A stretch of DNA of 64,000 nt from Minisyncoccia bacterium (GCA_049297675.1 JBAQUS010000011.1:101184-165183); one strand, 5' to 3'; counted from the first letter of the stretch, positions 1-64,000 are shown. The notes: generated by a model not told the origin, from the letters alone. Made by a program: numbers and translations.

Positions 1-729
1 AGCGATGAAGATATGAAACATGTTTTAGTTTTTGGAAATCCGGAGTGGAAACCATCTCTACTTGGTTTGGTTGCAAATAGTTTTTCCGATGAACACAACC
101 GTCCAGTTTTTTTCTGGGGTAGAAATTCAACCATGGCTGGCGAGGAAGATGCTGAGGTTAGAAGACCGAATGCAGGAAGCCCTCTTATAAAAGGCTCATG
201 TAGGGCAGGAGGAGAAACCGACATAGTAAAGCTCATGGAGAAAGTCAAAGATATTTTTGTTGACTACGGTGGACACAAGGGGGCAGGCGGTTTTTCAATT
301 TTACAGGAAAACGTTCATCATTTAGAGGAGAGACTTAATATTGCCTATCTTGAACTTGTCAAAGAGCACAAGGTTATTTTGGACACACTTGTTGATAAAA
401 AACTTTCACTAGATGATGTAAATTGGGAAACATGGAAAGAAGTAGAGAAGTTTACACCTTTTGGTTTTGAGAATCCTAAACCACTTTTTCTTTTTGAAAA
501 TATTAAAATTTCTAACGTAAAACTATTTGGTAAAGAACAAAATCATTTAGAATTGAAATTTAAAAATAGTCATGGTAAGGATGTGACAGCAATTGTTTTT
601 TTTCAAAATGGCGACAAGTTTGAAACAGAAATAAAGGAGGGGAGTGTAATAAATCTTGTCGCAAACCTTGAGAAATCTGTTTTTAGAAACTATCCCGAAC
701 TTAGACTTCGTATCATTGACATTTATTAG
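1..729 (+). CDS. recJ: C-terminal part of a RecJ-like DHH/DHHA1 phosphoesterase (ssDNA exonuclease); gene begins upstream of the window
   Basis: ORF 13..729 is in frame with position 1; DHHA1-type glycine motif DYGGHKGAGGFS followed by an OB-like tail. Confidence 0.5.
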   Translation, partial: SDEDMKHVLVFGNPEWKPSLLGLVANSFSDEHNRPVFFWGRNSTMAGEEDAEVRRPNAGSPLIKGSCRAGGETDIVKLMEKVKDIFVDYGGHKGAGGFSILQENVHHLEERLNIAYLELVKEHKVILDTLVDKKLSLDDVNWETWKEVEKFTPFGFENPKPLFLFENIKISNVKLFGKEQNHLELKFKNSHGKDVTAIVFFQNGDKFETEIKEGSVINLVANLEKSVFRNYPELRLRIIDIY

Positions 730-782
730 ATTAGATGTTATCTTGAAATATAGAAAAATGCACTGAGGCTTATGCCAATATT

Positions 783-1028
783 GTGCGAGGTATTGATATG
801 GACACTTTCCTTCTCGGTTTTGGTTTGTTGTTGATGGTATTGTCCATCATGCTTCTCATTTATCTTTCGTTTACTGGACCGTACGACCGCTGGTTGGTCT
901 GGTATCTCAATGTTGTTTTTTTCGTCGGACTTGCATTTGCCTCATACGGGGCGTTCGGTCTCGACGTTCCACGCTCGGGGGTGCCATCTGGCGCCCTCGG
1001 GCTTTTCGTTTACACAAAAATCATCTGA
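783..1028 (+). CDS. small hydrophobic hypothetical protein; 3' half is locally GC-rich
   Basis: ORF track; two predicted TM helices; no recognisable family. Confidence 0.25.
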   Translation: MRGIDMDTFLLGFGLLLMVLSIMLLIYLSFTGPYDRWLVWYLNVVFFVGLAFASYGAFGLDVPRSGVPSGALGLFVYTKII

Positions 1029-1040
1029 TATACTTTATAT

Positions 1041-1733
1041 ATGTTAACTGTTTTTACTGATGGTAGTTCTCGTGGTAATCCTGGTCCAGGGGGTTGGGGG
1101 GCTATTTTAATTTCTGATGACTTGGTAAAGGAAATTGGTGGTAGAGAAAACAGTACAACAAATAACAGAATGGAACTGACCGCGGTGATTTCAAGTTTGG
1201 AGTTAAGTCCGTCTGGAGAGGAGATTATTATTTATACTGATTCAGCCTACGTTCTAAACGGTATTACGCGTTGGGTCAAGGGCTGGCAAAAAAACAATTG
1301 GAAAACGTCACAAAAAGAAGAAGTACTTAATCGTGATTTGTGGGAGAAACTTGTGAAGCTCACAGTTCACAGAGTGATAGATTGGAAGCTAATTAAAGGT
1401 CATAGTGGCACAGCAGGAAATGAAAGATGTGATGTTATCGCGACATCTTTTGCGGATGATAAACCAGTAATTCTATATAACGGCAGTCGAGAAAGATATG
1501 GTGTAAATATTTCTGTTTTCCCGAAGTCGGACTTAGGGGAAAGAAAAGGGGAGAGAAAATCAAAGAGTAAAAGCAAAGCATATTCATATGTCTCAGTGGT
1601 TAAGGGCGAAATTAAATTGCACAAAACATGGGATGATTGCAAAAAAAGAGTAAGTGGTATCTCTGGTGCTAAATACAAAAAATCAATATCTCCAATGAAT
1701 GAGGAAGAAATAATAAGAGAGTTTTCTGAGTAA
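1041..1733 (+). CDS. rnhA: ribonuclease HI with a C-terminal RNA/DNA hybrid-binding (HBD / Cauli_VI-like) domain
   Basis: N-terminus TDGSSRGNPGPGGWGAIL ... NNRMELTAVI ... HSGTAGNERCD is canonical RNase HI; C-terminal YSYVSVVKGEIKLHKTWDDCKKRVSGISGAKYKK matches the HBD pattern of eukaryotic RNase H1. Confidence 0.85.
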   Translation: MLTVFTDGSSRGNPGPGGWGAILISDDLVKEIGGRENSTTNNRMELTAVISSLELSPSGEEIIIYTDSAYVLNGITRWVKGWQKNNWKTSQKEEVLNRDLWEKLVKLTVHRVIDWKLIKGHSGTAGNERCDVIATSFADDKPVILYNGSRERYGVNISVFPKSDLGERKGERKSKSKSKAYSYVSVVKGEIKLHKTWDDCKKRVSGISGAKYKKSISPMNEEEIIREFSE

Positions 1734-1744
1734 AATCACAACAC

Positions 1745-1830
1745 AAATAATGAATGTTCACGAATGTACGAAGTGAAAACATTCTGCTATCTTATTTGTG
1801 TCATTCGTATGAATTCGTAAATTAGTGTGA
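1745..1830 (+). repeat. copy of the palindromic ACGAAT-triplet intergenic element (outside the ribosomal operons)
   Basis: aatgaatgttcacgaatgtacgaag ... tgtcattcgtatgaattcgtaaattag: two arms of inverted ACGAAT/ATTCGT repeats. Confidence 0.5.
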
Positions 1831-1939
1831 ATTACAAAACTCGACGAAAACACATGTTTTCTAGCGTATCTAGGAGTGCGTGAAGCACGAGAGTTAAGGA
1901 AAATTTTCAGTAGAAAATTATTCCGGCGCTAGAAAATAT

Positions 1940-3472
1940 GTGTTGAGTAAGAGTTTTGTAATTCACAATAAATTAGCATCCATCATCATGATTTTATCTT
2001 TTGTTTTCGGTTTCATATCTGGTATCGCAGTTTCATCTTTTTTTAATTTTCCGTTGTGGTCGGTTCTTACTGTTGGAGTAGTTTCAGCAACTCTTTTCCT
2101 TTATAGGTACGAATTGAGAGGTAAGAATCGGTTATTCACTACTATTTTAGCCTTATTTCTCCTAGCTTTTCTTATTGGCACGATAAGAATGTCTTATTCT
2201 GATCTTCATAGAACATCTATTATTCAAAACCTTATTAATAAAGAAATTATAGCCGAAGGTGTAATCGTCTCCGAGCCGGATGTCAGGGAAAATAACACAA
2301 AACTAACAATCGAAATTTCAAAAATTATTCATAAAGAAGTTTTGAGAGAGGAGAATTTTAACGAAAAAGTTTTAGTGACAGTTCCTATTTACCCGGAATA
2401 CAACTATGGTGACAAACTGAAATTAAATTTTACTTTTAAGGAACCAGAAAATTTTGATTCGGGAGAAGGAAGATTTTTTGATTACAAAGGATATCTCCGA
2501 GTCAGGGGAATTTGGTTTGTCTCAAGTTTTGCAAAAGTTGAACTTCTCTCCACTGGTAACGGCAACATAGTAAAAACTCAGTTATTCAAGGTAAAAAAAT
2601 TTTTCACAAGCTCAATAAATAATAGTTTGCCAGAACCGGAATCATCTCTTCTTTCGGGATTACTTTTAGGAAGTAAACAATCTCTCGGAAAAGACTTACT
2701 GACAGAGTTTCAAAGAACTGGAGTTTCACACGTTGTAGTTCTCTCTGGTTATAACATTGCTATCGTTGCAAAAAGTGTAATGTCTTTCATGAGATTTTTA
2801 CCACAAAATATTTCTTTTGGATTTGGAGCGGTCAGTGTAATTCTTTTCACCATTCTCTCTGGCGGTGGAGCATCAGCAGTTCGGGCGTCCATTATGGTAA
2901 TGGTTGCGCTTTTTGCAAAGCAATTTAACAGAGACTACAAAGCTGGAAGAGTTTTGGGACTGACTGTTATTTTGATGCTAGCTCCTAACCCACTTCTTTT
3001 AGTTTTTGATCCATCCTTTCAGCTTTCGGTTTTAGCAACTATCGGAATAATATTTGTCACTCCGATAGTGGAAACTTATTTCAAATGGGTTACGGAGAGA
3101 TTTGGCTTAAGAGAAGTATTGTCCACCACTATTGCAACACAACTGACCGTCCTACCTTTTCTCATTTACAACATTGGATTACTTTCCTTTGTCTCACTTC
3201 CAGCCAATGTCCTCATCTTGGGAACAATTCCAACCACAATGTTTCTCGGATTCGTTACTGGGTTTCTAGGTCTATTTTCGTATTATCTTTCCCTCATTCC
3301 TGCTTTATTTACGTATTCACTTTTGTGGTATCAGCTCAAGGTCGTACACGTTGGAGCCAGTCTTTCATATGGTGCAATAAATCTACCTATTTTCTCTCCA
3401 ATAATTTTGATAATAGTTTATCTAGCTATTTTTCTTGGTATTCATTTTCTTAAAACCAATAAAAATCGATAG
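1940..3472 (+). CDS. comEC: ComEC/Rec2 competence channel, N-terminal and membrane part (DUF4131 + Competence domain); true start may be the internal Met near 1988
   Basis: polytopic membrane protein with the characteristic LLSGLLLGSKQSL ... GVSHVVVLSGYNIAIV ... SGGGASAVRASIMVM Competence-domain motifs. Confidence 0.8.
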   Translation: MLSKSFVIHNKLASIIMILSFVFGFISGIAVSSFFNFPLWSVLTVGVVSATLFLYRYELRGKNRLFTTILALFLLAFLIGTIRMSYSDLHRTSIIQNLINKEIIAEGVIVSEPDVRENNTKLTIEISKIIHKEVLREENFNEKVLVTVPIYPEYNYGDKLKLNFTFKEPENFDSGEGRFFDYKGYLRVRGIWFVSSFAKVELLSTGNGNIVKTQLFKVKKFFTSSINNSLPEPESSLLSGLLLGSKQSLGKDLLTEFQRTGVSHVVVLSGYNIAIVAKSVMSFMRFLPQNISFGFGAVSVILFTILSGGGASAVRASIMVMVALFAKQFNRDYKAGRVLGLTVILMLAPNPLLLVFDPSFQLSVLATIGIIFVTPIVETYFKWVTERFGLREVLSTTIATQLTVLPFLIYNIGLLSFVSLPANVLILGTIPTTMFLGFVTGFLGLFSYYLSLIPALFTYSLLWYQLKVVHVGASLSYGAINLPIFSPIILIIVYLAIFLGIHFLKTNKNR

Positions 3473-4006
3473 TACTACTGAAAAATTAATTATAAAAATA
3501 TAAATTGGGTAGGATAATAAAATAATATTAGTAGAGCCAACCGCAATAGCTGCAAAAATTCCAGCAATTCCAGAGAGTACCCAAGTTATTGTAGTTTCAC
3601 TTTCCGGTTCTTTATATGATTTGATTACTGTGAGGATTCCACCAATTGCATCAATTACAATAACAATGAACAGTGCAATTGCTGGTTCATTAGTTATATA
3701 CCATAAAAACAATCCAACTCCGGCACCAATGAGTGAAAAAATATCTAGTTTATTTAATCCTCCATATCCAAATTTGATAGATAATAAAAAAACGATTAAG
3801 ACTCCAAATGTTTGAACTCCCGTTAACCATAGTGAATGATCAGCCCCTTTTGCAAACTGAGAAAAGAATGCGACTGATCCTAAAACAGACCAAATCAACC
3901 AAGAGGCTCTTTCCGGTTTAGTTTTTAGTTTCAGAATATCTCTGATATATGGAATATATGATATAGCACTAAGTATCCCAGAAATATAACCGGCTGTTTG
4001 TAACAT
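3422..4006 (-). CDS. polytopic membrane protein, possibly PQ-loop/SWEET-like (two internal repeats)
   Basis: ORF track; about 6 TM helices; weak PQ-loop-like repeat; low certainty. Confidence 0.3.
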   Translation of the reverse strand: MLQTAGYISGILSAISYIPYIRDILKLKTKPERASWLIWSVLGSVAFFSQFAKGADHSLWLTGVQTFGVLIVFLLSIKFGYGGLNKLDIFSLIGAGVGLFLWYITNEPAIALFIVIVIDAIGGILTVIKSYKEPESETTITWVLSGIAGIFAAIAVGSTNIILLSYPIYIFIINFSVVLSIFIGFKKMNTKKNS

Positions 4007-4009
4007 TTT

Positions 4010-4603
4010 CTATTTAACCTTAAGAAAATTCTCCTCAACCTTTTTCCAATTTAGATTTTCAAAAAAATCTTCAACGTATTGTTTCTTTCCACTTGGTTGA
4101 TAGTCGGCAACATAAGAGTGTTCCCACATGTCGAGTGCTAAAATAGGGGAGCATCCCTGGAGTTGTCCTAAGTGTTGTTCGTCAATCCACGCAGGAACAA
4201 GCTGATCACTTTGTTTGTCATAGTAGAGAATTGCCCAGCCAATGCCACGTGTCATAGCAAGAGTTTTGAAACCCATTATGGCTTGATCAAGCGTTGGTGC
4301 TTGCTTCTCGATCGCCTTTCTGAATTCTGAATTTTCCGGAAGTGGGTCGGATCCACTCGAAAGAGAATCAAAATAAATTTCATGATTTCTCATACCATTG
4401 AATTCAAAACCAGTCCTTCTGTGTAGCTCACCGATCAAATAAGCATTCTTTGTCGGATCTACCATTAACTCACTAATTTTTTCAAAAATTCCATTAAGGT
4501 TTTTTACATAACCAGTGTAAAGCTTTAAATGCTCCTCAATTGTTTTTTTGCTTATCCCTTTAAGCTCTCCAATATCAAACTTTTTCTCTTCAAATTGTTT
4601 CAT
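4010..4603 (-). CDS. sodA: Fe/Mn superoxide dismutase
   Basis: HxxxH metal-ligand spacing in the N-domain and C-terminal LALDMWEHSYVADY (the DxWEHAYY signature). Confidence 0.85.
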   Translation of the reverse strand: MKQFEEKKFDIGELKGISKKTIEEHLKLYTGYVKNLNGIFEKISELMVDPTKNAYLIGELHRRTGFEFNGMRNHEIYFDSLSSGSDPLPENSEFRKAIEKQAPTLDQAIMGFKTLAMTRGIGWAILYYDKQSDQLVPAWIDEQHLGQLQGCSPILALDMWEHSYVADYQPSGKKQYVEDFFENLNWKKVEENFLKVK

Positions 4604-4614
4604 AACTTATTAAT

Positions 4615-5595
4615 TTGACTTGTCCACGTGTGTGGCAAGAATTAGTAATCATAAATTCAGTGTGTATACTATACCACATGCCAATAACCTTTTCACACAT
4701 CCAGAAGCATTTGCGTTGGTACACTCTTTTACTTCTCGTAAACATTCTTTATCTTCTTTGGTTGGCAGTAATACATGAAAATAGGCAAGGCATTTTGAAG
4801 TTTGTTGTTCTAGATGTTGGCCAAGGGGACGCACTTTTTATAGAATCTCCGACAGGAAAACAGGTAATAGTTGATGGTGGTCCAAACAAAACTCTAATGC
4901 GAGAGATTGTAAAGGTTATGCCATGGTATGACAGGCATATAGATATGATAGTGGTGACAAATCCTGATAGAGACCACTACGAAGGGTTTATACCACTTTT
5001 GGACAAATACACAGTTGACTCACTACTTGAGCCTGGTACAGAAAATCCAAACCCAGTTTATAGTGTCTTTGAAAATAAAATAGCAGAGAAGGAAATCCCA
5101 AAATTTCTGGCGAGAAAGGGACAGACCATTGATCTGGGAGGTGGAGTATACCTTGAGATACTTTTTCCGGATAGAGATGTCTCAGAGCTTTCAGTGAACG
5201 ATGGGTCGATAGTTATGAAACTCGTTTATGGAGAGACTTCAATCATGCTTCAGGGAGATTCAACGGCAAAGATGGAACAATATTTAAGAAACTCTGTTTC
5301 AAGCACCACTTTGCAAAGTACTATATTAAAAGCAGGACATCATGGCTCCAGAACATCTAGTTCTGTAGGATATGTCAAAGCAGTTTCACCGAAGTGGGTG
5401 GTTATTTCCTCTGGAAAAAATAATTCTTACAGGCACCCACACGAAGAAACATTGGAGACTTTCAAAAAGTTAAATATTCCTGTCTTTGATACTTGTAATA
5501 ATGGTGCGATTCATTTTGAGTCAGACGGTAAAAATTTTGTTTTAAAAAATAAAAACCTTAAGATGGCGGTGAGTGGATGTAAATTGACCAACTAA
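4615..5595 (+). CDS. membrane-anchored metallo-beta-lactamase domain protein corresponding to the C-terminal domain of ComEC (ComEC is split into two genes)
   Basis: one TM helix then VLDVGQGDALFIESPTGKQVIVDGG ... TNPDRDHYEG ... KAGHHGSRTSSS, typical of the ComEC MBL domain. Confidence 0.75.
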   Translation: MTCPRVWQELVIINSVCILYHMPITFSHIQKHLRWYTLLLLVNILYLLWLAVIHENRQGILKFVVLDVGQGDALFIESPTGKQVIVDGGPNKTLMREIVKVMPWYDRHIDMIVVTNPDRDHYEGFIPLLDKYTVDSLLEPGTENPNPVYSVFENKIAEKEIPKFLARKGQTIDLGGGVYLEILFPDRDVSELSVNDGSIVMKLVYGETSIMLQGDSTAKMEQYLRNSVSSTTLQSTILKAGHHGSRTSSSVGYVKAVSPKWVVISSGKNNSYRHPHEETLETFKKLNIPVFDTCNNGAIHFESDGKNFVLKNKNLKMAVSGCKLTN

Positions 5596-5627
5596 TTAGC
5601 ATCTAGTATTGTGTAATAGGAGGTACA

Positions 5628-5864
5628 GTGAAAATATCAGACCCTACCTGCACTCTGCGCTGGAATAGAAATGAGAACGGAAGAGTCACAACTGGTGACA
5701 GGGAATTCTTCACCGATTTCCCTCAAGTACTGCAGTACGTGATCTCTCACACAACTGAACTGCGTCACTTGGGTGGCGAATGGGAGTTTACTCTTCAAGA
5801 CACAGGTGGAAGAGTTATCCCACTCGACCTTCCCACAGAGGTTAGACCTGAGGTGTGGCGATAG
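5628..5864 (+). CDS. hypothetical protein in a locally GC-rich patch
   Basis: ORF track only; GC content is clearly higher than the surroundings; no family recognised. Confidence 0.2.
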   Translation: MKISDPTCTLRWNRNENGRVTTGDREFFTDFPQVLQYVISHTTELRHLGGEWEFTLQDTGGRVIPLDLPTEVRPEVWR

Positions 5865-5865
5865 G

Positions 5866-5910
5866 GGTCGGACGGCCGGATTCCACTGTGGAGTTCGGCC
5901 GATTTTTATT
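5866..5910 (+). terminator. intrinsic terminator-like hairpin plus T-run
   Basis: ggccgg-attccactgtggagt-tcggcc followed by gatttttatt. Confidence 0.45.
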
Positions 5911-5923
5911 AAAATATAAGTAA

Positions 5924-6166
5924 CTATATAACCCCGGCTTTTTTGAGAGTTCTAAATGCTCCGTTTTTTTGAATAGTTTTGATAGCTTCTGTGGAGAGGG
6001 TTAAAGTCATGGACTTTTTGAGTTCAGGAATATAAATCTTCTTTTTCTGAAGATTCGCATATCGTCTTTTCATGCCAGTTGGGTTAAACTGTGTCGCACG
6101 AGTACGGTTTGAATACCCGCCACCCATTTGAGAAGACTTACCTGTTACTTCACACGCTTTTGCCAT
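5924..6166 (-). CDS. rpmB: 50S ribosomal protein L28
   Basis: MAKACEVTGKSSQMGGGYSNRTRATQFNPTGMKRRYANLQKK matches L28; the ORF-track start at 6205 is an upstream in-frame extension. Confidence 0.8.
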   Translation of the reverse strand: MAKACEVTGKSSQMGGGYSNRTRATQFNPTGMKRRYANLQKKKIYIPELKKSMTLTLSTEAIKTIQKNGAFRTLKKAGVI

Positions 6167-6288
6167 GACGAGTATGCTATCATAAGAAAGTATTGCAGGC
6201 AACATTTCGTTAGTTATAACTTAGAAAGTCTATAATGAAAGAATTAATACTTTACAAACTTTATAACTTTTAACTTTATAACTTATTC

Positions 6289-6894
6289 ATGCCAATTGAT
6301 ATAATATTTTCAGGAATAATATTTATCTTCTCGGTTATCATTCATGAAGTCTCTCATGGATTTATGGCGTATAAGCTGGGGGATAACACAGCCAAATTTG
6401 CTGGTAGGTTGACGCTAAATCCCATTCCACATATTGATCTTTTCGGTTCAATAATACTTCCCCTTTTTCTCGTTCTATCAGGGTCTTCAATGGTTGTTGG
6501 TTGGGCAAAGCCAGTACCATTCAATCCTTACAATCTTAAAAATCAAAGATGGGGAGAGGCAATGGTAGCCATTGCAGGACCACTTTCAAATATATTTCTC
6601 GCTGTTATTTTTGGAATCCTTATAAGGGTCGCTGTTTTTCCATCTCTTCTCAGTCCGTTCATATATATAGTATTGGTCAATCTTCTTCTAGCTACTTTTA
6701 ACCTAGTGCCAATTCCACCGCTCGATGGTTCCAAAATACTTTTCTCACTTTTTCCAAACAAGTTACATGAAGTCAGAGAATTTTTAGAGAGAAATGGGCT
6801 TTTTGTTTTGATTTTCTTTGTCTTTTTCCTTTGGCAATATGTTTATCCAATTGTTCTGGTTCAGTTTAATTTATTGACCGGTATGGCGATATAG
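6289..6894 (+). CDS. site-2 protease family zinc metalloprotease (peptidase M50)
   Basis: HEVSHGFMAYKLGD HExxH motif in a TM helix; polytopic membrane protein. Confidence 0.75.
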   Translation: MPIDIIFSGIIFIFSVIIHEVSHGFMAYKLGDNTAKFAGRLTLNPIPHIDLFGSIILPLFLVLSGSSMVVGWAKPVPFNPYNLKNQRWGEAMVAIAGPLSNIFLAVIFGILIRVAVFPSLLSPFIYIVLVNLLLATFNLVPIPPLDGSKILFSLFPNKLHEVREFLERNGLFVLIFFVFFLWQYVYPIVLVQFNLLTGMAI

Positions 6895-7026
6895 TTTCGT
6901 ATAAATCTGTGGAAAGAAATAGTGTAGTTTAGTGTGTTGGTGACGCACGGGTTTGGCTTTTCTCAAAGTGTAAGCCTTGCCTTTTTGGAAGAGATATATT
7001 AAAGTAGCCAAGCAAATACAAAAAAT

Positions 7027-7440
7027 ATGTCAACGATAAATCAGCTTGTCAGAAGAAAGAGATCAAAGCCCGGAGTAAAGTCAAAAGCCGTGGCTCTTAC
7101 TCGTGGATTTAACAATCTAACAAACAGACCAGTTTTTTATAACTCACCTTTTAAGAGAGGTGTTTGCACAAAAGTGACGACAAAGACTCCTAAGAAACCA
7201 AACTCTGCTATACGAAAATACGCAAGAGTTCGCCTTACAAACGGTATGGAGGTTTCAGCATACATCCCAGGAATGGGACATGCCCTTCAAGAGCACTCCG
7301 TTGTTTTGCTACGAGGTGGAAAGGTAAAGGATGTCGGCTTGCGTTATACAATAGTGCGAGGCAAGCTCGATGCTACTGGAGTTGAGAAGAGAATGAAGGG
7401 AAGAAGTCAGTACGGAGCAAAGAGACCGAAAAGCAAATAA
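7027..7440 (+). CDS. rpsL: 30S ribosomal protein S12
   Basis: [53 protein letters not shown]. Confidence 0.95.
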
Positions 7441-7546
7441 CGCGATACCAATTTACGAATACATGCGAATGATACGAATAAATACAAAACAGTTGCACCC
7501 ATTCGTTTTATTCGTATAATTCGTTGATTCGCATCGATATTATTAT
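7441..7546 (+). repeat. palindromic ACGAAT-triplet intergenic element (rpsL-rpsG spacer)
   Basis: gcgataccaatttacgaatacatgcgaatgatacgaataaa ... cattcgttttattcgtataattcgttgattcgcatcga; fills the entire spacer. Confidence 0.7.
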
Positions 7547-8017
7547 ATGAGAAGAAAAGTTACAAACAGAAACATAGTCAAGAAAGACAAAAAATACGAC
7601 TCCGATAAAATCGGCAAATTTATCAACTACATAATGGAGAGGGGGCAGAAAGAAACTGCCAGAGGAATTGTTTACGATGCCTTGGAAGAAGTGAAAGAGA
7701 GAACAAAGGTTGAAGATGTTATGGAAGTTTTTGATACAGCTCTGAAAAACACAGGACCTTTGACAGAAGTTCGTTCTCGAAGAGTTGGTGGTGCAAACTA
7801 TCAGATTCCCAGAGAAGTTAGACCGGAAAGAAGGTCTTTCTTGTCCATGAAATGGATAATTGAGGCTGCTCGAGGTGGAAAAGGAAAGAGTATGGCTTTA
7901 AAACTAGCAGATGAAATAATTCTAGCAAGTAAAAACGAAGGTAAGGCTGTCAAGAAGAGAGAAGATACTCATAAAATGGCTGAAGCCAATAAGGCATTTG
8001 CCCATTTTGCATGGTAA
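7547..8017 (+). CDS. rpsG: 30S ribosomal protein S7
   Basis: full-length S7 similarity (RGQKETARGIVYDALEEV ... SRRVGGANYQIPREV). Confidence 0.95.
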   Translation: MRRKVTNRNIVKKDKKYDSDKIGKFINYIMERGQKETARGIVYDALEEVKERTKVEDVMEVFDTALKNTGPLTEVRSRRVGGANYQIPREVRPERRSFLSMKWIIEAARGGKGKSMALKLADEIILASKNEGKAVKKREDTHKMAEANKAFAHFAW

Positions 8018-8050
8018 AAAAGGGCCGAAAGGCCTTTTTTACCATGCAAA
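8003..8050. terminator. roughly 46-bp near-perfect palindrome that can form a long hairpin with flanking A/T runs (bidirectional terminator) after rpsG
   Basis: ttttgcatggtaaaaaagggccgaaaggccttttttaccatgcaaaa. Confidence 0.6.
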
Positions 8051-8244
8051 ATAAATTAAACAGCGCATGGTCGAGAGGGAAAATAGTAGAAAGCTATTTT
8101 CCCTCCGGGTGAGTTTTTCAAAAATCCTCACAAAAACAGAAAAGATCTCAACACCAGGAGAAGCAAAAATAAAAATTTAATAATTAAGAATAATTAAAAC
8201 AAGTTGAGCTTTCTTGTTTTTAATGTATTATTTAGTAATTAACA

Positions 8245-8793
8245 TTGAAGCACATGAAAACTGAATCTTTAGAAGCTTTTCCACCACCATATCTAAGAAG
8301 TCTGGATGAGATCTTGGGTTTTTCGGAAATACCGGAGGATAATTTTCAAGAATTGAAGTCCAGGTATATAGAATTGTATAAAAATAGTTTTGTTAAGTCA
8401 GTAAGAGACAATGAAGAAATAGATATGGAGTTATCGGAGGAAGTTTTGGATGAAGGGGGGACTGACGGGCTATTTAATGAACTTGAGGATTATTATAAAA
8501 AAGAAATTTGGGATAAATTAGTTGACGAACTAGTAAGAGTCGCTCCAGATTTTAAAGGTTTAAAGGTTCCCTCACCACTTAGACCTGAAGATTCAAAAAT
8601 TGAATTTGATGAGGATTTAGTTGACGCAGGCTTGGATGAAAAAAATAGAGATGTGCTGGACGAATATAGAAAATTACAAAAAAGTGCTCTTGAAATGTGT
8701 CTTAAGTTTTCAAAAAGAATTTCTAGGGAGGTGTTAAGAGAAAGTGTAAAAATGGCACGTATAGAGTTAGGATTAAGAAATATTGTTAACTAA
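8245..8793 (+). CDS. hypothetical acidic protein
   Basis: ORF track; no family recognised. Confidence 0.35.
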   Translation: MKHMKTESLEAFPPPYLRSLDEILGFSEIPEDNFQELKSRYIELYKNSFVKSVRDNEEIDMELSEEVLDEGGTDGLFNELEDYYKKEIWDKLVDELVRVAPDFKGLKVPSPLRPEDSKIEFDEDLVDAGLDEKNRDVLDEYRKLQKSALEMCLKFSKRISREVLRESVKMARIELGLRNIVN

Positions 8794-8913
8794 TATTAGA
8801 TTGTAATAGAAAGGAATTTTTTTCAACATAGGAATTTCATTTTATGTGCGAACCAGCGAGGGGAGTCTTCGGTTACTCGCTTACCAATTGTGTTCTCTAT
8901 TTTTCCTAATAAA

Positions 8914-8949
8914 ATAAAGTATCATATACGCCATGGCGTATATGATACT
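8914..8949. promoter_or_regulatory. 36-bp perfect palindrome centred on CCATGG, about 80 bp upstream of the Cas2/VapD-like gene
   Basis: aaagtatcatatacgccatggcgtatatgatacttt is identical to its reverse complement. Confidence 0.5.
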
Positions 8950-9027
8950 TTTATGGTATTCTCAGGGCAGGGGAATGTTGTTATAGATTTGTAATATACT
9001 GATGCATTAAATATATAGAAATCTCAA

Positions 9028-9417
9028 ATGAAAAGAAAATACTTAAGATACAAAGGAATACGAGTCAACGCTTTTGGTATTCCTGTGTCAGGATATGTTG
9101 ATAAAAGTAAAGGCAAAAAACCTATTAAAAAGAGGGATATTTATCACACCTCTTTTCCATCAGTTTTCAAAGAGAATTCTCCTAAAAATCTTATTGTTAT
9201 GTATGATATTCCACATGAATTAAAAAAGGAAAGAGACTGGTTTCGGCGACATCTTATTAAGTTTGGATACAAAATGATACAAAAAAGTGTTTGGGTGGGA
9301 CCATCCCCACTACCAAAAGAATTCCTCAAGTATTTAGAGGAAATAAAAATTGGAAATAGGTTAAAAACCCTTAAATTAGCCAAAACATACAATCCTACTA
9401 TATCAGCCATGGCGTAA
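9028..9417 (+). CDS. Cas2/VapD-fold endoribonuclease-like protein with a basic N-terminal extension of about 55 aa; solitary (no cas1, no CRISPR array)
   Basis: NLIVMYDIPHELKKERDWFRRHLIKFGYKMIQKSVWVG ... NRLKTLKL follows the Cas2 pattern (LVxYDV ... RRLRKxLxxYGxRVQxSVF ... RIYRL). Confidence 0.4.
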   Translation: MKRKYLRYKGIRVNAFGIPVSGYVDKSKGKKPIKKRDIYHTSFPSVFKENSPKNLIVMYDIPHELKKERDWFRRHLIKFGYKMIQKSVWVGPSPLPKEFLKYLEEIKIGNRLKTLKLAKTYNPTISAMA

Positions 9418-9481
9418 ATGATGATATCTAGGATTTCATGGTTATAAAATGGTCAATTAAATATTAGCTTTTTTTGGGTAA

Positions 9482-9534
9482 CTTGCATTTTTAGTGGGGG
9501 GGTAAAATAATGGTATTAAAATTAGCTTAAAATT
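9482..9534 (+). promoter_or_regulatory. conserved promoter/leader module, copy a (TTGCAt, 7 G's, TAAAAT ... ttaaaattATG)
   Basis: cttgcatttttagtgggggggtaaaataatggtattaaaattagcttaaaatt followed by ATG at 9535. Confidence 0.45.
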
Positions 9535-10203
9535 ATGAATGAAGGAAAACTTGAAAATAGTGATGACTTATCTATTGCCCCTCAAGAAGGATTAGATGGG
9601 CAAGTTGAAGATTATGATGCAGAAAAAAATTGGCAAGAATATATAAGAGATGGACGTCGAGAGCCGATGTCTATGGATCGTATATACTATATAATCCAAC
9701 GAGAAGATGGTCGGGCAGCCAGAATGGCGTTAAGTCACGCAGTTAATAGTGAGAGAGAATTTAAAAATGGAAAAGCGTGGTCTCCTCGTTCAGGAATAGA
9801 TTTTCCAATAGATGTGTCAGGACTTAATGAAGAGGAAAAGGATAAAATAGATCTTAAAGTGGGTAGTCTTGTCAAAGCATGGATTTTAGAACACGAACAA
9901 CAACAAGAATTAATGTTAGCAAGAGAAGAAGCTTTACGTGGTAATACCACAAAACTTATGAGTCTTCTCGTGGCATCTATGAGAAACGTAATAAACTCAG
10001 AGAGTCCGGAAACAGCCTTCAAATATATTTGTGGAATATGGTCCAGGAGTGATGGGGAAGATTATGAAGCAAATGCAACAGATTCTCCTCGTGAACTGAT
10101 GGATCATCCACTTCGTTATTTACCGAGCGATGTACAAAAAAAATTTGAGGATGAGTATAAGAGAGAATTTAGGAGCATGTTGGATGAGGAAAATGAAAGG
10201 TAA
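9535..10203 (+). CDS. hypothetical acidic protein
   Basis: ORF track; no family recognised. Confidence 0.35.
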   Translation: MNEGKLENSDDLSIAPQEGLDGQVEDYDAEKNWQEYIRDGRREPMSMDRIYYIIQREDGRAARMALSHAVNSEREFKNGKAWSPRSGIDFPIDVSGLNEEEKDKIDLKVGSLVKAWILEHEQQQELMLAREEALRGNTTKLMSLLVASMRNVINSESPETAFKYICGIWSRSDGEDYEANATDSPRELMDHPLRYLPSDVQKKFEDEYKREFRSMLDEENER

Positions 10204-10290
10204 AACTAATGGATAAGCAAGGTAAGCTATTGCTTTAATCAATCCTGAAAATGTTTAAGCTAGGGGAGTCCTCGCTTAAACTCGATTTAC

Positions 10291-10566
10291 TTAAAAAAGT
10301 TCGGAATGGTTGCCAATGTCGATTAATATCAAAACGAGCTCTCTTTTTCGGATTTGATAAACTAGAAGCAGGTCACCTTTAATGTGACACTCACGGAGGT
10401 TGTGCATACTTCCATGTAAAGAATGGTCTTTGTATTTTAGTGGGAGTGTTTTTCCTGAAGCTAGTATTTCGACAGCTGTTTCGATTTCGACCCTTTTGAT
10501 CTTCCCAGAGTGCATGACTTTCTTAAGGGATTTCTCAAATCTCTTAGTGAATATTTTTTTATACAT
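10291..10566 (-). CDS. yafQ: YafQ/RelE-family mRNA interferase toxin
   Basis: TLPLKYKDHSLHGSMHNLRECHIKGDLLLVYQIRKRELVLILIDIGNHSELF matches the YafQ pattern (LPxxYKDHxLxG ... REcHI ... DxLLIY ... GTHSxLF). Confidence 0.7.
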   Translation of the reverse strand: MYKKIFTKRFEKSLKKVMHSGKIKRVEIETAVEILASGKTLPLKYKDHSLHGSMHNLRECHIKGDLLLVYQIRKRELVLILIDIGNHSELF

Positions 10567-10583
10567 TTATTTTCCACTAAAAT

Positions 10584-10859
10584 TTAGACCAAAATATCAT
10601 CAAACATTTCTCGGGTAGAAGAATATCTTTTGCCGTGCTTTAAAGCCTCCACAGCCTCCCTTTCATATTTCTCAATTATTTTAGGATTGTATTTGTGAGT
10701 AAAACCAAATGGGCAAACATAAGTAAGATTATTAGGGTCGCTTTCTCTGGCCAAAAGAAACTTTATTCCGGAAGACAAATCAAGCCCCATATTCTTAAAC
10801 ATTTTTATAGCTTTTGTTTTTGTTGCCTTGTCTATTCTAATTTGTAGTGTTGTGTCCAT
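10584..10859 (-). CDS. dinJ: DinJ/RelB-family antitoxin, partner of the YafQ toxin
   Basis: MDTTLQIRIDKATKTKAIKMFKNMGLDLSSGIKFLLARES matches DinJ; the ORF-track start at 10943 is an upstream extension. Confidence 0.65.
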   Translation of the reverse strand: MDTTLQIRIDKATKTKAIKMFKNMGLDLSSGIKFLLARESDPNNLTYVCPFGFTHKYNPKIIEKYEREAVEALKHGKRYSSTREMFDDILV

Positions 10860-10936
10860 TTGGACAGTATAAAAAAATGTAATGATAATGTCAATACATA
10901 CTTTGTTGTAAGTGAAGGTGTACTTACCTACAATGA

Positions 10937-10998
10937 CTTGCAATTTTTACGGGGGGTAAAATTGAGGTATTAAAGTTAATACTTAAAAGTATAAAATT
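10937..10998 (+). promoter_or_regulatory. conserved promoter/leader module, copy b (TTGCAA, 6 G's, TAAAAT)
   Basis: cttgcaatttttacggggggtaaaattgaggtattaaagttaatacttaaaagtataaaatt followed by ATG. Confidence 0.45.
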
Positions 10999-11409
10999 AT
11001 GGAAACATACCACGATAGTTCTGGTCAAGAAATAAGTAGGGAATCTTTTATTGAATCACAGGAGAAAGAACATGATATTGAAGAAAGACTTTTGAGAGAG
11101 TCAGGGTGGTCACCGCTAGATGTTGTTCGTACTTTCTATCTATATGATAAATATGATGAAGCTAATCGTGACCAAGCGATAGGTGTAAAAAGGACTGTCG
11201 TTGTAATTGACACAACCATTCCGTCATACGGGTTTGATCATTGGGAAATTAATGGTGATGTTTTGCCACCAGATAATTCTGCAAAAAGTATATCAGTATA
11301 TGAATGGGTGAAGAACGGTGATGAGTATAAATGGGTTGAGATCGAAAGATATAAATGTAGTTATGATGGTGGTAAGCAGGGTGAATGGAAAAGTCTAGAT
11401 CTGACATAA
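10999..11409 (+). CDS. hypothetical protein
   Basis: ORF track. Confidence 0.35.
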   Translation: METYHDSSGQEISRESFIESQEKEHDIEERLLRESGWSPLDVVRTFYLYDKYDEANRDQAIGVKRTVVVIDTTIPSYGFDHWEINGDVLPPDNSAKSISVYEWVKNGDEYKWVEIERYKCSYDGGKQGEWKSLDLT

Positions 11410-11476
11410 ATACACTAAAAGAAATCCATATAGCTCAATAATTGACTATAAGTTTATCTTAAGATAAACTTATAGT

Positions 11477-11728
11477 ATGACTAAAATCAAGGATAAAATA
11501 ATAGGGCTTAAAGAGCTTAGGGAGAATACTGAAACTTATATTTCCCAAGTGGAAAAAGGTAAGTCTTTTGTGGTTATGCGAAAGTCAAAGCCAGTTTTTA
11601 CTATTTCTCCAGTAGACGAATGGGGAGATGAGGGTACCTGGGAAACAGTCGTAGACTTTAATGAGATAAAAAAAGGTGGTGTTCCAATTGAAGATGTGAT
11701 AAGTAGTTTGAAAAGATTAAATAGATAG
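11477..11728 (+). CDS. Phd/YefM-like antitoxin
   Basis: KIIGLKELRENTETYISQVEKGKSFVVMRKSKPVFTISPVDEW fits the Phd/YefM pattern; immediately precedes a RelE/ParE toxin gene. Confidence 0.5.
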   Translation: MTKIKDKIIGLKELRENTETYISQVEKGKSFVVMRKSKPVFTISPVDEWGDEGTWETVVDFNEIKKGGVPIEDVISSLKRLNR

Positions 11729-11735
11729 CTTATTT

Positions 11736-11969
11736 ATGAATAAAATAGATAAGTTTCTGAAAAAACTAATAACAGGCGACAGAGTTTTTATTTTAAAAGT
11801 TTTGAATCAAATATATTCTGGAAATTTCGAAAATTTACACGTAAAGAAGCTAAAAGGATTTAAAAATAAATACAGAGTTAGGGTGGGTAGAATAAGGATA
11901 ATATTTACTAAAGAAAGAGAAGGAATCAGAATTGATAAATTAGATTTTAGGAGCGATAATACATATTAA
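11736..11969 (+). CDS. RelE/ParE-family toxin
   Basis: KKLKGFKNKYRVRVGRIRIIFTKEREGIRIDKLDFRSDNTY fits the LxGxxxxYRxRVGxYRIIY ... I ... HR motif. Confidence 0.6.
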   Translation: MNKIDKFLKKLITGDRVFILKVLNQIYSGNFENLHVKKLKGFKNKYRVRVGRIRIIFTKEREGIRIDKLDFRSDNTY

Positions 11970-11977
11970 CTAATCTA

Positions 11978-12172
11978 ATGGAGACATTCTGGGACTTATT
12001 AAAAGATCCGGCACATTGGTGGTTTGAGTTATTTCTCATTTTTATTTTCGACGTAGTTGTCGGACTTATTGTTTGGCCGTTTGTCCAAAAGGCACTTATT
12101 CACCATAAATCCGATCACGAAAGACTAGAGGATTTAGAGAGGGAGGTGGAAAAACTAAGAAATAAAATGTAA
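11978..12172 (+). CDS. small membrane protein, hypothetical
   Basis: ORF track; one TM helix plus a charged tail. Confidence 0.3.
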   Translation: METFWDLLKDPAHWWFELFLIFIFDVVVGLIVWPFVQKALIHHKSDHERLEDLEREVEKLRNKM

Positions 12173-12174
12173 TT

Positions 12175-12435
12175 TTATCTGTATCCATCATGGTCATCAA
12201 TTGCCAGTAAGTACACTTCGTTTTTTAGTCCATATTGAAATATTATTCTGTCTTTACGATTAATCCAAAAGGCATATTTATCGCTCAGTCTACCGTGCAG
12301 TTTATGAACTTTCAGTCGCTTGTGGTTAAGAGGGTTTTCAAACAGTTTTATTTTTTCCAAAACCTCCTCATAGAATTTATTATCCAACTTTTTTAACTGT
12401 TTAATAAATGTGTGCGTATATATAAGACTAATCAT
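12175..12435 (-). CDS. RelE/ParE-superfamily toxin
   Basis: FIKQLKKLDNKFYEEVLEKIKLFENPLNHKRLKVHKLHGRLSDKYAFWINRKDRIIFQY ... VYLLAIDDH. Confidence 0.5.
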   Translation of the reverse strand: MISLIYTHTFIKQLKKLDNKFYEEVLEKIKLFENPLNHKRLKVHKLHGRLSDKYAFWINRKDRIIFQYGLKNEVYLLAIDDHDGYR

Positions 12436-12437
12436 AT

Positions 12438-12662
12438 TTAGTCTTTAAATTTTCTAACTATTTCTCTCAGGTCTCCACTAAAGACCCTGCCATTTTTTAT
12501 ATCCTTCTCTGCTTCAAAGATATTTTTTAGCAGTTCTTCTTCTGCATATAAATCTAATGCTTGTCTGACGGCATGGGCCTTATTAGCTGCCTTACCGCTT
12601 TTTACAAGGGAAGATATAAACCTTTCATTTTTTGGTGATATGGGTACTGATATTGTAGTCAT
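12438..12662 (-). CDS. ribbon-helix-helix (CopG/ParD-like) antitoxin, partner of the 12175..12435 toxin
   Basis: MTTISVPISPKNERFISSLVKSGKAANKAHAVRQALDLYAEEE; 3-nt gap to the toxin gene. Confidence 0.5.
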   Translation of the reverse strand: MTTISVPISPKNERFISSLVKSGKAANKAHAVRQALDLYAEEELLKNIFEAEKDIKNGRVFSGDLREIVRKFKD

Positions 12663-12810
12663 ATGATAATATATTAATTTATATGATATTATCATATATT
12701 AATAAGTAACTAAATGTCAAATTTACTTACTGATATTGCTCAAAATAGTCTTTTAGTATATAGTTTTCTCGTATCCCGAGAGGGTATTTTATTTACCACA
12801 ATAAATGAAT

Positions 12811-12923
12811 CCCGTTAGAGGCCGCGGTCGCTTACGGGTTAAGGAAATTAAGTAATTAATTAAAATTATCAATATTAATAAATATGGTATGGTAACGGAA
12901 GACCGCGACCTGCCTCTAACGGG
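12811..12923 (+). promoter_or_regulatory. long imperfect inverted repeat CCCGTTAGAGGCCGCGGTCG ... CGACCGCGACCTGCCTCTAACGGG whose right arm abuts the fusA ATG
   Basis: arms at about 12811-12830 and 12900-12923 around a 69-nt AT-rich loop; ATG at 12924. Confidence 0.5.
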
Positions 12924-15065
12924 ATGAACCGCGATTACACACTAGACAAAGTTAGAAACTTCGGAATCATTGCTCATATTGATGCTGGAAAAACAACCAC
13001 ATCCGAGCGTGTGCTTTTTTATACTGGAATGACTCACAAAATAGGTGAGGTGCACGAGGGGGAGACGGTGACTGACTGGATGGAGCAGGAAAGAGAAAGA
13101 GGTATTACAATTACAGCTGCGGCTATTACCTGTTTTTGGAATCCGACATACAGAGAGAAGGGTAGCAAACCTGAGTATCGTTTTAATATTATAGATACTC
13201 CAGGGCATATTGATTTTACTGCGGAAGTAAAGAGGTCACTTAGAGTACTCGACGGGGCGGTTGTGGTTTTCGACGGAGTGGCGGGAGTAGAACCACAGTC
13301 CGAGACAAACTGGAGATATGCGGATGATGGAAATGTTCCGAGAATCTGTTTTATAAATAAACTCGATAGAACAGGAGCATCATTTGAAAGAAGTTATGCT
13401 TCTATTTTGGATAGACTAACAAAAAACGCTGTCAGGGTTCAGATTCCAATCGGTCTTGAGGACAAGTTTGAAGGAGTTATTGACCTTATGAAAATGAAAG
13501 CTTTTTACTTTGAGGGAAACATGGGTATGCAAATAAAGGAAGCTGAAATTCCTGCTGAGCTTCTAGATGAGGCCAAAAAATATAGAGCAGAGCTTGTCGA
13601 AAAAGTTGTTGGAGAAGATGACAATCTAATGTCTGCGTATCTTGATGGTAAAGAGCCAACTACCGAGGAGCTCAAATTAACCCTGAGAAAAGCTACCCTT
13701 GCTGTAAAACTTGTACCAGTTTTTGCTGGATCAGCACTGAAAAACAAGGGAGTTCAGCTAGTTTTGGATGGTGTTGTTGATTACCTACCATCACCTTTGG
13801 ATATTCCTCCTGTACACGGAACTGATCCTAAAACAGGTGAAGATATTTTCCGAAACGCATCTGACTCAGAGCCATTCTCAGCACTTGCTTTCAAGCTTCA
13901 AAACGATCCTTTCGTTGGACAATTAACTTTCTTTAGAGTTTACTCTGGGACTTTAGAGGCAGGCACTTATGTCTACAATTCGACTACCGGAGAGAAAGAG
14001 CGTCTGGGAAGAATTGTTCGCCTTCAGGCGGATAAGCGTGAGGAAGTTAAAAAAGTTTTTGCGGGGGAGATCGCTGCGGCAGTAGGTCTGAAGTCAGCTA
14101 AAACGTCTCATACGCTATGTGATGAAAATAATCCGATTGTTCTTGATCCTATCAAGTTTGTTGATCCAGTGGTGTCTTTGCGTGTTGAGCCGAAGACCAA
14201 AGCTGATCAGGAAAAAATGGGTATGGCACTTAAAAAACTTTCTGACGAAGATCCAACTTTTGTTATTTCATCAAACTCTGAAACAGGCGAGAGTATTATT
14301 TCTGGAATGGGAGAGCTCCACCTTGAGATCATGGTTGATCGTATGAAGAGAGAATTTGGTGTAGAGGTAAACGTCGGCAAGCCACAAGTGGCATACAGAG
14401 AAACTATATTAGGTTCTGCAGAGGCTGAACACAAATACATAAAACAAACTGGTGGTAAGGGTCAATACGGACACGTTAAATTGACCATCAAACCACTTGA
14501 GAAAATAGAGGAAGGGGCAAAAATCCCTAAAAATGTTAAGAGATACGATGACTTCGAATTTATAGATTCAATCAAAGGTGGTGTTATTCCGCAGGAATTC
14601 ATTCCAGCGGTTGAAAAGGGGGTTCATGAAGCAATGGATCGTGGAATAGTGGCGGGTTACAAAATGGTAAATATTTCTTGCGAACTGACATTTGGATCGT
14701 ACCACGACGTGGACTCATCCGAAATTGCATACAAGATCGCTGCCTCGCAAGCTTTTCAGGAGGCTGCTAGGAGAGCTAGACCAGTAATACTTGAGCCAAT
14801 CATGAAAGTTGAGGCTGTTATGCCTGAGCAGTTCATGGGAGACATTACAGGTTCGCTTTCAGGAAAGAGAGGACAAATAGAAGGTATGGACGAGAGAGGA
14901 ATGCTTCGAGTAATCCACGCCAAAGTTCCACTTTCTGAAATGTTTGGATATACAACTGACATACGTTCAATGACCCAAGGCCGTGGCTCAGTCCAAATGG
15001 AATTTGATCACTATGAAGTAGTACCACCAAACGTGGAGAAAACAATCATTGAATCGAGGAAATAA
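12924..15065 (+). CDS. fusA: elongation factor G
   Basis: [29 protein letters not shown]-domain motifs and full-length EF-G similarity. Confidence 0.95.
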
Positions 15066-15960
15066 AATTATTTTTATTGAATTGAGGTATAATGAAAGAA
15101 TGTCAGAATCATTAGATAACCCAGTAGTTGTCGCAGAACCAACTATAGACAATACTGAAGAAAGATCTAGATTGCTAACTGAATTGGCTGAGAAGCTCGA
15201 GGGCTTTTTTTATGATCCAGATCAGAATGTTCCAGGTATAGAAAGAGAGAATTATGTTGATAATTTGTTAATAAATAGAAAAGTTATTGACTTTATTGAA
15301 CATAATCCAGGCAGTTTTGACTTGTTTTTTATTTATTTAAGTCGTCAAGTTTACGATAAGGATCAGCTGGAGTCATTGCTAAAAAACATTATTCTAAGAG
15401 AAGCTGAGAAAACCAAAAATCAAGTAGAATTGGTTGAAAGACTATGGGTTAGTCCACTGGCTTCAGTAGAAGAATATGAGTTGGGTGTTTACAAAGAGCA
15501 AATAGAGAGTCAGGTCAGAGATGCTGTCTTGGAATTAAAAAGAAAGGGTTATAGACCATTTGGATCTGGTTTCGGAGACCTAGTATCCGGTACACAAGCA
15601 ATACTTTTGAATAAGGAAGGAGTTGAAATAAGTTTGATTACAGAGAATTTAAGAGGTGAGAATGTGGAAATAGTTGAAGAAGAAGATAGAATACAAATAA
15701 TATTTAAGCCGACAGACTCAGAAACATCTATGGAGGAATTAAAAAAAGTTTGGAATAGAATAGTTTCAAAAATTCCATCAGTAAAGGATAATTCAAAATT
15801 AAGGTTGTCAGATAATGGTAGGCAAGGCAGTGAGTTTAGAGAAACTCAAAACAAAATCAAAAAAGGACAGAATGCTTGGTTAAGAAACGGATTAGCTTTT
15901 GTTGATGGAAAAGTAGTTGAAATGTCGTATGAGGATTTTCAGATTTTAATGAATAAATGA
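15049..15960 (+). CDS. hypothetical protein (probable start at the internal Met near 15100)
   Basis: ORF track; no family recognised. Confidence 0.35.
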
Positions 15961-15985
15961 TTTGAGAGAAGAACTACAGGGATTC

Positions 15986-16085
15986 ATCCCGTTAGAGTTT
16001 TGCTTGTTAACAATGTATTTTAAGTAATAAACAGGTTATCCCATAATATTTTTATATATGTTTGATTATTAAACTCTAACGGGAT
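15986..16085 (+). promoter_or_regulatory. 15-bp perfect inverted repeat ATCCCGTTAGAGTTT / AAACTCTAACGGGAT enclosing a 70-nt AT-rich loop, ending 11 nt before the ATG at 16097
   Basis: arms at about 15986-16000 and 16071-16085. Confidence 0.5.
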
Positions 16086-16096
16086 AAAATTAGTCA

Positions 16097-17362
16097 ATGG
16101 TTACTACTACTGACTTAAAAAAACCTATACCCTCGCCTTTTGATATTTTGACTTCTCAAACTGAGAAAGTTGAAAAAAGTGAAACAAGTGATATTTATAA
16201 TATTCCTATAAAGAAGATATTTGACAGTGTTCCGAAGCCGACTGAACTAGAGCCTTTGATGGGAGCTGATGGTTCGCAAAAAATTCCAATAAACAAAAAA
16301 ACATCACCGAAAAAAAGTTTCTTTGTTCCACAAATTGCATTAGACTTTGTAGAGAGTCTAATAAGAAATAATAGACCGCTCAAATCTCTGAGGTTTGATT
16401 TGGAGGAGTCAAATTCAATCGAAGAAGCTTTGGAACACATTGATGATTCAAAACTTCTATTAATTTCTGAAAAACAAGATTTACTCAAGATTCTCGGTTT
16501 TGAAGATAAGAGTCCTGAGGCAGAAGTAATTTTGGACGAGGAGCTTGCAAAAGCAAGGAAAAATTATATTTCTTTACAAGGTCCTTACATAAGAAAAAAT
16601 CAGATTCACAAAGAGAGCTACGCAAAGATCATGGCTGATTTTGGAGTAGAAAAAGAGATGCCTAAGAGAGATGTACCGAAAGAAGTTATGGAAGCAAGAT
16701 TGGAATACGAAGATTTGAAATTGAGGAAGAAAGGTCTTCTAGGTGAAAACAGTACAGAGTTTATTGTCACGGAACAAGAATTTTTTTCCGACGAGTTGTT
16801 CAAGATCGTCAAACCAGAAGCTTCTCCATACATTAGTAAGCTTTCAAACATATGGAATCATTCGGAGAATGATAGTTCAATTGATTTTTTACTACTAGAC
16901 ATTGATTTTTTGAAAAAAACAGAGTCACAAGAGGCAGTCTTTGAGGGGTTGAGAACTGAAATAAATCTTACAACCACTGAAGTTTCACCTATTCTAGCGA
17001 ATAAAGTTGAAAACGATACGATACTTGCAAAAAGAGCTGAAAATGCTGAAAACCTGCCTGTGGAGAACTTCTCTGTACAAAAGGAGGTCTTTGAGCAAGA
17101 ATCGGCTAGTCCGAAAGAAGAGGTATTCCCCTCAGAATACGAGGGTAACCAGATAAAGGTAATAAAAGAGGGTATAGATGACACTTTTATTATTAGGGTA
17201 ACATTCAATGATAAGGACATTGCTCTAGGTGAAATCGTAAAAAATAACCTAAAAATAAAGTTAAAACCGGAGTTTAAGGCAGGATGGTTTTATGTAAAAA
17301 CACCAGAAGAGAGAGCTTTTAAGGAGAAAATATTGCCATTTCTTAAAACTCTCAAATCTTAA
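16097..17362 (+). CDS. hypothetical acidic protein
   Basis: ORF track. Confidence 0.35.
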   Translation: MVTTTDLKKPIPSPFDILTSQTEKVEKSETSDIYNIPIKKIFDSVPKPTELEPLMGADGSQKIPINKKTSPKKSFFVPQIALDFVESLIRNNRPLKSLRFDLEESNSIEEALEHIDDSKLLLISEKQDLLKILGFEDKSPEAEVILDEELAKARKNYISLQGPYIRKNQIHKESYAKIMADFGVEKEMPKRDVPKEVMEARLEYEDLKLRKKGLLGENSTEFIVTEQEFFSDELFKIVKPEASPYISKLSNIWNHSENDSSIDFLLLDIDFLKKTESQEAVFEGLRTEINLTTTEVSPILANKVENDTILAKRAENAENLPVENFSVQKEVFEQESASPKEEVFPSEYEGNQIKVIKEGIDDTFIIRVTFNDKDIALGEIVKNNLKIKLKPEFKAGWFYVKTPEERAFKEKILPFLKTLKS

Positions 17363-17365
17363 TAT

Positions 17366-17653
17366 TTGATGAATTTATCAAAAGATATAATAAATGAATG
17401 GGACCTTGGTACTTTGTCCAAGGAAAGAAAGACTGACGTAGTCAGTCGGATTAGCCGTGTATTGTTCCAGGCACTTATGGTTAGATCACTTGATATACTA
17501 TCTGATTCAGAGCAGTCAGAACTTGATGACTTGATGAGTCAGGATTCAACAACGTCTGAGGATGTTCTTATTTTTTTAAAATCTAAAATTCCAACATTTA
17601 GTGTTCTGGTGAAGGAAGAGAGAGAAAGTTTAAAAAGAAGTATGCAGATTTAG
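17366..17653 (+). CDS. hypothetical protein
   Basis: ORF track. Confidence 0.3.
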   Translation: MMNLSKDIINEWDLGTLSKERKTDVVSRISRVLFQALMVRSLDILSDSEQSELDDLMSQDSTTSEDVLIFLKSKIPTFSVLVKEERESLKRSMQI

Positions 17654-17954
17654 TTCGGGGGTTGACTATTGAATATTTTTTGTCTAGTATTATTGTGTCG
17701 CTTTTGCGACAGTTTTTTCTCTGCTAATTTTCGTAAGTTCCCAAAATTTAGATTTCTCGAACACTAAGTTTTTGGAGTTTCCAAAATGGCAAATTATTAG
17801 AAGATTAATTAAAACAAACACGACGCAAATTACGAATAAAAACGAACCCGTCCGAATGGATTCATCCGGGCGGATGACACGAATCAAATTCTAAATAATT
17901 GAATCTTATTCGTAAATTCGTACTCATTCGTGGATTGGTGTCGAGATAAATATT

Positions 17955-19157
<1,203 letters not shown>

Positions 19158-19330
19158 CAATTATCTTAGGTGACAGAACTTCCAAATTTGGTGAACTTCT
19201 CGTTCCGAATTTGAAAATGCTCGTCACCTTAGCACTAACTAAGGCTTCTCGCATTTTCAAATTCTCACGTCGAATTTCACTCAAATTTGAAAGTTCGTGG
19301 TGACTCTAGAATATAGTTTTCAAAATAAAA

Positions 19331-19368
19331 TCAAAAAACCATCCTGAGTTTATCGTGGGGTGGTTTTT
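19331..19368. terminator. A-run / hairpin / T-run terminator downstream of tuf
   Basis: aaaaaaccatcctgagtttatcgtggggtggtttttt. Confidence 0.45.
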
Positions 19369-19375
19369 TGGTACC

Positions 19376-19430
19376 CTTGCAATTTTTACGGGGGGGGTAA
19401 AATTAAGTGAATAATAATTAACTTAAAATT
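19376..19430 (+). promoter_or_regulatory. conserved promoter/leader module, copy c (TTGCAA, 8 G's, TAAAAT)
   Basis: cttgcaatttttacggggggggtaaaattaagtgaataataattaacttaaaatt followed by ATG. Confidence 0.45.
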
Positions 19431-19844
19431 ATGACAGAAGAAGGATACAAACCAAGTGAAGAAGAGATAGAATTAGCAAAATCTCATATGAGATCAGCGG
19501 AAGGTGTCATGTCTACAAGTAGAGAGTTACAATTTAATAATTTAGCCGAGATGGGCGTTAAGGGTTATTTGTATTTTAGTCATACTCTTGTTGGAGATCA
19601 CGTTGAATATGAATTTGAGGGTGAACTAAATGGTCATAGGGTTTTATTTAAAACTGAAGGTAAACAATTGTTTATTGATGGTGTAGAGGTAGATAAAAAT
19701 AGAGCCATGAGATTTAAGGAGAAATATTGTCCACTAGCAATAGATAAAAGTGCCGAAAATTCATATAATGATTATGCTAGGGTAGAAAGAGAAAAACCAA
19801 TTGAATTAATAAGAGCTGAAGAATTTTTGGACGAAATTCTTTAA
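19431..19844 (+). CDS. hypothetical protein
   Basis: ORF track. Confidence 0.35.
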   Translation: MTEEGYKPSEEEIELAKSHMRSAEGVMSTSRELQFNNLAEMGVKGYLYFSHTLVGDHVEYEFEGELNGHRVLFKTEGKQLFIDGVEVDKNRAMRFKEKYCPLAIDKSAENSYNDYARVEREKPIELIRAEEFLDEIL

Positions 19845-19865
19845 ATTTTAATATATAAATTATTA

Positions 19866-19935
19866 CCTACCACGGAGGCGTTGCCTCCGTGGTACCGCCA
19901 CAACCCCGAGTTAGTTTCTAGTTCGGTGGTTTTTT
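19866..19935 (+). terminator. GC-rich hairpin ccacggaggcGTTgcctccgtgg followed by a second stem and T-run
   Basis: the same hairpin core recurs at about 49835. Confidence 0.4.
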
Positions 19936-19941
19936 GTTTGA

Positions 19942-20184
19942 ATGAAAATGGGAAATATGATAATATGGCCTAATATGAAAAAAACTATTTCATTTAAGAT
20001 ATCAAAGGAGGGAAAACATTATACGGCTTCAGCTGTGGGTTTTTTCATTGTCACAGAGGGGAAAAGTTTAGACGAGCTTTCAAAAAATATAAGAGAAGCA
20101 ACGGAACTTTACTTTGAAGATCATAATAAAAAAAATAAAAATAATTTTAATTCTATTTCGCTAAATTTACCACTATACGTTTAA
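19942..20184 (+). CDS. hicB: HicB-like antitoxin
   Basis: ISFKISKEGKHYTASAVGFFIVTEGKSLDELSKNIREATELYFED fits the HicB RNase-H-fold antitoxin pattern; followed 3 nt later by hicA. Confidence 0.5.
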   Translation: MKMGNMIIWPNMKKTISFKISKEGKHYTASAVGFFIVTEGKSLDELSKNIREATELYFEDHNKKNKNNFNSISLNLPLYV

Positions 20185-20187
20185 TAT

Positions 20188-20427
20188 ATGCCTAGACTGA
20201 GGGATATTTCTGGTAAGCAAATGGTCAGAATCTTTCAAACCCTTGGTTTTGTTGTTTTAAGTCAAAAAGGTAGTCATATCAAGATGTCTAGAGTTCAAGG
20301 TGGAAAAGAGCAGACTTTGGTTATTCCAAACCATACTTCAATCTCAAAAGGAACACTTAAAACAATTTATATTCAGGCAGGTAACTACATTCCTGAAAAT
20401 CAGCTCAAAAAACTTTTTTATACATAG
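20188..20427 (+). CDS. hicA: HicA mRNA interferase toxin
   Basis: ISGKQMVRIFQTLGFVVLSQKGSHIKMSR ... LVIPNHTSISKGTLKTIYIQAG matches HicA (GKELIKLLEKxGFxxVRxKGSHxxxxH ... VPxHxxLxxGTLxSILKQAG). Confidence 0.65.
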   Translation: MPRLRDISGKQMVRIFQTLGFVVLSQKGSHIKMSRVQGGKEQTLVIPNHTSISKGTLKTIYIQAGNYIPENQLKKLFYT

Positions 20428-20500
20428 TTTTATTAAGCGAGGGGAATTGCGACTTATTTACATGCTATTTAGGGTATCATTGTATTGGACAAAACTCCTA

Positions 20501-20529
20501 TTGTACAAAAAACAATTATCTGATAGTAT
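20501..20529 (+). promoter_or_regulatory. sigma70-like promoter upstream of rpsJ: TTGTAC, 17 nt, TAGTAT
   Basis: ttgtacaaaaaacaattatctgatagtat, about 25 nt upstream of the rpsJ ATG. Confidence 0.4.
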
Positions 20530-20551
20530 CGTTCTATTGTAATTTATCAAA

Positions 20552-21022
20552 ATGACTGCCAAGGAAAGCCCAAAAAAACCTGTAGCCAAAAAAACTGCTA
20601 CAAAAAAACCCGCTAATGCAGGTGGGTCTGTTGCTAAACCTTCCGTACCAAAGTCTACAACGAAAGTGGCTAAGACAGTTTCTACTCCAGTCAAGTCTTC
20701 ACCTAAGACCGAGGCTATTTCTAAACTTCGTATACGGGTCAGAGCATACGAGTACAAGATTTTGGATGTTTCAGTAAAGCAGATAATAGATACAGCTCTT
20801 CGTTATGATGCTAAAGTCGAAGGACCTATACCTCTCCCTACTGAGATAAAAAAATACACTGTAAACAGATCATCTTTCGTTTTTAAAAATGCTAGAGAGC
20901 AGTTTGAAATGAGAGTACACAAGAGAGTTATAGACATTCTCAATCCTAGCCCGAAAATAATGGAGGCGTTGACAAACATGTCATTACCAAGTGGAGTTAA
21001 CATTGATGTGAAGATTATTTAG
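20552..21022 (+). CDS. rpsJ: 30S ribosomal protein S10 with an N-terminal K/A/P-rich (histone H1-like) extension of about 55 aa
   Basis: the C-terminal 100 aa (LRIRVRAYEYKILDVSV ... GPIPLPTEIKKYTVNRS) is S10; the N-terminus is KKPVAKKTATKKPANAGG-type low-complexity sequence. Confidence 0.9.
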   Translation: MTAKESPKKPVAKKTATKKPANAGGSVAKPSVPKSTTKVAKTVSTPVKSSPKTEAISKLRIRVRAYEYKILDVSVKQIIDTALRYDAKVEGPIPLPTEIKKYTVNRSSFVFKNAREQFEMRVHKRVIDILNPSPKIMEALTNMSLPSGVNIDVKII

Positions 21023-21230
21023 TGGAAAGTGTGACTAGAACAATTTTATTAAAAATTGTTCGTCCGACCGATTGTATTCAATTGGTTTAGGAAAGTGTGA
21101 AAGTACGACTCTTGAATTCCAAACACATATCTGCTATTGTACTCCAATCGCCTCTGGGCGTTTTTATACGCCTTATCTAGTATTCATTCGTATCATTCGC
21201 ATGAATTCGTAGATTGGTATCGCACTTACT

Positions 21231-21845
21231 ATGAAGTTTATCCTAGGTACAAAAATAAATATGACTCAAATCTTTGATGAAAAAGGTTTGGTCCATCCTG
21301 TAACTGCCATAAAGGCTGGTCCAGTTTTTGTTACTCAAGTCAAGACAGAAAAAACAGATGGCTATAATGCTATTCAAGTTGGTTTCGGTGAGAGAAATCC
21401 AAAAAATATAAACAAAGCTCTCAAGGGTCACATGAAGGACAAAAATTTCATCCATCTTAAAGAATTACGAGTTAAGGGAGAACCTACATACAAAGTTGGT
21501 GATTCAATAGATTTGTCAGCTTTTACAACAGGGGATAAAGTAGTTGTTTCTTCAACATCAAAAGGCAAGGGTTTTCAAGGTGTTGTTAAGAGGCATGGTT
21601 TCAAAGGTGGACCGAGATCTCATGGGCAAAAGCATTCCGAAAGAGAACCAGGTTCTATTGGAGGAGCTGGTCGTGATGGAGGGCGTGTTGCTAAAGGAAA
21701 GAGAATGGCAGGGAGAATGGGGGGTGATAGAATCACACTAAAGGGGCTGACTGTAGTTAGCATGGACACAAAATCAGGGGAGATGTTTATTCGTGGAGCT
21801 GTTCCAGGGAGGAGGGGGACGCTAGTTGAAATACATGGGAGTTAA
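21231..21845 (+). CDS. rplC: 50S ribosomal protein L3
   Basis: GTKINMTQIFDEKGLVHPVTAIKAGP ... GFKGGPRSHGQKHSEREPGSIG. Confidence 0.9.
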   Translation: MKFILGTKINMTQIFDEKGLVHPVTAIKAGPVFVTQVKTEKTDGYNAIQVGFGERNPKNINKALKGHMKDKNFIHLKELRVKGEPTYKVGDSIDLSAFTTGDKVVVSSTSKGKGFQGVVKRHGFKGGPRSHGQKHSEREPGSIGGAGRDGGRVAKGKRMAGRMGGDRITLKGLTVVSMDTKSGEMFIRGAVPGRRGTLVEIHGS

Positions 21846-21880
21846 AAGTGTGAAAGTAGAAAGTATAAAGTAAATTCAAA

Positions 21881-22627
21881 ATGGAAGAGAAAAAGTTAAA
21901 AAAGAATACGAAACCAAAAATGGAGTCTACAAAAGAGACAAAAGTCCCAGTCTCACTTGAAGCAGTCGTTTATGACACAAAAGGTAAAGAATCTGGCAAA
22001 GTTAGCCTACCAGAAGGAGTATTTGGTCAGAAATGGAATGCCGACCTGGTTCATCAGGTGGTTATGTCAATGGAGTCGACACAGAGAACAAATGTTGCTC
22101 ACACCAAAAACCGAGGTGAGGTCAGGGGTGGAGGTAAAAAACCTTGGCAACAAAAAGGTACCGGACGAGCAAGGCATGGTTCTATAAGGTCACCGCTTTG
22201 GGTTGGGGGAGGTGTGACGCATGGTCCTAGAAATGATAAAGATTATTCTAGGAAAATAAATAAAAAAATGAAGGCTAAGGCTCTTTATACTATTCTCTCA
22301 AAAAAATACAGAGACGGACAAGTTTTGTTTGTGGATGAAATCGCACTTAAAGCACCTAAGACAAAAGAAGCCAAAGTTATCCTATCGTCGCTCTCAAAGG
22401 TTTCAGGGTATAATGATTTACTATCAAAGAAAAAAAATTCCGCATACATAGCACTTTCAGCAAAGGACACAAACACAGAAAAAAGTTTTAACAATTTTGG
22501 TAATCTGATGGTGGACGAGATAAGAAACGTAAATCCTGTCAGTCTTTTGAAATATAAATACGTAGTTATATCAAATCCGGAGAGGGGACTATCATTGATT
22601 TCAGAGAAGTTATCAAGTAAAAAGTAG
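21881..22627 (+). CDS. rplD: 50S ribosomal protein L4
   Basis: KNRGEVRGGGKKPWQQKGTGRARHGSIRSPLWVGGGVTHGPR. Confidence 0.9.
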   Translation: MEEKKLKKNTKPKMESTKETKVPVSLEAVVYDTKGKESGKVSLPEGVFGQKWNADLVHQVVMSMESTQRTNVAHTKNRGEVRGGGKKPWQQKGTGRARHGSIRSPLWVGGGVTHGPRNDKDYSRKINKKMKAKALYTILSKKYRDGQVLFVDEIALKAPKTKEAKVILSSLSKVSGYNDLLSKKKNSAYIALSAKDTNTEKSFNNFGNLMVDEIRNVNPVSLLKYKYVVISNPERGLSLISEKLSSKK

Positions 22628-22645
22628 AAAGTATAAAGAAATATA

Positions 22646-22927
22646 ATGAAGAAAGATTTGAATTCAATTTTAATAAAGCCGAGAGTTACAGAAAAAGCTA
22701 CTTTTAAAGCAGAGTCTTCAGTTTATACTTTTGAAGTAACACCAAAGTCTACAAAGTCGCAAATTGAGAGAGCCTTTGAGGAAAAATATAAAATGAGTCC
22801 CGTCAAAATAAGTACAGTGACAATTCCTGCCAAATACGTTTTTGTTCGTGGAAAGAGAGGTAAAAAGTCAGGGTACAAAAAAGCTTATGTGTATTTGAAG
22901 AAGGGTGAGAAGATCGAAAATATTTAA
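22646..22927 (+). CDS. rplW: 50S ribosomal protein L23
   Basis: ILIKPRVTEKATFKAESSVYTFEVTPKSTKSQIERAFEEKY. Confidence 0.9.
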   Translation: MKKDLNSILIKPRVTEKATFKAESSVYTFEVTPKSTKSQIERAFEEKYKMSPVKISTVTIPAKYVFVRGKRGKKSGYKKAYVYLKKGEKIENI

Positions 22928-23032
22928 AGCGATACAAATATACGAATGACATGCGAATGATACGAATTAATAAAATACACTTGCACCCATTCGTTTTATT
23001 CGTATAATTCGTAGGTTCGCATCGATATTATT
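22928..23032 (+). repeat. palindromic ACGAAT-triplet intergenic element (rplW-rplB spacer)
   Basis: agcgatacaaatatacgaatgacatgcgaatgatacgaat ... cattcgttttattcgtataattcgtaggttcgcatcgat. Confidence 0.7.
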
Positions 23033-23875
23033 ATGAAACGCTACAGACCAACAACAAAATCAAGAAGACAAATGTCAACCATTTCTTTTGGTGATCATGT
23101 TACTGTAAAAGAACCATACAAACCTCTTACTCATGGTTTCAGAAGAAAAATGGGAAGAAATAGTTTCGGTGAGATAACTACTCGTCACAAAGGGGGAGGA
23201 GCAAAAAGACTTTTCCGAGAAATAGATTTTAAATATGACAAGATAAACGTTCCATATACTGTAAAAACAGTTGAATACGATCCAAACAGAACAAGTTTTA
23301 TCAGTTTGGTTCAATATTTAGATGGTGAGAGAAGATATGTTATTTTACCAGCTTCGCTTAAGGTTGGTGATGTTTGCATCACAAAAGAAGATGCAGAACA
23401 AAAACCAGGAAATAGATTGCCACTTAAAAATATTAATGTTGGTACTTTTGTGTATAACGTCGAGCTAAAGCCGGGAAGTGGAGCAAAGATAGCTCGTTCT
23501 GCTGGAAATTATGTGGAAGTTATTGCCAAAGACGCTGGATATGTTGACCTAAAAATGCCGTCATCAGAAGTCAGAAAAGTTCTTGAAACATCTTGGGCGT
23601 CAGTTGGGGAAGTTTCAAATAATGAAAATAGATTAGTAAACTTAGGAAAGGCAGGAAGAAGTAGATGGCTAGGTATAAGACCAACAGTCAGAGGTACCGC
23701 AATGAACCCAGTTGATCACCCATACGGAGGAGGAGAGCAGAGACAGGGAAGAGGAAGAAAGAGAGCTATTTCAGTTTACGGCAAACCAACAGGCAAGGGA
23801 CAGAAATCTAGAACGCCGAAGAAATATTCGAACAAGTGGATAGTTTCTCGCCGAAAAGTTGGCAAGAAGAAGTAA
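23033..23875 (+). CDS. rplB: 50S ribosomal protein L2
   Basis: GRNSFGEITTRHKGGGAKR ... MNPVDHPYGGGE. Confidence 0.95.
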   Translation: MKRYRPTTKSRRQMSTISFGDHVTVKEPYKPLTHGFRRKMGRNSFGEITTRHKGGGAKRLFREIDFKYDKINVPYTVKTVEYDPNRTSFISLVQYLDGERRYVILPASLKVGDVCITKEDAEQKPGNRLPLKNINVGTFVYNVELKPGSGAKIARSAGNYVEVIAKDAGYVDLKMPSSEVRKVLETSWASVGEVSNNENRLVNLGKAGRSRWLGIRPTVRGTAMNPVDHPYGGGEQRQGRGRKRAISVYGKPTGKGQKSRTPKKYSNKWIVSRRKVGKKK

Positions 23876-24096
23876 AACTTCCAAAACTGGCGAATTTCTT
23901 TGTTCTCGATTTTACTTCCTCCACGCGCAGTACTAAATGTACAGCTTGGTCGTAAGTAAAATCTGCGAACTTCAAAATTCACTCAGTTTATGAAAGTTTT
24001 ATGAATTCGAGTATAAATCCTAAAATTAGAAAACTTCCAATACTGACTGAGGAGTTTTATTTTTGACAAAGTATAATTTTTTTGTTATAAATTAGT

Positions 24097-24294
24097 TTGG
24101 AGGATGTTATGTCATTTTTCACAGAGGGTATGGTACGTCGGGAGCATGAACGGAGAGACGGGACGCTCACTCAGGTTCTGAGGATCATTGATTCAGAGAT
24201 TTCCAAATGCAATCCTGGGTCTGACCATGGAGCGCAACGTGTCTATGCTCTTCAAGAGCTTCGCAAAAGGATTGTTCGCGAGGTTGCGGAGTGA
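24097..24294 (+). CDS. hypothetical small protein in a GC-rich patch
   Basis: ORF track only; GC-rich relative to the flanks. Confidence 0.2.
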   Translation: MEDVMSFFTEGMVRREHERRDGTLTQVLRIIDSEISKCNPGSDHGAQRVYALQELRKRIVREVAE

Positions 24295-24346
24295 ACACAG
24301 TAGGACGACAAGGGATGCCGAGTCGTCCTTTGTCGTACTAGTGGGA

Positions 24347-24382
24347 TTGACATTTCATATCCAAAGTATATACTTTGGATAT
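24347..24382. promoter_or_regulatory. 34-bp perfect palindrome overlapping the start of the RelB/DinJ-like antitoxin gene (putative autoregulatory operator)
   Basis: tttcatatccaaagtatatactttggatatgaaa. Confidence 0.5.
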
Positions 24383-24656
24383 GAAAACGATGATAAATAT
24401 AAAAACAGATGTTGAGATAAAAAATCAGGCCAAGAAGGTGGCTAAAGAGCTTGGTATTCCACTCGGGACTGTGCTTAACGCATATTTAAGGGAGTTTATT
24501 CAAACTAAGACGGCTCACTTTTCATTGGTACCAAGAATGACAAAAACCTTGGAGCTACTTTTAGGGTCTGTTGAAAAAGATGTGAGGAAGAGAAAAAATC
24601 TTTCCCAAACTTTTTCTTCTGATAAAGAAGCCATTAGTTATCTAAATAATCTCTAA
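24375..24656 (+). CDS. RelB/DinJ-family antitoxin
   Basis: MINIKTDVEIKNQAKKVAKELGIPLGTVLNAYLREFIQTK matches DinJ/RelB. Confidence 0.6.
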   Translation: MDMKTMINIKTDVEIKNQAKKVAKELGIPLGTVLNAYLREFIQTKTAHFSLVPRMTKTLELLLGSVEKDVRKRKNLSQTFSSDKEAISYLNNL

Positions 24657-24661
24657 GTCTT

Positions 24662-24922
24662 ATGAGAGTCGTTTTTCATAAGAATTTTGAAAAGAAATAC
24701 AAAAGACTAAGGTCCTCCGAAAAAGATAGGTTTAAAAAAATTTTAAATACTTTTATTATTGATCCGTTTTATCCAACTTTGAACAACCACGTATTATCTG
24801 GTAAATACGGAGGTTTTAGAAGTATAAATATCGGTGGCGATTTAAGGGCTATTTACAAAATGTTAGATAATGATATGTACCTCTTTGTGACCATTGATTC
24901 ACACAGCAATTTGTATGAATAG
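24662..24922 (+). CDS. RelE/YafQ-family toxin
   Basis: FEKKYKRLRSSEKDRFKKILNTFIIDPFYPTLNNHVLSGKYGGFRSINIGGDLRAIYKM ... DSHSNLY. Confidence 0.6.
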   Translation: MRVVFHKNFEKKYKRLRSSEKDRFKKILNTFIIDPFYPTLNNHVLSGKYGGFRSINIGGDLRAIYKMLDNDMYLFVTIDSHSNLYE

Positions 24923-24981
24923 TATTTAGGTTTGACTAAGTTAGACAGGATCGAGAAGAGATTTGACAAAAAACCACAGTC

Positions 24982-25833
24982 ATGATATGCTTACGAGCAG
25001 AAATGCAGGAATCTCCTGCAACTGATCCAGCAGATCTCTGGAAAGTACGTTCACAGGGAGAAACTGTCATGACGACTCAAGTTGTCGCAGACGGCATTGC
25101 CAAGAGAAAACCGACGGTAGATGAGATGGAAACACTGCTCTTCAATCGCATTCCGGATCTGATTCGCCGCTACAAAGAGGGCGGTCTTGATCCAGCCGGA
25201 GTGAACACGACCCTGCAGATGGTGGCGGAAGGTTCAATCATCACTGAATCGAAAACAGTGGTGGTCGCTCCACCGAAGCCAAAGCAGGACAAGTTCGAAC
25301 TTCTCACGACGTTCGAAGTCACGGTCCCGGAAGGTTACAACCACGCAACTCACCTCGACACGTTCCGTGCACAGCATCAGAGTAAAGAGAACAAGGAGTT
25401 CTACTTCTACAACGATGCCATCACGGACGCGAACTACGCGGCGAAAGCGACGACCAAGTTGACCGCCGGCCGGAGGTTCTTGGTCAAGGCCTTCGGTATC
25501 AAGAAGACGGTGAGTTCACTCGACTGTCTCGCGAAGGTCAAGGCCGAAAACGCTGTTTTGACCGGGGCGCAGGGTGCATCCCTCGTTTACGAGGAGAGGA
25601 AGAACGAATTGCCGAAAGGCAAGTATTACGTCTCTTTCGATGAAAAGGATGCCCTCTGGCGGGATCCGTACGGCTACCACAGGGTGCCGCTCGTGTGCGC
25701 GTACTCCGATGACGACTTTCGCTTCGATCTCGGCCTCTTCGAGTTTGACTGGGTTTCCGTCTACGTCCTCCTCTGCTTCTGCGACTTGCCCAGTGACTCG
25801 TCTTCGGGCGAGGCACAGATCTTGGACGCTTAG
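24982..25833 (+). CDS. DGR target protein (GC-rich gene; the C-terminal ~45 aa are encoded by the variable repeat)
   Basis: its 3' end (about 25654-25786) matches the template repeat at 26200-26332 except at template adenines; the whole gene is about 55% GC. Confidence 0.6.
   Translation: MICLRAEMQESPATDPADLWKVRSQGETVMTTQVVADGIAKRKPTVDEMETLLFNRIPDLIRRYKEGGLDPAGVNTTLQMVAEGSIITESKTVVVAPPKPKQDKFELLTTFEVTVPEGYNHATHLDTFRAQHQSKENKEFYFYNDAITDANYAAKATTKLTAGRRFLVKAFGIKKTVSSLDCLAKVKAENAVLTGAQGASLVYEERKNELPKGKYYVSFDEKDALWRDPYGYHRVPLVCAYSDDDFRFDLGLFEFDWVSVYVLLCFCDLPSDSSSGEAQILDA
25654..25786 (+). repeat. DGR variable repeat (VR)
   Basis: 133-nt match to the TR; about 18 mismatches, all but one at TR adenines. 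Confidence 0.7.
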
Positions 25834-26199
25834 AACCTTAAACAAGTTCTTTGCTTTCTTTGATCCTTCCGTTTTTTCCAGGCCCCTGCTTTACCGCGGG
25901 GGTCCTTCTTTATATACTTTTCTTTTATTAATGTTTTCTATACAATAATCTTGGATATTCGATCGGGTGAGCGATCACGGTTTCTCACTATCGCTATCTT
26001 GTAAAAGGGATCAATGAGGATTCACCGAGCAATATTTTTTCTTAGCTTTGTGAATGAGAATTGCCTTTTATAAAAAAAACAAAATAAGTCGGTGTGATAG
26101 GTTATCGAGCGTATCAGTTATGACACATAAGGCTCGGAATGAAGTACAGAGGGTGACTGGTGTTGCTCTCGGTGATAATAGACGACCTATCATACATTG

Positions 26200-26332
26200 C
26201 TCTGGCAGGATCCGAACGGCAACCACAGGGTGCCGCTCGTGAACGCGAACTCCGATGACGACTTCAACTTCGATCTCGACAACTTCGAGAATGACTGGAA
26301 TTCCGACTACGTCCTCCTCTGCTTCTGCAACT
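26200..26332 (+). repeat. DGR template repeat (TR)
   Basis: non-coding copy of the VR carrying AAC codons (ALWQDPNGNHRVPLVNANSDDDFNFDLDNFENDWNSDY) where the VR encodes Y/C/R/L/F/V. Confidence 0.7.
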
Positions 26333-26373
26333 CATTTGTTTCTCCTCCATCTTTTAGGTGGGGGAGTTTCTTT

Positions 26374-26733
26374 TTACAATCTCTCCTGAATATCTTTCTT
26401 CCATCCTCCAAGCATTCGTCCGACTTCATCGAGATTGAGAATAAGAACTCCGTATTGTTTGTTATCTATGATTTTGTGTTCCCACGCTATTTGAAGGAAA
26501 AATTTAAGTAAATCATCTTTACCAATTGCTTGTGATACTAAAGAAAGCTTCTCAAATTTATCATATGCAAAACAGGCTCGAAATATTAATTCAAGTAGAG
26601 AAAGAAACAAATCGTCAATTTGTGTCCCGATAGTATTTCGATCAACACGATTAACTTTCTCTAAATAATCATGCCAAACTCTATATCCTTCTTTTGCACG
26701 GACTAAAACGAGGGGCGACGTTATCGGGGGGGT
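26374..26733 (-). CDS. avd: Avd-like accessory variability determinant (four-helix bundle, 23S-IVS protein family); the ORF-track start at 26610 is TTG and homology continues upstream to a stop at about 26734 with no canonical start codon
   Basis: LFLSLLELIFRACFA ... LLKFFLQIAWEHKIIDNKQYGVLILNLDEVGRMLGGWKK fits the Avd/IVS pattern (...VS ... LRFWLR ... IAEVGRILGxW). Confidence 0.5.
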   Translation of the reverse strand, partial: TPPITSPLVLVRAKEGYRVWHDYLEKVNRVDRNTIGTQIDDLFLSLLELIFRACFAYDKFEKLSLVSQAIGKDDLLKFFLQIAWEHKIIDNKQYGVLILNLDEVGRMLGGWKKDIQERL

Positions 26734-26776
26734 TCATCATAGTTTTATTATCTGTGTTGTAATTTTTTATGCTATA

Positions 26777-27769
26777 TTGAATTTCGTGTTCGCTCACAAA
26801 TATACAGACATAATAACCATAGAAAATATTTTGGCAACATGGGGTCATTTTGTTTGTGGTAAGCGCAAGAAAAGAGACGTCAGAACTTTTCAATTACTGC
26901 TTGCTGATAATCTCATTACGCTATACAAAGAACTTACTGAAAAAACATATGAACATGGTAATTATTCAGCTTTTAATATATCAGATCCTAAACCGAGAAA
27001 TATACATAAAGCATTGGTAAGAGATAGAGTCATTCATCATCTAATATATAAGGAGTTGTATTGGTATTTCCATGAAAGACTGATATTTGATTCGTATTCG
27101 TGCAGAAAATATAAGGGGACTCACAAAGCTCTTGATAGGTTTGAACTTTTTGCTGGAAAAGTCTCAAAAAATCATACGAGAACGTGTTATGTATTAAAAT
27201 GCGATATTAAAAAATTCTTTGCTTCAATTGATCAGAAGTCTCTGATGCAGGTTCTTGATCGGCATATTGAAGACGAAGATATTAAATGGTTGATTAATCA
27301 AGTGTTAAAAAGTTTTCATACAACTGATGTGGGTGTAGGTTTGCCACTAGGTAATCTTAGCTCTCAATTACTGGTAAATATCTATATGCATGAGTTCGAT
27401 ATGTATGTGAAACAGGAACTGAGAGTTAAATATTATATCCGTTACGCTGACGATTTTGTTTTTCTATCAGATGATAAAAAATATCTTGAAGATCTTTTAC
27501 CAAAAATAAGGTTGTTTTTACAAGATAAGCTTCATTTATCTCTCCACCCTAACAAAGTGTTTATACAAACGTCCAGTTTAGGAGTGGATTTTCTAGGCTG
27601 GATTCACTTTCCGCACCATCGCATTATTAGAACTACAACAAAACGTAAGATTATTAAAAACACAAAATGGTATCCACGTCATGAAACAGTCAATTCATAT
27701 CGAGGTCTACTGGGACACGGAAATACCCATGAATTACAAGAGAAAATTGGAATTATTAAACATGCGTAA
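26777..27769 (+). CDS. DGR-type reverse transcriptase
   Basis: RT motifs including GLPLGNLSSQLLVNIYM (the SQ signature of DGR RTs, cf. IGNLTSQ) and RYADDFVFL (YxDD box). Confidence 0.8.
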   Translation: MNFVFAHKYTDIITIENILATWGHFVCGKRKKRDVRTFQLLLADNLITLYKELTEKTYEHGNYSAFNISDPKPRNIHKALVRDRVIHHLIYKELYWYFHERLIFDSYSCRKYKGTHKALDRFELFAGKVSKNHTRTCYVLKCDIKKFFASIDQKSLMQVLDRHIEDEDIKWLINQVLKSFHTTDVGVGLPLGNLSSQLLVNIYMHEFDMYVKQELRVKYYIRYADDFVFLSDDKKYLEDLLPKIRLFLQDKLHLSLHPNKVFIQTSSLGVDFLGWIHFPHHRIIRTTTKRKIIKNTKWYPRHETVNSYRGLLGHGNTHELQEKIGIIKHA

Positions 27770-27959
27770 TTTTTTTACCTGCCATAAGTTAAAAAGTTGA
27801 CATTATAACCTATTTTGTATAGTATGTTTGGCACATAAGAGCCATTACCTCTTAGGTGAAGTTTTGTGTGGTATTCGCAAAATGCCTCTACAAAGAGCGC
27901 TTTTTCTTTTGAGTTTATTCGTTTCATTCGTATGAATTCGTATATTAGCATCGCTTAAT

Positions 27960-28298
27960 ATGACAAGATCATCCAAAAAAGGTCCATACGTAGACGAGAG
28001 AGTCCTCAAAAAGATTGAGGGTAGAAAGCCTCTGGAAACTGGAGTCATAAAGACATGGTCAAGAGCCTGTGTTATCTCTCCTGAGATGATCGGTTTTACT
28101 TTCGGAGTTCATAACGGTAAAACACATTTGGACGTGCTAGTATCAGAGGATATGATTGGTCACAGACTTGGAGAATTCTCACCTACAAAGAAGTTTATAA
28201 AACACGGAGGTAAGATGCAGAAAGAGCTTGAGATGAAGAAGAAGGAATCTGAAATTGCGGCAGCATCAGCGGCAAAGGCGGAGCCAGCCAAGAAGTAA
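27960..28298 (+). CDS. rpsS: 30S ribosomal protein S19 (with a K/A/E-rich C-terminal tail)
   Basis: [16 protein letters not shown] ... [29 protein letters not shown]. Confidence 0.9.
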
Positions 28299-28410
28299 AT
28301 TAACGCGATGCAAATATACGAATACATACGAATGAAATGAATAGATGTAGTCAATTACCCCGTTAATTTGTATCATTCGTAAAATTCGTAGATTAGTATC
28401 GACATCATAT
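28299..28410 (+). repeat. palindromic ACGAAT-triplet intergenic element (rpsS-rplV spacer)
   Basis: aacgcgatgcaaatatacgaatacatacgaatgaaatgaat ... gtatcattcgtaaaattcgtagattagtatcga. Confidence 0.7.
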
Positions 28411-28860
28411 ATGACAATGAAAACAGCTAAAGCAACATTGGGAAATTTCAGACAAGCTCCTCGTAAAATGAGGCTTATTGCTAATGCTGTCAGAGGCAAA
28501 AAAGTTTCAGATGCACTTGTTAACCTGGATTTTATCGCAAAGAGAGCATCTAGCCCGATAAAAACTCTCATTGCTTCTGCTTTGGCAAATGCCAAGACTC
28601 TTGATATCCCAACAGACAATCTTGTTGTTAAAACAATTCAAGTAAATGGAGGTTCTATAATGTACAGGAGACTGCCAGCCGCTCGTGGAAGTGCACATCC
28701 CATGAGAAAAAGAACCAGCTCTGTCTATGTTGAGCTCGGAGAGGCAGAAGTTAAAAGTAAAAAGTCGAAAGTAGAAAGAAATGCAGTTTCTTTGCCTGAA
28801 ATTAGTAAGGAAAAGTCTATCAAGAGTACAAAGACTGCAAAGGCTAAAACAAAGAATTAA
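28411..28860 (+). CDS. rplV: 50S ribosomal protein L22 (with a K-rich C-terminal tail)
   Basis: AKATLGNFRQAPRKMRLIANAVRGKKVSDALVNLDF. Confidence 0.9.
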   Translation: MTMKTAKATLGNFRQAPRKMRLIANAVRGKKVSDALVNLDFIAKRASSPIKTLIASALANAKTLDIPTDNLVVKTIQVNGGSIMYRRLPAARGSAHPMRKRTSSVYVELGEAEVKSKKSKVERNAVSLPEISKEKSIKSTKTAKAKTKN

Positions 28861-28898
28861 CTTTATGTACTTTTTACTTTAAACTTTATAACTAACAT

Positions 28899-29558
28899 AT
28901 GACTCATCAAGTTCACCCATATTCACATAGGCTAGGCATAATCAGGGATTGGAAATCTCGATGGTTTGGGGTAAAAAATAAATATAAGGAATTTCTTAAA
29001 AGTGATGTACTTCTTCGAAGCCATCTTGAGAAAAAAATGAGAGGTATGTATGTTTCTAATATCGAGATGGAAAGAGGTGAGAAAGTATTGAGGATAATAA
29101 TTGAGACATCAAGACCTGGAATGATTATTGGTAGAAGCGGAGACGGGGCTGTAAAACTCAAAAACGATATCGTATCTTTCCTAAATAAAAACAAACTTTC
29201 TTCAGGGGGTGAGGTAAAAGTAGATATTAAGGAGATTAAATCCCCTGAGTCTAATTCGACTATAGTTGCACAGATGATTGCTGATGGGCTGGAGAAAAGA
29301 TTACCCTTCAGACGAGTTGCTAAGCAAATGATAGAAAAAGTTGTAGCAAACAGAGACGTGCAAGGCGTAAAAATAGAGCTTTCTGGCAGGCTGGCTGGAG
29401 CAACAATGGCAAGAAAGGAGAAACTAAAGAAAGGAAGAATTCCTCTTCAGACTTTTCGAGCCGATGTTGATTTTGCTAGATACGAAGCTAGATTACCGTA
29501 CGGTGGCATTGGTATAAAGGTCTGGATTTATAAGGGAGAAATATTTGCCAAGAAATAA
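28899..29558 (+). CDS. rpsC: 30S ribosomal protein S3
   Basis: KH-domain region RPGMIIGRSGDGAVKLKNDI and full-length S3 similarity. Confidence 0.9.
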   Translation: MTHQVHPYSHRLGIIRDWKSRWFGVKNKYKEFLKSDVLLRSHLEKKMRGMYVSNIEMERGEKVLRIIIETSRPGMIIGRSGDGAVKLKNDIVSFLNKNKLSSGGEVKVDIKEIKSPESNSTIVAQMIADGLEKRLPFRRVAKQMIEKVVANRDVQGVKIELSGRLAGATMARKEKLKKGRIPLQTFRADVDFARYEARLPYGGIGIKVWIYKGEIFAKK

Positions 29559-29631
29559 ACATGACACCAATACACGAATGAAAACGAATGACACGAATAA
29601 AAGAATAGTTAGAGGTAATTAAAAATCTGCT

Positions 29632-30054
29632 ATGTTATTCCCAAAAAAAGTAAAATATAGAAAGTGGCATACATTTAGAAAGAACCCAGAAAAAGTTGGG
29701 GTTGCTTCTCGTGGAATAACAGTAGCTTTTGGATCTCATGGTCTAAAAGCTATGGAGGGAGCCAGAATAATGTCGAACCAGATTGAGTCTGCAAGAAAAG
29801 TTCTATCTCGAGAGATAGGAAAGACTGGAAAAATGTGGATCAGAATTTTTCCAGACATGCCACTTACAAAAAAGCCAGCCGAAGTAAAGCTCGGAAAAGG
29901 CAAAGGGGACTTATTCGGATATTGTGCTCCAGTCAAACCAGGAAGGGTTCTCTTTGAAGTTGATGGGGTGACTGAGTCAGTGGCCAAAGAGGCATTGAGA
30001 AAAGCTGGGACAAAATTACCACTTAAAACAAAGATAGTGGCGGCAATACATTAA
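29632..30054 (+). CDS. rplP: 50S ribosomal protein L16
   Basis: MLFPKKVKYRKWHTFRK ... RMGKGKG-type motif KLGKGKGD. Confidence 0.9.
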   Translation: MLFPKKVKYRKWHTFRKNPEKVGVASRGITVAFGSHGLKAMEGARIMSNQIESARKVLSREIGKTGKMWIRIFPDMPLTKKPAEVKLGKGKGDLFGYCAPVKPGRVLFEVDGVTESVAKEALRKAGTKLPLKTKIVAAIH

Positions 30055-30161
30055 AAGCGATGCAAATATACGAAAACATACGAATGATACGAAATATAAG
30101 AGAACATTTGCACCCATTCGTTCTATTAGTATAATTCGTTGATTCGTATCGATATCATAAT
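30055..30161 (+). repeat. palindromic ACGAAT-triplet intergenic element (rplP-rpmC spacer)
   Basis: aagcgatgcaaatatacgaaaacatacgaatgatacgaaat ... cattcgttctattagtataattcgttgattcgtatcgat. Confidence 0.7.
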
Positions 30162-30350
30162 ATGATAAAAGATTTGATAAAAAAAACAGAAAAGGAACTC
30201 AGAATACTTCTTACAGAAAAGAGGTTGGCATTGAGAAACTTTAGATTTTCTATTGCCGGAAGTAATGTTAGAAATGTAAAGGAGGGCTTAGTCTTGAAAA
30301 AAGATATAGCTAGAATTCTGACAATCTTGAATAAGAAGGAAAATAAATAA
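30162..30350 (+). CDS. rpmC: 50S ribosomal protein L29
   Basis: [29 protein letters not shown]; conserved position between rplP and rpsQ. Confidence 0.8.
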
Positions 30351-30358
30351 AAATAAAA

Positions 30359-30622
30359 ATGGAAACCAAAAGCCTAAAAATGGAAGTTTCAAAAAAGAAG
30401 ATCTTGACCGGGATTGTAATTTCAGACAAGATGAAAGAAACTGTTGTAGTAGAGGTGGTAAGGTTTGTTAAACACCCCAAATATGGCAAGTATTATAAGG
30501 TCAACAAGAAGTACAAAGCTCACGATGCTGGGAATACTAAGAAGATAGGGGATAGGGTTCTGATACAGGAATGCAGACCGATATCGAAAGATAAACATTT
30601 CGTCGTAATTCAAGGAGCGTAG
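30359..30622 (+). CDS. rpsQ: 30S ribosomal protein S17
   Basis: [41 protein letters not shown]. Confidence 0.85.
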
Positions 30623-30639
30623 TGACTATGAATTACACG

Positions 30640-30790
30640 ACCCAGCCCTAATTTTACGAAACAATTATGAATAAAATATTAAAAAACCACATATCTGGCA
30701 TTGAAAATAATTTCTTGTCTTGCAGACAAGAAATTGGAATGATACCTTTAGTAAAATTAGGGCTGGGTGGTGATTTTTATAATCGCTTCG
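30640..30790. repeat. roughly 150-bp element bounded by a perfect 17-bp inverted repeat (ACCCAGCCCTAATTTTA / TAAAATTAGGGCTGGGT) with an inner palindrome ttcttgtcttgcagacaagaa; rpsQ-rplN spacer
   Basis: read directly from the sequence; the minus-strand 70-aa ORF inside is probably spurious. Confidence 0.5.
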
Positions 30791-30809
30791 CTCGTTAAAA
30801 ATCAACCAA

Positions 30810-31181
30810 ATGATACAACCAAGATCAATAGTAAAAATAGCTGATAACTCTGGAGCAACTTTGGGCAGAATTTTCAAAGTACTCGGAAGTTCAAAAAAGA
30901 GATATGCCAGTATAGGTGAGAAAGTTGTGTTATCAATCCAGAAGGCTCAGCCAAGAAAGACAACAAAAAAGAAGGATGTTGTTTATGGGCTAGTTGTCAG
31001 ACAAAAGGCTCCGTTTAGAAGAAAGGACGGTTCATATATAAGGTTTGATGAAAATGCAGTGGTTATAGTTATGAAAGACAAACTTGAACCAGTTGCCGGT
31101 CGTGTTTTCGGTCCTATACCTAGGGAAATCGGTGAAGTAGGATATCAAAAGATTATTTCTTTAGCACCAGAAGTGGTTTAA
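30810..31181 (+). CDS. rplN: 50S ribosomal protein L14
   Basis: MIQPRSIVKIADNSGA ... full-length L14. Confidence 0.9.
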   Translation: MIQPRSIVKIADNSGATLGRIFKVLGSSKKRYASIGEKVVLSIQKAQPRKTTKKKDVVYGLVVRQKAPFRRKDGSYIRFDENAVVIVMKDKLEPVAGRVFGPIPREIGEVGYQKIISLAPEVV

Positions 31182-31288
31182 TGCGATGCAAATATACGAA
31201 TACATGCGAATTATACGAATAAAAAAAAGTGTGTGTTGCGTTTATTCGTTTCATTCGTATAATTCGTAGATTAGTATCGAAAACATTT
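31182..31288 (+). repeat. palindromic ACGAAT-triplet intergenic element (rplN-rplX spacer)
   Basis: tgcgatgcaaatatacgaatacatgcgaattatacgaat ... cgtttattcgtttcattcgtataattcgtagattagtatcga. Confidence 0.7.
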
Positions 31289-31507
31289 ATGTTTATAAAA
31301 AAAGACGACAAAGTAATAGTTTTGACTGGTAAGGATAAAGGAAAGTCTGGTACTGTGACAAAGGCTATGCCAAAAACTGGCAAAGTTATAGTATCAGGTA
31401 TAAATATTTCAAAGGTTCACCAAAAGCCAAGAAAAAGCGGTGAAAAGGGTCAAATAATAGACAAAGTCATGCCGATTGATGTATCCAACCTAAAGAAAGC
31501 AAAATAA
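31289..31507 (+). CDS. rplX: 50S ribosomal protein L24
   Basis: MFIKKDDKVIVLTGKDKGKSGTVTKAMPKTGKVIVSGINISKVHQKP (KOW motif); the ORF-track start at 31229 lies inside the repeat element. Confidence 0.85.
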   Translation: MFIKKDDKVIVLTGKDKGKSGTVTKAMPKTGKVIVSGINISKVHQKPRKSGEKGQIIDKVMPIDVSNLKKAK

Positions 31508-31618
31508 AAAAGCGATACAAATATACGAATGACATGCGAATTATACGAATTAATACCAAACATATCTTGCATTCATTCGTTTCATTCGTATAATTCGTAG
31601 ATTAGTATCGATATAAAC
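31508..31618 (+). repeat. palindromic ACGAAT-triplet intergenic element (rplX-rplE spacer)
   Basis: agcgatacaaatatacgaatgacatgcgaattatacgaat ... cattcgtttcattcgtataattcgtagattagtatcga. Confidence 0.7.
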
Positions 31619-32209
31619 ATGAAAACAATTAAAGAAAAAGTAAAAGAATCGTTTGAGATGCTGAAGACTGAATTCGGTTATAAAAACGCTATGCAAGCAC
31701 CAAAAATTCAAAAAGTTATTGTGTCTTCTGGCGTGGGATCAATAAAGGACAAGAAAAAGATAGATCTAGTTGAAGATAGATTGTCCAAAATTACTGGACA
31801 AAAACCTGCGAGAAAGGGAGCAAAAATCTCAATAGCTTCTTTCAAAGTTAGACAGGGAGATATTGTTGGTATGCAGATAACACTTCGGGGAGCCAGAATG
31901 TATGATTTTCTTGATAGACTTATAAATCTAGCTCTTCCTAGAACAAAGGATTTTAGAGGTATATCAAGTAACGGCATAGACGGAATGGGTAACTATTCTT
32001 TTGGTATAAAAGAAAACACCATTTTTCCAGAATGTAGCGATGAAGAACTAAAAGATGTTTTTGGCATGGCAGTAACTGTTGTAACAAATGTAAAAAATCC
32101 AAAGGAAACAAAAGCTTTTCTGACCCATCTAGGTTTTCCATTCAAAAAGGTTGAAACAAAAGAGATAAAGGAGAAACCGAAGCGAGAGAAGAAACCAAAA
32201 GCAGAGTAA
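31619..32209 (+). CDS. rplE: 50S ribosomal protein L5
   Basis: full-length L5 similarity (APKIQKVIVSSGVG ... ITLRGARMYDFLDRLINLALPR). Confidence 0.9.
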   Translation: MKTIKEKVKESFEMLKTEFGYKNAMQAPKIQKVIVSSGVGSIKDKKKIDLVEDRLSKITGQKPARKGAKISIASFKVRQGDIVGMQITLRGARMYDFLDRLINLALPRTKDFRGISSNGIDGMGNYSFGIKENTIFPECSDEELKDVFGMAVTVVTNVKNPKETKAFLTHLGFPFKKVETKEIKEKPKREKKPKAE

Positions 32210-32350
32210 AAAGTGTGACCAATTTCGCAAAGCTGAAACCAGAAAGCCTGAAAGTAAAAATAGCCTAAAATAAGGCTATTTTTCGAATAGAGTTGACTTT
32301 TGTGAAATCTGAACACATAATCAAGAGAGATTTGGCGTAACATTCCAGTT

Positions 32351-32785
32351 ATGTCAAAAGTGGTAGGAGGGTCCATGACCAATAAGAACCAGCGATACAA
32401 CCAACTCAAAAGTATTCTGGAGTCGAGGAGGGAGGAACTCCGAGAAGAGCTCAGGGGTGACATCGGTACCATCCAGTCGTCAGGGAATCAGACCGGCGGG
32501 GATCCTGTCGATCGCGGTGTAGCCGCGAACCAGGATGATCTAGAATTCGCTTTGATCCAGATGAAGTCTGAAACACTCAGTCGCATTGTGGGTGCACTCG
32601 TCCGTCTCGAACATGGCAAGTACGGCATCTGTTTAGATTGTGACGAAGAAATCGCCGAGAAGCGCTTGCGTGCGTTGCCGTTCGCAGATCGATGTACTGA
32701 CTGCGAGGGTGTCAAGGAGAATGAGGAGACCTTGAAACGTCGTCCATTTCAGGGTCAGCATGTCGGCCCACTTTTCGACCTCTAG
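32351..32785 (+). CDS. DksA/TraR-family C4 zinc-finger protein, GC-rich insertion between rplE and rpsZ
   Basis: C-terminal CLDCDEEIAEKRLRALPFADRCTDCEG is a C4 finger preceded by a coiled-coil region; GC content is far above the flanking ribosomal genes. Confidence 0.55.
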   Translation: MSKVVGGSMTNKNQRYNQLKSILESRREELREELRGDIGTIQSSGNQTGGDPVDRGVAANQDDLEFALIQMKSETLSRIVGALVRLEHGKYGICLDCDEEIAEKRLRALPFADRCTDCEGVKENEETLKRRPFQGQHVGPLFDL

Positions 32786-33020
32786 TTCCTTCTTCGTAGC
32801 CTGGCTCTTTCGGGAGCCAGGCATCGTCGTATACACGCGTTGACTTTGCTTGGACATTTTGATACTCTTAAGCCCAAGCGAATCTTCGCTTTTTTAATTA
32901 GTATTTTTAGAACTTTCACAATTTGGATGAAATCCGAGGCAGACGAGAAAAATGCGAGGAGCCTTATCGAGTATAAGGTGACGAGCATTTTTTGAAGTCT
33001 AACGAAGGAGTTCGCCAAAT

Positions 33021-33221
33021 TTGAAAGTTATAACCATGGCAAAGACATCAGTACTGGCACGAGCCGCAAAAAAGCCAAAGTTTTCTACACGGGCAACAAA
33101 CCGATGTTTTAAGTGTGGACGTGGAAGAGCATTTATGAGAGACTTTGGTCTCTGCAGGATATGCTTCCGCGAGCTTGCCAATGAAGGGAAGATACCAGGT
33201 GTGAAAAAGTCGTCTTGGTAA
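33021..33221 (+). CDS. rpsZ: 30S ribosomal protein S14, type Z (zinc-ribbon form)
   Basis: 61-aa protein with [23 protein letters not shown]. Confidence 0.85.
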
Positions 33222-33350
33222 GTCGAGGCTCACTAGAGCATAGATACTACTGAGATATTATAATATAAGTTGAAAGTTCATAAAGTAAATCCAAAATTCA
33301 CTTTACAAACTTTACAAACTTTAAGAACTTTATAACTTTAAAACTGATTT

Positions 33351-33740
33351 ATGGATCCAATTGCAGACATGATAATAAGAATAAAGAATGCTTCCGATTC
33401 AAAAAAAGAGTCTGTGGCCTTTCCTCACTCAAATATCAAGTTGGCTATTTTAGACGTCTTACTTAAAAATGGTTTTGTTAAGTCTTTTGGTAAGAAAGGG
33501 AAAAAGATAGTGAAGTTTATAGAAGTCGACTTGCAGTATTATCCTGACGGATCTCCGTTTGTTCATGGAGTAGAAAGAATTTCTAAAAATTCAAAGAGAA
33601 TATATTACAAATTTGGGGAAATAAGGAGTGTTAAAAACGGTTTCGGTTCCATGATTCTTTCTACCCCAAAAGGAATTATGACAGATAAAACGGCAAAAGA
33701 GGCAAAGGTCGGAGGAGAGGCCCTCTTCAAAATCTGGTAA
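33351..33740 (+). CDS. rpsH: 30S ribosomal protein S8
   Basis: DPIADMIIRIKNA ... full-length S8. Confidence 0.9.
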   Translation: MDPIADMIIRIKNASDSKKESVAFPHSNIKLAILDVLLKNGFVKSFGKKGKKIVKFIEVDLQYYPDGSPFVHGVERISKNSKRIYYKFGEIRSVKNGFGSMILSTPKGIMTDKTAKEAKVGGEALFKIW

Positions 33741-33772
33741 CCCACGAATGAATACCCGCGAATCTTAACGAA

Positions 33773-34315
33773 TTGAATACAATGTCACGAATAGGAAAAA
33801 AAATAATAATAATTCCAGAGAAGACAGAAGTAACTATTTCTGGTGGCGTAGTTTCTGTAAAGGGACCCCTCGGAACAATTTCTAAATCATTTAAAAGTAA
33901 TATAGAAATTGTGATTCAAGGTAAAGAAATAAAACTAAGTCCGAAAACCGAATCCCTAGAGAATAAGGCTTTGTGGGGGACATACGGATCTCACCTAAAC
34001 AATATGATTGCTGGGGTTAACACTCTATACATTAAGAAGCTAATATTAGAAGGAATAGGTTATAAGTCTGAAGTAAAGAGCAACAATCTAGTATTGGCAC
34101 TTGGTTTCTCACATCCTGTCATCGTTTCAATACCTGAGGGTATTAAAGTTACGGCAGAAAAAAATGTTATCTCTGTAACAGGCATAGACAAAGAGCTTGT
34201 GGGCGAGTTTACAGCATCTGTTAGAAGTTTAAAGAAGCCTGAGCCATATAAAGGTAAGGGTATGAGGTATGAGGGCGAAGTAATAAAGAGAAAACAAGGT
34301 AAGAAAACAGCCTAA
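33773..34315 (+). CDS. rplF: 50S ribosomal protein L6
   Basis: SRIGKKIIIIPEKTEVTISGGVVSVKGPLG ... full-length L6. Confidence 0.9.
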   Translation: MNTMSRIGKKIIIIPEKTEVTISGGVVSVKGPLGTISKSFKSNIEIVIQGKEIKLSPKTESLENKALWGTYGSHLNNMIAGVNTLYIKKLILEGIGYKSEVKSNNLVLALGFSHPVIVSIPEGIKVTAEKNVISVTGIDKELVGEFTASVRSLKKPEPYKGKGMRYEGEVIKRKQGKKTA

Positions 34316-34369
34316 AACAATCTTTTGGATTGGTCGGCCGACTCCGAAGGGGTTTAGGCACAAAATACA

Positions 34370-34720
34370 ATGAAAAGTCAAAATATTAAAAAAGAAAAAA
34401 GAGTGAGAAGACACAAAAGGATAAGAGCCAAGGTTTTTGGAACTACCGACAAGCCCAGACTCTCTGTTTTTAAATCAAACAAGCATATTTCTGCCCAGAT
34501 AATAGATGACTCAACTGGAAAAACTCTTGTCTCAGCGCATTCAAGAGAGTTTTCGGGGAAAAAGATGGTAGAAAAATCAAAAATGGTTGGAGAAAGTATA
34601 GCCACAAAAGCCGTTTCAAAAAAGATAGATAAAGTAGTTTTTGATAGAGGAGGATTTATTTATACAGGTAATATAAAAGCTCTAGCTGATGGAGCTAGAA
34701 GTAGTGGGCTTAAATTTTAG
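34370..34720 (+). CDS. rplR: 50S ribosomal protein L18
   Basis: [44 protein letters not shown]. Confidence 0.85.
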
Positions 34721-34730
34721 AACAACAACC

Positions 34731-35336
34731 ATGGAACCAGAAAAAATAAATGAAGAAATAAAAGTCAATGAGGTGGCTCAGGAGGTTACCCTTCCCCCAG
34801 ATGTTTCTCCTGTGCAAAGCAGGGTTCCAAGGGAGTTTAAGAAGAATCAGAGAAAGTCAGGGCCAAGACGTGAAGCTCGTATTAAACCTGAGTTTGATCA
34901 GAAGATTATTAGCATAAGAAGGGTGACTCGAGTTGTTACTGGGGGGAGAAGGTTCACTTTTTCTGTGGCAGTAGTTATAGGTGATGGAAAAGGAAAGGTT
35001 GGTGTTGGTTTGGGTAAGGCTGGAGATACTCCTCTAGCAATAGACAAGGCTGTTAGAGATGCTAAAAAAAACATGATAAAAGTAGCAACTACAAAATCTG
35101 GGAGTATTCAGCATGAAGTGTCAGCAAAGTATGGATCATCAAGAGTACATATAATGAGAGCTCCAGGCAAGGGAGTTTTGGCTGGATCATCAGTCAGGAC
35201 AGTCTTAGAGTTTGCTGGTCTTAAGGAGGTTTCGGCAAAGATTTTCTCGAGAAGCAAGAATAAAATAAACAATGCTAAAGTGGCCATAAAAGCACTAAGT
35301 CAACTAATCAGTAGACAAGCAGATCAAAATAACTAA
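34731..35336 (+). CDS. rpsE: 30S ribosomal protein S5 (start taken at the internal Met; the ORF track begins at 34689 overlapping rplR)
   Basis: ISIRRVTRVVTGGRRFTFSVAVVIGDGKGKVGVGLGKA. Confidence 0.85.
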   Translation: MEPEKINEEIKVNEVAQEVTLPPDVSPVQSRVPREFKKNQRKSGPRREARIKPEFDQKIISIRRVTRVVTGGRRFTFSVAVVIGDGKGKVGVGLGKAGDTPLAIDKAVRDAKKNMIKVATTKSGSIQHEVSAKYGSSRVHIMRAPGKGVLAGSSVRTVLEFAGLKEVSAKIFSRSKNKINNAKVAIKALSQLISRQADQNN

Positions 35337-35342
35337 AGTATT

Positions 35343-35786
35343 ATGCAAAAGCACAACTTAAAAAGAAATCATCCGAATAAGTCCAAAAGAATGGTTGGTC
35401 GTGGTGGCAAGCATGCCAAAACGTCAGGACGTGGAACTAAGGGACAAAACGCTCGTGCTGGTCATAAGAAAAGACCAGAAATAAGAGATTTTATAAAAAG
35501 AATACCAAAACTTCGTGGTAGGGGAAAAAATATAAACACAAGTATTCAGTCAAAGTATTCAGTCATTAGTCTAGGTCTCTTAAATGAGCTTTGTAAAGAT
35601 GGAGATATCATTTCACCTGCGACTTTGGTTAAGCACGGTCTTTTAAAGAAATCGGAGGGAACACTTCCTAGAGTCAAAATACTTGGAGGTGGTGACATAA
35701 AAAAGAAGCTTAATTTTGTTAGTTGCCAAGTTTCTCAATCCACAAGATTAGCAATTGAGAAAGCAGGTGGAAGTATAAAATATTAA
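35343..35786 (+). CDS. rplO: 50S ribosomal protein L15 (directly follows rpsE; no rpmD/L30 gene present)
   Basis: GRGGKHAKTSGRGTKGQNARAG ... full-length L15. Confidence 0.85.
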   Translation: MQKHNLKRNHPNKSKRMVGRGGKHAKTSGRGTKGQNARAGHKKRPEIRDFIKRIPKLRGRGKNINTSIQSKYSVISLGLLNELCKDGDIISPATLVKHGLLKKSEGTLPRVKILGGGDIKKKLNFVSCQVSQSTRLAIEKAGGSIKY

Positions 35787-35793
35787 AAAAGGT

Positions 35794-37065
35794 ATGTCAG
35801 AATTTTTTAAAAAATTTGGTTTAGTTTTTCAGGATAGCAGTCTGAGAAAGAAAATATTCTTCACTTTGATTATTCTTGTTGTTTTCAGGGTTTTGGCAAC
35901 AATACCTGTTCCAGGAATAGATCAGAGTAGATTAGCCCAGTTTTTGTCTGGTAATGAGTTGTTCGGTTTACTAAACATCTTTTCTGGTGGAGGACTTTCC
36001 CAGCTTTCCATAGTCATGCTAGGTGTAGGCCCATATATAACTGGGTCAATCATAATGCAACTTTCTACAATCATCTTTCCTAAGCTTAAGGAAATGTATC
36101 AAGAGGAGGGTGAAGCTGGAAGGAGAAAATTTACACAATACGGCAGGATAATAACTGTTCCTCTAGCTCTACTCCAGTCATTTAGTTTTATTAAGATTTT
36201 GGAGAGTCAACAAGTTATATCACATTTACCTTTATTCCCACTTGTCACCAATCTTCTAGTTATTACAGCAGGCTCTATGCTTCTTATGTGGATTGGTGAA
36301 CTCATCTCTGAATACGGTATAGGAAATGGTGTTTCCCTCATAATTTTTGCTGGAATAGTAGCAACTTTACCTACTGAACTTGCCCAACTAATATTTACCT
36401 TTGATCCTTCACAGATTCCAGTTTATTTGGCTTTCATAGTGGTTGCTGCCATAGTTATTTATGCAGTTGTGGTTATTACTGAAGCTGAAAGACCAATACC
36501 AATAACTTATGCTAAACAAGTCAGGGGCAACAGGATTTACGGTGGGACTTCAACATACCTCCCACTTCGTATAAATCAAGCGGGGGTTATTCCTATAATT
36601 TTTGCCTTGTCTATCCTCCTATTTCCTCAAATGATTTTAAATTACTTACAAAACTCTAGTCAGGAAATCTTGAAGACGGTTTCAAGCACACTTTTGACTA
36701 TTCTAAATAACAGTTGGTTCTACGCTATAGCATACTTTTTGCTTGTTTTTGTATTTACCTATTTCTACACAGCGGTTACTTTTGATCCTGATCAAATCTC
36801 AACAAACTTACAAAAAAATGGAGCATTTATTCCAGGTGTTCGTCCAGGGAAATCAACCTCAGATCATATTTCTAGAATCCTAACACGATTGACTCTTGTT
36901 GGGGCACTTTTTCTAGGATTTATTGCTATATTACCTCTTATAATAAGTGGAGTAACCGGTATTACTGCTGTTTCTGTTGGGGGAACTGCTCTACTCATTG
37001 TTGTTTCTGTGGTTATTGATCTTATTAAAAAAGTTGAAGCACAAGCATCGATAAGGGAATACTAA
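35794..37065 (+). CDS. secY: preprotein translocase subunit SecY
   Basis: 10-TM protein with RKKIFFTLIILVVFRVLATIPVPGID and conserved spc-operon position. Confidence 0.9.
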   Translation: MSEFFKKFGLVFQDSSLRKKIFFTLIILVVFRVLATIPVPGIDQSRLAQFLSGNELFGLLNIFSGGGLSQLSIVMLGVGPYITGSIIMQLSTIIFPKLKEMYQEEGEAGRRKFTQYGRIITVPLALLQSFSFIKILESQQVISHLPLFPLVTNLLVITAGSMLLMWIGELISEYGIGNGVSLIIFAGIVATLPTELAQLIFTFDPSQIPVYLAFIVVAAIVIYAVVVITEAERPIPITYAKQVRGNRIYGGTSTYLPLRINQAGVIPIIFALSILLFPQMILNYLQNSSQEILKTVSSTLLTILNNSWFYAIAYFLLVFVFTYFYTAVTFDPDQISTNLQKNGAFIPGVRPGKSTSDHISRILTRLTLVGALFLGFIAILPLIISGVTGITAVSVGGTALLIVVSVVIDLIKKVEAQASIREY

Positions 37066-37164
37066 GGGAGTTCATAAAGTTACCAAGTTTCTAAAGTTAT
37101 AAAGTTCACGAATTCAACTTTGTAAACTTTTTACTTTACAAACTTTATAAACTATAATGCTTTC

Positions 37165-37755
37165 ATGCCTCTTCAAACTATAATATTTTTTGGCCCATCT
37201 GGTTCAGGAAAGGGCACACAAGCTAAACTTCTAATTGAAAAGATTAAGGAAAGTGATATGAGAGAAGTTCTCTATGTTGAAACAGGACAGAGGTTTAGAG
37301 ATTTTTCTTCAGAGGCTTCTTTTACCGCCTTAAAAACGAAGGAAATAATGAAAAGTGGTGGACTCTTGCCAGAGTTTTTGCCAATCTGGATTTGGACGGA
37401 GTATTTTATTAGACATATATCTGGAGATGAGCATCTTATTTTGGATGGTCTTTCGAGACGAGTACATGAAGCGCCTATACTGGACTCAGCAATGAAATTT
37501 TACGGAAGAGAAAATCCATCAGTCGTTTCCTTAGAGGTTAGCAGGGCTTGGGCAAAAGATAGGATGATCAATCGTGGTAGAGTAGATGATAATATTAAAG
37601 ATATAGAAAAAAGAATAGACTGGTATTTCGAAAATGTTTTACCTGCAATGGAATTTTTCAAAAATAACTCATACTATAATTTTATTTCCATAAACGGAGA
37701 ACAAAGCATTGAAAATGTTCACAAAGAAATAACCTCTGCTCTCGATCTAAAATAA
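37165..37755 (+). CDS. adk: adenylate kinase
   Basis: IIFFGPSGSGKGTQA P-loop; conserved position after secY. Confidence 0.8.
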   Translation: MPLQTIIFFGPSGSGKGTQAKLLIEKIKESDMREVLYVETGQRFRDFSSEASFTALKTKEIMKSGGLLPEFLPIWIWTEYFIRHISGDEHLILDGLSRRVHEAPILDSAMKFYGRENPSVVSLEVSRAWAKDRMINRGRVDDNIKDIEKRIDWYFENVLPAMEFFKNNSYYNFISINGEQSIENVHKEITSALDLK

Positions 37756-38525
37756 TGCCAATAAAAATAAAAACAAAAGAAGAAATTGAGATTTTAAGAG
37801 AAGGTGGCAGAAGACACTCTTTTATACTTTCAGAAGTTGCAAAGAAAGTTAAACCTGGAGTTTCTACACAGCATTTGGAAGACTATGTGAGGGACTTGAT
37901 AAAAGAAGGAGGTGATACACCTGCGTTTTTAAACTACACACCAAAAGGCGCAAAAAGACCTTACCCAGCTTCACTTTGTGTTTCTGTAAATAACGAGATA
38001 GTTCACGGTATTCCAAACGAAAAGCCAACTATATTGCAAGAGGGAGATGTGGTTTCGCTTGATCTCGGGCTTATACATAACGGACTTATCACCGACAGTG
38101 CCATTACAGTCCCTGTAGGCAAGGTAAGTAAAGAGAACAAAAGACTGATTGAAGATTGCAAGGAAGCTTTGTACCTAGGTATAAAGCAGGCCAGAGGCGG
38201 TGGCTTTGTGGGCGATATTAGTGAAGCCATAGGCACTTTTGCCAGAGGTAAGGGCTATGGAATATGCCAGGGCTTAGCAGGACATGGAGTAGGATACAAG
38301 GTTCATGAGGAGCCTTATGTGCCTAACGAGGGTAGAAAGGGTGGAGGTGAGAAACTTCGAGCAGGCATGGTTATTGCCATAGAGCCAATGCTGACCCTAG
38401 GTACAGATAAAATCGTGCTTTCCAAAGACGGCTACACATACAAAACCGCCGATGGCTCAAACTCTGCTCATTTTGAACATACAGTTGCAATCACAGATGG
38501 TGACCCTGTAATTTTGACAAAATAG
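37755..38525 (+). CDS. map: type I methionine aminopeptidase
   Basis: pita-bread fold motifs VHGIPNEK ... DVVSLDLG ... HFEHTVAIT. Confidence 0.9.
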   Translation: MPIKIKTKEEIEILREGGRRHSFILSEVAKKVKPGVSTQHLEDYVRDLIKEGGDTPAFLNYTPKGAKRPYPASLCVSVNNEIVHGIPNEKPTILQEGDVVSLDLGLIHNGLITDSAITVPVGKVSKENKRLIEDCKEALYLGIKQARGGGFVGDISEAIGTFARGKGYGICQGLAGHGVGYKVHEEPYVPNEGRKGGGEKLRAGMVIAIEPMLTLGTDKIVLSKDGYTYKTADGSNSAHFEHTVAITDGDPVILTK

Positions 38526-38664
38526 TTATTCAGATATCTAATACAAAGTATACTTATGTGTAAATTCTAGGGTGAAATGCAACTTTGGAAAAATTCTTCC
38601 AGGTCATATTTTTTTTATGAAAATATTGCTTATTCTAAATAAACATGTGCTTATGCTAAATATT

Positions 38665-38693
38665 TTGACATTCAAAAATCTAAATTATAGTAT
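38665..38693 (+). promoter_or_regulatory. textbook sigma70-like promoter (TTGACA, 17 nt, TAGTAT) upstream of the large surface-protein gene
   Basis: ttgacattcaaaaatctaaattatagtat. Confidence 0.45.
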
Positions 38694-38725
38694 TTTAGAA
38701 ATACTAGAGTTATCAAAATATAATT

Positions 38726-41700
38726 ATGCTACGAATAAAAAATTCAATTATACTGTCGCTAGTTTTACTAGCTTTTTTTGTTGCCAAAGATGTAGAAGCT
38801 GTTCCATCTAATTTTGTAAACGAAACAGTTATTAATAGTGGCATAAATCTACCAACAATGTTGGAGTTTCTTCCTGACGGGAGAATGTTAATAGGAGAAT
38901 TTAATGGCAGGATTATTGTGGCACAGCCAGGAGCTAATACTGTTGATCCAACTCCTGTTCTAACTATCACTAACATATTCGGTGATGACATAATCTCTGG
39001 AGGTGAACGAGGTCTAGTTGGAATTACAATAGACCCAAATTTCTCTTCTAATCAATATATATATGTATTTTACACTTCTAATATTCCTCAGAGAGATAGG
39101 GTTTCTAGATTTACTATGGTAGGTAATTCAGCTAACCCATCAAGCGAAGTTATAATTTGGCAGGCAGTTGCAGATTCAACACATACAGATCATCACGGGG
39201 GAGGACTGGGATTTGGACCCGATGGTAAACTTTACATTACTACTGGCGACAATGGTGATCCATCAAGTTCTCAATCCTTGAGTTCAGATCATGGTAAAAT
39301 TTTGCGAGTTAATGCTGATGGTACAGTTCCTACTGATGGTCCGTTTTTTGATGGTGCTGGTCCAAATATTGATTCAATATACGCTCGCGGATTACGCAAT
39401 CCTTATAGAATATTTTTTGATATCGACGGCAAGCTATATATAGGAGATGTAGGGCAGCTTACTTGGGAGGAAATAGATATTGGAGTTTCAGGTGCAAATT
39501 ACGGTTGGCCAATTTGTGAAGGAACGTGTGGTACTTCTGGTATGACTAACCCTATATTGGCTTATCCTCATTTTAATGGTGAGGCTTCAGTCACTGGAGG
39601 TTTAATATATCGAGGCACTCAATTTCCTGTTCAATACCGTGGTGCTTATTTTTATGGTGATTACGCTCTGAACTGGATTAAATATCTAACCTTTGATGCA
39701 AGCGGATCATTAACAAGTAATGTTAACTTTGAACCAATCGATGGTTCAAACAATGGTCCTTATGGAGATCCTGTAGATTTTGCTGTTGGACCAGATGGCT
39801 CTCTGTATTATGTGGATTTTGGCTTTGGAGTACCTAATCCAGCAAGTATTAAAAGAATTAGATATGTGGCATCTAATCTGCCACCTTTGGTGGTAGCTAG
39901 CTCTACCCCAACAGAAGGTTTACCTCCTTTGGCTGTGAACTTCTCATCTATTGGTTCATCTGACCCAGAAAATAATCCTCTAACCTACCTTTGGAATTTT
40001 GGAGATAATGCCACTTCAAGTCAAAGTAATCCAACTCATGTTTACGGATCACAAGGATTATACACAGCTACTTTAACCTTGTCAGATGGAAACAGTTCTA
40101 GTGTTTCTAATCCAATAATAATTTCTGTCGGTAACAAACCTGTTGGAGAAATTACATCACCTTCAAATAATGCATTATTTAGGGCTGGGGATGTTATAAA
40201 CTTCTCAGGTACTGCTTCAGATGTTGAGGATGGAACAAACCTTCCAAGCAGTGCTTATTCATGGACTGTACTTTTCCATCATGAGAGCCATGTTCATCCA
40301 GCTCATGGCCCAGTTTCTGGACCTTCTGGAACATTCACTATATCAAACTCTGGGCATGATTTCTCTGGAAATACTAGTTACGAATTTATTTTGACTGTAA
40401 CTGATTCTTCAGGATTAAAACACGTAAGCTCCACAACAATCTTCCCAGAAAAAGTTGATCTAACATTTAATTCTAATCCTTCTGGACTCACGTTGATAAT
40501 CGATGGGATCCCCCAAATAACACCATTGGTAAAAAACTCTTTAATAGGATTCCAGTATACAGTCGATGCAATTAATCAGTCTTCTGTTTCTAATAATTAT
40601 ACTTTCCAATCTTGGTCAGATAATGGTGCACAATCACATATTATCACTACCCCTATAACAAATCAGACGTATACAGCAACCTTCAATACTTCACCAACGG
40701 CAAACATATCTTTTGATACATCCGTAAATTCAGGAGATCTAAGCAATTTAACTTCTGCTTCATGGACACACACAACAAGTGGCTTAAATCGATATTTAAT
40801 TGTTGGCTTAGCTGGATGGGATAACAATTCTTCTTTATCCGGTGTTACTGTAAGTTATGCAGGAGTGACCATGACTAAACTTGGTGGCCAACAAACTGTA
40901 GCTAACAATAATGCCGTACTATGGGGATTGGCCAATCCCACTCTTGGATCAAACCTAGTTTCAGTTACCAACATTCCTGCATCATTTTTAGAACTAGGAG
41001 GAGGATCCTTGTCATTCACAAATGTTGATCAAGCTAGTTCAACAGGATTGCTGGTTACAGGTATAACAAATACAGCTAATATAAATTTGTCTAATGTCGA
41101 CATGGGAGTAGATATTCTATACGATGGACAAAACGGATCGACAATCAATTACCCGACTCCTGGTGCTAATGAAACAATGAGAGTCAACACAACCTTTAGT
41201 AAGGATGGGGGGAATAATCGAGACTATATGATGATGGGAATTGAAACTGGAACAGGAACTATTCAGATGGATTGGTTGGGCCACGGAGATTACGCTATTG
41301 CTGCAGTTCCTATTAAGGCCATTTCTGGTTCATCTACTCCAGATACAACAGCCCCAGTTCTCTCCAACGGAACACCAAATGGGATTCTACCTGATGGTAC
41401 AACCCAAACAACAATATCTCTGATATCAAATGAGAATGCAACTTGTCGATATAGCACTACAGCAAACACAACTTATATTTCAATGACTGGTAATTTCACC
41501 AATACTGGTACAACTACTCATTCTACTGTTGTCAGCGGATTATCAAATGGAAATAACTATACTTACAACGTTCGTTGCATAGATAGTTCAAATAATGCTA
41601 ACCAAACAGACTTTCCTATAAGCTTTTCAATAAATAATCCTCCACCACCTGACACAATTGCTCCTACAGTAAACATTACAGCTCCAACCACCAACTCAAC

Positions 41701-42568
41701 TATTTCCGGTACTGTTTTTGTAAATGCTAATGCATCAGATAATATAGGTGTTGTTGGTGTCCAGTTTTTACTAGATGGGAATAATTTGGGAACTGAAGAT
41801 ACCAGTTCGCCTTACAGTACATCTTGGAATACTGCCACAACTACTCAAGGAGCTCACATTTTGACTGCTCGTGCTCGTGATGTGGCTGGCAATGTTTCTA
41901 CTAGCAGTCCAATAAACATTAACGTAAATAATTCAATTCCAGGTCTTGTAGCCGCATATAGCTTCAATGAAGGATTTGGAACAAGTCTCTATGACGTCTC
42001 AGGTAATCTTAATCTTGGAACGATCGACGGAGCAACTTGGACTCTAACAGGTAAATACGGTAATGCCCTGATTTTTGATGGATCAAATGATTGGGTGACA
42101 GTTGCCGATTCAAATTCTTTGGATCTTACAAATTCAATTACTATAGAAGCTTGGGTAAATCCATCAATATTACCTAAAGGTTGGAGAACTATCGTAGCAA
42201 AAGAACAAAATGACGGTCTAATGTATTACTTATATGCTTCAAGTCGTAGTGCTAATCAACCTGCTCAAGGAGTTTTTGTAAATAACGCAGAAAGAAATCT
42301 AGTTGGAGGTACACGTCTTGCTATAAACACATGGACCCATGTTGCAATGACATATAATGGTTCTATTCAGAGGTTATATATAAATGGTGTACAAGTTGCA
42401 ACTCGTAATCAAACCGGATCGATGACAAATAGTACTGGTGTATTGAGAATTGGTGGTAATAATCAGTTCGGAGAATTCTTCAATGGTATGGTTGATGAAG
42501 TTAGGATTTGGAACACAGTTAGAACTCAAACCCAAATCCAAACAGACATGAATACACCAATTCCATAA
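38726..42568 (+). CDS. very large secreted multidomain protein: signal peptide, PQQ-dependent sugar dehydrogenase-like beta-propeller, PKD/Ig-like and fibronectin-like repeats, C-terminal LamG/concanavalin-like lectin domain
   Basis: N-terminal hydrophobic signal; GLVGITIDPNF ... YIYVFYT and DGKLYITTGDNGD (SGDH-type propeller); LTYLWNFGDNATSSQSNPTHVYGSQGLYTATLTLSDG (PKD); the C-terminal GNALIFDGSNDWVTV ... NTWTHVAMTYNG ... LRIGG ... FNGMVDEVRIWN is a laminin-G-like fold. Confidence 0.6.
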   Translation: MLRIKNSIILSLVLLAFFVAKDVEAVPSNFVNETVINSGINLPTMLEFLPDGRMLIGEFNGRIIVAQPGANTVDPTPVLTITNIFGDDIISGGERGLVGITIDPNFSSNQYIYVFYTSNIPQRDRVSRFTMVGNSANPSSEVIIWQAVADSTHTDHHGGGLGFGPDGKLYITTGDNGDPSSSQSLSSDHGKILRVNADGTVPTDGPFFDGAGPNIDSIYARGLRNPYRIFFDIDGKLYIGDVGQLTWEEIDIGVSGANYGWPICEGTCGTSGMTNPILAYPHFNGEASVTGGLIYRGTQFPVQYRGAYFYGDYALNWIKYLTFDASGSLTSNVNFEPIDGSNNGPYGDPVDFAVGPDGSLYYVDFGFGVPNPASIKRIRYVASNLPPLVVASSTPTEGLPPLAVNFSSIGSSDPENNPLTYLWNFGDNATSSQSNPTHVYGSQGLYTATLTLSDGNSSSVSNPIIISVGNKPVGEITSPSNNALFRAGDVINFSGTASDVEDGTNLPSSAYSWTVLFHHESHVHPAHGPVSGPSGTFTISNSGHDFSGNTSYEFILTVTDSSGLKHVSSTTIFPEKVDLTFNSNPSGLTLIIDGIPQITPLVKNSLIGFQYTVDAINQSSVSNNYTFQSWSDNGAQSHIITTPITNQTYTATFNTSPTANISFDTSVNSGDLSNLTSASWTHTTSGLNRYLIVGLAGWDNNSSLSGVTVSYAGVTMTKLGGQQTVANNNAVLWGLANPTLGSNLVSVTNIPASFLELGGGSLSFTNVDQASSTGLLVTGITNTANINLSNVDMGVDILYDGQNGSTINYPTPGANETMRVNTTFSKDGGNNRDYMMMGIETGTGTIQMDWLGHGDYAIAAVPIKAISGSSTPDTTAPVLSNGTPNGILPDGTTQTTISLISNENATCRYSTTANTTYISMTGNFTNTGTTTHSTVVSGLSNGNNYTYNVRCIDSSNNANQTDFPISFSINNPPPPDTIAPTVNITAPTTNSTISGTVFVNANASDNIGVVGVQFLLDGNNLGTEDTSSPYSTSWNTATTTQGAHILTARARDVAGNVSTSSPININVNNSIPGLVAAYSFNEGFGTSLYDVSGNLNLGTIDGATWTLTGKYGNALIFDGSNDWVTVADSNSLDLTNSITIEAWVNPSILPKGWRTIVAKEQNDGLMYYLYASSRSANQPAQGVFVNNAERNLVGGTRLAINTWTHVAMTYNGSIQRLYINGVQVATRNQTGSMTNSTGVLRIGGNNQFGEFFNGMVDEVRIWNTVRTQTQIQTDMNTPIP

Positions 42569-42694
42569 TTAATTTTGGTTTTGAATTATACATTTTCACT
42601 AAGCGCTTTGATGCTTGGCGGATTTCGTTTTTTAGACTAAAATGGGTGTAATAAATTTATTTTACTTTATAAACTTTAAGAACTTTATAACTTT

Positions 42695-43312
42695 ATGAAC
42701 TCGTCTACGACCCATTCAAAAAAAGAAAGAACACTTGTAATTATTAAACCTGATGCGATTCAGAGAACTTTAACAGGCGAAGTGGTTTCTCGTTTAGAGA
42801 GAGTTGGTTTAAAACTTATTGCAATGAAGTTGATTGTGGCTACTGCCGATCATATCGAAAAGCATTACACCCTAGACCCAGATTGGCGGCGAGTAACAGG
42901 AGAAAAAACTATCTCAAGTTATAAAAAGAAAGGTCTACCCCCTCCATCTGAAGATCCCTTTGAAATAACCACCAAGCTTCTTATAAAGCTTAAAAAATAT
43001 ATGGTTAGTGGCCCGATTATTCCGATGGTTTGGGAAGGAGCACATGCAGTAGAAATTGTAAGAAAGTTAATTGGAGGTACAGAACCTCTGACGTCTGACG
43101 TGGGTACTATACGTGGGGATTATATGCTCGATTCGTATTCTATGTCAGACGAAGATAATAGATCTTTAAGAAATATTGCTCATGCGTCTGGTTCAGTAAC
43201 AGAAGCTAACATGGAAATTGCTCATTGGTTTAAAGACGAAGAAATTGTTAATTATCGTCTTGTTCAAGACGAGATATTGTATGACGTAAATTTGGACGGG
43301 ATACTAGAGTAA
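42695..43312 (+). CDS. ndk: nucleoside diphosphate kinase (with an internal insertion)
   Basis: ERTLVIIKPDAIQRTLTGEVVSRLERVGLKLIAMKL. Confidence 0.85.
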   Translation: MNSSTTHSKKERTLVIIKPDAIQRTLTGEVVSRLERVGLKLIAMKLIVATADHIEKHYTLDPDWRRVTGEKTISSYKKKGLPPPSEDPFEITTKLLIKLKKYMVSGPIIPMVWEGAHAVEIVRKLIGGTEPLTSDVGTIRGDYMLDSYSMSDEDNRSLRNIAHASGSVTEANMEIAHWFKDEEIVNYRLVQDEILYDVNLDGILE

Positions 43313-43320
43313 AATCTCGA

Positions 43321-43425
43321 CAAACCAAAACCTTTTTAGAGACTCTCGGAGGCTGACGAGCCGAGAGTGAGCAAATTTCTAGCCCAGAAATTATGTGTGC
43401 TCTAAAAAGGTTTTGGTTAGTAAGA
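43321..43425 (+). repeat. copy 1 of an ~85-bp direct repeat containing a nested inverted repeat
   Basis: ttttagagactctcggaggctgacgagccgagagtgagcaaatttctagcccagaaattatgtgtgctctaaaaag. Confidence 0.55.
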
Positions 43426-43717
43426 GATTTTTTACAACCTATCTCAGATTTTTTTCAAGTTGTGTCAGGTCTAGTGAAAGGTATAATTATATGGGGTTAC
43501 ATTAGATATTTTCTACCTAAAATTTTTTTAGGGAGCCCGAATCTTTGTGTCGCGATGAGCGTTTACTCGTTCTGACTTACACATATGAGGGCACCCACCT
43601 GCGGTAAAACGTAGGGGAATATCTATGTGACCCCACTAAAGGCCCCGCCCCTGAAGTATTGGCGGAGTTTTTAGTAAGAGAAGTTTGTTGTACAATGTAT
43701 TAACCGTGAATTAAAAA

Positions 43718-43842
43718 ACTCGTCGAAAACATAATTTTTTAGAGACTCTCGGAGGCTGACGAGCCGAGAGTGAGCAAATTTCTAGCTCAGAAATTATGTG
43801 TGCTCTAAAAAGTTATGTTGAGTAAGAGTTTTGTAATCAACA
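43718..43842 (+). repeat. copy 2 of the same direct repeat, flanked by the conserved gene-proximal module ...gttgagtaagagttttgtaatcaacaATG
   Basis: near-identical to copy 1 (one C/T difference in the core); the same upstream module is found before comEC at 1836-1975. Confidence 0.55.
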
Positions 43843-44250
43843 ATGTCAATGCTTAAATCTAAACTTCTCAGACAAACTGTTGCTTTACTTGCGATCATAG
43901 GAGTTCTATATTTTTTTGCAGAGATTTTTTATCTTCACTGGACTGTTTGGTGGTATGATGTAATGCTCCATTCTCTCTCTGGTGTATGTGCCGGTATGGC
44001 TTATGTTTTCTTTTCTTCCCAATATTTCTGGTCTTTGACAGAAGACAATAATAAAACAATTTTTCTTGGTTTAGTTTTTGTTTTTGTTGTGGGCGTATTA
44101 TGGGAGGTGTATGAGATAAAGTTTGACCATACTTCTTTCAAAGATGGTATTTATTACATCAGAGACACAATTTCTGATTTAATTGCAGATGTTTCCGGGG
44201 GATTTTTTGGCATAACCTACGGTCTAAGGTTTCTTAAAGTTAAGAAATAA
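43843..44250 (+). CDS. hypothetical integral membrane protein
   Basis: ORF track; 4 predicted TM helices. Confidence 0.4.
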   Translation: MSMLKSKLLRQTVALLAIIGVLYFFAEIFYLHWTVWWYDVMLHSLSGVCAGMAYVFFSSQYFWSLTEDNNKTIFLGLVFVFVVGVLWEVYEIKFDHTSFKDGIYYIRDTISDLIADVSGGFFGITYGLRFLKVKK

Positions 44251-44260
44251 AATTATCAAC

Positions 44261-45682
44261 ATGAAAGATAAAAAAGAACTGAACCTGACGTTTTATTCTG
44301 GAGTTGGTACAGTAACAGGAGCAAACTTTATGCTTGAAAGCAAAAACACGAGACTCCTGGTTGACTGTGGACTGGTTCAAGGAGATCCTAATGCTTATGA
44401 ATTAAACAGAAAACCATTTCAATATGATGCAAAGACAGTTGATTATCTTTTTATTACTCATGCACATCTGGATCATATAGGAAGGGTTTGCAAACTTGTC
44501 AGAGAAGGCTTCAGGGGTGTTATTTTCTCGACTCCCGAAACAAAAGAGATCGCAGAAGCAATGTTTTTTGATGCCTTAAAGGTTATGACCATGAAGGAAA
44601 AAGAGATTCAGGACGGCATACACCAAGCTCCGCTTTATGATGCTCAAGATGTCGAAAAAGCTTTGTCTCTGTGGAGGACGATTCCATATCACAAAGAGAC
44701 AAAAATAAATGACGAACTTTCCGTTACTCTCAAAGACGCTGGACACATTCTCGGCTCCTCCATGTACGAGTTTACAGTTTCCCCGAAGTCAGACTTAGGG
44801 GTCGACATAGGAGAGAAAAAGGTAAAAGTGGTATTTACAGGGGACACGGGAAATTCTCCGGCACCACTTTTGAGGGATACTGACAAGATAACTCAAGCTG
44901 ATTATCTAATAGTAGATAGTGTCTACGGTGACAGAAACCACGAACCAAAAGAGGAAAGGGATGAGAGATTCAAGCAGATAGTTTTAGAGACTATAAAAAA
45001 AGGTGGGGCTTTAGTTCTCCCTGCATTTTCAATAGAGAGAACACAGGTTATTCTTTATGAGCTAAACAATATGATAGAAGACAAGATTATTCCTACTGTA
45101 CCTGTATATCTAGACTCTCCGTTGGGGAGAAAAGTAACAGATATATATTCTCGTTCGAATAAGTATTTTAATTCCGGTGTGCAAAAAGAAATAAAAGCCG
45201 GGGATGATATTTTCAACTTTCCCAAACTTTCCATCACTCATGGCTCCTATGATTCAAAAAAGATAGAAGAAATGCCAAACCCGAAAATCATTGTATCTGG
45301 TTCGGGCATGTCATCAGGCGGACGGGTGATATGGCATGAAATGGCTTATTTGCCTGACCCAAAAAGTACAGTGCTTCTCATGGGGTATCAGGCTGTAGGG
45401 ACTTTGGGGAGGAAAATACAAGACAGACCAGCCTCTGTCATGATAAACGGTCAAATGGTGCCGATTAGAGCTAGGATAGAGATGATTTCAGGCTATTCTT
45501 CACATAAGGACTCTGATAACTTAGTTAAACTTGTCGAAGGTACAGCCAATACTGTCAAAAAAGTTTTCGTTGTTATGGGTGAGCCAAAATCCTCCACCTT
45601 TTTAGCCCAACGCTTGCGAGACGAGTTAGATGTTGAGGCTATCTGTCCCGAGAAGGGTAAAATCTATAAGTTAGATGTATAA
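44261..45682 (+). CDS. MBL-fold beta-CASP family ribonuclease (CPSF/RNase J-like)
   Basis: HAHLDHIG (HxHxDH) motif and downstream beta-CASP region (VVFTGDTGN ... LVLPAFSIERTQ ... SGYSSHKD). Confidence 0.7.
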   Translation: MKDKKELNLTFYSGVGTVTGANFMLESKNTRLLVDCGLVQGDPNAYELNRKPFQYDAKTVDYLFITHAHLDHIGRVCKLVREGFRGVIFSTPETKEIAEAMFFDALKVMTMKEKEIQDGIHQAPLYDAQDVEKALSLWRTIPYHKETKINDELSVTLKDAGHILGSSMYEFTVSPKSDLGVDIGEKKVKVVFTGDTGNSPAPLLRDTDKITQADYLIVDSVYGDRNHEPKEERDERFKQIVLETIKKGGALVLPAFSIERTQVILYELNNMIEDKIIPTVPVYLDSPLGRKVTDIYSRSNKYFNSGVQKEIKAGDDIFNFPKLSITHGSYDSKKIEEMPNPKIIVSGSGMSSGGRVIWHEMAYLPDPKSTVLLMGYQAVGTLGRKIQDRPASVMINGQMVPIRARIEMISGYSSHKDSDNLVKLVEGTANTVKKVFVVMGEPKSSTFLAQRLRDELDVEAICPEKGKIYKLDV

Positions 45683-45992
45683 TGTATTAATTAATATTAA
45701 CTATAAAAACATGGGTCTAGAAGGACAGCCAAAAATGACATGGGATGAGATGGTAACAAGTATAGAAGTTGGTCCGATATTAGATAGAAAAGTTATGGAG
45801 TTTTTAAGCAAACACAACAAGGAATATATAACTGCTGAGTTCAGTGAAGTACTATTTGAAGGTGAAATAATAAAATCGAGTAGGACCGGAGAACTTATAC
45901 GTCCATCTGCTATGATAACTGATCCAAACGAAAAGGCAAAAATACTTGAAGCTGTTTATGAGGAATTAGAAAAAAGTCAAACAGACGAATAA
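45675..45992 (+). CDS. hypothetical protein
   Basis: ORF track. Confidence 0.3.
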   Translation: MYNVLININYKNMGLEGQPKMTWDEMVTSIEVGPILDRKVMEFLSKHNKEYITAEFSEVLFEGEIIKSSRTGELIRPSAMITDPNEKAKILEAVYEELEKSQTDE

Positions 45993-46583
45993 ATGGACCC
46001 AAATATTCCAATTCAAATCCAAAACCCTCTTCCGCCAGTACCACAAAAACACCACTATTTTGTCATAGTTTTGGTTCTGATTTGTGTTCTTCTCCTTATG
46101 TCAGGATACTTGGTTTTCCAGAATGTCAGAGAGGAGCAAAAAGAAGTAGTGGTAGTTTCAGAAAGTGTCACAGTTCCCCAAGATGACATTTCGACTTGGA
46201 AAACATACAGAAATGAAGAGTATGGGTTTGAGTTTAAGTATCCATCCGATTGGGAAATTATAAACAATGGTTTAATAAAGCCTAATGGTAGAGAGGAAGA
46301 ATCTGAAAAAATATATTTCTTTCCAGACTTCAATAATGATAATTTAGAAATTGAAGCTTGGTTTGTGCAGCTCAATGGATACTCTGACTCACATTCTCTG
46401 GTTGAGATCGATGGAGTCAGAGCTATTAGATCAAAGGAAAGTCATGATATTTCAGGTATTGTCACTTATATACTCCTAAAAACAATACCAAATAGGGCGG
46501 TTCTAAATTTTCAAATTCGGGGGTCTTCTCCTGAAGGATTGAAAATATATGACCAAATTCTCTCAACTTTTAAGTTTATTTAG
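45993..46583 (+). CDS. hypothetical membrane-anchored protein
   Basis: ORF track; one N-terminal TM helix. Confidence 0.35.
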   Translation: MDPNIPIQIQNPLPPVPQKHHYFVIVLVLICVLLLMSGYLVFQNVREEQKEVVVVSESVTVPQDDISTWKTYRNEEYGFEFKYPSDWEIINNGLIKPNGREEESEKIYFFPDFNNDNLEIEAWFVQLNGYSDSHSLVEIDGVRAIRSKESHDISGIVTYILLKTIPNRAVLNFQIRGSSPEGLKIYDQILSTFKFI

Positions 46584-46920
46584 CTAACTCAACCACTTTC
46601 TTAAACGTCTCGGGATTTTGTTCCACCAAACCAGCTAGGATTTTTCGATCCAAAAGTACACCTTTCTTTTTCAGTCCGCCCATAAGTTTCGAGTACGATG
46701 TGCCGAGCTCTTTTGCACCATAAGAAATGCGAATATTCCACATCTTTCGAGCGTCGCCCTTCTTATCTCTCCTATGAGCAAAAGCGTAAGCTCCAGCGTG
46801 GTAGAGGGCTTCCCAAGCTTCTCTTTCCTTGGATTTTCTTCCATGTCTAAAACCCTTTGTTTTTCTCAAAACATTCTTTCTTCCCTTCAGTGCATTGACC
46901 CCCTTTTTTACTCTAGTCAT
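46576..46920 (-). CDS. rplT: 50S ribosomal protein L20
   Basis: MTRVKKGVNALKGRKNVLRKTKGFRHGRKSKEREA ... AHRRDKKGDARKMWNIRISYGAK. Confidence 0.9.
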   Translation of the reverse strand: MTRVKKGVNALKGRKNVLRKTKGFRHGRKSKEREAWEALYHAGAYAFAHRRDKKGDARKMWNIRISYGAKELGTSYSKLMGGLKKKGVLLDRKILAGLVEQNPETFKKVVELAK

Positions 46921-47066
46921 GTTTTTGGTGTCGATACTAATCTACGAATGAAACGAAGTTAGATACCCTTGACGAATAGGGCATACGAATTTATTTGTAA
47001 TATTCGTATGCAATTCGTATATTGGTATCGCTTCATATTCGCATGTATTCGTATATTTGTATCGCG
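46921..47066 (-). repeat. long (~140 nt) copy of the palindromic ACGAAT element in the rplT-rpmI spacer
   Basis: differs at a single position from the copy at 47256-47399. Confidence 0.7.
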
Positions 47067-47255
47067 TTACTTTTTAATATAAAACGCTCTATCTTTATTA
47101 CTAATTTGAAAAGCCACTGATCTCTTCTTGGCTAACTGTGATCTTCGGCTCTCTTTGGCATTGAAATGGTTTTGACCAGTTTTTCTGGCAGTTATCTTTC
47201 CATTCTTGCTGACCTTCAGCCTTTTGGTAAATGATTTGTTTGTTTTTGTTGACAT
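47067..47255 (-). CDS. rpmI: 50S ribosomal protein L35
   Basis: 62-aa basic protein KRLKVSKNGKITARKTGQNHFNAKESRRSQLAKKR in the conserved infC-rpmI-rplT order. Confidence 0.75.
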   Translation of the reverse strand: MSTKTNKSFTKRLKVSKNGKITARKTGQNHFNAKESRRSQLAKKRSVAFQISNKDRAFYIKK

Positions 47256-47399
47256 AAATGGTGTCGATACTAATCTACGAATGAAACGAAGTTAGATACC
47301 CTTAACGAATAGGGCATACGAATTTATTTGTAATATTCGTATGCAATTCGTATATTGGTATCGCTTCATATTCGCATGTATTCGTATATTTGTATCGCG
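47256..47399 (-). repeat. second long copy of the palindromic ACGAAT element (rpmI-infC spacer)
   Basis: about 99% identical to 46921-47062. Confidence 0.7.
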
Positions 47400-47909
47400 T
47401 TACGCTTTCTCTATTATAACACTGAGGCCCTTCGGGCTTCTCTTGGCTGGATCTGCCACTTTGTATTCCTCTGTTATGAGCTTTAAAACTCTATCCATAC
47501 GCTCACGTAGGAACCCTTCATTCATAAACTTAGTCCTTCCGGGTAGAAATAGATCTATTTTTATGCGATTGCCTTCCTTTAGCCACTCTGAAGCCTTCTT
47601 AGCTTTTAGCTCCAGGTCGTGCTCTCCAGTACCGACTTTGATCTGAATGATCTTTATCTCAACCGTATGAGCCTTGGTTTTAGCAGTTTTAAGCTTCTTG
47701 TTTTCGGCGTATTGAAATTTACCATAATCCATGATTTTTGCAACTGGAGGTACGGCTTTTGGAGATATTTCAATGAGATCTAACCCAGTCTCTCTGGCCT
47801 TATCAATAGCTTCTTTAAACGAGATCACCCCGAGGTTTGTGCCATCGTCCAAAATCACACGTAGTTCCTGTGCTTGAATCTGGTTATTTATTCTAACGTT
47901 TGTTGACAA
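47400..47909 (-). CDS. infC: translation initiation factor IF-3 (apparently a non-ATG start)
   Basis: INNQIQAQELRVILDDGTNLGVISFKEAIDKARETGLDLIEISPKAVPPVAKIMDYGKFQYE. Confidence 0.85.
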   Translation of the reverse strand: MSTNVRINNQIQAQELRVILDDGTNLGVISFKEAIDKARETGLDLIEISPKAVPPVAKIMDYGKFQYAENKKLKTAKTKAHTVEIKIIQIKVGTGEHDLELKAKKASEWLKEGNRIKIDLFLPGRTKFMNEGFLRERMDRVLKLITEEYKVADPAKRSPKGLSVIIEKA

Positions 47910-48037
47910 ATATTATTTATAAACTGATAAATATGCTAAAACAATAGAAAATGTATCACTTTCTAGCTTTATTATCAAGCCGTTCCTTTTATGATAAACT
48001 TAGATAGCCCTAGGTTTTATAAGACTATTTAAATTAA

Positions 48038-48601
48038 ATGAAAAATATACTAGTAATTTCGATTATTTTTGTTTTAGTTGGTTTGGGTTTTTGGATATCA
48101 AAATCTGGTAAGAAAAATGCTGAGATAGTTGCAGAAAATATGGTTCCTGTTAGCGCTGAAACTTCATCAGTCCAAAAACCCTCTTCAAACACTGGTCTAT
48201 CTGTAAAAAACACAGTTAGTACAGAAGTATTTACAAATATTCTGCCTCACAAAGGAAATTATGAATGCGAATACGAGGAGGTAACTCAAAGTTCAAGGAG
48301 TTCACATAATATATATCTCTCTGATGGTAAAATGAGAGGGGAGTTTAGAACATACTCTGTTTCTGGTGGAATTTCAAACATTATGGTTTACGACGGTTCA
48401 CGTCTTTATACTTGGATAGAGGGTCAAACAGTCGGGACGAGTATGGTGCCAAAGTCTCTTTCAGATTTTCCATCCATCATTCCAAAGGATATACTTCAGT
48501 CTAAAATTCTTGGATCAGGTCTAAACAGCGCTAGTTGGAATTGTCACGCCTGGAGTAGGGTACCGTCGCTACTCGCCAAACCATCCTACGTGAAATTCTA
48601 A
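48038..48601 (+). CDS. hypothetical secreted/membrane-anchored protein
   Basis: ORF track; N-terminal hydrophobic segment. Confidence 0.35.
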   Translation: MKNILVISIIFVLVGLGFWISKSGKKNAEIVAENMVPVSAETSSVQKPSSNTGLSVKNTVSTEVFTNILPHKGNYECEYEEVTQSSRSSHNIYLSDGKMRGEFRTYSVSGGISNIMVYDGSRLYTWIEGQTVGTSMVPKSLSDFPSIIPKDILQSKILGSGLNSASWNCHAWSRVPSLLAKPSYVKF

Positions 48602-49776
48602 TCACTTAAATAACCGGTTACGCGTAGTGCCTCCTCTATCGTTGTCACCCCCATCACCACTTTTTCGAAAGCCGAAGTTTTTAGACTTTTAACATTTTTT
48701 CTCTTTAGAAGGTCGAGTATGATAGAACTTGGTTGAGAGTCAAAAATTGCTGATCTTACTTCTGAATCAATATTAATTATTTCAAATATCCCAGTTCTAC
48801 CAACAAAACCTAGGCTTTGGCAAACATTACAACCTTCACCGAAGTAGAATTTAGACCCTCTAAATTCTGGAGGTATAATCTCCATTTGTCTTTCTGTTGG
48901 AGCTGTTTCCTTTTTACAATTGTCACATATTCTTCTAACTAACCTTATTGCAACCACTCCTCGTATTGACTGTGCCACGATAGATCTATCCACGTTCATT
49001 TCAACCAATCTGTTAACTAGTGCTGGCAGGTCAAATGTGTGGAAAGTTGAGAGTAGAAGTATTCCGGCAAGGGATGCTTGTACAGCCATGATAGCAGTCT
49101 CGGGATCACGGATTTCCCCGAGCATTATGACATCTGGGTCTTGGCGGAGGATCGATCTTATAGCGGCCGCAAAAGTTAATCCTATCTCACTATTTATGCT
49201 TGTTTGTCTGACGTTTTCTATCTGGTACTCAACTGGATCTTCTATAGTTACTATATTTTTCTCAGGAGTATTGAGATAATTTATTATTGAGTAAAGGAGA
49301 TTGGTTTTTCCTGAACCAGTTGGCCCAGTGACTAAGATAAGTCCGTTCGGGCTTCGGATAAGATTTTGCAAAAGCTCAAGCTGATCTTGATCAAGTCCAA
49401 GGTCTTCCATCTTTAGTATGACATCTTGTTCTCCATGTAGACGAAAGACTATACTCTCACCGTAAATATCTGGCATGGTTGAAACACGAATACTGTAAAC
49501 TTTATTTTTGTAGGCAAATTCAAAATGTCCGTCTTTTGGAATACGATGCTCAACAATATCCATTTGCGAAAGTATTTTTATTCTCGAAACGAGTTGTTCT
49601 TCCATACTTAGATTGAGCGACTGAATGGGATGAAGGATACCATCAATCCTAAAACGCACATTAAAGCCTTCTCTTGTCGGCTCAAAGTGGATGTCACTGG
49701 CGCGATTTTCGATGGCCATACCAATAAGGTTGTCGAGGACTTGGGCTGTGTTCAAACTATCCTTTGGATTATTCAT
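48598..49776 (-). CDS. pilB: type II secretion / type IV pilus assembly ATPase (GspE/PilB family)
   Basis: Walker A LVTGPTGSGKTNLLYSII, the GspE-type Asp/His boxes and a C-terminal CxxC...CxxC zinc motif. Confidence 0.8.
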   Translation of the reverse strand: MNNPKDSLNTAQVLDNLIGMAIENRASDIHFEPTREGFNVRFRIDGILHPIQSLNLSMEEQLVSRIKILSQMDIVEHRIPKDGHFEFAYKNKVYSIRVSTMPDIYGESIVFRLHGEQDVILKMEDLGLDQDQLELLQNLIRSPNGLILVTGPTGSGKTNLLYSIINYLNTPEKNIVTIEDPVEYQIENVRQTSINSEIGLTFAAAIRSILRQDPDVIMLGEIRDPETAIMAVQASLAGILLLSTFHTFDLPALVNRLVEMNVDRSIVAQSIRGVVAIRLVRRICDNCKKETAPTERQMEIIPPEFRGSKFYFGEGCNVCQSLGFVGRTGIFEIINIDSEVRSAIFDSQPSSIILDLLKRKNVKSLKTSAFEKVVMGVTTIEEALRVTGYLSD

Positions 49777-49918
49777 ACCAAAAGTATATCAAGACAAATT
49801 GCTAATTGGTAGTAACACAGAGGCAACGATATACGGAGGCGTTGCCTCCGTATACGTTGCCTCCGTATATAGGTTTCTCCTCGTAATCTAAAATCATAGT
49901 AATTTTTTAGGGGTAGTT

Positions 49919-49985
49919 GTTTGAATAAAAAGAAAGACCCCGTGCAGAGGTCGTGCGTTTGCACGGGGTCTCTCACGGGGTCGGA
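49919..49985 (-). terminator. two consecutive GC-rich hairpins followed (on the minus strand) by a U-run, immediately after the stop of the GC-rich gene
   Basis: agaccccgtgca-gaggtcgtgcgtt-tgcacggggtct and gactagcaagga-cgg-tccttgctagtc, preceded on the plus strand by aaaaagaaag. Confidence 0.5.
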
Positions 49986-50696
49986 CTAGCAAGGACGGTC
50001 CTTGCTAGTCAGAGCGTCGCGATCTTTCTCGATTTCCTTCTCGAAGTCACTCTTTGGACCGAGTGGATCCTGTGGCTGAAACATGTCTCCGAGGTACTGG
50101 CCGTAAGTGATCCAGTTGTCCTCGCAGTACGCCTCGACCATGGTTTCCTGAACGACCTCGGGATCGGGGAGATAGTATCTTCCTCTCCATTCCTCCTGGC
50201 CGATGAGAGTCACGAGTTTGACGAACTTCTGCATCGCGGTGTGAGTGAAACCCTCACCGTTACGCAGGTTGAGTCTCAGGTTTGCCGTCAAGGCAGACCC
50301 GTTGGCCCAGACTGGACTGACACCACCATCGTCGTCGGTGTAATCCCAATCAGCACCAAGCTCGTTTCCGATTACTTCCGAGAGTGCTCGGCGGAAGTGC
50401 TGGCGGATCACCTGCTGGTGAACCTCGCGAGCAGTCTTCTCGGCTTCGAACTCAACCCTGAGAGTGGCCTTACCACGAAACATCGTGGCGGTCACTTGAA
50501 CCAGAACAGCTTCACACACCTTAGTAGGCATGTGCTTCTGATGAGCCGGCGCCATCGGGTTAACGAAACGCCAGGTCATCGTCGTGCGCTGGAGCTTCTT
50601 CATGGCTGTCTCCTTGCTGTCATAAACTCTGGGTCTACCAGAGGCCCAGCATAATACCGGGACAAATAACAGCAATCTAAGCACAATTATAAACAA
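49986..50696 (-). CDS. hypothetical protein encoded by a strongly GC-rich gene (foreign-looking); the plus-strand ORF 49953..50654 is its antisense shadow
   Basis: ORF track; the minus-strand protein has an ordinary composition while the plus-strand ORF is L/R/S-rich junk. Confidence 0.35.
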   Translation of the reverse strand: MFIIVLRLLLFVPVLCWASGRPRVYDSKETAMKKLQRTTMTWRFVNPMAPAHQKHMPTKVCEAVLVQVTATMFRGKATLRVEFEAEKTAREVHQQVIRQHFRRALSEVIGNELGADWDYTDDDGGVSPVWANGSALTANLRLNLRNGEGFTHTAMQKFVKLVTLIGQEEWRGRYYLPDPEVVQETMVEAYCEDNWITYGQYLGDMFQPQDPLGPKSDFEKEIEKDRDALTSKDRPC

Positions 50697-51220
50697 TTTA
50701 TAACTCTATGTCAAGGGGTAGTTTGGGCGCCGAAAGGGTGGCTAAGATGTTGAGACTTTTATGAAGAAAGGGCAGTTGGTTAGGAATGATTTTAGTTTCG
50801 TTAATACAAGAATCACTTCATTGCTCAATAGTTTTTTATTAGACGAGGTGTCTTTTACTGAAAGCGTGTCCTGAGCCATGTTTTAAGTATTTTTCAAATT
50901 TTAGTGCCTTATTTTTATTTGGAAATGCGCAAAACCAGATTAATGAGAATGGAAGTTTAGTTTTTGAGTATCTAGACTCCCCGTTATTGTGTTCTTTTAG
51001 TCTATTCTTGATGTTTTCTGTGCTTCCGAAATATAGACTACCATCCTTCTGACTTTTTTAGAATGTAAACATAGTGCATATAAAGAATATATATCCTGCG
51101 TCGCTTGATTACAAGCTATGCAGGATCCACTGCTTCGCTAACAAAAAACCTCACAGGTTGTGTGAAGTTTCTTGTGCTAAAGGTATTTAGTGCCTGCACT
51201 GCGTAGCTTTAGCGAAGCAG

Positions 51221-51617
51221 TGGAGATGCCGATAGTTGAAATCGGGTCCATAAAGTGAATCGAGACAGATCTACAATACTTAGTTTACTTAAAGTTTTAA
51301 TCCGTGTTGCTTAGAGTAAACCAAACACAACACGGACGATCTTCTATTTTCTGGTTTCACTCGAAGAAAGTGAAACTATAACCTTAGTTTATATCAATCA
51401 TCTCCTCCTTAAAGGTTCAAGAGGAGAGACCGTCGTTTAGGTGTTGAGTTTAAGCAACTGCGTAAGCGAAAGCAAAATCGTTTGCTCCAAAATATGGAGA
51501 AGCGGATGCTTTTTTAGATAAGTTTTTTACACTTAATCTTTCCAGACTTTTTAAGAGTTTCTGGAGCTCTGTATTGCCTGAATCAATATCGTCTTTATGT
51601 CAAAACCTGTCATCCCC
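51221..51617 (-). ncRNA. ssrA: tmRNA (ssrA), about 397 nt, predicted tag peptide (A)ANDFAFAYAVA
   Basis: minus-strand 5' end GGGGATGACAGGTTTTGACA resembles GGGGCTGATTCTGGATTCGAC; the 3' end CCGAT-TTCAACT-ATCGG-CATCTCC-A forms a T-arm and a 7-bp acceptor stem with the 5' end, including a G3:U70 wobble pair; internal ORF GCA AAC GAT TTT GCT TTC GCT TAC GCA GTT GCT TAA at about 51450-51485; smpB lies immediately upstream. Confidence 0.6.
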
Positions 51618-51729
51618 GAGGAATAGATGTTTGAAGTATGAAGTTAGATGTACGATAAACTTCTACTTTTCGGGAATTTTTGGTTTATCTTTTCAAAGTG
51701 CTTGCCTAGCTCTTTATAAAGGGCTGTGG

Positions 51730-52173
51730 CTATTTACCTTTCAAGTCTCTCTCGATATCACGTTCTGTGTCTCTCTTCTTGATCGACTCTCTTTTGTCGA
51801 ATTTTTTCTTGCCCCTAGCGACTGCGATATCGAGCTTTATTAGACCCCCCTTATTATACACCGAAATTGGGACAATTGTCAATCCTTTAGCGTTTTCAGT
51901 GCCAGATAGAGCCATAATCTCCTTTTTGCTAAGCAAAAGTCGTCGGTTTCTGTACGGATCATAGTCTTTTGGAGTGTTTCCAGCTTGATATGGCGGGATG
52001 AACATGCCAATTAAATAGGCTTCCGCACCACGAATGGTTACATAAGTACCCTCTAAAGACCCCTGACTTTTCCTTAATGACTTTACCTCAAACCCAAAAA
52101 GCTCTATACCGGCAGTATATTTTTCCAAAATCTCGTAATCGAACCCTGCTTTTCTGTTTGTGATAAGAGACAT
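51730..52173 (-). CDS. smpB: SsrA-binding protein SmpB
   Basis: ITNRKAGFDYEILEKYTAGIELFGFEVKSLR ... GLTIVPISVYNKGGLIKLDIAVARGKK. Confidence 0.9.
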   Translation of the reverse strand: MSLITNRKAGFDYEILEKYTAGIELFGFEVKSLRKSQGSLEGTYVTIRGAEAYLIGMFIPPYQAGNTPKDYDPYRNRRLLLSKKEIMALSGTENAKGLTIVPISVYNKGGLIKLDIAVARGKKKFDKRESIKKRDTERDIERDLKGK

Positions 52174-52208
52174 GGTGAAATTCTAGCATATAAATTGATT
52201 TTTTCTTT

Positions 52209-52502
52209 TTGTTTATGTATAGTAAAAGCAGAGGAGGTGACCCTATGGCAAGACCATACGGTGTAAACACCGATTTGCTGTGTCCAGATTGTGCAAGTTC
52301 CGAGAAGGATTTTCCGAAATATCCTCGTGACCAGGTGGGCCAGGTCAGGTGTTCGGAGTGCCAGAGGTTTCTTGTCCATCTGGGGACTCTTAGTGTCGGA
52401 GAGTTGGATGAACTCTCTGCCAGATGGCCGGAGCTGGGCGATGTCAAGTTCAGCACCATCTGTGCAGACTACGATAGGAGGGGAATAAGCTTGCCACAAT
52501 GA
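52209..52502 (+). CDS. small GC-rich CxxC...CxxC zinc-ribbon protein (likely start at MARPYGV near 52245)
   Basis: LCPDCASSEK ... VRCSECQRF; GC content far above the neighbourhood. Confidence 0.3.
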   Translation: MFMYSKSRGGDPMARPYGVNTDLLCPDCASSEKDFPKYPRDQVGQVRCSECQRFLVHLGTLSVGELDELSARWPELGDVKFSTICADYDRRGISLPQ

Positions 52503-52727
52503 TTTTTGACGGCAAGTTTTTCACGGGGCGACGAGAGTCGTCCCGTCTTAGTTTTCTATTTGCTAAAACACTAACGGGATGTATATTTCTCCAAAATTTT
52601 TGAACAGTCTATATACATTAACTTGATGCTATAGCATTAGATTAGTGTATGTATTGATGTAGGTTAAAACAAACTTTTTTGCTTTGAATTTTTTGATATT
52701 AATGTATACTGTGGCTACTTCTAAAAG

Positions 52728-54659
52728 ATGCCTGAAAATCAGGAAAAAAAGAAAATAATAATAAAAAGGTCGGGAAAGGGGGGCAAAGACCCTGAAGATA
52801 GCTCTATACTAAACTACGTAATATACGTCATTGTTATTTTTATTGTGCTTTCTTCAATTTACTCTCTTGTTTCTGATTCTGGTTCAAATAAAGTCGAAGA
52901 AATTTCCATATCACAGCTTTCAGCAGATGTTCAAGCAGGTTTAGTTGATTCAATAACAGTAAACGGCGATAGCTTAGATCTTTTATATAAGAAAGGTGAA
53001 AAAAAGATTTCCAAAAAAGAGGAGTCTGTGGCACTTTCTCAAACTCTAGTAAATTATGGAGTAACAAAAGAGGAGATTGGTTCTGTTAAAGTAGATATTC
53101 AAAACCAGAAAGGTTTTAGTTTTTGGTTTATAAATCTTTCACCAATTATTTTTCCCATTCTTTTCATTGTTATCTTCATTTGGTTTCTGACCAGACAAGT
53201 CAAAGGTGCTGGCATTCAAGCTCTAACTTTCGGGCAGTCAAAAGCCAGGATGATAGATCCAAACGACAAGTCGCAGAGAGTGACTTTCAAAGACGTGGCT
53301 GGATGTAAGGAAGCAAAAGAGGAGCTTTCAGAAATAGTTGATTTTTTGAAAAATCCTCAAAAATTTCTAGATATTGGGGCTAGGATTCCAAAGGGTATTT
53401 TGCTTATGGGGGCACCTGGCACAGGAAAAACCATGCTTGCTAGAGCTGTCAGTGGTGAGGCTCGAGTTGCTTTTTTCTCGATTTCAGGTTCGGAGTTTGT
53501 GGAAATGTTTGTCGGTGTTGGAGCTTCGCGCGTGAGGGACTTGTTTATGATGGCCAAGAAAAACTCTCCATCAATTATTTTTGTAGACGAGATAGATGCA
53601 GTGGGTAGAGTGCGTGGAGCCGGTCTTGGTGGCGGTAATGACGAGAGGGAACAAACACTCAACCAAATTCTAGTTGAGATGGATGGCTTCGAGCCAAATG
53701 AAAAAGTGATAGTCATGGCCGCAACAAACAGGCCTGACGTTTTGGACCCAGCACTTCTTCGACCGGGGAGATTTGATAGGCGAGTCACTCTTGATTTACC
53801 AGACAGAAAAGATAGGGAGGAAATACTGAAAGTTCATAGTACAAAAAAACCTTTTGCAGAGGATGTAAACTTAACTGTCATTGCCGAGAGGACGCCAGGG
53901 TTTTCTGGTGCTGATCTATACTCTCTTATGAACGAGGGAGCCATCTTAGCTGCTCGTGAAAATCGTACAAAAGTTTCTCAATTTGATCTTATTCGCTCGA
54001 TCGAGAAAGTCATGCTCGGTCCAGAGAGACGAAGTCATCTACTTTCAAAGAAAGAAAAGGAAATCACAGCATATCATGAGGCGGGTCACGCTGTTTTGGC
54101 CTCCATACTTCCTTACGCTGACCCAGTACACAAGATCTCCATTATTTCACGTGGCCGAGCGGCAGGTTATGTTTTCAAGCTCGCACTAGAAGAGAGAAAG
54201 TTACAATCCAAAAAAGAATTTCTTGACGATATTGCAGTTTCTCTCGGTGGATATATTACAGAGAAAATGCTTTTCGATGACCTAACAACTGGTCCATCAA
54301 ATGACTTACAAGTTTCAACAGCTTTGGCACGGGATATGGTTACCAAATATGGGATGTCGGATAGTATTGGTCCTGTAGCTCTTGAAGGCCACGAAGGTAA
54401 AGCACTTTTTGGTAGGGGGGTTGATGAAAAGGAATTCTCGGAGAGAGTGTCAGCGGACATTGACTCTGAAGTTTCCAGAATAATGAAAGAAGCTTTAGAG
54501 AAGGCAAGAGTAGTAATAACAGAGAATAGAAAGCTACTTGATGCGATTGCGGTGAGACTTATAGAGGTTGAAACAATAGAGAGAGCAGAGTTCGAGTCGA
54601 TTTTAGTTGCAAATGGTGTCACTCCAAAAAAGAAGCTTGATATTGAACATCAGGGATAG
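52728..54659 (+). CDS. ftsH: ATP-dependent zinc metalloprotease FtsH
   Basis: TM helices then GAPGTGKT Walker A, DEIDAVGR, second region of homology, HEAGHAV zinc site. Confidence 0.95.
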
Positions 54660-54687
54660 TGTTTATTTTACCAATTTATGATAATGT

Positions 54688-54933
54688 TTGGATAGAAATG
54701 AGGAGGGGCTCATGAGAAATGAAGGGCAAATTTCGGTTGAGTTGTTTGATGAGGAATATGATCGAATCAAGATTATTGATACTATTTTTTCAAGACTAGG
54801 TGAGCTCTACCAGCTAGAACAGGCTGGTGGAAAAGATACTGATTTTCTTGAAGGAATTATTGAGGATTTGCTTCAAAGACAACTTTCTTTGGATGAGGCG
54901 ACTTGTGCTCTCTGTGAGTACCTCAATGTCTGA
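54688..54933 (+). CDS. hypothetical small acidic protein
   Basis: ORF track. Confidence 0.3.
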   Translation: MDRNEEGLMRNEGQISVELFDEEYDRIKIIDTIFSRLGELYQLEQAGGKDTDFLEGIIEDLLQRQLSLDEATCALCEYLNV

Positions 54934-55006
54934 AGGCCTCATGCGGTGTTCTATCTACCGCCTGGGGCCTTTCTCGTGTCAAAGAGTCTCTTTGACTCTA
55001 CTTACC

Positions 55007-55264
55007 CTATCTCCATCTCGGTCTCTTGCCTTTTGCGTAGCAGATAATAATAAGAAAAATTGTGTTGATGATAAAAGGCAGGGATAAATTTATTAGAGTA
55101 TCACTTGCTGAATGAGAAAATTTATCTATGTTTAAGAAGTTGAGAGTTATTGCTACTATGTAAAGCAAAAGAACAAACCACCCCTCCCAACTTGTTGGTG
55201 TCCATCCCCATCCATATTTTTTAGATTCAAACCACAGTTTATTATCTTTGTTTTTATTTTCCAT
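55007..55264 (-). CDS. hypothetical small membrane protein
   Basis: ORF track; two TM helices. Confidence 0.3.
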   Translation of the reverse strand: MENKNKDNKLWFESKKYGWGWTPTSWEGWFVLLLYIVAITLNFLNIDKFSHSASDTLINLSLPFIINTIFLIIICYAKGKRPRWR

Positions 55265-55294
55265 AAAATGTGTTAGTTTATTATATATGATTTT

Positions 55295-55368
55295 GCGCGT
55301 ATAGCTCAGTTGGTTAGAGCATCGAGCTTATACCTCGAGGGTCCCACGTTCGAGTCGTGGTACGCGCA
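55295..55368 (+). tRNA. tRNA-Ile with anticodon UAU (reads AUA directly)
   Basis: gcgcgta / tagctcagttggttagagc / a / tcgag-cTTATAc-ctcga / gggtc / ccacg-ttcgagt-cgtgg / tacgcgc-a gives a clean cloverleaf with U33 and anticodon TAT; CCA not encoded. Confidence 0.8.
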
Positions 55369-55373
55369 CATCT

Positions 55374-57530
55374 TTATTCAAAATGGATTTTGTGATTCTG
55401 AGATTCTAATCGTTCTTTGAGGAGTGGATAGTTCGTTAGCTCCGGGTCTTCCTCGACTAGTTTTTGTGCTTCGGTTCGTGAAGCCTCAACCATTTTAATG
55501 TTTTTTATAGCTTCCATGGCTAAATCCGAAATGCCCCATTGTTTTCTACCATAAAGTTCGCCGGCTCCTCTCTGAGCTAGGTCAAATTCTGAGAGCTCGA
55601 AGCCATTTTTAGCAGTAGTAAGAGCCTTAAGTCTATCTCGAGTTTTCTGTCCTGAACTTTCAGGAAAAACATAACAATAGGCTTGGTGGTTTGAGCGTAT
55701 GACTCTTCCACGGAGCTGATGAAGCTGGGACAGTCCGAACCTTTCAGCACCCTCAATAATTATCATTGTAGCATTTGGTACGTTTACACCCACTTCCACC
55801 ACAGAAGTTGCCACCAAAATTTTTGTTACCCCTTTAGAGAATTTTTCCATAACCTTCTCTTTTTCCAAGGGTGTCATCTTTGAATGCAAAATATCAACGG
55901 TAAATTCGGAAAAAACTTCCTTCTTTAGTCTCTCAGCTTCGAGTTTTACTGATTTGGCAATAACCGACAGCTCCTTTGTTGGATCTGGCTCTTCTATTCT
56001 CGGACAAATAACATAAAGTTGTCTTCCATTATTTAATTCTTTTCTAATTTCGTTGTAACAATTATTTCTTTCGCTTGGCAAGACAATTTTAGTAATAATA
56101 GGAAGTCTGCCATGTGGCATTTCATCGAGTAAAGTCAAATCAAGATCTCCGTAGATAGTAAGTGCTAGTGTTCGTGGGATGGGTGTTGCCGTCATGGATA
56201 ATAGGTGGGGAGTCAATCCATCTTTTATCATTAGCTTTTGTCTCTGAAGTGTTCCAAACCTGTGTTGTTCATCAATGACCACATATGCTAAATGTTTAAA
56301 TGTTACAGATTTTTGGATTAAAGCATGTGTGCCAATAAGGATTGGCACTTCGCCGTTCGCTACCCATTTGAGGAGTTGGGTTCTAGAGATTTTCGTTGGC
56401 TTTGTAGGATCACTTTTGCTTGGAAATATTTTACATTCACTTCCGGTAATTAACCCTATTTTAATAGGTAGATGCTCAAAATATCTTATAAAATTTTCAT
56501 AGTGTTGTTTTGCTAAAATTTCTGTTGGACACATATAAGCGGTTTGCAAATTCCCAAAGGTGTCACCTTTGGGAAAGGTTTGAGTGACAGCGTATATGGT
56601 AGTGGCAGCTACTGCTGTTTTGCCAGAACCCACATCTCCCTCGAGAAGTCGAGACATGGGATAGCCTCTTTTGAAATCTAGAGAAATAGAATTTATAGCT
56701 TTCATCTGGGAATCAGTAGCTTTGAAAGGAAAACGGAGGATGAATTCTCTAATGTCTTTTTGGCTTGTTGTAATATTGAAACTACTTTTTTCTCTCCAAA
56801 ATCTTTTCTCCCTTTGTTTTTCTAGTTGTATAAAGAAGATTTCCTCAAAGGCAAATCTCTTCCTAGCGGACTCGGCATCAGACTTTTTTCTCGGAGCATG
56901 GATCCAAATAAGGGCAGTTTTCAGTCCGGGTAGGTTATATTTTTTAAGAATCTCCTCCGGTATTGGGTCCTCCAAAGTGTCAAGGGTGCCCCTTGACATG
57001 ATTTTCTGGAGGGCGTGGTAGAACCAGTTTGAGGTAATACCTCTGCTTTCTGGATAAACGGGGTAGAGAGAATGATTTTCACCGCCTTCTCCGAAAAGGG
57101 ATTTTCCAACTAAGACAGGAGTATTGTTTGCAACTTCTATTTTAGGGTTGCTTAGATATTGCACACCCTTTCTTTCTGAAACTTTCCCCTCTACTCTAAC
57201 TGACTGTCCATCGTGAATCATCTTGGCAATGTAAGGCTGGTTAAACCATACAAGCTTGATTTTTCCGGTTTCATCCTCGAGCATACCATCTGACATAGGG
57301 ATTTTTTTGTAAAAAGCCTTACTGGTTTTAAGCCCTGATATTTTTCCAAAAATGACTGCATTCTGACCAGTGTTCAAATTCAGAACACTGACTATTTCAG
57401 CAGTGTCCCCATACCTGACAGGGAAGTGATAGAGTAAGTCGCTAATAGTAGCGATTCCCATTTTCTCCAAAGCTTTCTTTTGTGAATTTGTCAAACGTAT
57501 CTCCTCTATCAGTATGGAGTTAAGTTTCAT
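55374..57530 (-). CDS. recG: ATP-dependent DNA helicase RecG
   Basis: wedge domain then helicase motifs GDVGSGKT, DEQHRFG, arginine finger region. Confidence 0.9.
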   Translation of the reverse strand: MKLNSILIEEIRLTNSQKKALEKMGIATISDLLYHFPVRYGDTAEIVSVLNLNTGQNAVIFGKISGLKTSKAFYKKIPMSDGMLEDETGKIKLVWFNQPYIAKMIHDGQSVRVEGKVSERKGVQYLSNPKIEVANNTPVLVGKSLFGEGGENHSLYPVYPESRGITSNWFYHALQKIMSRGTLDTLEDPIPEEILKKYNLPGLKTALIWIHAPRKKSDAESARKRFAFEEIFFIQLEKQREKRFWREKSSFNITTSQKDIREFILRFPFKATDSQMKAINSISLDFKRGYPMSRLLEGDVGSGKTAVAATTIYAVTQTFPKGDTFGNLQTAYMCPTEILAKQHYENFIRYFEHLPIKIGLITGSECKIFPSKSDPTKPTKISRTQLLKWVANGEVPILIGTHALIQKSVTFKHLAYVVIDEQHRFGTLQRQKLMIKDGLTPHLLSMTATPIPRTLALTIYGDLDLTLLDEMPHGRLPIITKIVLPSERNNCYNEIRKELNNGRQLYVICPRIEEPDPTKELSVIAKSVKLEAERLKKEVFSEFTVDILHSKMTPLEKEKVMEKFSKGVTKILVATSVVEVGVNVPNATMIIIEGAERFGLSQLHQLRGRVIRSNHQAYCYVFPESSGQKTRDRLKALTTAKNGFELSEFDLAQRGAGELYGRKQWGISDLAMEAIKNIKMVEASRTEAQKLVEEDPELTNYPLLKERLESQNHKIHFE

Positions 57531-57962
57531 GGCATTAGTCTATCACGACTATAAAATATTAATTGTAAAATTATGAAAATTTTTTCTAGAACACATGGTT
57601 AATTATTGACGCAAGATCTGGTTTTGTCCTTGAGTTTCACTACCCACAGCTTATACAAGCTTTTCCACAGGAATTCCACATATTACGACACAAAGTTTAT
57701 TCTTTGTTTATTGTGCCAAAATTTTCCTGTGCTAGTATCGTACTTGTTCTGAAAAAGTCAGAGCATGTAAATTATAAGCAAGCATGAGAATACTTTTTCC
57801 AAGTACAAAATGCAAGCAGTTAAAAGAGTTGTTTTTTGGTGTTTAAAAGACGCTAAAAAACAGCTCTTTTTTTGTACGCAATTGTATGAAGAAGAGCATG
57901 GTCGGTGAATGCAAAATACTATATAGAATTGGGTTTATTAAAAAAATTTAACAATTAATAAA

Positions 57963-58251
57963 ACCCCCGAACTAATTAGGACTTTGAATTATGTTCTATG
58001 TGTATATATTAAAAAGTGAAAAGGACAACAATCTTTACACTGGGTATACAAATGATCTTAAAAGGAGACTCATAGAACATAATTCAGGTAAAAGTAAGTC
58101 AACTAAATCGAGAAAACCATTTGAGTTGATATATTACGAAGCAAGGATGACGCTACGCATAGGGAACAAATGTTAAAGGAATACGGTAGATCTCTAGGTG
58201 GCTTAAAAAGACGAATAAGCATGAGTCTTAAGTCCTAATTAGTTCGGGGGT
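57963..58251. mobile_element. 289-bp cassette bounded by perfect 22-bp terminal inverted repeats (ACCCCCGAACTAATTAGGACTT) that encloses only a GIY-YIG nuclease ORF
   Basis: left arm about 57963-57984, right arm about 58230-58251 (exact reverse complement). Confidence 0.5.
57991..58176 (+). CDS. GIY-YIG nuclease (UPF0213-like), interrupted by an apparent +1 frameshift near 58140-58150; the downstream frame continues ...DDATHREQMLKEYGRSLGGLKRRISMSLKS to 58238
   Basis: YVYILKSEKDNNLYTGYTNDLKRRLIEHNSGKS is the GIY-YIG motif; the C-terminal homology resumes in the +2 frame. Confidence 0.55.
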   Translation: MFYVYILKSEKDNNLYTGYTNDLKRRLIEHNSGKSKSTKSRKPFELIYYEARMTLRIGNKC

Positions 58252-58262
58252 AAAAAATAAAA

Positions 58263-59429
58263 ATGAATAGAAAGATACTAATGAGTTTGGGTGCCATAGT
58301 TTTTGTTGTGGCACTTTCAATCACAGCAACAGGTGCATTCTTCTCTGATAGTGAAACATCTACAGGGAACACTTTAACAGCAGGTTCAATCGACTTAAAG
58401 ATTGACAACACAAGTTATGTTACAAGTACTTCTACAGGACAGCTTATAGCAAGCCCTTGGACTACTTGGACAATAAGGGATTTGACAGTCGAGAAGTTTT
58501 TTGACTTTATCGATCTAAAACCAGGAGATATGGGAGAGGATACTATTTCTCTTCACGTTGACAACAACGATTCATATCTCTGTGCCGATATTACTCTGAC
58601 TTCAAACAATGAAAACACATTAGTTGAGCCAGAAATGGAGGATGGCGACGTTTCATCAACAACTGGCGAACTTGCTCAGCAAGTAAACTTCCTATGGTGG
58701 CCAGACGATGGAGATAACGTTCTAGAAGTTGGAGAGACAGTTCTTCCTGGAGGACCTCTAGGAGCTGCTGGAGTTGGAGCAACTACAACAGTCACTCTAG
58801 CTGACTCAGTCTTTAACATTTGGACAGGAGTAGGAGGTCCAGTTCCAGGTGCTTCGACAAGATACATCGGAAAAGCATGGTGCTTTGGAGCAATCACACC
58901 TGCACCACTTGCTCAGGATAACGCCACAACTAGCGGTCCTCTAGTAAGAGGCCCTGGTCTAACTTGTGACGGATCCCAAGCAGACAATACTGCCCAAACA
59001 GATAGTTTAACAGCAGACATAGCTTTCAGAGCTGTTCAGTCAAGAAATAACGGTGATTTCCAGTGTGTGGTTAGACAAACACCACCACCTCCACCACCAG
59101 CACCAGCAACAGTTACAATTGACAAGGAAGTTTCATTTACAAATATAGCTGTTGTGGGGGTTGATGTAAGCGACTTTGAACTTCACTTATTTGGTCCAGG
59201 TGGCGATCATATCTTAACTGATAATGTTCCATTCCCAGGACTTACTCCAGGAGTTTACACAGTATCTGAGATTTATTCAGGTGTTCCAGCTAATGCAACA
59301 TCTACAGCTGTATTCGGTGGAAGTTGCGTAGAAATAGGAACTACTGATACAGCAACGATGAACGTGGTCTCTGGTGTTAACCCAACGTGTACGATCACAA
59401 ACTCTGTTTCAACAACAACACCAAATTAG
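58263..59429 (+). CDS. TasA/camelysin (peptidase M73)-like secreted protein with a SipW-cognate-type signal peptide, paralogue 1
   Basis: signal peptide then GAFFSDSETSTGNTLTAGSIDLKIDN, DLKPGDMGEDTISLHVDNNDSYLCADITLT, YIGKAWCFG, ADIAFRAVQSRN; compare TasA NLKPGDKLTKDFQF and QFSFEATQWNG. Confidence 0.6.
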   Translation: MNRKILMSLGAIVFVVALSITATGAFFSDSETSTGNTLTAGSIDLKIDNTSYVTSTSTGQLIASPWTTWTIRDLTVEKFFDFIDLKPGDMGEDTISLHVDNNDSYLCADITLTSNNENTLVEPEMEDGDVSSTTGELAQQVNFLWWPDDGDNVLEVGETVLPGGPLGAAGVGATTTVTLADSVFNIWTGVGGPVPGASTRYIGKAWCFGAITPAPLAQDNATTSGPLVRGPGLTCDGSQADNTAQTDSLTADIAFRAVQSRNNGDFQCVVRQTPPPPPPAPATVTIDKEVSFTNIAVVGVDVSDFELHLFGPGGDHILTDNVPFPGLTPGVYTVSEIYSGVPANATSTAVFGGSCVEIGTTDTATMNVVSGVNPTCTITNSVSTTTPN

Positions 59430-59598
59430 TAGATAATTAATAAGGATACTTTAACTCATTAGTATCTTTGTAGGTGGCAGTTCATAACAAAAAAGTAGTT
59501 GTGGACTGCAACCGAACAGAGATACGAGATGAAATACAAGGGAGTTAAAAGTGTGAAAGTAGAAATTGTGAAAGTAAGAAATTAAAGATTAAAGATTA

Positions 59599-60897
59599 AT
59601 GAAAAAAATTTTCCTATCGATCTCAAGTATCATATTCGCTGGAGCAATCCTTGCCGGAGGGACGGGGGCTTTTTTCAACAGCCAAAACACTTCAACTGGC
59701 AATACTTTTGCTACAGGCATTATTGATTTGAAGATTGATAATGAAAGTTATGTTACGGACGAAAACGGAAAACTGGTTTTCAGTCCTAGCACATCTTGGG
59801 CACTATCGACTTTGATAGGGAAACTTTTCTTTAATTTTCCAGACATAAAACCGGGAGACATTGGAGAAGACACCATATCGCTTCATGTAAGCAACAACAA
59901 CGCTTGGGCATGTATGAATATAACTCTGACAGGTACGCCAGAGAATGGTCAGAGCGAACCAGAAGCTCTAGTGGACACAACTACTGGAGTGAATGACGGT
60001 GAGCTTCAATACGAGCTCTATTTTGCATTCTGGGCAGATGATGGAGACAATGTCTACGAGTCCAACGAAAAAATCTTTAAGCAAGGACTTGCTAAAGATA
60101 TTTTCAATGGTGAGAGCTGGCCACTTTCTGATTCCAAATCAAACATTTGGAGTCCTCCACCTTGGCCAATCCAAGCTGGAGCCACAAAGTATATTGCAAA
60201 GGCCTGGTGTTTCGGTGTTATGGGTAAGACTCCTGTAACACAGGATGGTCTTGGTAAAACTGGCTCAAACGGACCACTAGCGAGGGGTACTGGTTTTACT
60301 TGCGATGGAGAGCCACTAGGAAATATTTTGCAGTCAGATGGTATTACTGCGGATGTTTCTTTCACGGCAGTTCAGTCACGTAATTATCCAGAGTTTGTTT
60401 GCGGACAAGGAGAGCCAGCACCAATACCACAAACTTCGACACTTTTCTTCGACAACTTCGAAAGCTATGAGGTTAACACCAATGTTGATCCATTAAATCT
60501 AAAGTGGGTACAAGTTGGTGGTGTGCAAGCAATATGGGGTCTGGATGGGAAAGTAGCTGATTTAGATACTGGTGATGGATCTGAAACCATAACTTCGAAA
60601 AGTTTGGATCTTTCGATTTATCACGACATCACTCTAAAATACAGCAGAAAAAGTGACGATACGGCTGGCACTGTAGATCCACAAACACTAAAGGTGGAGT
60701 ATAGCGTAGACGGCGGTGGAAATTGGACTACGCTTGAAACCATAAACGGGGAGACAGTGTGGACAACAAAGACGTTCAGTCTTTCTCCATCCGCAAATAA
60801 CAAGTCGGATGTCAAAATACGATTTGTTTTGACTGGTACAAATAGCACAAATCATGTTTACATAGACAACGTTTCTCTGACAGGAGTGACACCATAA
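59599..60897 (+). CDS. TasA/camelysin-like secreted protein, paralogue 2, with an additional C-terminal beta-rich domain
   Basis: shares the N-terminal module (GTGAFFNSQNTSTGNTFATGIIDLKIDNESY ... ISLHVSNNNAWACMNITLT ... ADVSFTAVQSRN); the C-terminal domain ending YIDNVSLTGVTP is shared with paralogue 3. Confidence 0.6.
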   Translation: MKKIFLSISSIIFAGAILAGGTGAFFNSQNTSTGNTFATGIIDLKIDNESYVTDENGKLVFSPSTSWALSTLIGKLFFNFPDIKPGDIGEDTISLHVSNNNAWACMNITLTGTPENGQSEPEALVDTTTGVNDGELQYELYFAFWADDGDNVYESNEKIFKQGLAKDIFNGESWPLSDSKSNIWSPPPWPIQAGATKYIAKAWCFGVMGKTPVTQDGLGKTGSNGPLARGTGFTCDGEPLGNILQSDGITADVSFTAVQSRNYPEFVCGQGEPAPIPQTSTLFFDNFESYEVNTNVDPLNLKWVQVGGVQAIWGLDGKVADLDTGDGSETITSKSLDLSIYHDITLKYSRKSDDTAGTVDPQTLKVEYSVDGGGNWTTLETINGETVWTTKTFSLSPSANNKSDVKIRFVLTGTNSTNHVYIDNVSLTGVTP

Positions 60898-60975
60898 AAA
60901 ATAAAGAAAGACCGTATACAAAATTAACAGAATTATTGTGACAGTAACGAAGGATCGTGATCTGTCTCTAACGGG

Positions 60976-63741
60976 ATGAAAAAAATACTACTTAGCACTG
61001 CGATTGTAATGTTTGTGGGTGGGGCGCTCGCCATGGGAGGGACAGGGGCTTTTTTCTCTGACAGAGAATTGTCAGGGGGGAATATTTTCACTGCCGGAGC
61101 CATTGACCTCAAGATAGACAACGAGAGTTATTACAACGGCAAAGTTTCCACCACAACCAGCTGGACACTCTCAGATCTGACGATTGAAAAGTTTTTTAAT
61201 TTTCTAGATCTTAAACCAGATGATTATGGAGAAGACACAGTCAGTATTCATGTTGATACGAACGACGCCTACCTTTGTGCCAATATCACTCTGACATCGG
61301 ATGATGATAACGGAATAAACGAACCGGAATCAGCTTCAGATCAAACAGATGGACCTGGAGCGGGTGAACTTGGAGACAATGTCAACTTTATGTGGTGGGC
61401 AGACGATGGTGATAATGTTCTAGAAGACGGTGAGAATGTCATCTCACAAGGTCCTATAGGAGATTTGACTCTAAACGTTCCTTACTATTTCACTTTGGCT
61501 GACTCTGACCAGAACATTTGGACTGGCTCGGGTGGTCCTGTACCAGGCGAGAAGACTTTGTATATTGGAAAGGCATGGTGTTTCGGTAGTATTTCACCAA
61601 GCCCTCTTTCACAAAGTTCAACTGGTTCTAGGTCTACTACTACGCCAGCAGGTGATGGAAACAACAATCTAGTTTTAGGTGAACCTGAGGATGGTGGTTA
61701 CTTGTGTGACGGAACAGGCTTAAATAACTCGACTCAAACAGACAGTTTAACGGCCGATGTGTCCTTTAGTGCTATTCAATCAAGAAATAACAGGGATTTC
61801 CAGTGTCAGGGCCCAAGTGAACCAGAGGTAACATCTCTAACACTCATAAAACAGGTTATAGGTATTCCAGATGTGGGACCAAACGAATCAGCATCTAGCT
61901 GGACACTTTCTGCAAGTGGCGGTCCAACACCATTCTCTGGTCCAGGTCCATCTGTTAACTCACCTGTAAATTTTCAACCAGGAGCATATACACTTTCTGA
62001 AAATGTAGTGCCCGGATATACTTCTGGTAATTGGAATTGCGATGCGGGAGTTCTAGTTGGTGATGAGTTAACTCTTGCAGAGGGTCAATCGGCAACTTGT
62101 ACAATTATAAATACAGAGGAGGCTATTGCGTGCAATGCCAGAATTGATCTTATGATAGTTATGGATAACTCATCTTCTATAAATGATACAGAGGAAGCTA
62201 TGATGAAATCTGGTGCGGTAGCTTTCGTCAATGCTCTGACAATAACTACTCCTGGTAATCATGGTGGTCTTACAAGTTTTGATGACGGAGCAGTTTTGAG
62301 TCAAGCATTAACCGATAACCAAGCTACTTTGCTAGCTGCAGTCAATGCACCGTTTGGTAGCGGACTGACAAATCTTGAGGCTGGAATACTGGGAGCTACA
62401 ACAGAGCTCGGTGGACCAAATGACAGGACACCAGACACAGACTCAGATTTTCCTGATGTTATGGTAGTCATAACTGACGGTAATCCTACAGCTTCAAATG
62501 GACCAGATACAGACGAGATAGATGCCTTTAATGCGGCAACGGCGGCAAAATCTGCAGGTATTGAGGTTTATGTAGTTGGTGTTGGAGCCGATGTCAATGC
62601 TGGTTATCTAGCTACCATTGCCAGTCCCGGTAAATATTATTCAGCCGAAAATTTTTCAGATCTTGAATCGGCACTTCTGACAATTGCTAATTGCGGACAA
62701 GTCCCAACTGGAACACTTACTGTAACTAAAGTTGTAGTTTCTGGGAATGATCCTACCCCAGCTTCCATAGGAGATTTTCCACTTTTTGTTGATGGTCTTT
62801 CAGTTGTATCAGGAGTTTCTACAACCACAATTGCAGGATCTCATGTCGTAAGTGAGACAAACAACGATCCAGACTACACTTCTGTTATAGGAGGACCTGA
62901 TTGTGATGCAAATGGTAATGTCACAGTCCCAATTGGTGGAGTAGCAAGTTGCACCATTACAAATACATGGAATGAACCGCATGGAACACTAACAGTAAAC
63001 AAAGTTAGAGTTGGTGGTTTTGGACTTCAAGCAACTTCAACATTTCAGTTTGTTGTAAATGGTGGAGCTCCAACAAATTTTGAATCAGACGGTTCAAATC
63101 AAATCTCTGTGCCAGTCGGTCCATACACTGTTGCAGAGGTTGCAACGACAAGTTACAGTATTCTTTATAGTGCTGGTTGTAGTGGAGTAATGAGTCCTGG
63201 TGGAAATGAGACTTGTACAATTACAAATACGGCAGAAATTGTTAATTTTGCCCTAGCAAATGGAAATTTCGGTACAGGAGCTACAACCACTGACATAAAT
63301 AGTTGGGATGAGGAAGGAACTGACAGCGACGCAACAACACAATCTATTCCAGCTGGAAGCGGTCAAAATATTGGAAGTCCTGATGGAGACAAATTTGCTA
63401 TAATCGGAAATGACGAATGGATTTGTAAAGCGGTTTCAACTTCCGGTTTCAGTTCACTCTCCGTTAGTTACTATTGGAAAGGAGATCCTGATGCAGAAGA
63501 CGGCGAAAGTGGTGTCTTGGAGCATAGATCAAATGGAACCTGTAACTCTGGTGGCGGATGGACAACGGTAGCCACACACGAGTTGGATGATGCTAACAAT
63601 AACCTCGACGAGGGATGGAGTTCTCTTCAAGGAGTAGGTTTGCCAAACGACATAACCCTATTTAGGTTTAGGAATGGGTCAAATAGCAGTGGAGAAGACT
63701 TTAGGGTTGATGGTGTCAGTCTGACCGGAATACCAAATTAA
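60976..63741 (+). CDS. TasA/camelysin-like secreted protein, paralogue 3 (921 aa), with an internal von Willebrand factor A domain and the shared C-terminal domain
   Basis: the N-terminal module as above; vWA MIDAS DLMIVMDNSSSIND ... MVVITDGNPT ... VYVVGVG; the C-terminus ends FRVDGVSLTGIPN. Confidence 0.6.
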   Translation: MKKILLSTAIVMFVGGALAMGGTGAFFSDRELSGGNIFTAGAIDLKIDNESYYNGKVSTTTSWTLSDLTIEKFFNFLDLKPDDYGEDTVSIHVDTNDAYLCANITLTSDDDNGINEPESASDQTDGPGAGELGDNVNFMWWADDGDNVLEDGENVISQGPIGDLTLNVPYYFTLADSDQNIWTGSGGPVPGEKTLYIGKAWCFGSISPSPLSQSSTGSRSTTTPAGDGNNNLVLGEPEDGGYLCDGTGLNNSTQTDSLTADVSFSAIQSRNNRDFQCQGPSEPEVTSLTLIKQVIGIPDVGPNESASSWTLSASGGPTPFSGPGPSVNSPVNFQPGAYTLSENVVPGYTSGNWNCDAGVLVGDELTLAEGQSATCTIINTEEAIACNARIDLMIVMDNSSSINDTEEAMMKSGAVAFVNALTITTPGNHGGLTSFDDGAVLSQALTDNQATLLAAVNAPFGSGLTNLEAGILGATTELGGPNDRTPDTDSDFPDVMVVITDGNPTASNGPDTDEIDAFNAATAAKSAGIEVYVVGVGADVNAGYLATIASPGKYYSAENFSDLESALLTIANCGQVPTGTLTVTKVVVSGNDPTPASIGDFPLFVDGLSVVSGVSTTTIAGSHVVSETNNDPDYTSVIGGPDCDANGNVTVPIGGVASCTITNTWNEPHGTLTVNKVRVGGFGLQATSTFQFVVNGGAPTNFESDGSNQISVPVGPYTVAEVATTSYSILYSAGCSGVMSPGGNETCTITNTAEIVNFALANGNFGTGATTTDINSWDEEGTDSDATTQSIPAGSGQNIGSPDGDKFAIIGNDEWICKAVSTSGFSSLSVSYYWKGDPDAEDGESGVLEHRSNGTCNSGGGWTTVATHELDDANNNLDEGWSSLQGVGLPNDITLFRFRNGSNSSGEDFRVDGVSLTGIPN

Positions 63742-63759
63742 TTTATTAGTTAGAAAAAC

Positions 63760-64000
63760 ATGAAAAAAATATTATTAAGTTCAGCTCTGATATTGTTTGT
63801 TAGCGGAGCCTTGGGCTTAGGAGGCACTGGAGCTTTTTTCTCTGACAAAGAGATTTCCAGATTGAACAGCTTCACTGCCGGAGCCATTGATCTAAAGATA
63901 GACAACGAGAGTTACTACAACGGTGTGGTTTCAACTACAACCAGCTGGACACTTGCAGATCTAACCATTCAAAAATTTTTTGATTTTCCTGATCTGAAGC
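63760..64000 (+). CDS. TasA/camelysin-like secreted protein, paralogue 4 (5' partial, runs off the window)
   Basis: MKKILLSSALILFVSGALGLGGTGAFFSDKEISRLNSFTAGAIDLKIDNESYYNG ... is the same N-terminal module. Confidence 0.55.
   Translation, partial: MKKILLSSALILFVSGALGLGGTGAFFSDKEISRLNSFTAGAIDLKIDNESYYNGVVSTTTSWTLADLTIQKFFDFPDLK

What the first reader, a model, noticed from the sequence alone, without database searches (positions are those of the whole stretch)
58263..64000. Tandem array of four diverged TasA/camelysin-like secreted paralogues, one with a vWA domain
All four ORFs start with the same module: a signal peptide, then G(T)GAFFSD, T(A)G.IDLKIDNESY, DLKPGD.GEDT.S.HV..N.A..C..ITLT, F.WADDGDNV.E, YI.KAWCFG and AD..F.AVQSRN. 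This module aligns with the SipW-processed TasA/CalY (M73) fibre proteins. The regions after it differ between paralogues:
- a Pro-rich linker plus an Ig-like domain in paralogue 1;
- a jelly-roll-like C-terminal domain ending DNVSLTG in paralogues 2 and 3;
- a complete vWA/MIDAS domain in paralogue 3.
The pattern looks like a major subunit plus minor or tip adhesin subunits of a TasA-type filament, which would be a candidate attachment fibre in an episymbiotic CPR cell. No SipW-type signal peptidase lies in the window.
Basis: partly seen in the sequence, partly recalled or inferred. Interest (0 to 1): 0.75.

Follow-up and report, generated by a model that had tools for sequence, protein, structure and literature searches.

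The report
TasA-like fibre operon in CPR bacterium
Four neighbouring genes in an ultra-small (CPR) bacterium encode relatives of the TasA biofilm-fibre protein, each fused to a different adhesion-type domain and followed by their own signal peptidase, so they probably build an adhesive surface fibre: a known kind of machine in a new form.

Summary
Three complete ORFs (58263-59429, 59599-60897, 60976-63741) and a fourth cut by the window end (from 63760) share a ~270-aa N-terminal module (46-66% identity).

The module has:
- a SipW-type signal peptide (TIGR04088 and PF12389 at or near threshold);
- sequence similarity to B. subtilis TasA over its first ~100 residues (hhalign);
- a predicted fold whose best PDB matches are the TasA fibre, archaeal bundling pilin AbpA and the Sulfolobus thread, all donor-strand filaments.

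C-terminal domains differ: a SpaA-type Ig domain, an Asp-box jelly roll, and vWA/MIDAS plus SpaA repeats.

The source contig (Minisyncoccia MAG) shows what the window lacks. After paralogue 4 (454 aa) come a SipW/archaeal-type signal peptidase I and a TapA-like protein carrying the same signal and donor-strand motif. In related Patescibacteria loci, 61 of 62 with enough downstream sequence have this peptidase directly after 2-4 tandem TasA-like genes. In 11 loci it is fused to the TapA-like protein.

Best reading: a tapA-sipW-tasA / sipW-bsaABC-type system whose subunits each carry an adhesin domain. Polymerisation, subunit order and a role in attachment are inferred, not shown. I rate it a new variant of a known kind, of moderate interest.

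The parts
58263..59429 (+). Paralogue 1 (388 aa): signal peptide, TasA-like module, Pro-rich linker, one SpaA-type Ig-like domain
   Evidence: ORF. TIGR04088 scores 22.3 bits against a cut-off of 19. PF12389 scores 22.4 bits against a gathering score of 22.5. Module profile E 8e-116. PGAP name: 'SipW-dependent-type signal peptide-containing protein'.
59118..59426 (+). Paralogue 1 C-terminal prealbumin/Ig-like (SpaA_2-type) domain, aa 286-388, with two Cys
   Evidence: No Pfam hit. hhalign against the SpaA_2-type domains of par3 and par4 gives prob 97.7 and 98.8. Cys355 and Cys376.
59599..60897 (+). Paralogue 2 (432 aa): signal peptide, TasA-like module, Asp-box jelly-roll domain. This is the most conserved paralogue type across relatives.
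   Evidence: ORF. PF12389 scores 23.7 bits, above the gathering score of 22.5, and TIGR04088 scores 20.5 bits, above its cut-off of 19. At least 1500 homologues, the top 120 at 59-94% identity.
59599..59670 (+). Paralogue 2 SipW-type signal peptide (aa 1-24), predicted cleavage ...G-T-G-A|F-F-N-S
   Evidence: TIGR04088 match over aa 9-40. hhalign places T22-G-A24 on TasA T25-W-A27, the known SipW cleavage site (TasA mature start at residue 28 per PMC9674648). Position. Cleavage is inferred.
59671..59709 (+). Paralogue 2 putative donor strand (aa 25-37, FFNSQNTSTGNTF), equivalent to TasA residues 28-39
   Evidence: hhalign alignment. The segment is disordered in the monomer model, pLDDT below 50 for aa 1-33. 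Yet aa 21-43 is the most conserved segment across 204 modules, 0.71 against 0.46-0.60 elsewhere. N35 is conserved in 92% and F37 in 94%. The function is inferred.
59671..60408 (+). Paralogue 2 TasA-like jelly-roll module (aa 25-270) with four conserved Cys and an acidic WADDGDN loop
60436..60894 (+). Paralogue 2 C-terminal jelly-roll domain (aa 280-432), Reelin_subrepeat-B-like, with an Asp-box SVDGGGNW
   Evidence: PF21471 scores 28.5 bits against a gathering score of 27, E 1.4e-6. Motif position.
60976..63741 (+). Paralogue 3 (921 aa): signal peptide, TasA-like module, SpaA_2, vWA/MIDAS, two more SpaA-like repeats, C-terminal jelly-roll-like domain
   Evidence: ORF. Pfam SpaA_2 E 2.3e-19, VWA E 4.1e-19, PF12389 20.9 bits, which is below the gathering score. 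Module profile E 1e-112. PGAP name: 'VWA domain-containing protein'.
61051..61824 (+). Paralogue 3 TasA-like module (aa 26-283)
   Evidence: Alignment. 66% identical to the par4 module.
61831..62106 (+). Paralogue 3 first SpaA_2 prealbumin-like domain (aa 286-377)
   Evidence: Pfam PF19403, best stretch aa 286-377.
62146..62670 (+). Paralogue 3 vWA domain (aa 391-565) with a complete MIDAS (DNSSS at 62164-62178, T465, D501), bracketed by Cys386 and Cys573
   Evidence: Pfam VWA scores 69.9 bits against a gathering score of 23.8. Motifs and Cys positions.
62710..63279 (+). Paralogue 3 second and third SpaA-like repeats (aa ~579-768), each ending in a (S/T)CTITN motif
   Evidence: SpaA_2 E 2.6e-4 on aa 579-661 when scanned alone. 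The third repeat rests on the motif and Cys pattern only.
63286..63738 (+). Paralogue 3 C-terminal domain (aa 771-921), weakly similar to the par2 jelly roll, ending in VDGVSLTG
   Evidence: BLASTP against the par2 C-terminus: E 3e-4, 25% identity over 116 aa. No Pfam hit.
63760..64000 (+). Paralogue 4, first 80 aa only. The full gene is 454 aa on the source contig: module plus two SpaA-like domains. It is followed off-window by a SipW-type signal peptidase I (176 aa) and a TapA-like protein 'P' (376 aa).
   Evidence: Sequence. Source contig JBAQTD010000011.1 is held as L001, and window position = L001 position + 49598, with identical sequence over the overlap. Par4 is L001 14162-15526. The peptidase is L001 15662-16192, TIGR02228 101.7 bits against a cut-off of 51.85. 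P is L001 16179-17309.

Best explanation
The four ORFs are the subunit genes of a SipW-dependent, TasA-superfamily surface-fibre operon. The operon continues just past the window end.

**Anatomy of each protein**
- a SipW-type signal peptide, with predicted cut ...T-G-A|F-F-x-D;
- a highly conserved 13-20 residue N-terminal segment that corresponds position for position to the TasA donor strand;
- a ~245-aa jelly-roll module with the TasA fold, four conserved cysteines and an acidic WADDGDN loop;
- a paralogue-specific C-terminal 'cargo'. Par1 has one SpaA/CnaB-type Ig domain. Par2 has an Asp-box jelly roll of lectin/CBM type. Par3 has SpaA, vWA-MIDAS, two more SpaA repeats and a jelly roll. 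Par4 has two SpaA domains.

**Rest of the operon**
Directly downstream lie a SipW/archaeal-type signal peptidase I and a protein I call P. P has a membrane helix, the same signal and donor-strand motif (…GGTVS|YFNDRE…N…), a small Ig-like beta-sandwich and an acidic disordered tail. This layout is the same as that of TapA.

**Proposed mechanism**
1. The proteins are exported by Sec.
2. The operon's own peptidase cuts them and frees the F-F-x-D N-terminus.
3. That strand inserts into the groove of the next subunit's module (donor-strand exchange, no chaperone).
4. The result is a fibre in which every subunit displays its own adhesin or stalk domain sideways.
5. P can donate a strand but has no full acceptor module, so it would start, cap or tether the fibre.

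**Shown here:** paralogy, domain content, fold similarity, the cognate peptidase, and strict conservation of the operon across Patescibacteria.

**Inferred:** cleavage, polymerisation, subunit order, and a role in attachment to surfaces, matrix or host cells.
For: **Signal peptide and family HMMs.** TIGR04088 is above its cut-off in par1 and par2. PF12389 is at or near the gathering score in all four.

**Sequence link to TasA.** hhalign of the module profile against B. subtilis TasA gives prob 83, E 9e-6, over signal, donor strand, KPGD motif and beyond.

**Donor-strand segment.** It is disordered in the monomer model but is the most conserved segment in 204 modules. [quoted passage not shown] This is the signature reported for TasA/AbpX donor strands (bioRxiv 10.64898/2026.01.04.697558).

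**Operon.** SipW-type peptidase: TIGR02228 at 101.7 bits against 51.85, and the SipW model at E 9e-32. In 61 of 62 related loci with enough downstream DNA, such a peptidase starts within 600 bp of the last of 2-4 tandem TasA-like genes. The 62nd locus has it before a fifth copy. All module genes lie on one strand in 77 of 77 loci.

**P protein.** It carries the same motif. Its N-terminal ~95 aa are homologous to the module, hhalign prob 94.6. It is fused in frame to the peptidase in 11 loci. Its start overlaps the peptidase stop by 14 nt, as tapA and sipW overlap in B. subtilis (PMC10151520). Its model shows a membrane helix, a disordered strand, a beta-sandwich and a disordered tail.

**Precedents.**
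- C. perfringens sipW-bsaA-bsaB-bsaC combines SipW, TasA-like paralogues and a vWA protein.
- A FAST protein fused to the C-terminus of BsaA was detected at the cell surface.
- SpaA-domain genes neighbour BsaA/TasA genes in other species.
All three are from PMC11580942.
Against: - No multimer model or experiment shows strand exchange here.
- HMMER profiles see TasA only through the signal and first strand. PDB sequence searches with one protein or with the family profile find nothing.
- Every paralogue in this genome carries a bulky C-terminal domain and there is no bare subunit.
- Par2 has Ser instead of the acidic residue at mature position 4.
- BsaB shows that a TasA-like paralogue need not form long oligomers.
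- No anchor is present in the locus: no LPXTG or sortase signal, and no other recognisable anchor domain.
- P is not detectably homologous to TapA. Its fold search gives only generic Ig-like hits.
Confidence: 0.65

Rival explanations
1. The proteins are SipW-processed secreted or surface adhesins that do not polymerise. The TasA-like jelly roll would serve as a stalk, a ligand-binding module or a cell-surface attachment module. The conserved N-terminal segment would be conserved only as a recognition site for the peptidase.
For: - Every paralogue here carries adhesin-type domains: vWA, SpaA, jelly roll.
- No bare subunit exists in this genome.
- C. perfringens BsaB is TasA-like but forms at most dimers, and BsaC (vWA) is secreted as a monomer.
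- The conserved segment includes the cleavage site itself.
Against: - Conservation extends 13-20 residues beyond the cleavage site, with the TasA-like pattern: aromatic at position 2, acidic at position 4, N-x-F.
- The same segment is kept in the otherwise divergent P protein.
- The best structural matches are all donor-strand filament subunits.
- 34 of 76 related loci include a module-only copy with no adhesin domain.
Confidence: 0.2
2. The proteins do polymerise, but as a shed extracellular matrix or gel scaffold of the TasA/BsaA/AbpX biofilm type. They would hold cells in a biofilm or aggregate, rather than forming a cell-attached pilus for host attachment.
For: - All characterised TasA-superfamily members are biofilm-matrix or bundling fibres (PMC9674648, PMC9245690, bioRxiv 10.64898/2026.01.04.697558).
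- No cell-wall anchor is encoded in the locus.
Against: - vWA-MIDAS and lectin-like domains fused to individual subunits are more typical of adhesive pili than of matrix scaffolds (general knowledge of RrgA/SpaC-type tip adhesins and FimH).
- P has a membrane helix and is fused to the membrane peptidase in 11 loci, which could tether fibres to the cell.
- Neither point is decisive. This rival differs from the best explanation only in biological role.
Confidence: 0.3
3. The module is a camelysin-type (MEROPS M73) metalloprotease, as the Pfam family name suggests. The paralogues would be secreted enzymes.
For: - The Pfam family hit is named Peptidase_M73.
- Several His, Glu and Asp residues are nearly invariant: H96, E90, E122, D147-D150.
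Against: - No HExxH or inverted motif occurs in any paralogue.
- The PF12389 match covers only the signal peptide and first strand.
- The literature regards the peptidase label as a probable misidentification of CalY (PMC11580942).
- The fold matches filament subunits, not peptidases.
Confidence: 0.03
4. They are precursors of ribosomally synthesised peptides. JGI labels some homologues 'predicted ribosomally synthesized peptide with SipW-like signal peptide'.
For: JGI labels on P0002, P0038, P0067 and others.
Against: - The proteins are 388-921 aa with confidently folded domains.
- The label merely reflects the TIGR04088 signal match.
- No modification enzymes lie in the locus.
Confidence: 0.01

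Closest known systems
Bacillus subtilis tapA-sipW-tasA (TasA fibre, PDB 8AUR; TapA; SipW)
   Same: - SipW-type signal peptide and a T-x-A| cleavage context.
- An N-terminal donor-strand segment that aligns residue by residue (F26/F29, F37/F39), and the KPGD motif.
- A jelly-roll fold that is the best PDB match.
- A dedicated ER/archaeal-type signal peptidase in the operon.
- An accessory protein whose N-terminus mimics the subunit's donor strand, has an Ig-like body and a disordered tail, and whose gene overlaps the peptidase gene.

   Different: - Four paralogous subunits instead of one.
- The module is larger (~245 aa) with insertions, four conserved Cys and an acidic WADDGDN loop.
- Every subunit here has C-terminal adhesin or stalk domains.
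- Gene order is subunits-peptidase-accessory.
- It fails the TasA equivalog model: NF046066 16.5 bits against 450.
- P has no detectable homology to TapA.
- The host is a Patescibacteria MAG.
Clostridium perfringens sipW-bsaA-bsaB-bsaC (PMC11580942)
   Same: - An operon that combines a SipW peptidase, several remote TasA homologues and a vWA-domain protein.
- A donor strand at residues ~28-38 with an Asn two residues before a core-facing Phe (BsaA N35/F37; here N35/F37).
- A FAST protein fused to the BsaA C-terminus was surface-exposed.
- Type IV pilus genes are implicated there, and pilin-like genes lie nearby here.

   Different: - Here the vWA domain is fused to a TasA-like module instead of being a separate protein.
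- BsaA-type proteins with the triad were reported mainly from Clostridia, Coprobacillaceae, Enterococcaceae and Thermococcus, not CPR.
Archaeal TasA-superfamily filaments: AbpA bundling pili (7UEG), Saci_0406 threads (7PNB), cannulae CanA/CanX (9H8B), AbpX, Tafi
   Same: - Jelly-roll subunits that polymerise by N-terminal donor-strand complementation without a chaperone.
- Loci often carry a signal peptidase I, accessory proteins and minor or tip components.
[quoted passage not shown]
   Different: - No detectable sequence similarity.
- The archaeal subunits are 150-220 aa single-domain proteins.
- Published superfamily surveys used RefSeq and a 100-350 aa filter, which would miss this MAG-only clade with its long fusions.
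Sortase-assembled Gram-positive pilus tip adhesins (RrgA / SpaC / GBS104 type; from general knowledge)
   Same: Par3 combines a vWA-MIDAS domain with SpaA/CnaB-type prealbumin-like stalk domains. Par1 and par4 carry SpaA-type domains.
   Different: - No LPXTG sorting signal, C-terminal membrane anchor or sortase gene.
- The polymerisation module is TasA-like and N-terminal.
Two-domain chaperone-usher adhesins such as FimH (pilin domain plus lectin domain; an analogy only)
   Same: One polypeptide joins a donor-strand-exchange polymerisation domain to a ligand-binding domain. This is inferred from the architecture.
   Different: - Unrelated in sequence and assembly pathway; there is no chaperone or usher.
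- Here all subunits, not only the tip, carry an extra domain, and all keep their own donor strand.

Membership tests
TasA/CalY family (Pfam PF12389 Peptidase_M73) | Match to PF12389 at or above the gathering score (22.5 bits) | tested here: inconclusive
   Par2 scores 23.7 and par4 22.8, both above. Par1 scores 22.4 and par3 20.9, both just below. All matches cover only profile positions ~4-63 of 196, which is the signal peptide and first strand.
TasA/CalY family (Pfam PF12389 Peptidase_M73) | SipW-dependent-type signal peptide (TIGR04088, cut-off 19 bits) | tested here: met
   Par1 scores 22.3 and par2 20.5, both above. Par4 scores 16.0, below. Par3 is not reported, although its motif is the same by eye.
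TasA/CalY family (Pfam PF12389 Peptidase_M73) | TasA-type jelly-roll fold | tested here: met
TasA/CalY family (Pfam PF12389 Peptidase_M73) | Sequence homology to TasA beyond the signal peptide | tested here: met
   hhalign gives prob 82.9, E 9e-6, over 97 columns to TasA residue 106. HMMER profile against PDB sequences finds nothing.
TasA/CalY family (Pfam PF12389 Peptidase_M73) | Orthology to B. subtilis TasA (NCBIfam equivalog NF046066, cut-off 450) | tested here: not met
   16.5 bits. This is a distant relative, not an orthologue.
TasA superfamily fibre systems (TasA, BsaA, AbpA, AbpX, threads, cannulae) | Polymerisation by N-terminal donor-strand complementation | not testable with these tools
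   Only single-chain prediction was available. Indirect support: the homologous N-terminal segment is disordered in the monomer model yet is the most conserved part of the module.
TasA superfamily fibre systems (TasA, BsaA, AbpA, AbpX, threads, cannulae) | Dedicated signal peptidase I encoded with the subunit genes | tested here: met
   The 176-aa ORF after par4 scores 101.7 bits on TIGR02228 (sigpep_I_arch) against a cut-off of 51.85, with SGSMEP, THRI and GDAN motifs. It is present in 61 of 62 related loci.
SipW (NCBIfam equivalog NF046067, cut-off 190) | Score above the equivalog cut-off | tested here: not met
   110.2 bits, E 8.9e-32, aligned over the full length. It is SipW-like and of the ER/archaeal type, but is not called an orthologue by NCBI's threshold.
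TapA-like nucleator/accessory | N-terminus that mimics the subunit donor strand, behind a SipW-type signal | tested here: met
   The P motif …VGGTVSYFNDRELSLSN… compares with par3 …GGTGAFFSDRELSGGN…. hhalign of the P family against the module gives prob 94.6, E 7e-8. TIGR04088 scores only 12.5 bits.
TapA-like nucleator/accessory | Complete Ig-like body that cannot accept a strand; homology to TapA | tested here: inconclusive
von Willebrand factor A domain with MIDAS | VWA profile match and the DxSxS...T...D metal-site residues | tested here: met
   PF00092 scores 69.9 bits against 23.8. D397-N-S-S-S, T465 in GLTNLEAG and D501 in ITDGNP.
Sortase-dependent pilins (SpaA/CnaB type) | C-terminal LPXTG sorting signal and a sortase gene | tested here: not met
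   No LPXTG-type C-terminal signal occurs in par1-4 or P. No sortase is among the called genes of the locus. Only the SpaA_2 domain type is shared.
M73 metallopeptidase (camelysin) | Catalytic metal-binding motif | tested here: not met
   No HExxH or HxxEH in any paralogue. The literature regards the peptidase assignment of CalY as a misidentification.

The most novel reading that the evidence does not exclude
Paceibacteria/Minisyncoccia (Parcubacteria-type CPR bacteria) may possess a second adhesive organelle besides type IV pili. It would be chaperone-free and assembled by donor-strand exchange. It would be a modular heteropolymer in which each TasA-like subunit carries its own adhesin (vWA-MIDAS, lectin-like jelly roll, CnaB/SpaA stalk). 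A TapA-like protein that is sometimes fused to the peptidase would nucleate or tether it.

The fibre might also be covalently locked, as in BsaA, by an intermolecular isopeptide bond. The candidate residues are the near-invariant donor-strand Asn35 (92%), the invariant Lys84 (201 of 201 modules) and an invariant Glu such as E122. Such a fibre could be the main device for attaching to hosts or surfaces in this very large, mostly uncultured lineage.
Probability: 0.2. Interest if true: 0.8.

Novelty: new variant of a known kind. Interest (0 to 1): 0.55.

Why it matters
How CPR/Patescibacteria cells attach to hosts and surfaces is largely unknown beyond type IV pili.

**Distribution.** This locus is not a one-off.
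- A profile of the module finds 2738 clusters (50% identity) in public data.
- It finds 349 relatives among GTDB species genomes.
- These sit in a nearly invariant operon with a dedicated SipW-type peptidase.

**What it would extend.** It would take the TasA superfamily into CPR as a well-defined clade. Only a one-line AnnoTree note on PF12389 in Patescibacteria was found in the literature (PMC9245690). It also shows a design not described for the superfamily in the papers I could read: polymerisation modules fused one-to-one with adhesin domains, and a peptidase-accessory gene fusion.

**How it can be tested.** It gives direct hypotheses (AF3 multimers, co-expression with the peptidase, cryo-ET) and candidate markers for surface structures of uncultured Paceibacteria.

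**If it is only a matrix protein system.** It is still a useful annotation fix. Par2, par4 and P are 'hypothetical' in PGAP, and some homologues are mislabelled as RiPP precursors.

Tried and rejected
1. PDB sequence searches with par2 alone and with the family profile gave only chance hits: Cux-2 at E 0.11 and phospholipase A2 at E 1.8. Sequence alone does not reach mature TasA.
2. The promoter and terminator scan across the operon found counts at shuffle level. It says nothing about operon structure.
3. Searching the window for a SipW-like or further TasA-like gene found none beyond the four. The peptidase had to be found on the source contig.
4. I tried to compare the evolutionary rate of the modules with that of housekeeping neighbours. 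Only two related loci share RecG, and FtsH is shared by none, so no general claim is possible.
6. Literature searches for SipW or camelysin together with CPR terms found no dedicated study.
7. Mapping the BsaA N35-E56-K74 isopeptide triad onto this family failed.
8. Readings rejected: metalloprotease, because there is no motif; RiPP precursor, because of size and fold; sortase pilin, because there is no LPXTG or sortase.

Full report
**1. What is in the sequence**

The end of the window carries four same-strand ORFs:

| Gene | Window coordinates | Length |
|---|---|---|
| par1 | 58263-59429 | 388 aa |
| par2 | 59599-60897 | 432 aa |
| par3 | 60976-63741 | 921 aa |
| par4 | from ATG 63760 | 80 aa visible, cut by the window end |

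- The gaps between them are 169, 78 and 18 bp.
- A profile of the module hits these four ORFs and nothing else in the window, with E 1e-157 to 1e-112, and 2.5e-27 for the truncated fourth.
- Module identities are 46-66%. Par3 and par4 are the closest pair and par2 is the outlier.

**2. Domain content**

- **Signal region.** Pfam and NCBIfam see the N-terminus as a SipW-type signal peptide plus the start of the TasA/camelysin family. TIGR04088 scores 22.3 bits (par1) and 20.5 bits (par2) against a cut-off of 19. PF12389 scores 20.9-23.7 bits against a gathering score of 22.5, and always covers only the first ~50-60 residues.
- **Par1.** It has a PPPPPP linker and a C-terminal domain that Pfam does not name. 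This domain is homologous to SpaA_2 prealbumin/Ig-like domains (hhalign prob 97.7-98.8).
- **Par2.** It ends in an Asp-box jelly roll, Reelin_subrepeat-B, at 28.5 bits against a gathering score of 27.
- **Par3.** It has SpaA_2 (E 2e-19) and a vWA domain (E 4e-19) with a complete MIDAS: DNSSS at 397, T465 and D501. Two further SpaA-like repeats follow, then a C-terminal domain weakly similar to the par2 jelly roll.
- **Cysteines.** They come in even numbers. The module has four that are conserved in 89-97% of 204 modules. Each SpaA repeat has two. C386 and C573 bracket the vWA domain.
- **Negative checks.** None of the proteins has an LPXTG-type C-terminal signal or an HExxH motif.

**3. Is the module TasA-like beyond the signal peptide?**

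- **Sequence.** HMMER-level searches against PDB sequences find nothing. A profile-to-sequence hhalign against B. subtilis TasA aligns 97 columns (prob 83, E 9e-6). These run from the signal peptide through the donor-strand region and the NLKPGD motif to TasA residue 106.
- **Model.** An AlphaFold2 model of par2 residues 1-272, built on 55 homologues, is confident (pLDDT 81.9, pTM 0.80). Residues 1-33 are disordered.
- **Foldseek against the PDB.** There is exactly one hit with E<=1e-3, the TasA fibre 8aur_A (E 1.1e-5, probability 1.0).

All of these polymerise by N-terminal donor-strand complementation (PMC9674648, PMC9245690, PMC9715654). The scores are moderate, but the ranking is specific.

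**4. The donor-strand region**

In TasA, residues 28-38 form the donor strand, and F29, I32 and F39 make the hydrophobic contacts (PMC9674648).

- The hhalign alignment puts par2 A24|F25 on TasA A27|A28, the SipW cleavage site. It puts F26 on F29 and F37 on F39.
- Across 204 modules from related loci, residues 21-43 are the most conserved segment (mean top-residue frequency 0.71, against 0.46-0.60 elsewhere). Yet this segment is unstructured in the monomer model.
- The family consensus after the cut is F-F-S-D-x-E-T-S-T-G-N-T-F. It has an aromatic at position 2 and, in 90% of modules, Asp at position 4. This is the signature described for TasA and AbpX donor strands.

This is what one expects of a strand that works between molecules. 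It does not prove strand exchange.

**5. What lies beyond the window**

Exact-sequence look-up places the window on contig JBAQTD010000011.1 (179 kb) of assembly GCA_049296815.1, a Minisyncoccia (Patescibacteria/CPR) MAG. The sequence is identical over the overlap. Three genes follow par3:

- **Par4.** Its full length is 454 aa: module plus two SpaA-like domains.
- **A 176-aa signal peptidase.** It starts 136 bp after par4. It is an ER/archaeal-type signal peptidase I of the SipW kind: TIGR02228 scores 101.7 bits against a cut-off of 51.85, and the Bacillus SipW model gives E 9e-32 over the full length. It has SGSMEP, THRI and GDAN motifs.
- **A 376-aa protein, 'P'.** Its start overlaps the peptidase stop by 14 nt.

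The gene is the next but one after the window edge.

**6. The P protein**

P is built as follows:
- a ~45-residue cytoplasmic start;
- a membrane helix;
- the motif …SSVGGTVS-YFNDRELSLSN-YLRADP…, close to par3's …GGTGA-FFSDRELSGGN-IFTAGA…;
- a ~135-residue beta-rich region with two conserved Cys;
- an acidic low-complexity tail.

Further evidence:
- The same motif is present in P-like genes of related loci.
- A profile of these proteins matches the N-terminal ~95 residues of the TasA-like module (hhalign prob 94.6, E 7e-8), but not the rest.
- An AF2 model of a 58%-identical homologue shows a helix, a disordered strand, a beta-sandwich (pLDDT 70-88) and a disordered tail. The alignment behind it had only 8 sequences.

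In layout this mirrors TapA. TapA has a long signal (the mature protein starts at residue 44), a disordered N-terminus resembling the TasA donor strand, a complete Ig fold and a disordered tail. It can only start a filament, and its gene overlaps sipW (PMC10151520). I therefore call P TapA-like in function. Homology to TapA is not demonstrated.

**7. Conservation of the operon**

- The module family is large. There are at least 1500 hits in the 90% clusters, with the top 120 at 59-94% identity. There are 2738 clusters at 50% identity with E<=1e-3, and protein lengths of 263-992 aa.
- A scan of GTDB species genomes found 349 relatives, and 76 loci were fetched. Nearly all are labelled Patescibacteria lineages: Paceibacterota, Kaiser-, Zambryski-, Taylor-, Yonath-, Vogel-, Lloyd-, Adler-, Giovannoni-, Moranbacteria and others.
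- Loci carry 2-4 tandem module genes: 35 loci have three, 31 have two and 8 have four. The genes lie on one strand in 77 of 77 loci.
- In 61 of 62 loci with at least 800 bp downstream, a SipW-like gene starts within 600 bp of the last module gene. The exception has it before a fifth, divergent copy.
- A P-like gene follows or is fused in at least 39 of 60 loci with room. In 11 loci it is fused in frame to the C-terminus of the peptidase. This gene fusion is an independent sign that the two proteins work together.
- The usual layout is a short or variable first gene, a par2-type gene with the jelly roll, and a par4-type gene with two SpaA domains, followed by the peptidase and P.
- A module-only copy (<=320 aa) is present in 34 of 76 loci, but not in this genome.
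- The vWA-bearing paralogue is found only here, in the nearest relative (L003) and in L055. Its module is most similar to par4 (66%), which suggests a lineage-specific duplicate that gained extra domains.

**8. Mechanism proposed**

1. The proteins are exported by Sec.
2. The operon's peptidase cuts at T-G-A|F-F (T-V-S|Y-F in P).
3. The freed N-terminal strand inserts into the next subunit's jelly roll.
4. A fibre results whose subunits each present a C-terminal adhesin or stalk domain sideways.
5. P donates the first strand, or tethers the fibre to the membrane.

All four paralogues keep both a donor strand and an acceptor module. None is therefore structurally a 'tip'. Only P looks like an obligate terminal component.

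C-terminal additions have a precedent. A FAST protein fused to the C-terminus of BsaA was detected at the cell surface (PMC11580942). The C. perfringens operon sipW-bsaA-bsaB-bsaC also already combines SipW, TasA-like paralogues and a vWA protein.

Steps 1-5 and the adhesive role are inferences from homology and architecture.

**9. Rivals**

- **Non-polymerising secreted adhesins.** BsaB is a precedent. The conservation pattern of the donor segment, its retention in P and the existence of module-only copies argue against this, but it is not excluded.
- **A shed biofilm-matrix scaffold rather than a cell-attached adhesive fibre.** This differs only in biological role and cannot be resolved from sequence.
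- **Metalloprotease.** Disfavoured, because there is no HExxH motif and the fold matches filament subunits.
- **RiPP precursor.** Effectively excluded by protein size and fold.

**10. An untested lead**

BsaA locks strand exchange with an intermolecular isopeptide bond between donor N35 and acceptor K74, catalysed by E56. TasA lacks this triad, and the archaeal thread also has intermolecular isopeptide bonds.

- In this family an Asn two residues before the core-facing Phe (N35-T-F37) is kept in 92% of modules. It is also kept in almost all P proteins. TasA has Ala at that position.
- K84, D82, P85, D87, E122, Q245 and D247 are invariant in about 200 modules.

I could not obtain the BsaA sequence to test positional equivalence, so this stays a hypothesis.

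**11. Novelty and score**

What is already on record:
- Wang et al. 2022 note from AnnoTree that PF12389 occurs in Patescibacteria.
- PGAP labels par1 'SipW-dependent-type signal peptide-containing protein' and the peptidase 'signal peptidase I'. Par2, par4 and P are 'hypothetical'.
- I found no paper on SipW or camelysin in CPR.
- A recent superfamily survey used RefSeq and a 100-350 aa length filter, which would exclude this clade.

The system is thus a member of a known kind, the SipW-dependent TasA-superfamily fibres. It has a distinct architecture:
- a multi-paralogue array;
- one-to-one fusion of polymerisation modules with adhesin-type domains;
- four conserved Cys;
- peptidase-accessory gene fusions;
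- CPR-wide conservation.

I rate it a new variant of a known kind, interest 0.55. It is useful and testable, and relevant to CPR surface biology, but it is not a surprise in principle and it lacks direct evidence for assembly.

Noticed in passing
L009, L011, L012, L013, L017, L026, L031, L046, L050, L063, L078 (for example L011 12750-14318): In 11 related loci the SipW-type signal peptidase is fused in frame to the TapA-like P protein. The order is peptidase domain, membrane helices, then the GGT-x-S-Y-F-x-D signal and donor-strand motif. This would make the peptidase its own substrate's carrier.
   Followed up: partly
window 59701-59709 (par2 N35-T-F37) and 59848-59850 (K84); the same columns in about 200 modules from L001-L079: There is a near-invariant Asn in the putative donor strand (92%, also kept in P proteins), plus an invariant Lys84 and Glu122. 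This resembles the N-E-K isopeptide 'exchange-and-lock' triad of C. perfringens BsaA. Positional equivalence could not be tested.
   Followed up: partly
window 60031-60051 (par2 W145-N151, WADDGDN); equivalent loops start at 58704 (par1) and 61402 (par3): This acidic D-D-G-D-N loop is almost invariant across the family (W145 and D147 above 99%). It may be a Ca2+ site, given the calcium-dependent assembly reported for AbpX and cannulae. No structural test was possible.
   Followed up: no
window 62131-62133 and 62692-62694 (par3 Cys386 and Cys573): Two cysteines bracket the vWA domain, and each SpaA-like repeat has its own Cys pair. All the secreted paralogues have even Cys counts (6, 4 and 14). 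This suggests disulfide-stabilised extracellular domains in a CPR bacterium.
   Followed up: no
window 57991-58176 (+); also L001 1241-1414 (-) and L001 19555-20253 (-): A 61-aa GIY-YIG-domain ORF (Pfam E 4e-15) lies directly upstream of par1. Two more GIY-YIG genes lie on the same contig within about 20 kb. They may be homing-endonuclease-like elements or remnants.
   Followed up: no
window 48598-49776 (-); L001 18894-19481 (-); L003 12564-13975 (-): A T2SSE/PilB-type ATPase lies about 8.5 kb upstream. Type IV pilin-like (N_methyl) genes lie just downstream of the operon here and in the nearest relative. In C. perfringens, efficient secretion of BsaC and of BsaA oligomers needs type IV pilus proteins (PMC11580942). 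Any link here is unexamined.
   Followed up: no
window 51218-51617 (-), 51730-52173 (-), 55295-55369 (+): A tmRNA gene (Rfam 112 bits; ARAGORN tag peptide ending ...FAFAYAVA) lies next to smpB. A tRNA-Ile with anticodon TAT lies between the FtsH and RecG genes.
   Followed up: no
L003 (GCA_021733565.1) compared with the window: In the nearest relative, the par1 and par2 modules are 93-95% identical to those of the window, while the neighbouring RecG is 79% and the peptidase 72%. The fibre modules appear to be under stronger constraint than a housekeeping helicase, or were exchanged recently. Only two loci allowed this comparison.
   Followed up: partly
L003 9615-11456: In the nearest relative, the P-position gene encodes a 613-aa protein. 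It has the same signal and donor-strand motif plus a glycoside hydrolase family 26 domain. The accessory protein's body is therefore interchangeable, with lengths of 154-975 aa across loci.
   Followed up: no
window 21000-36000 and 24000-26000: The ribosomal-protein gene cluster is interrupted by small toxin-antitoxin-like ORFs and by a stretch of higher G+C (0.44 against about 0.37).
   Followed up: no
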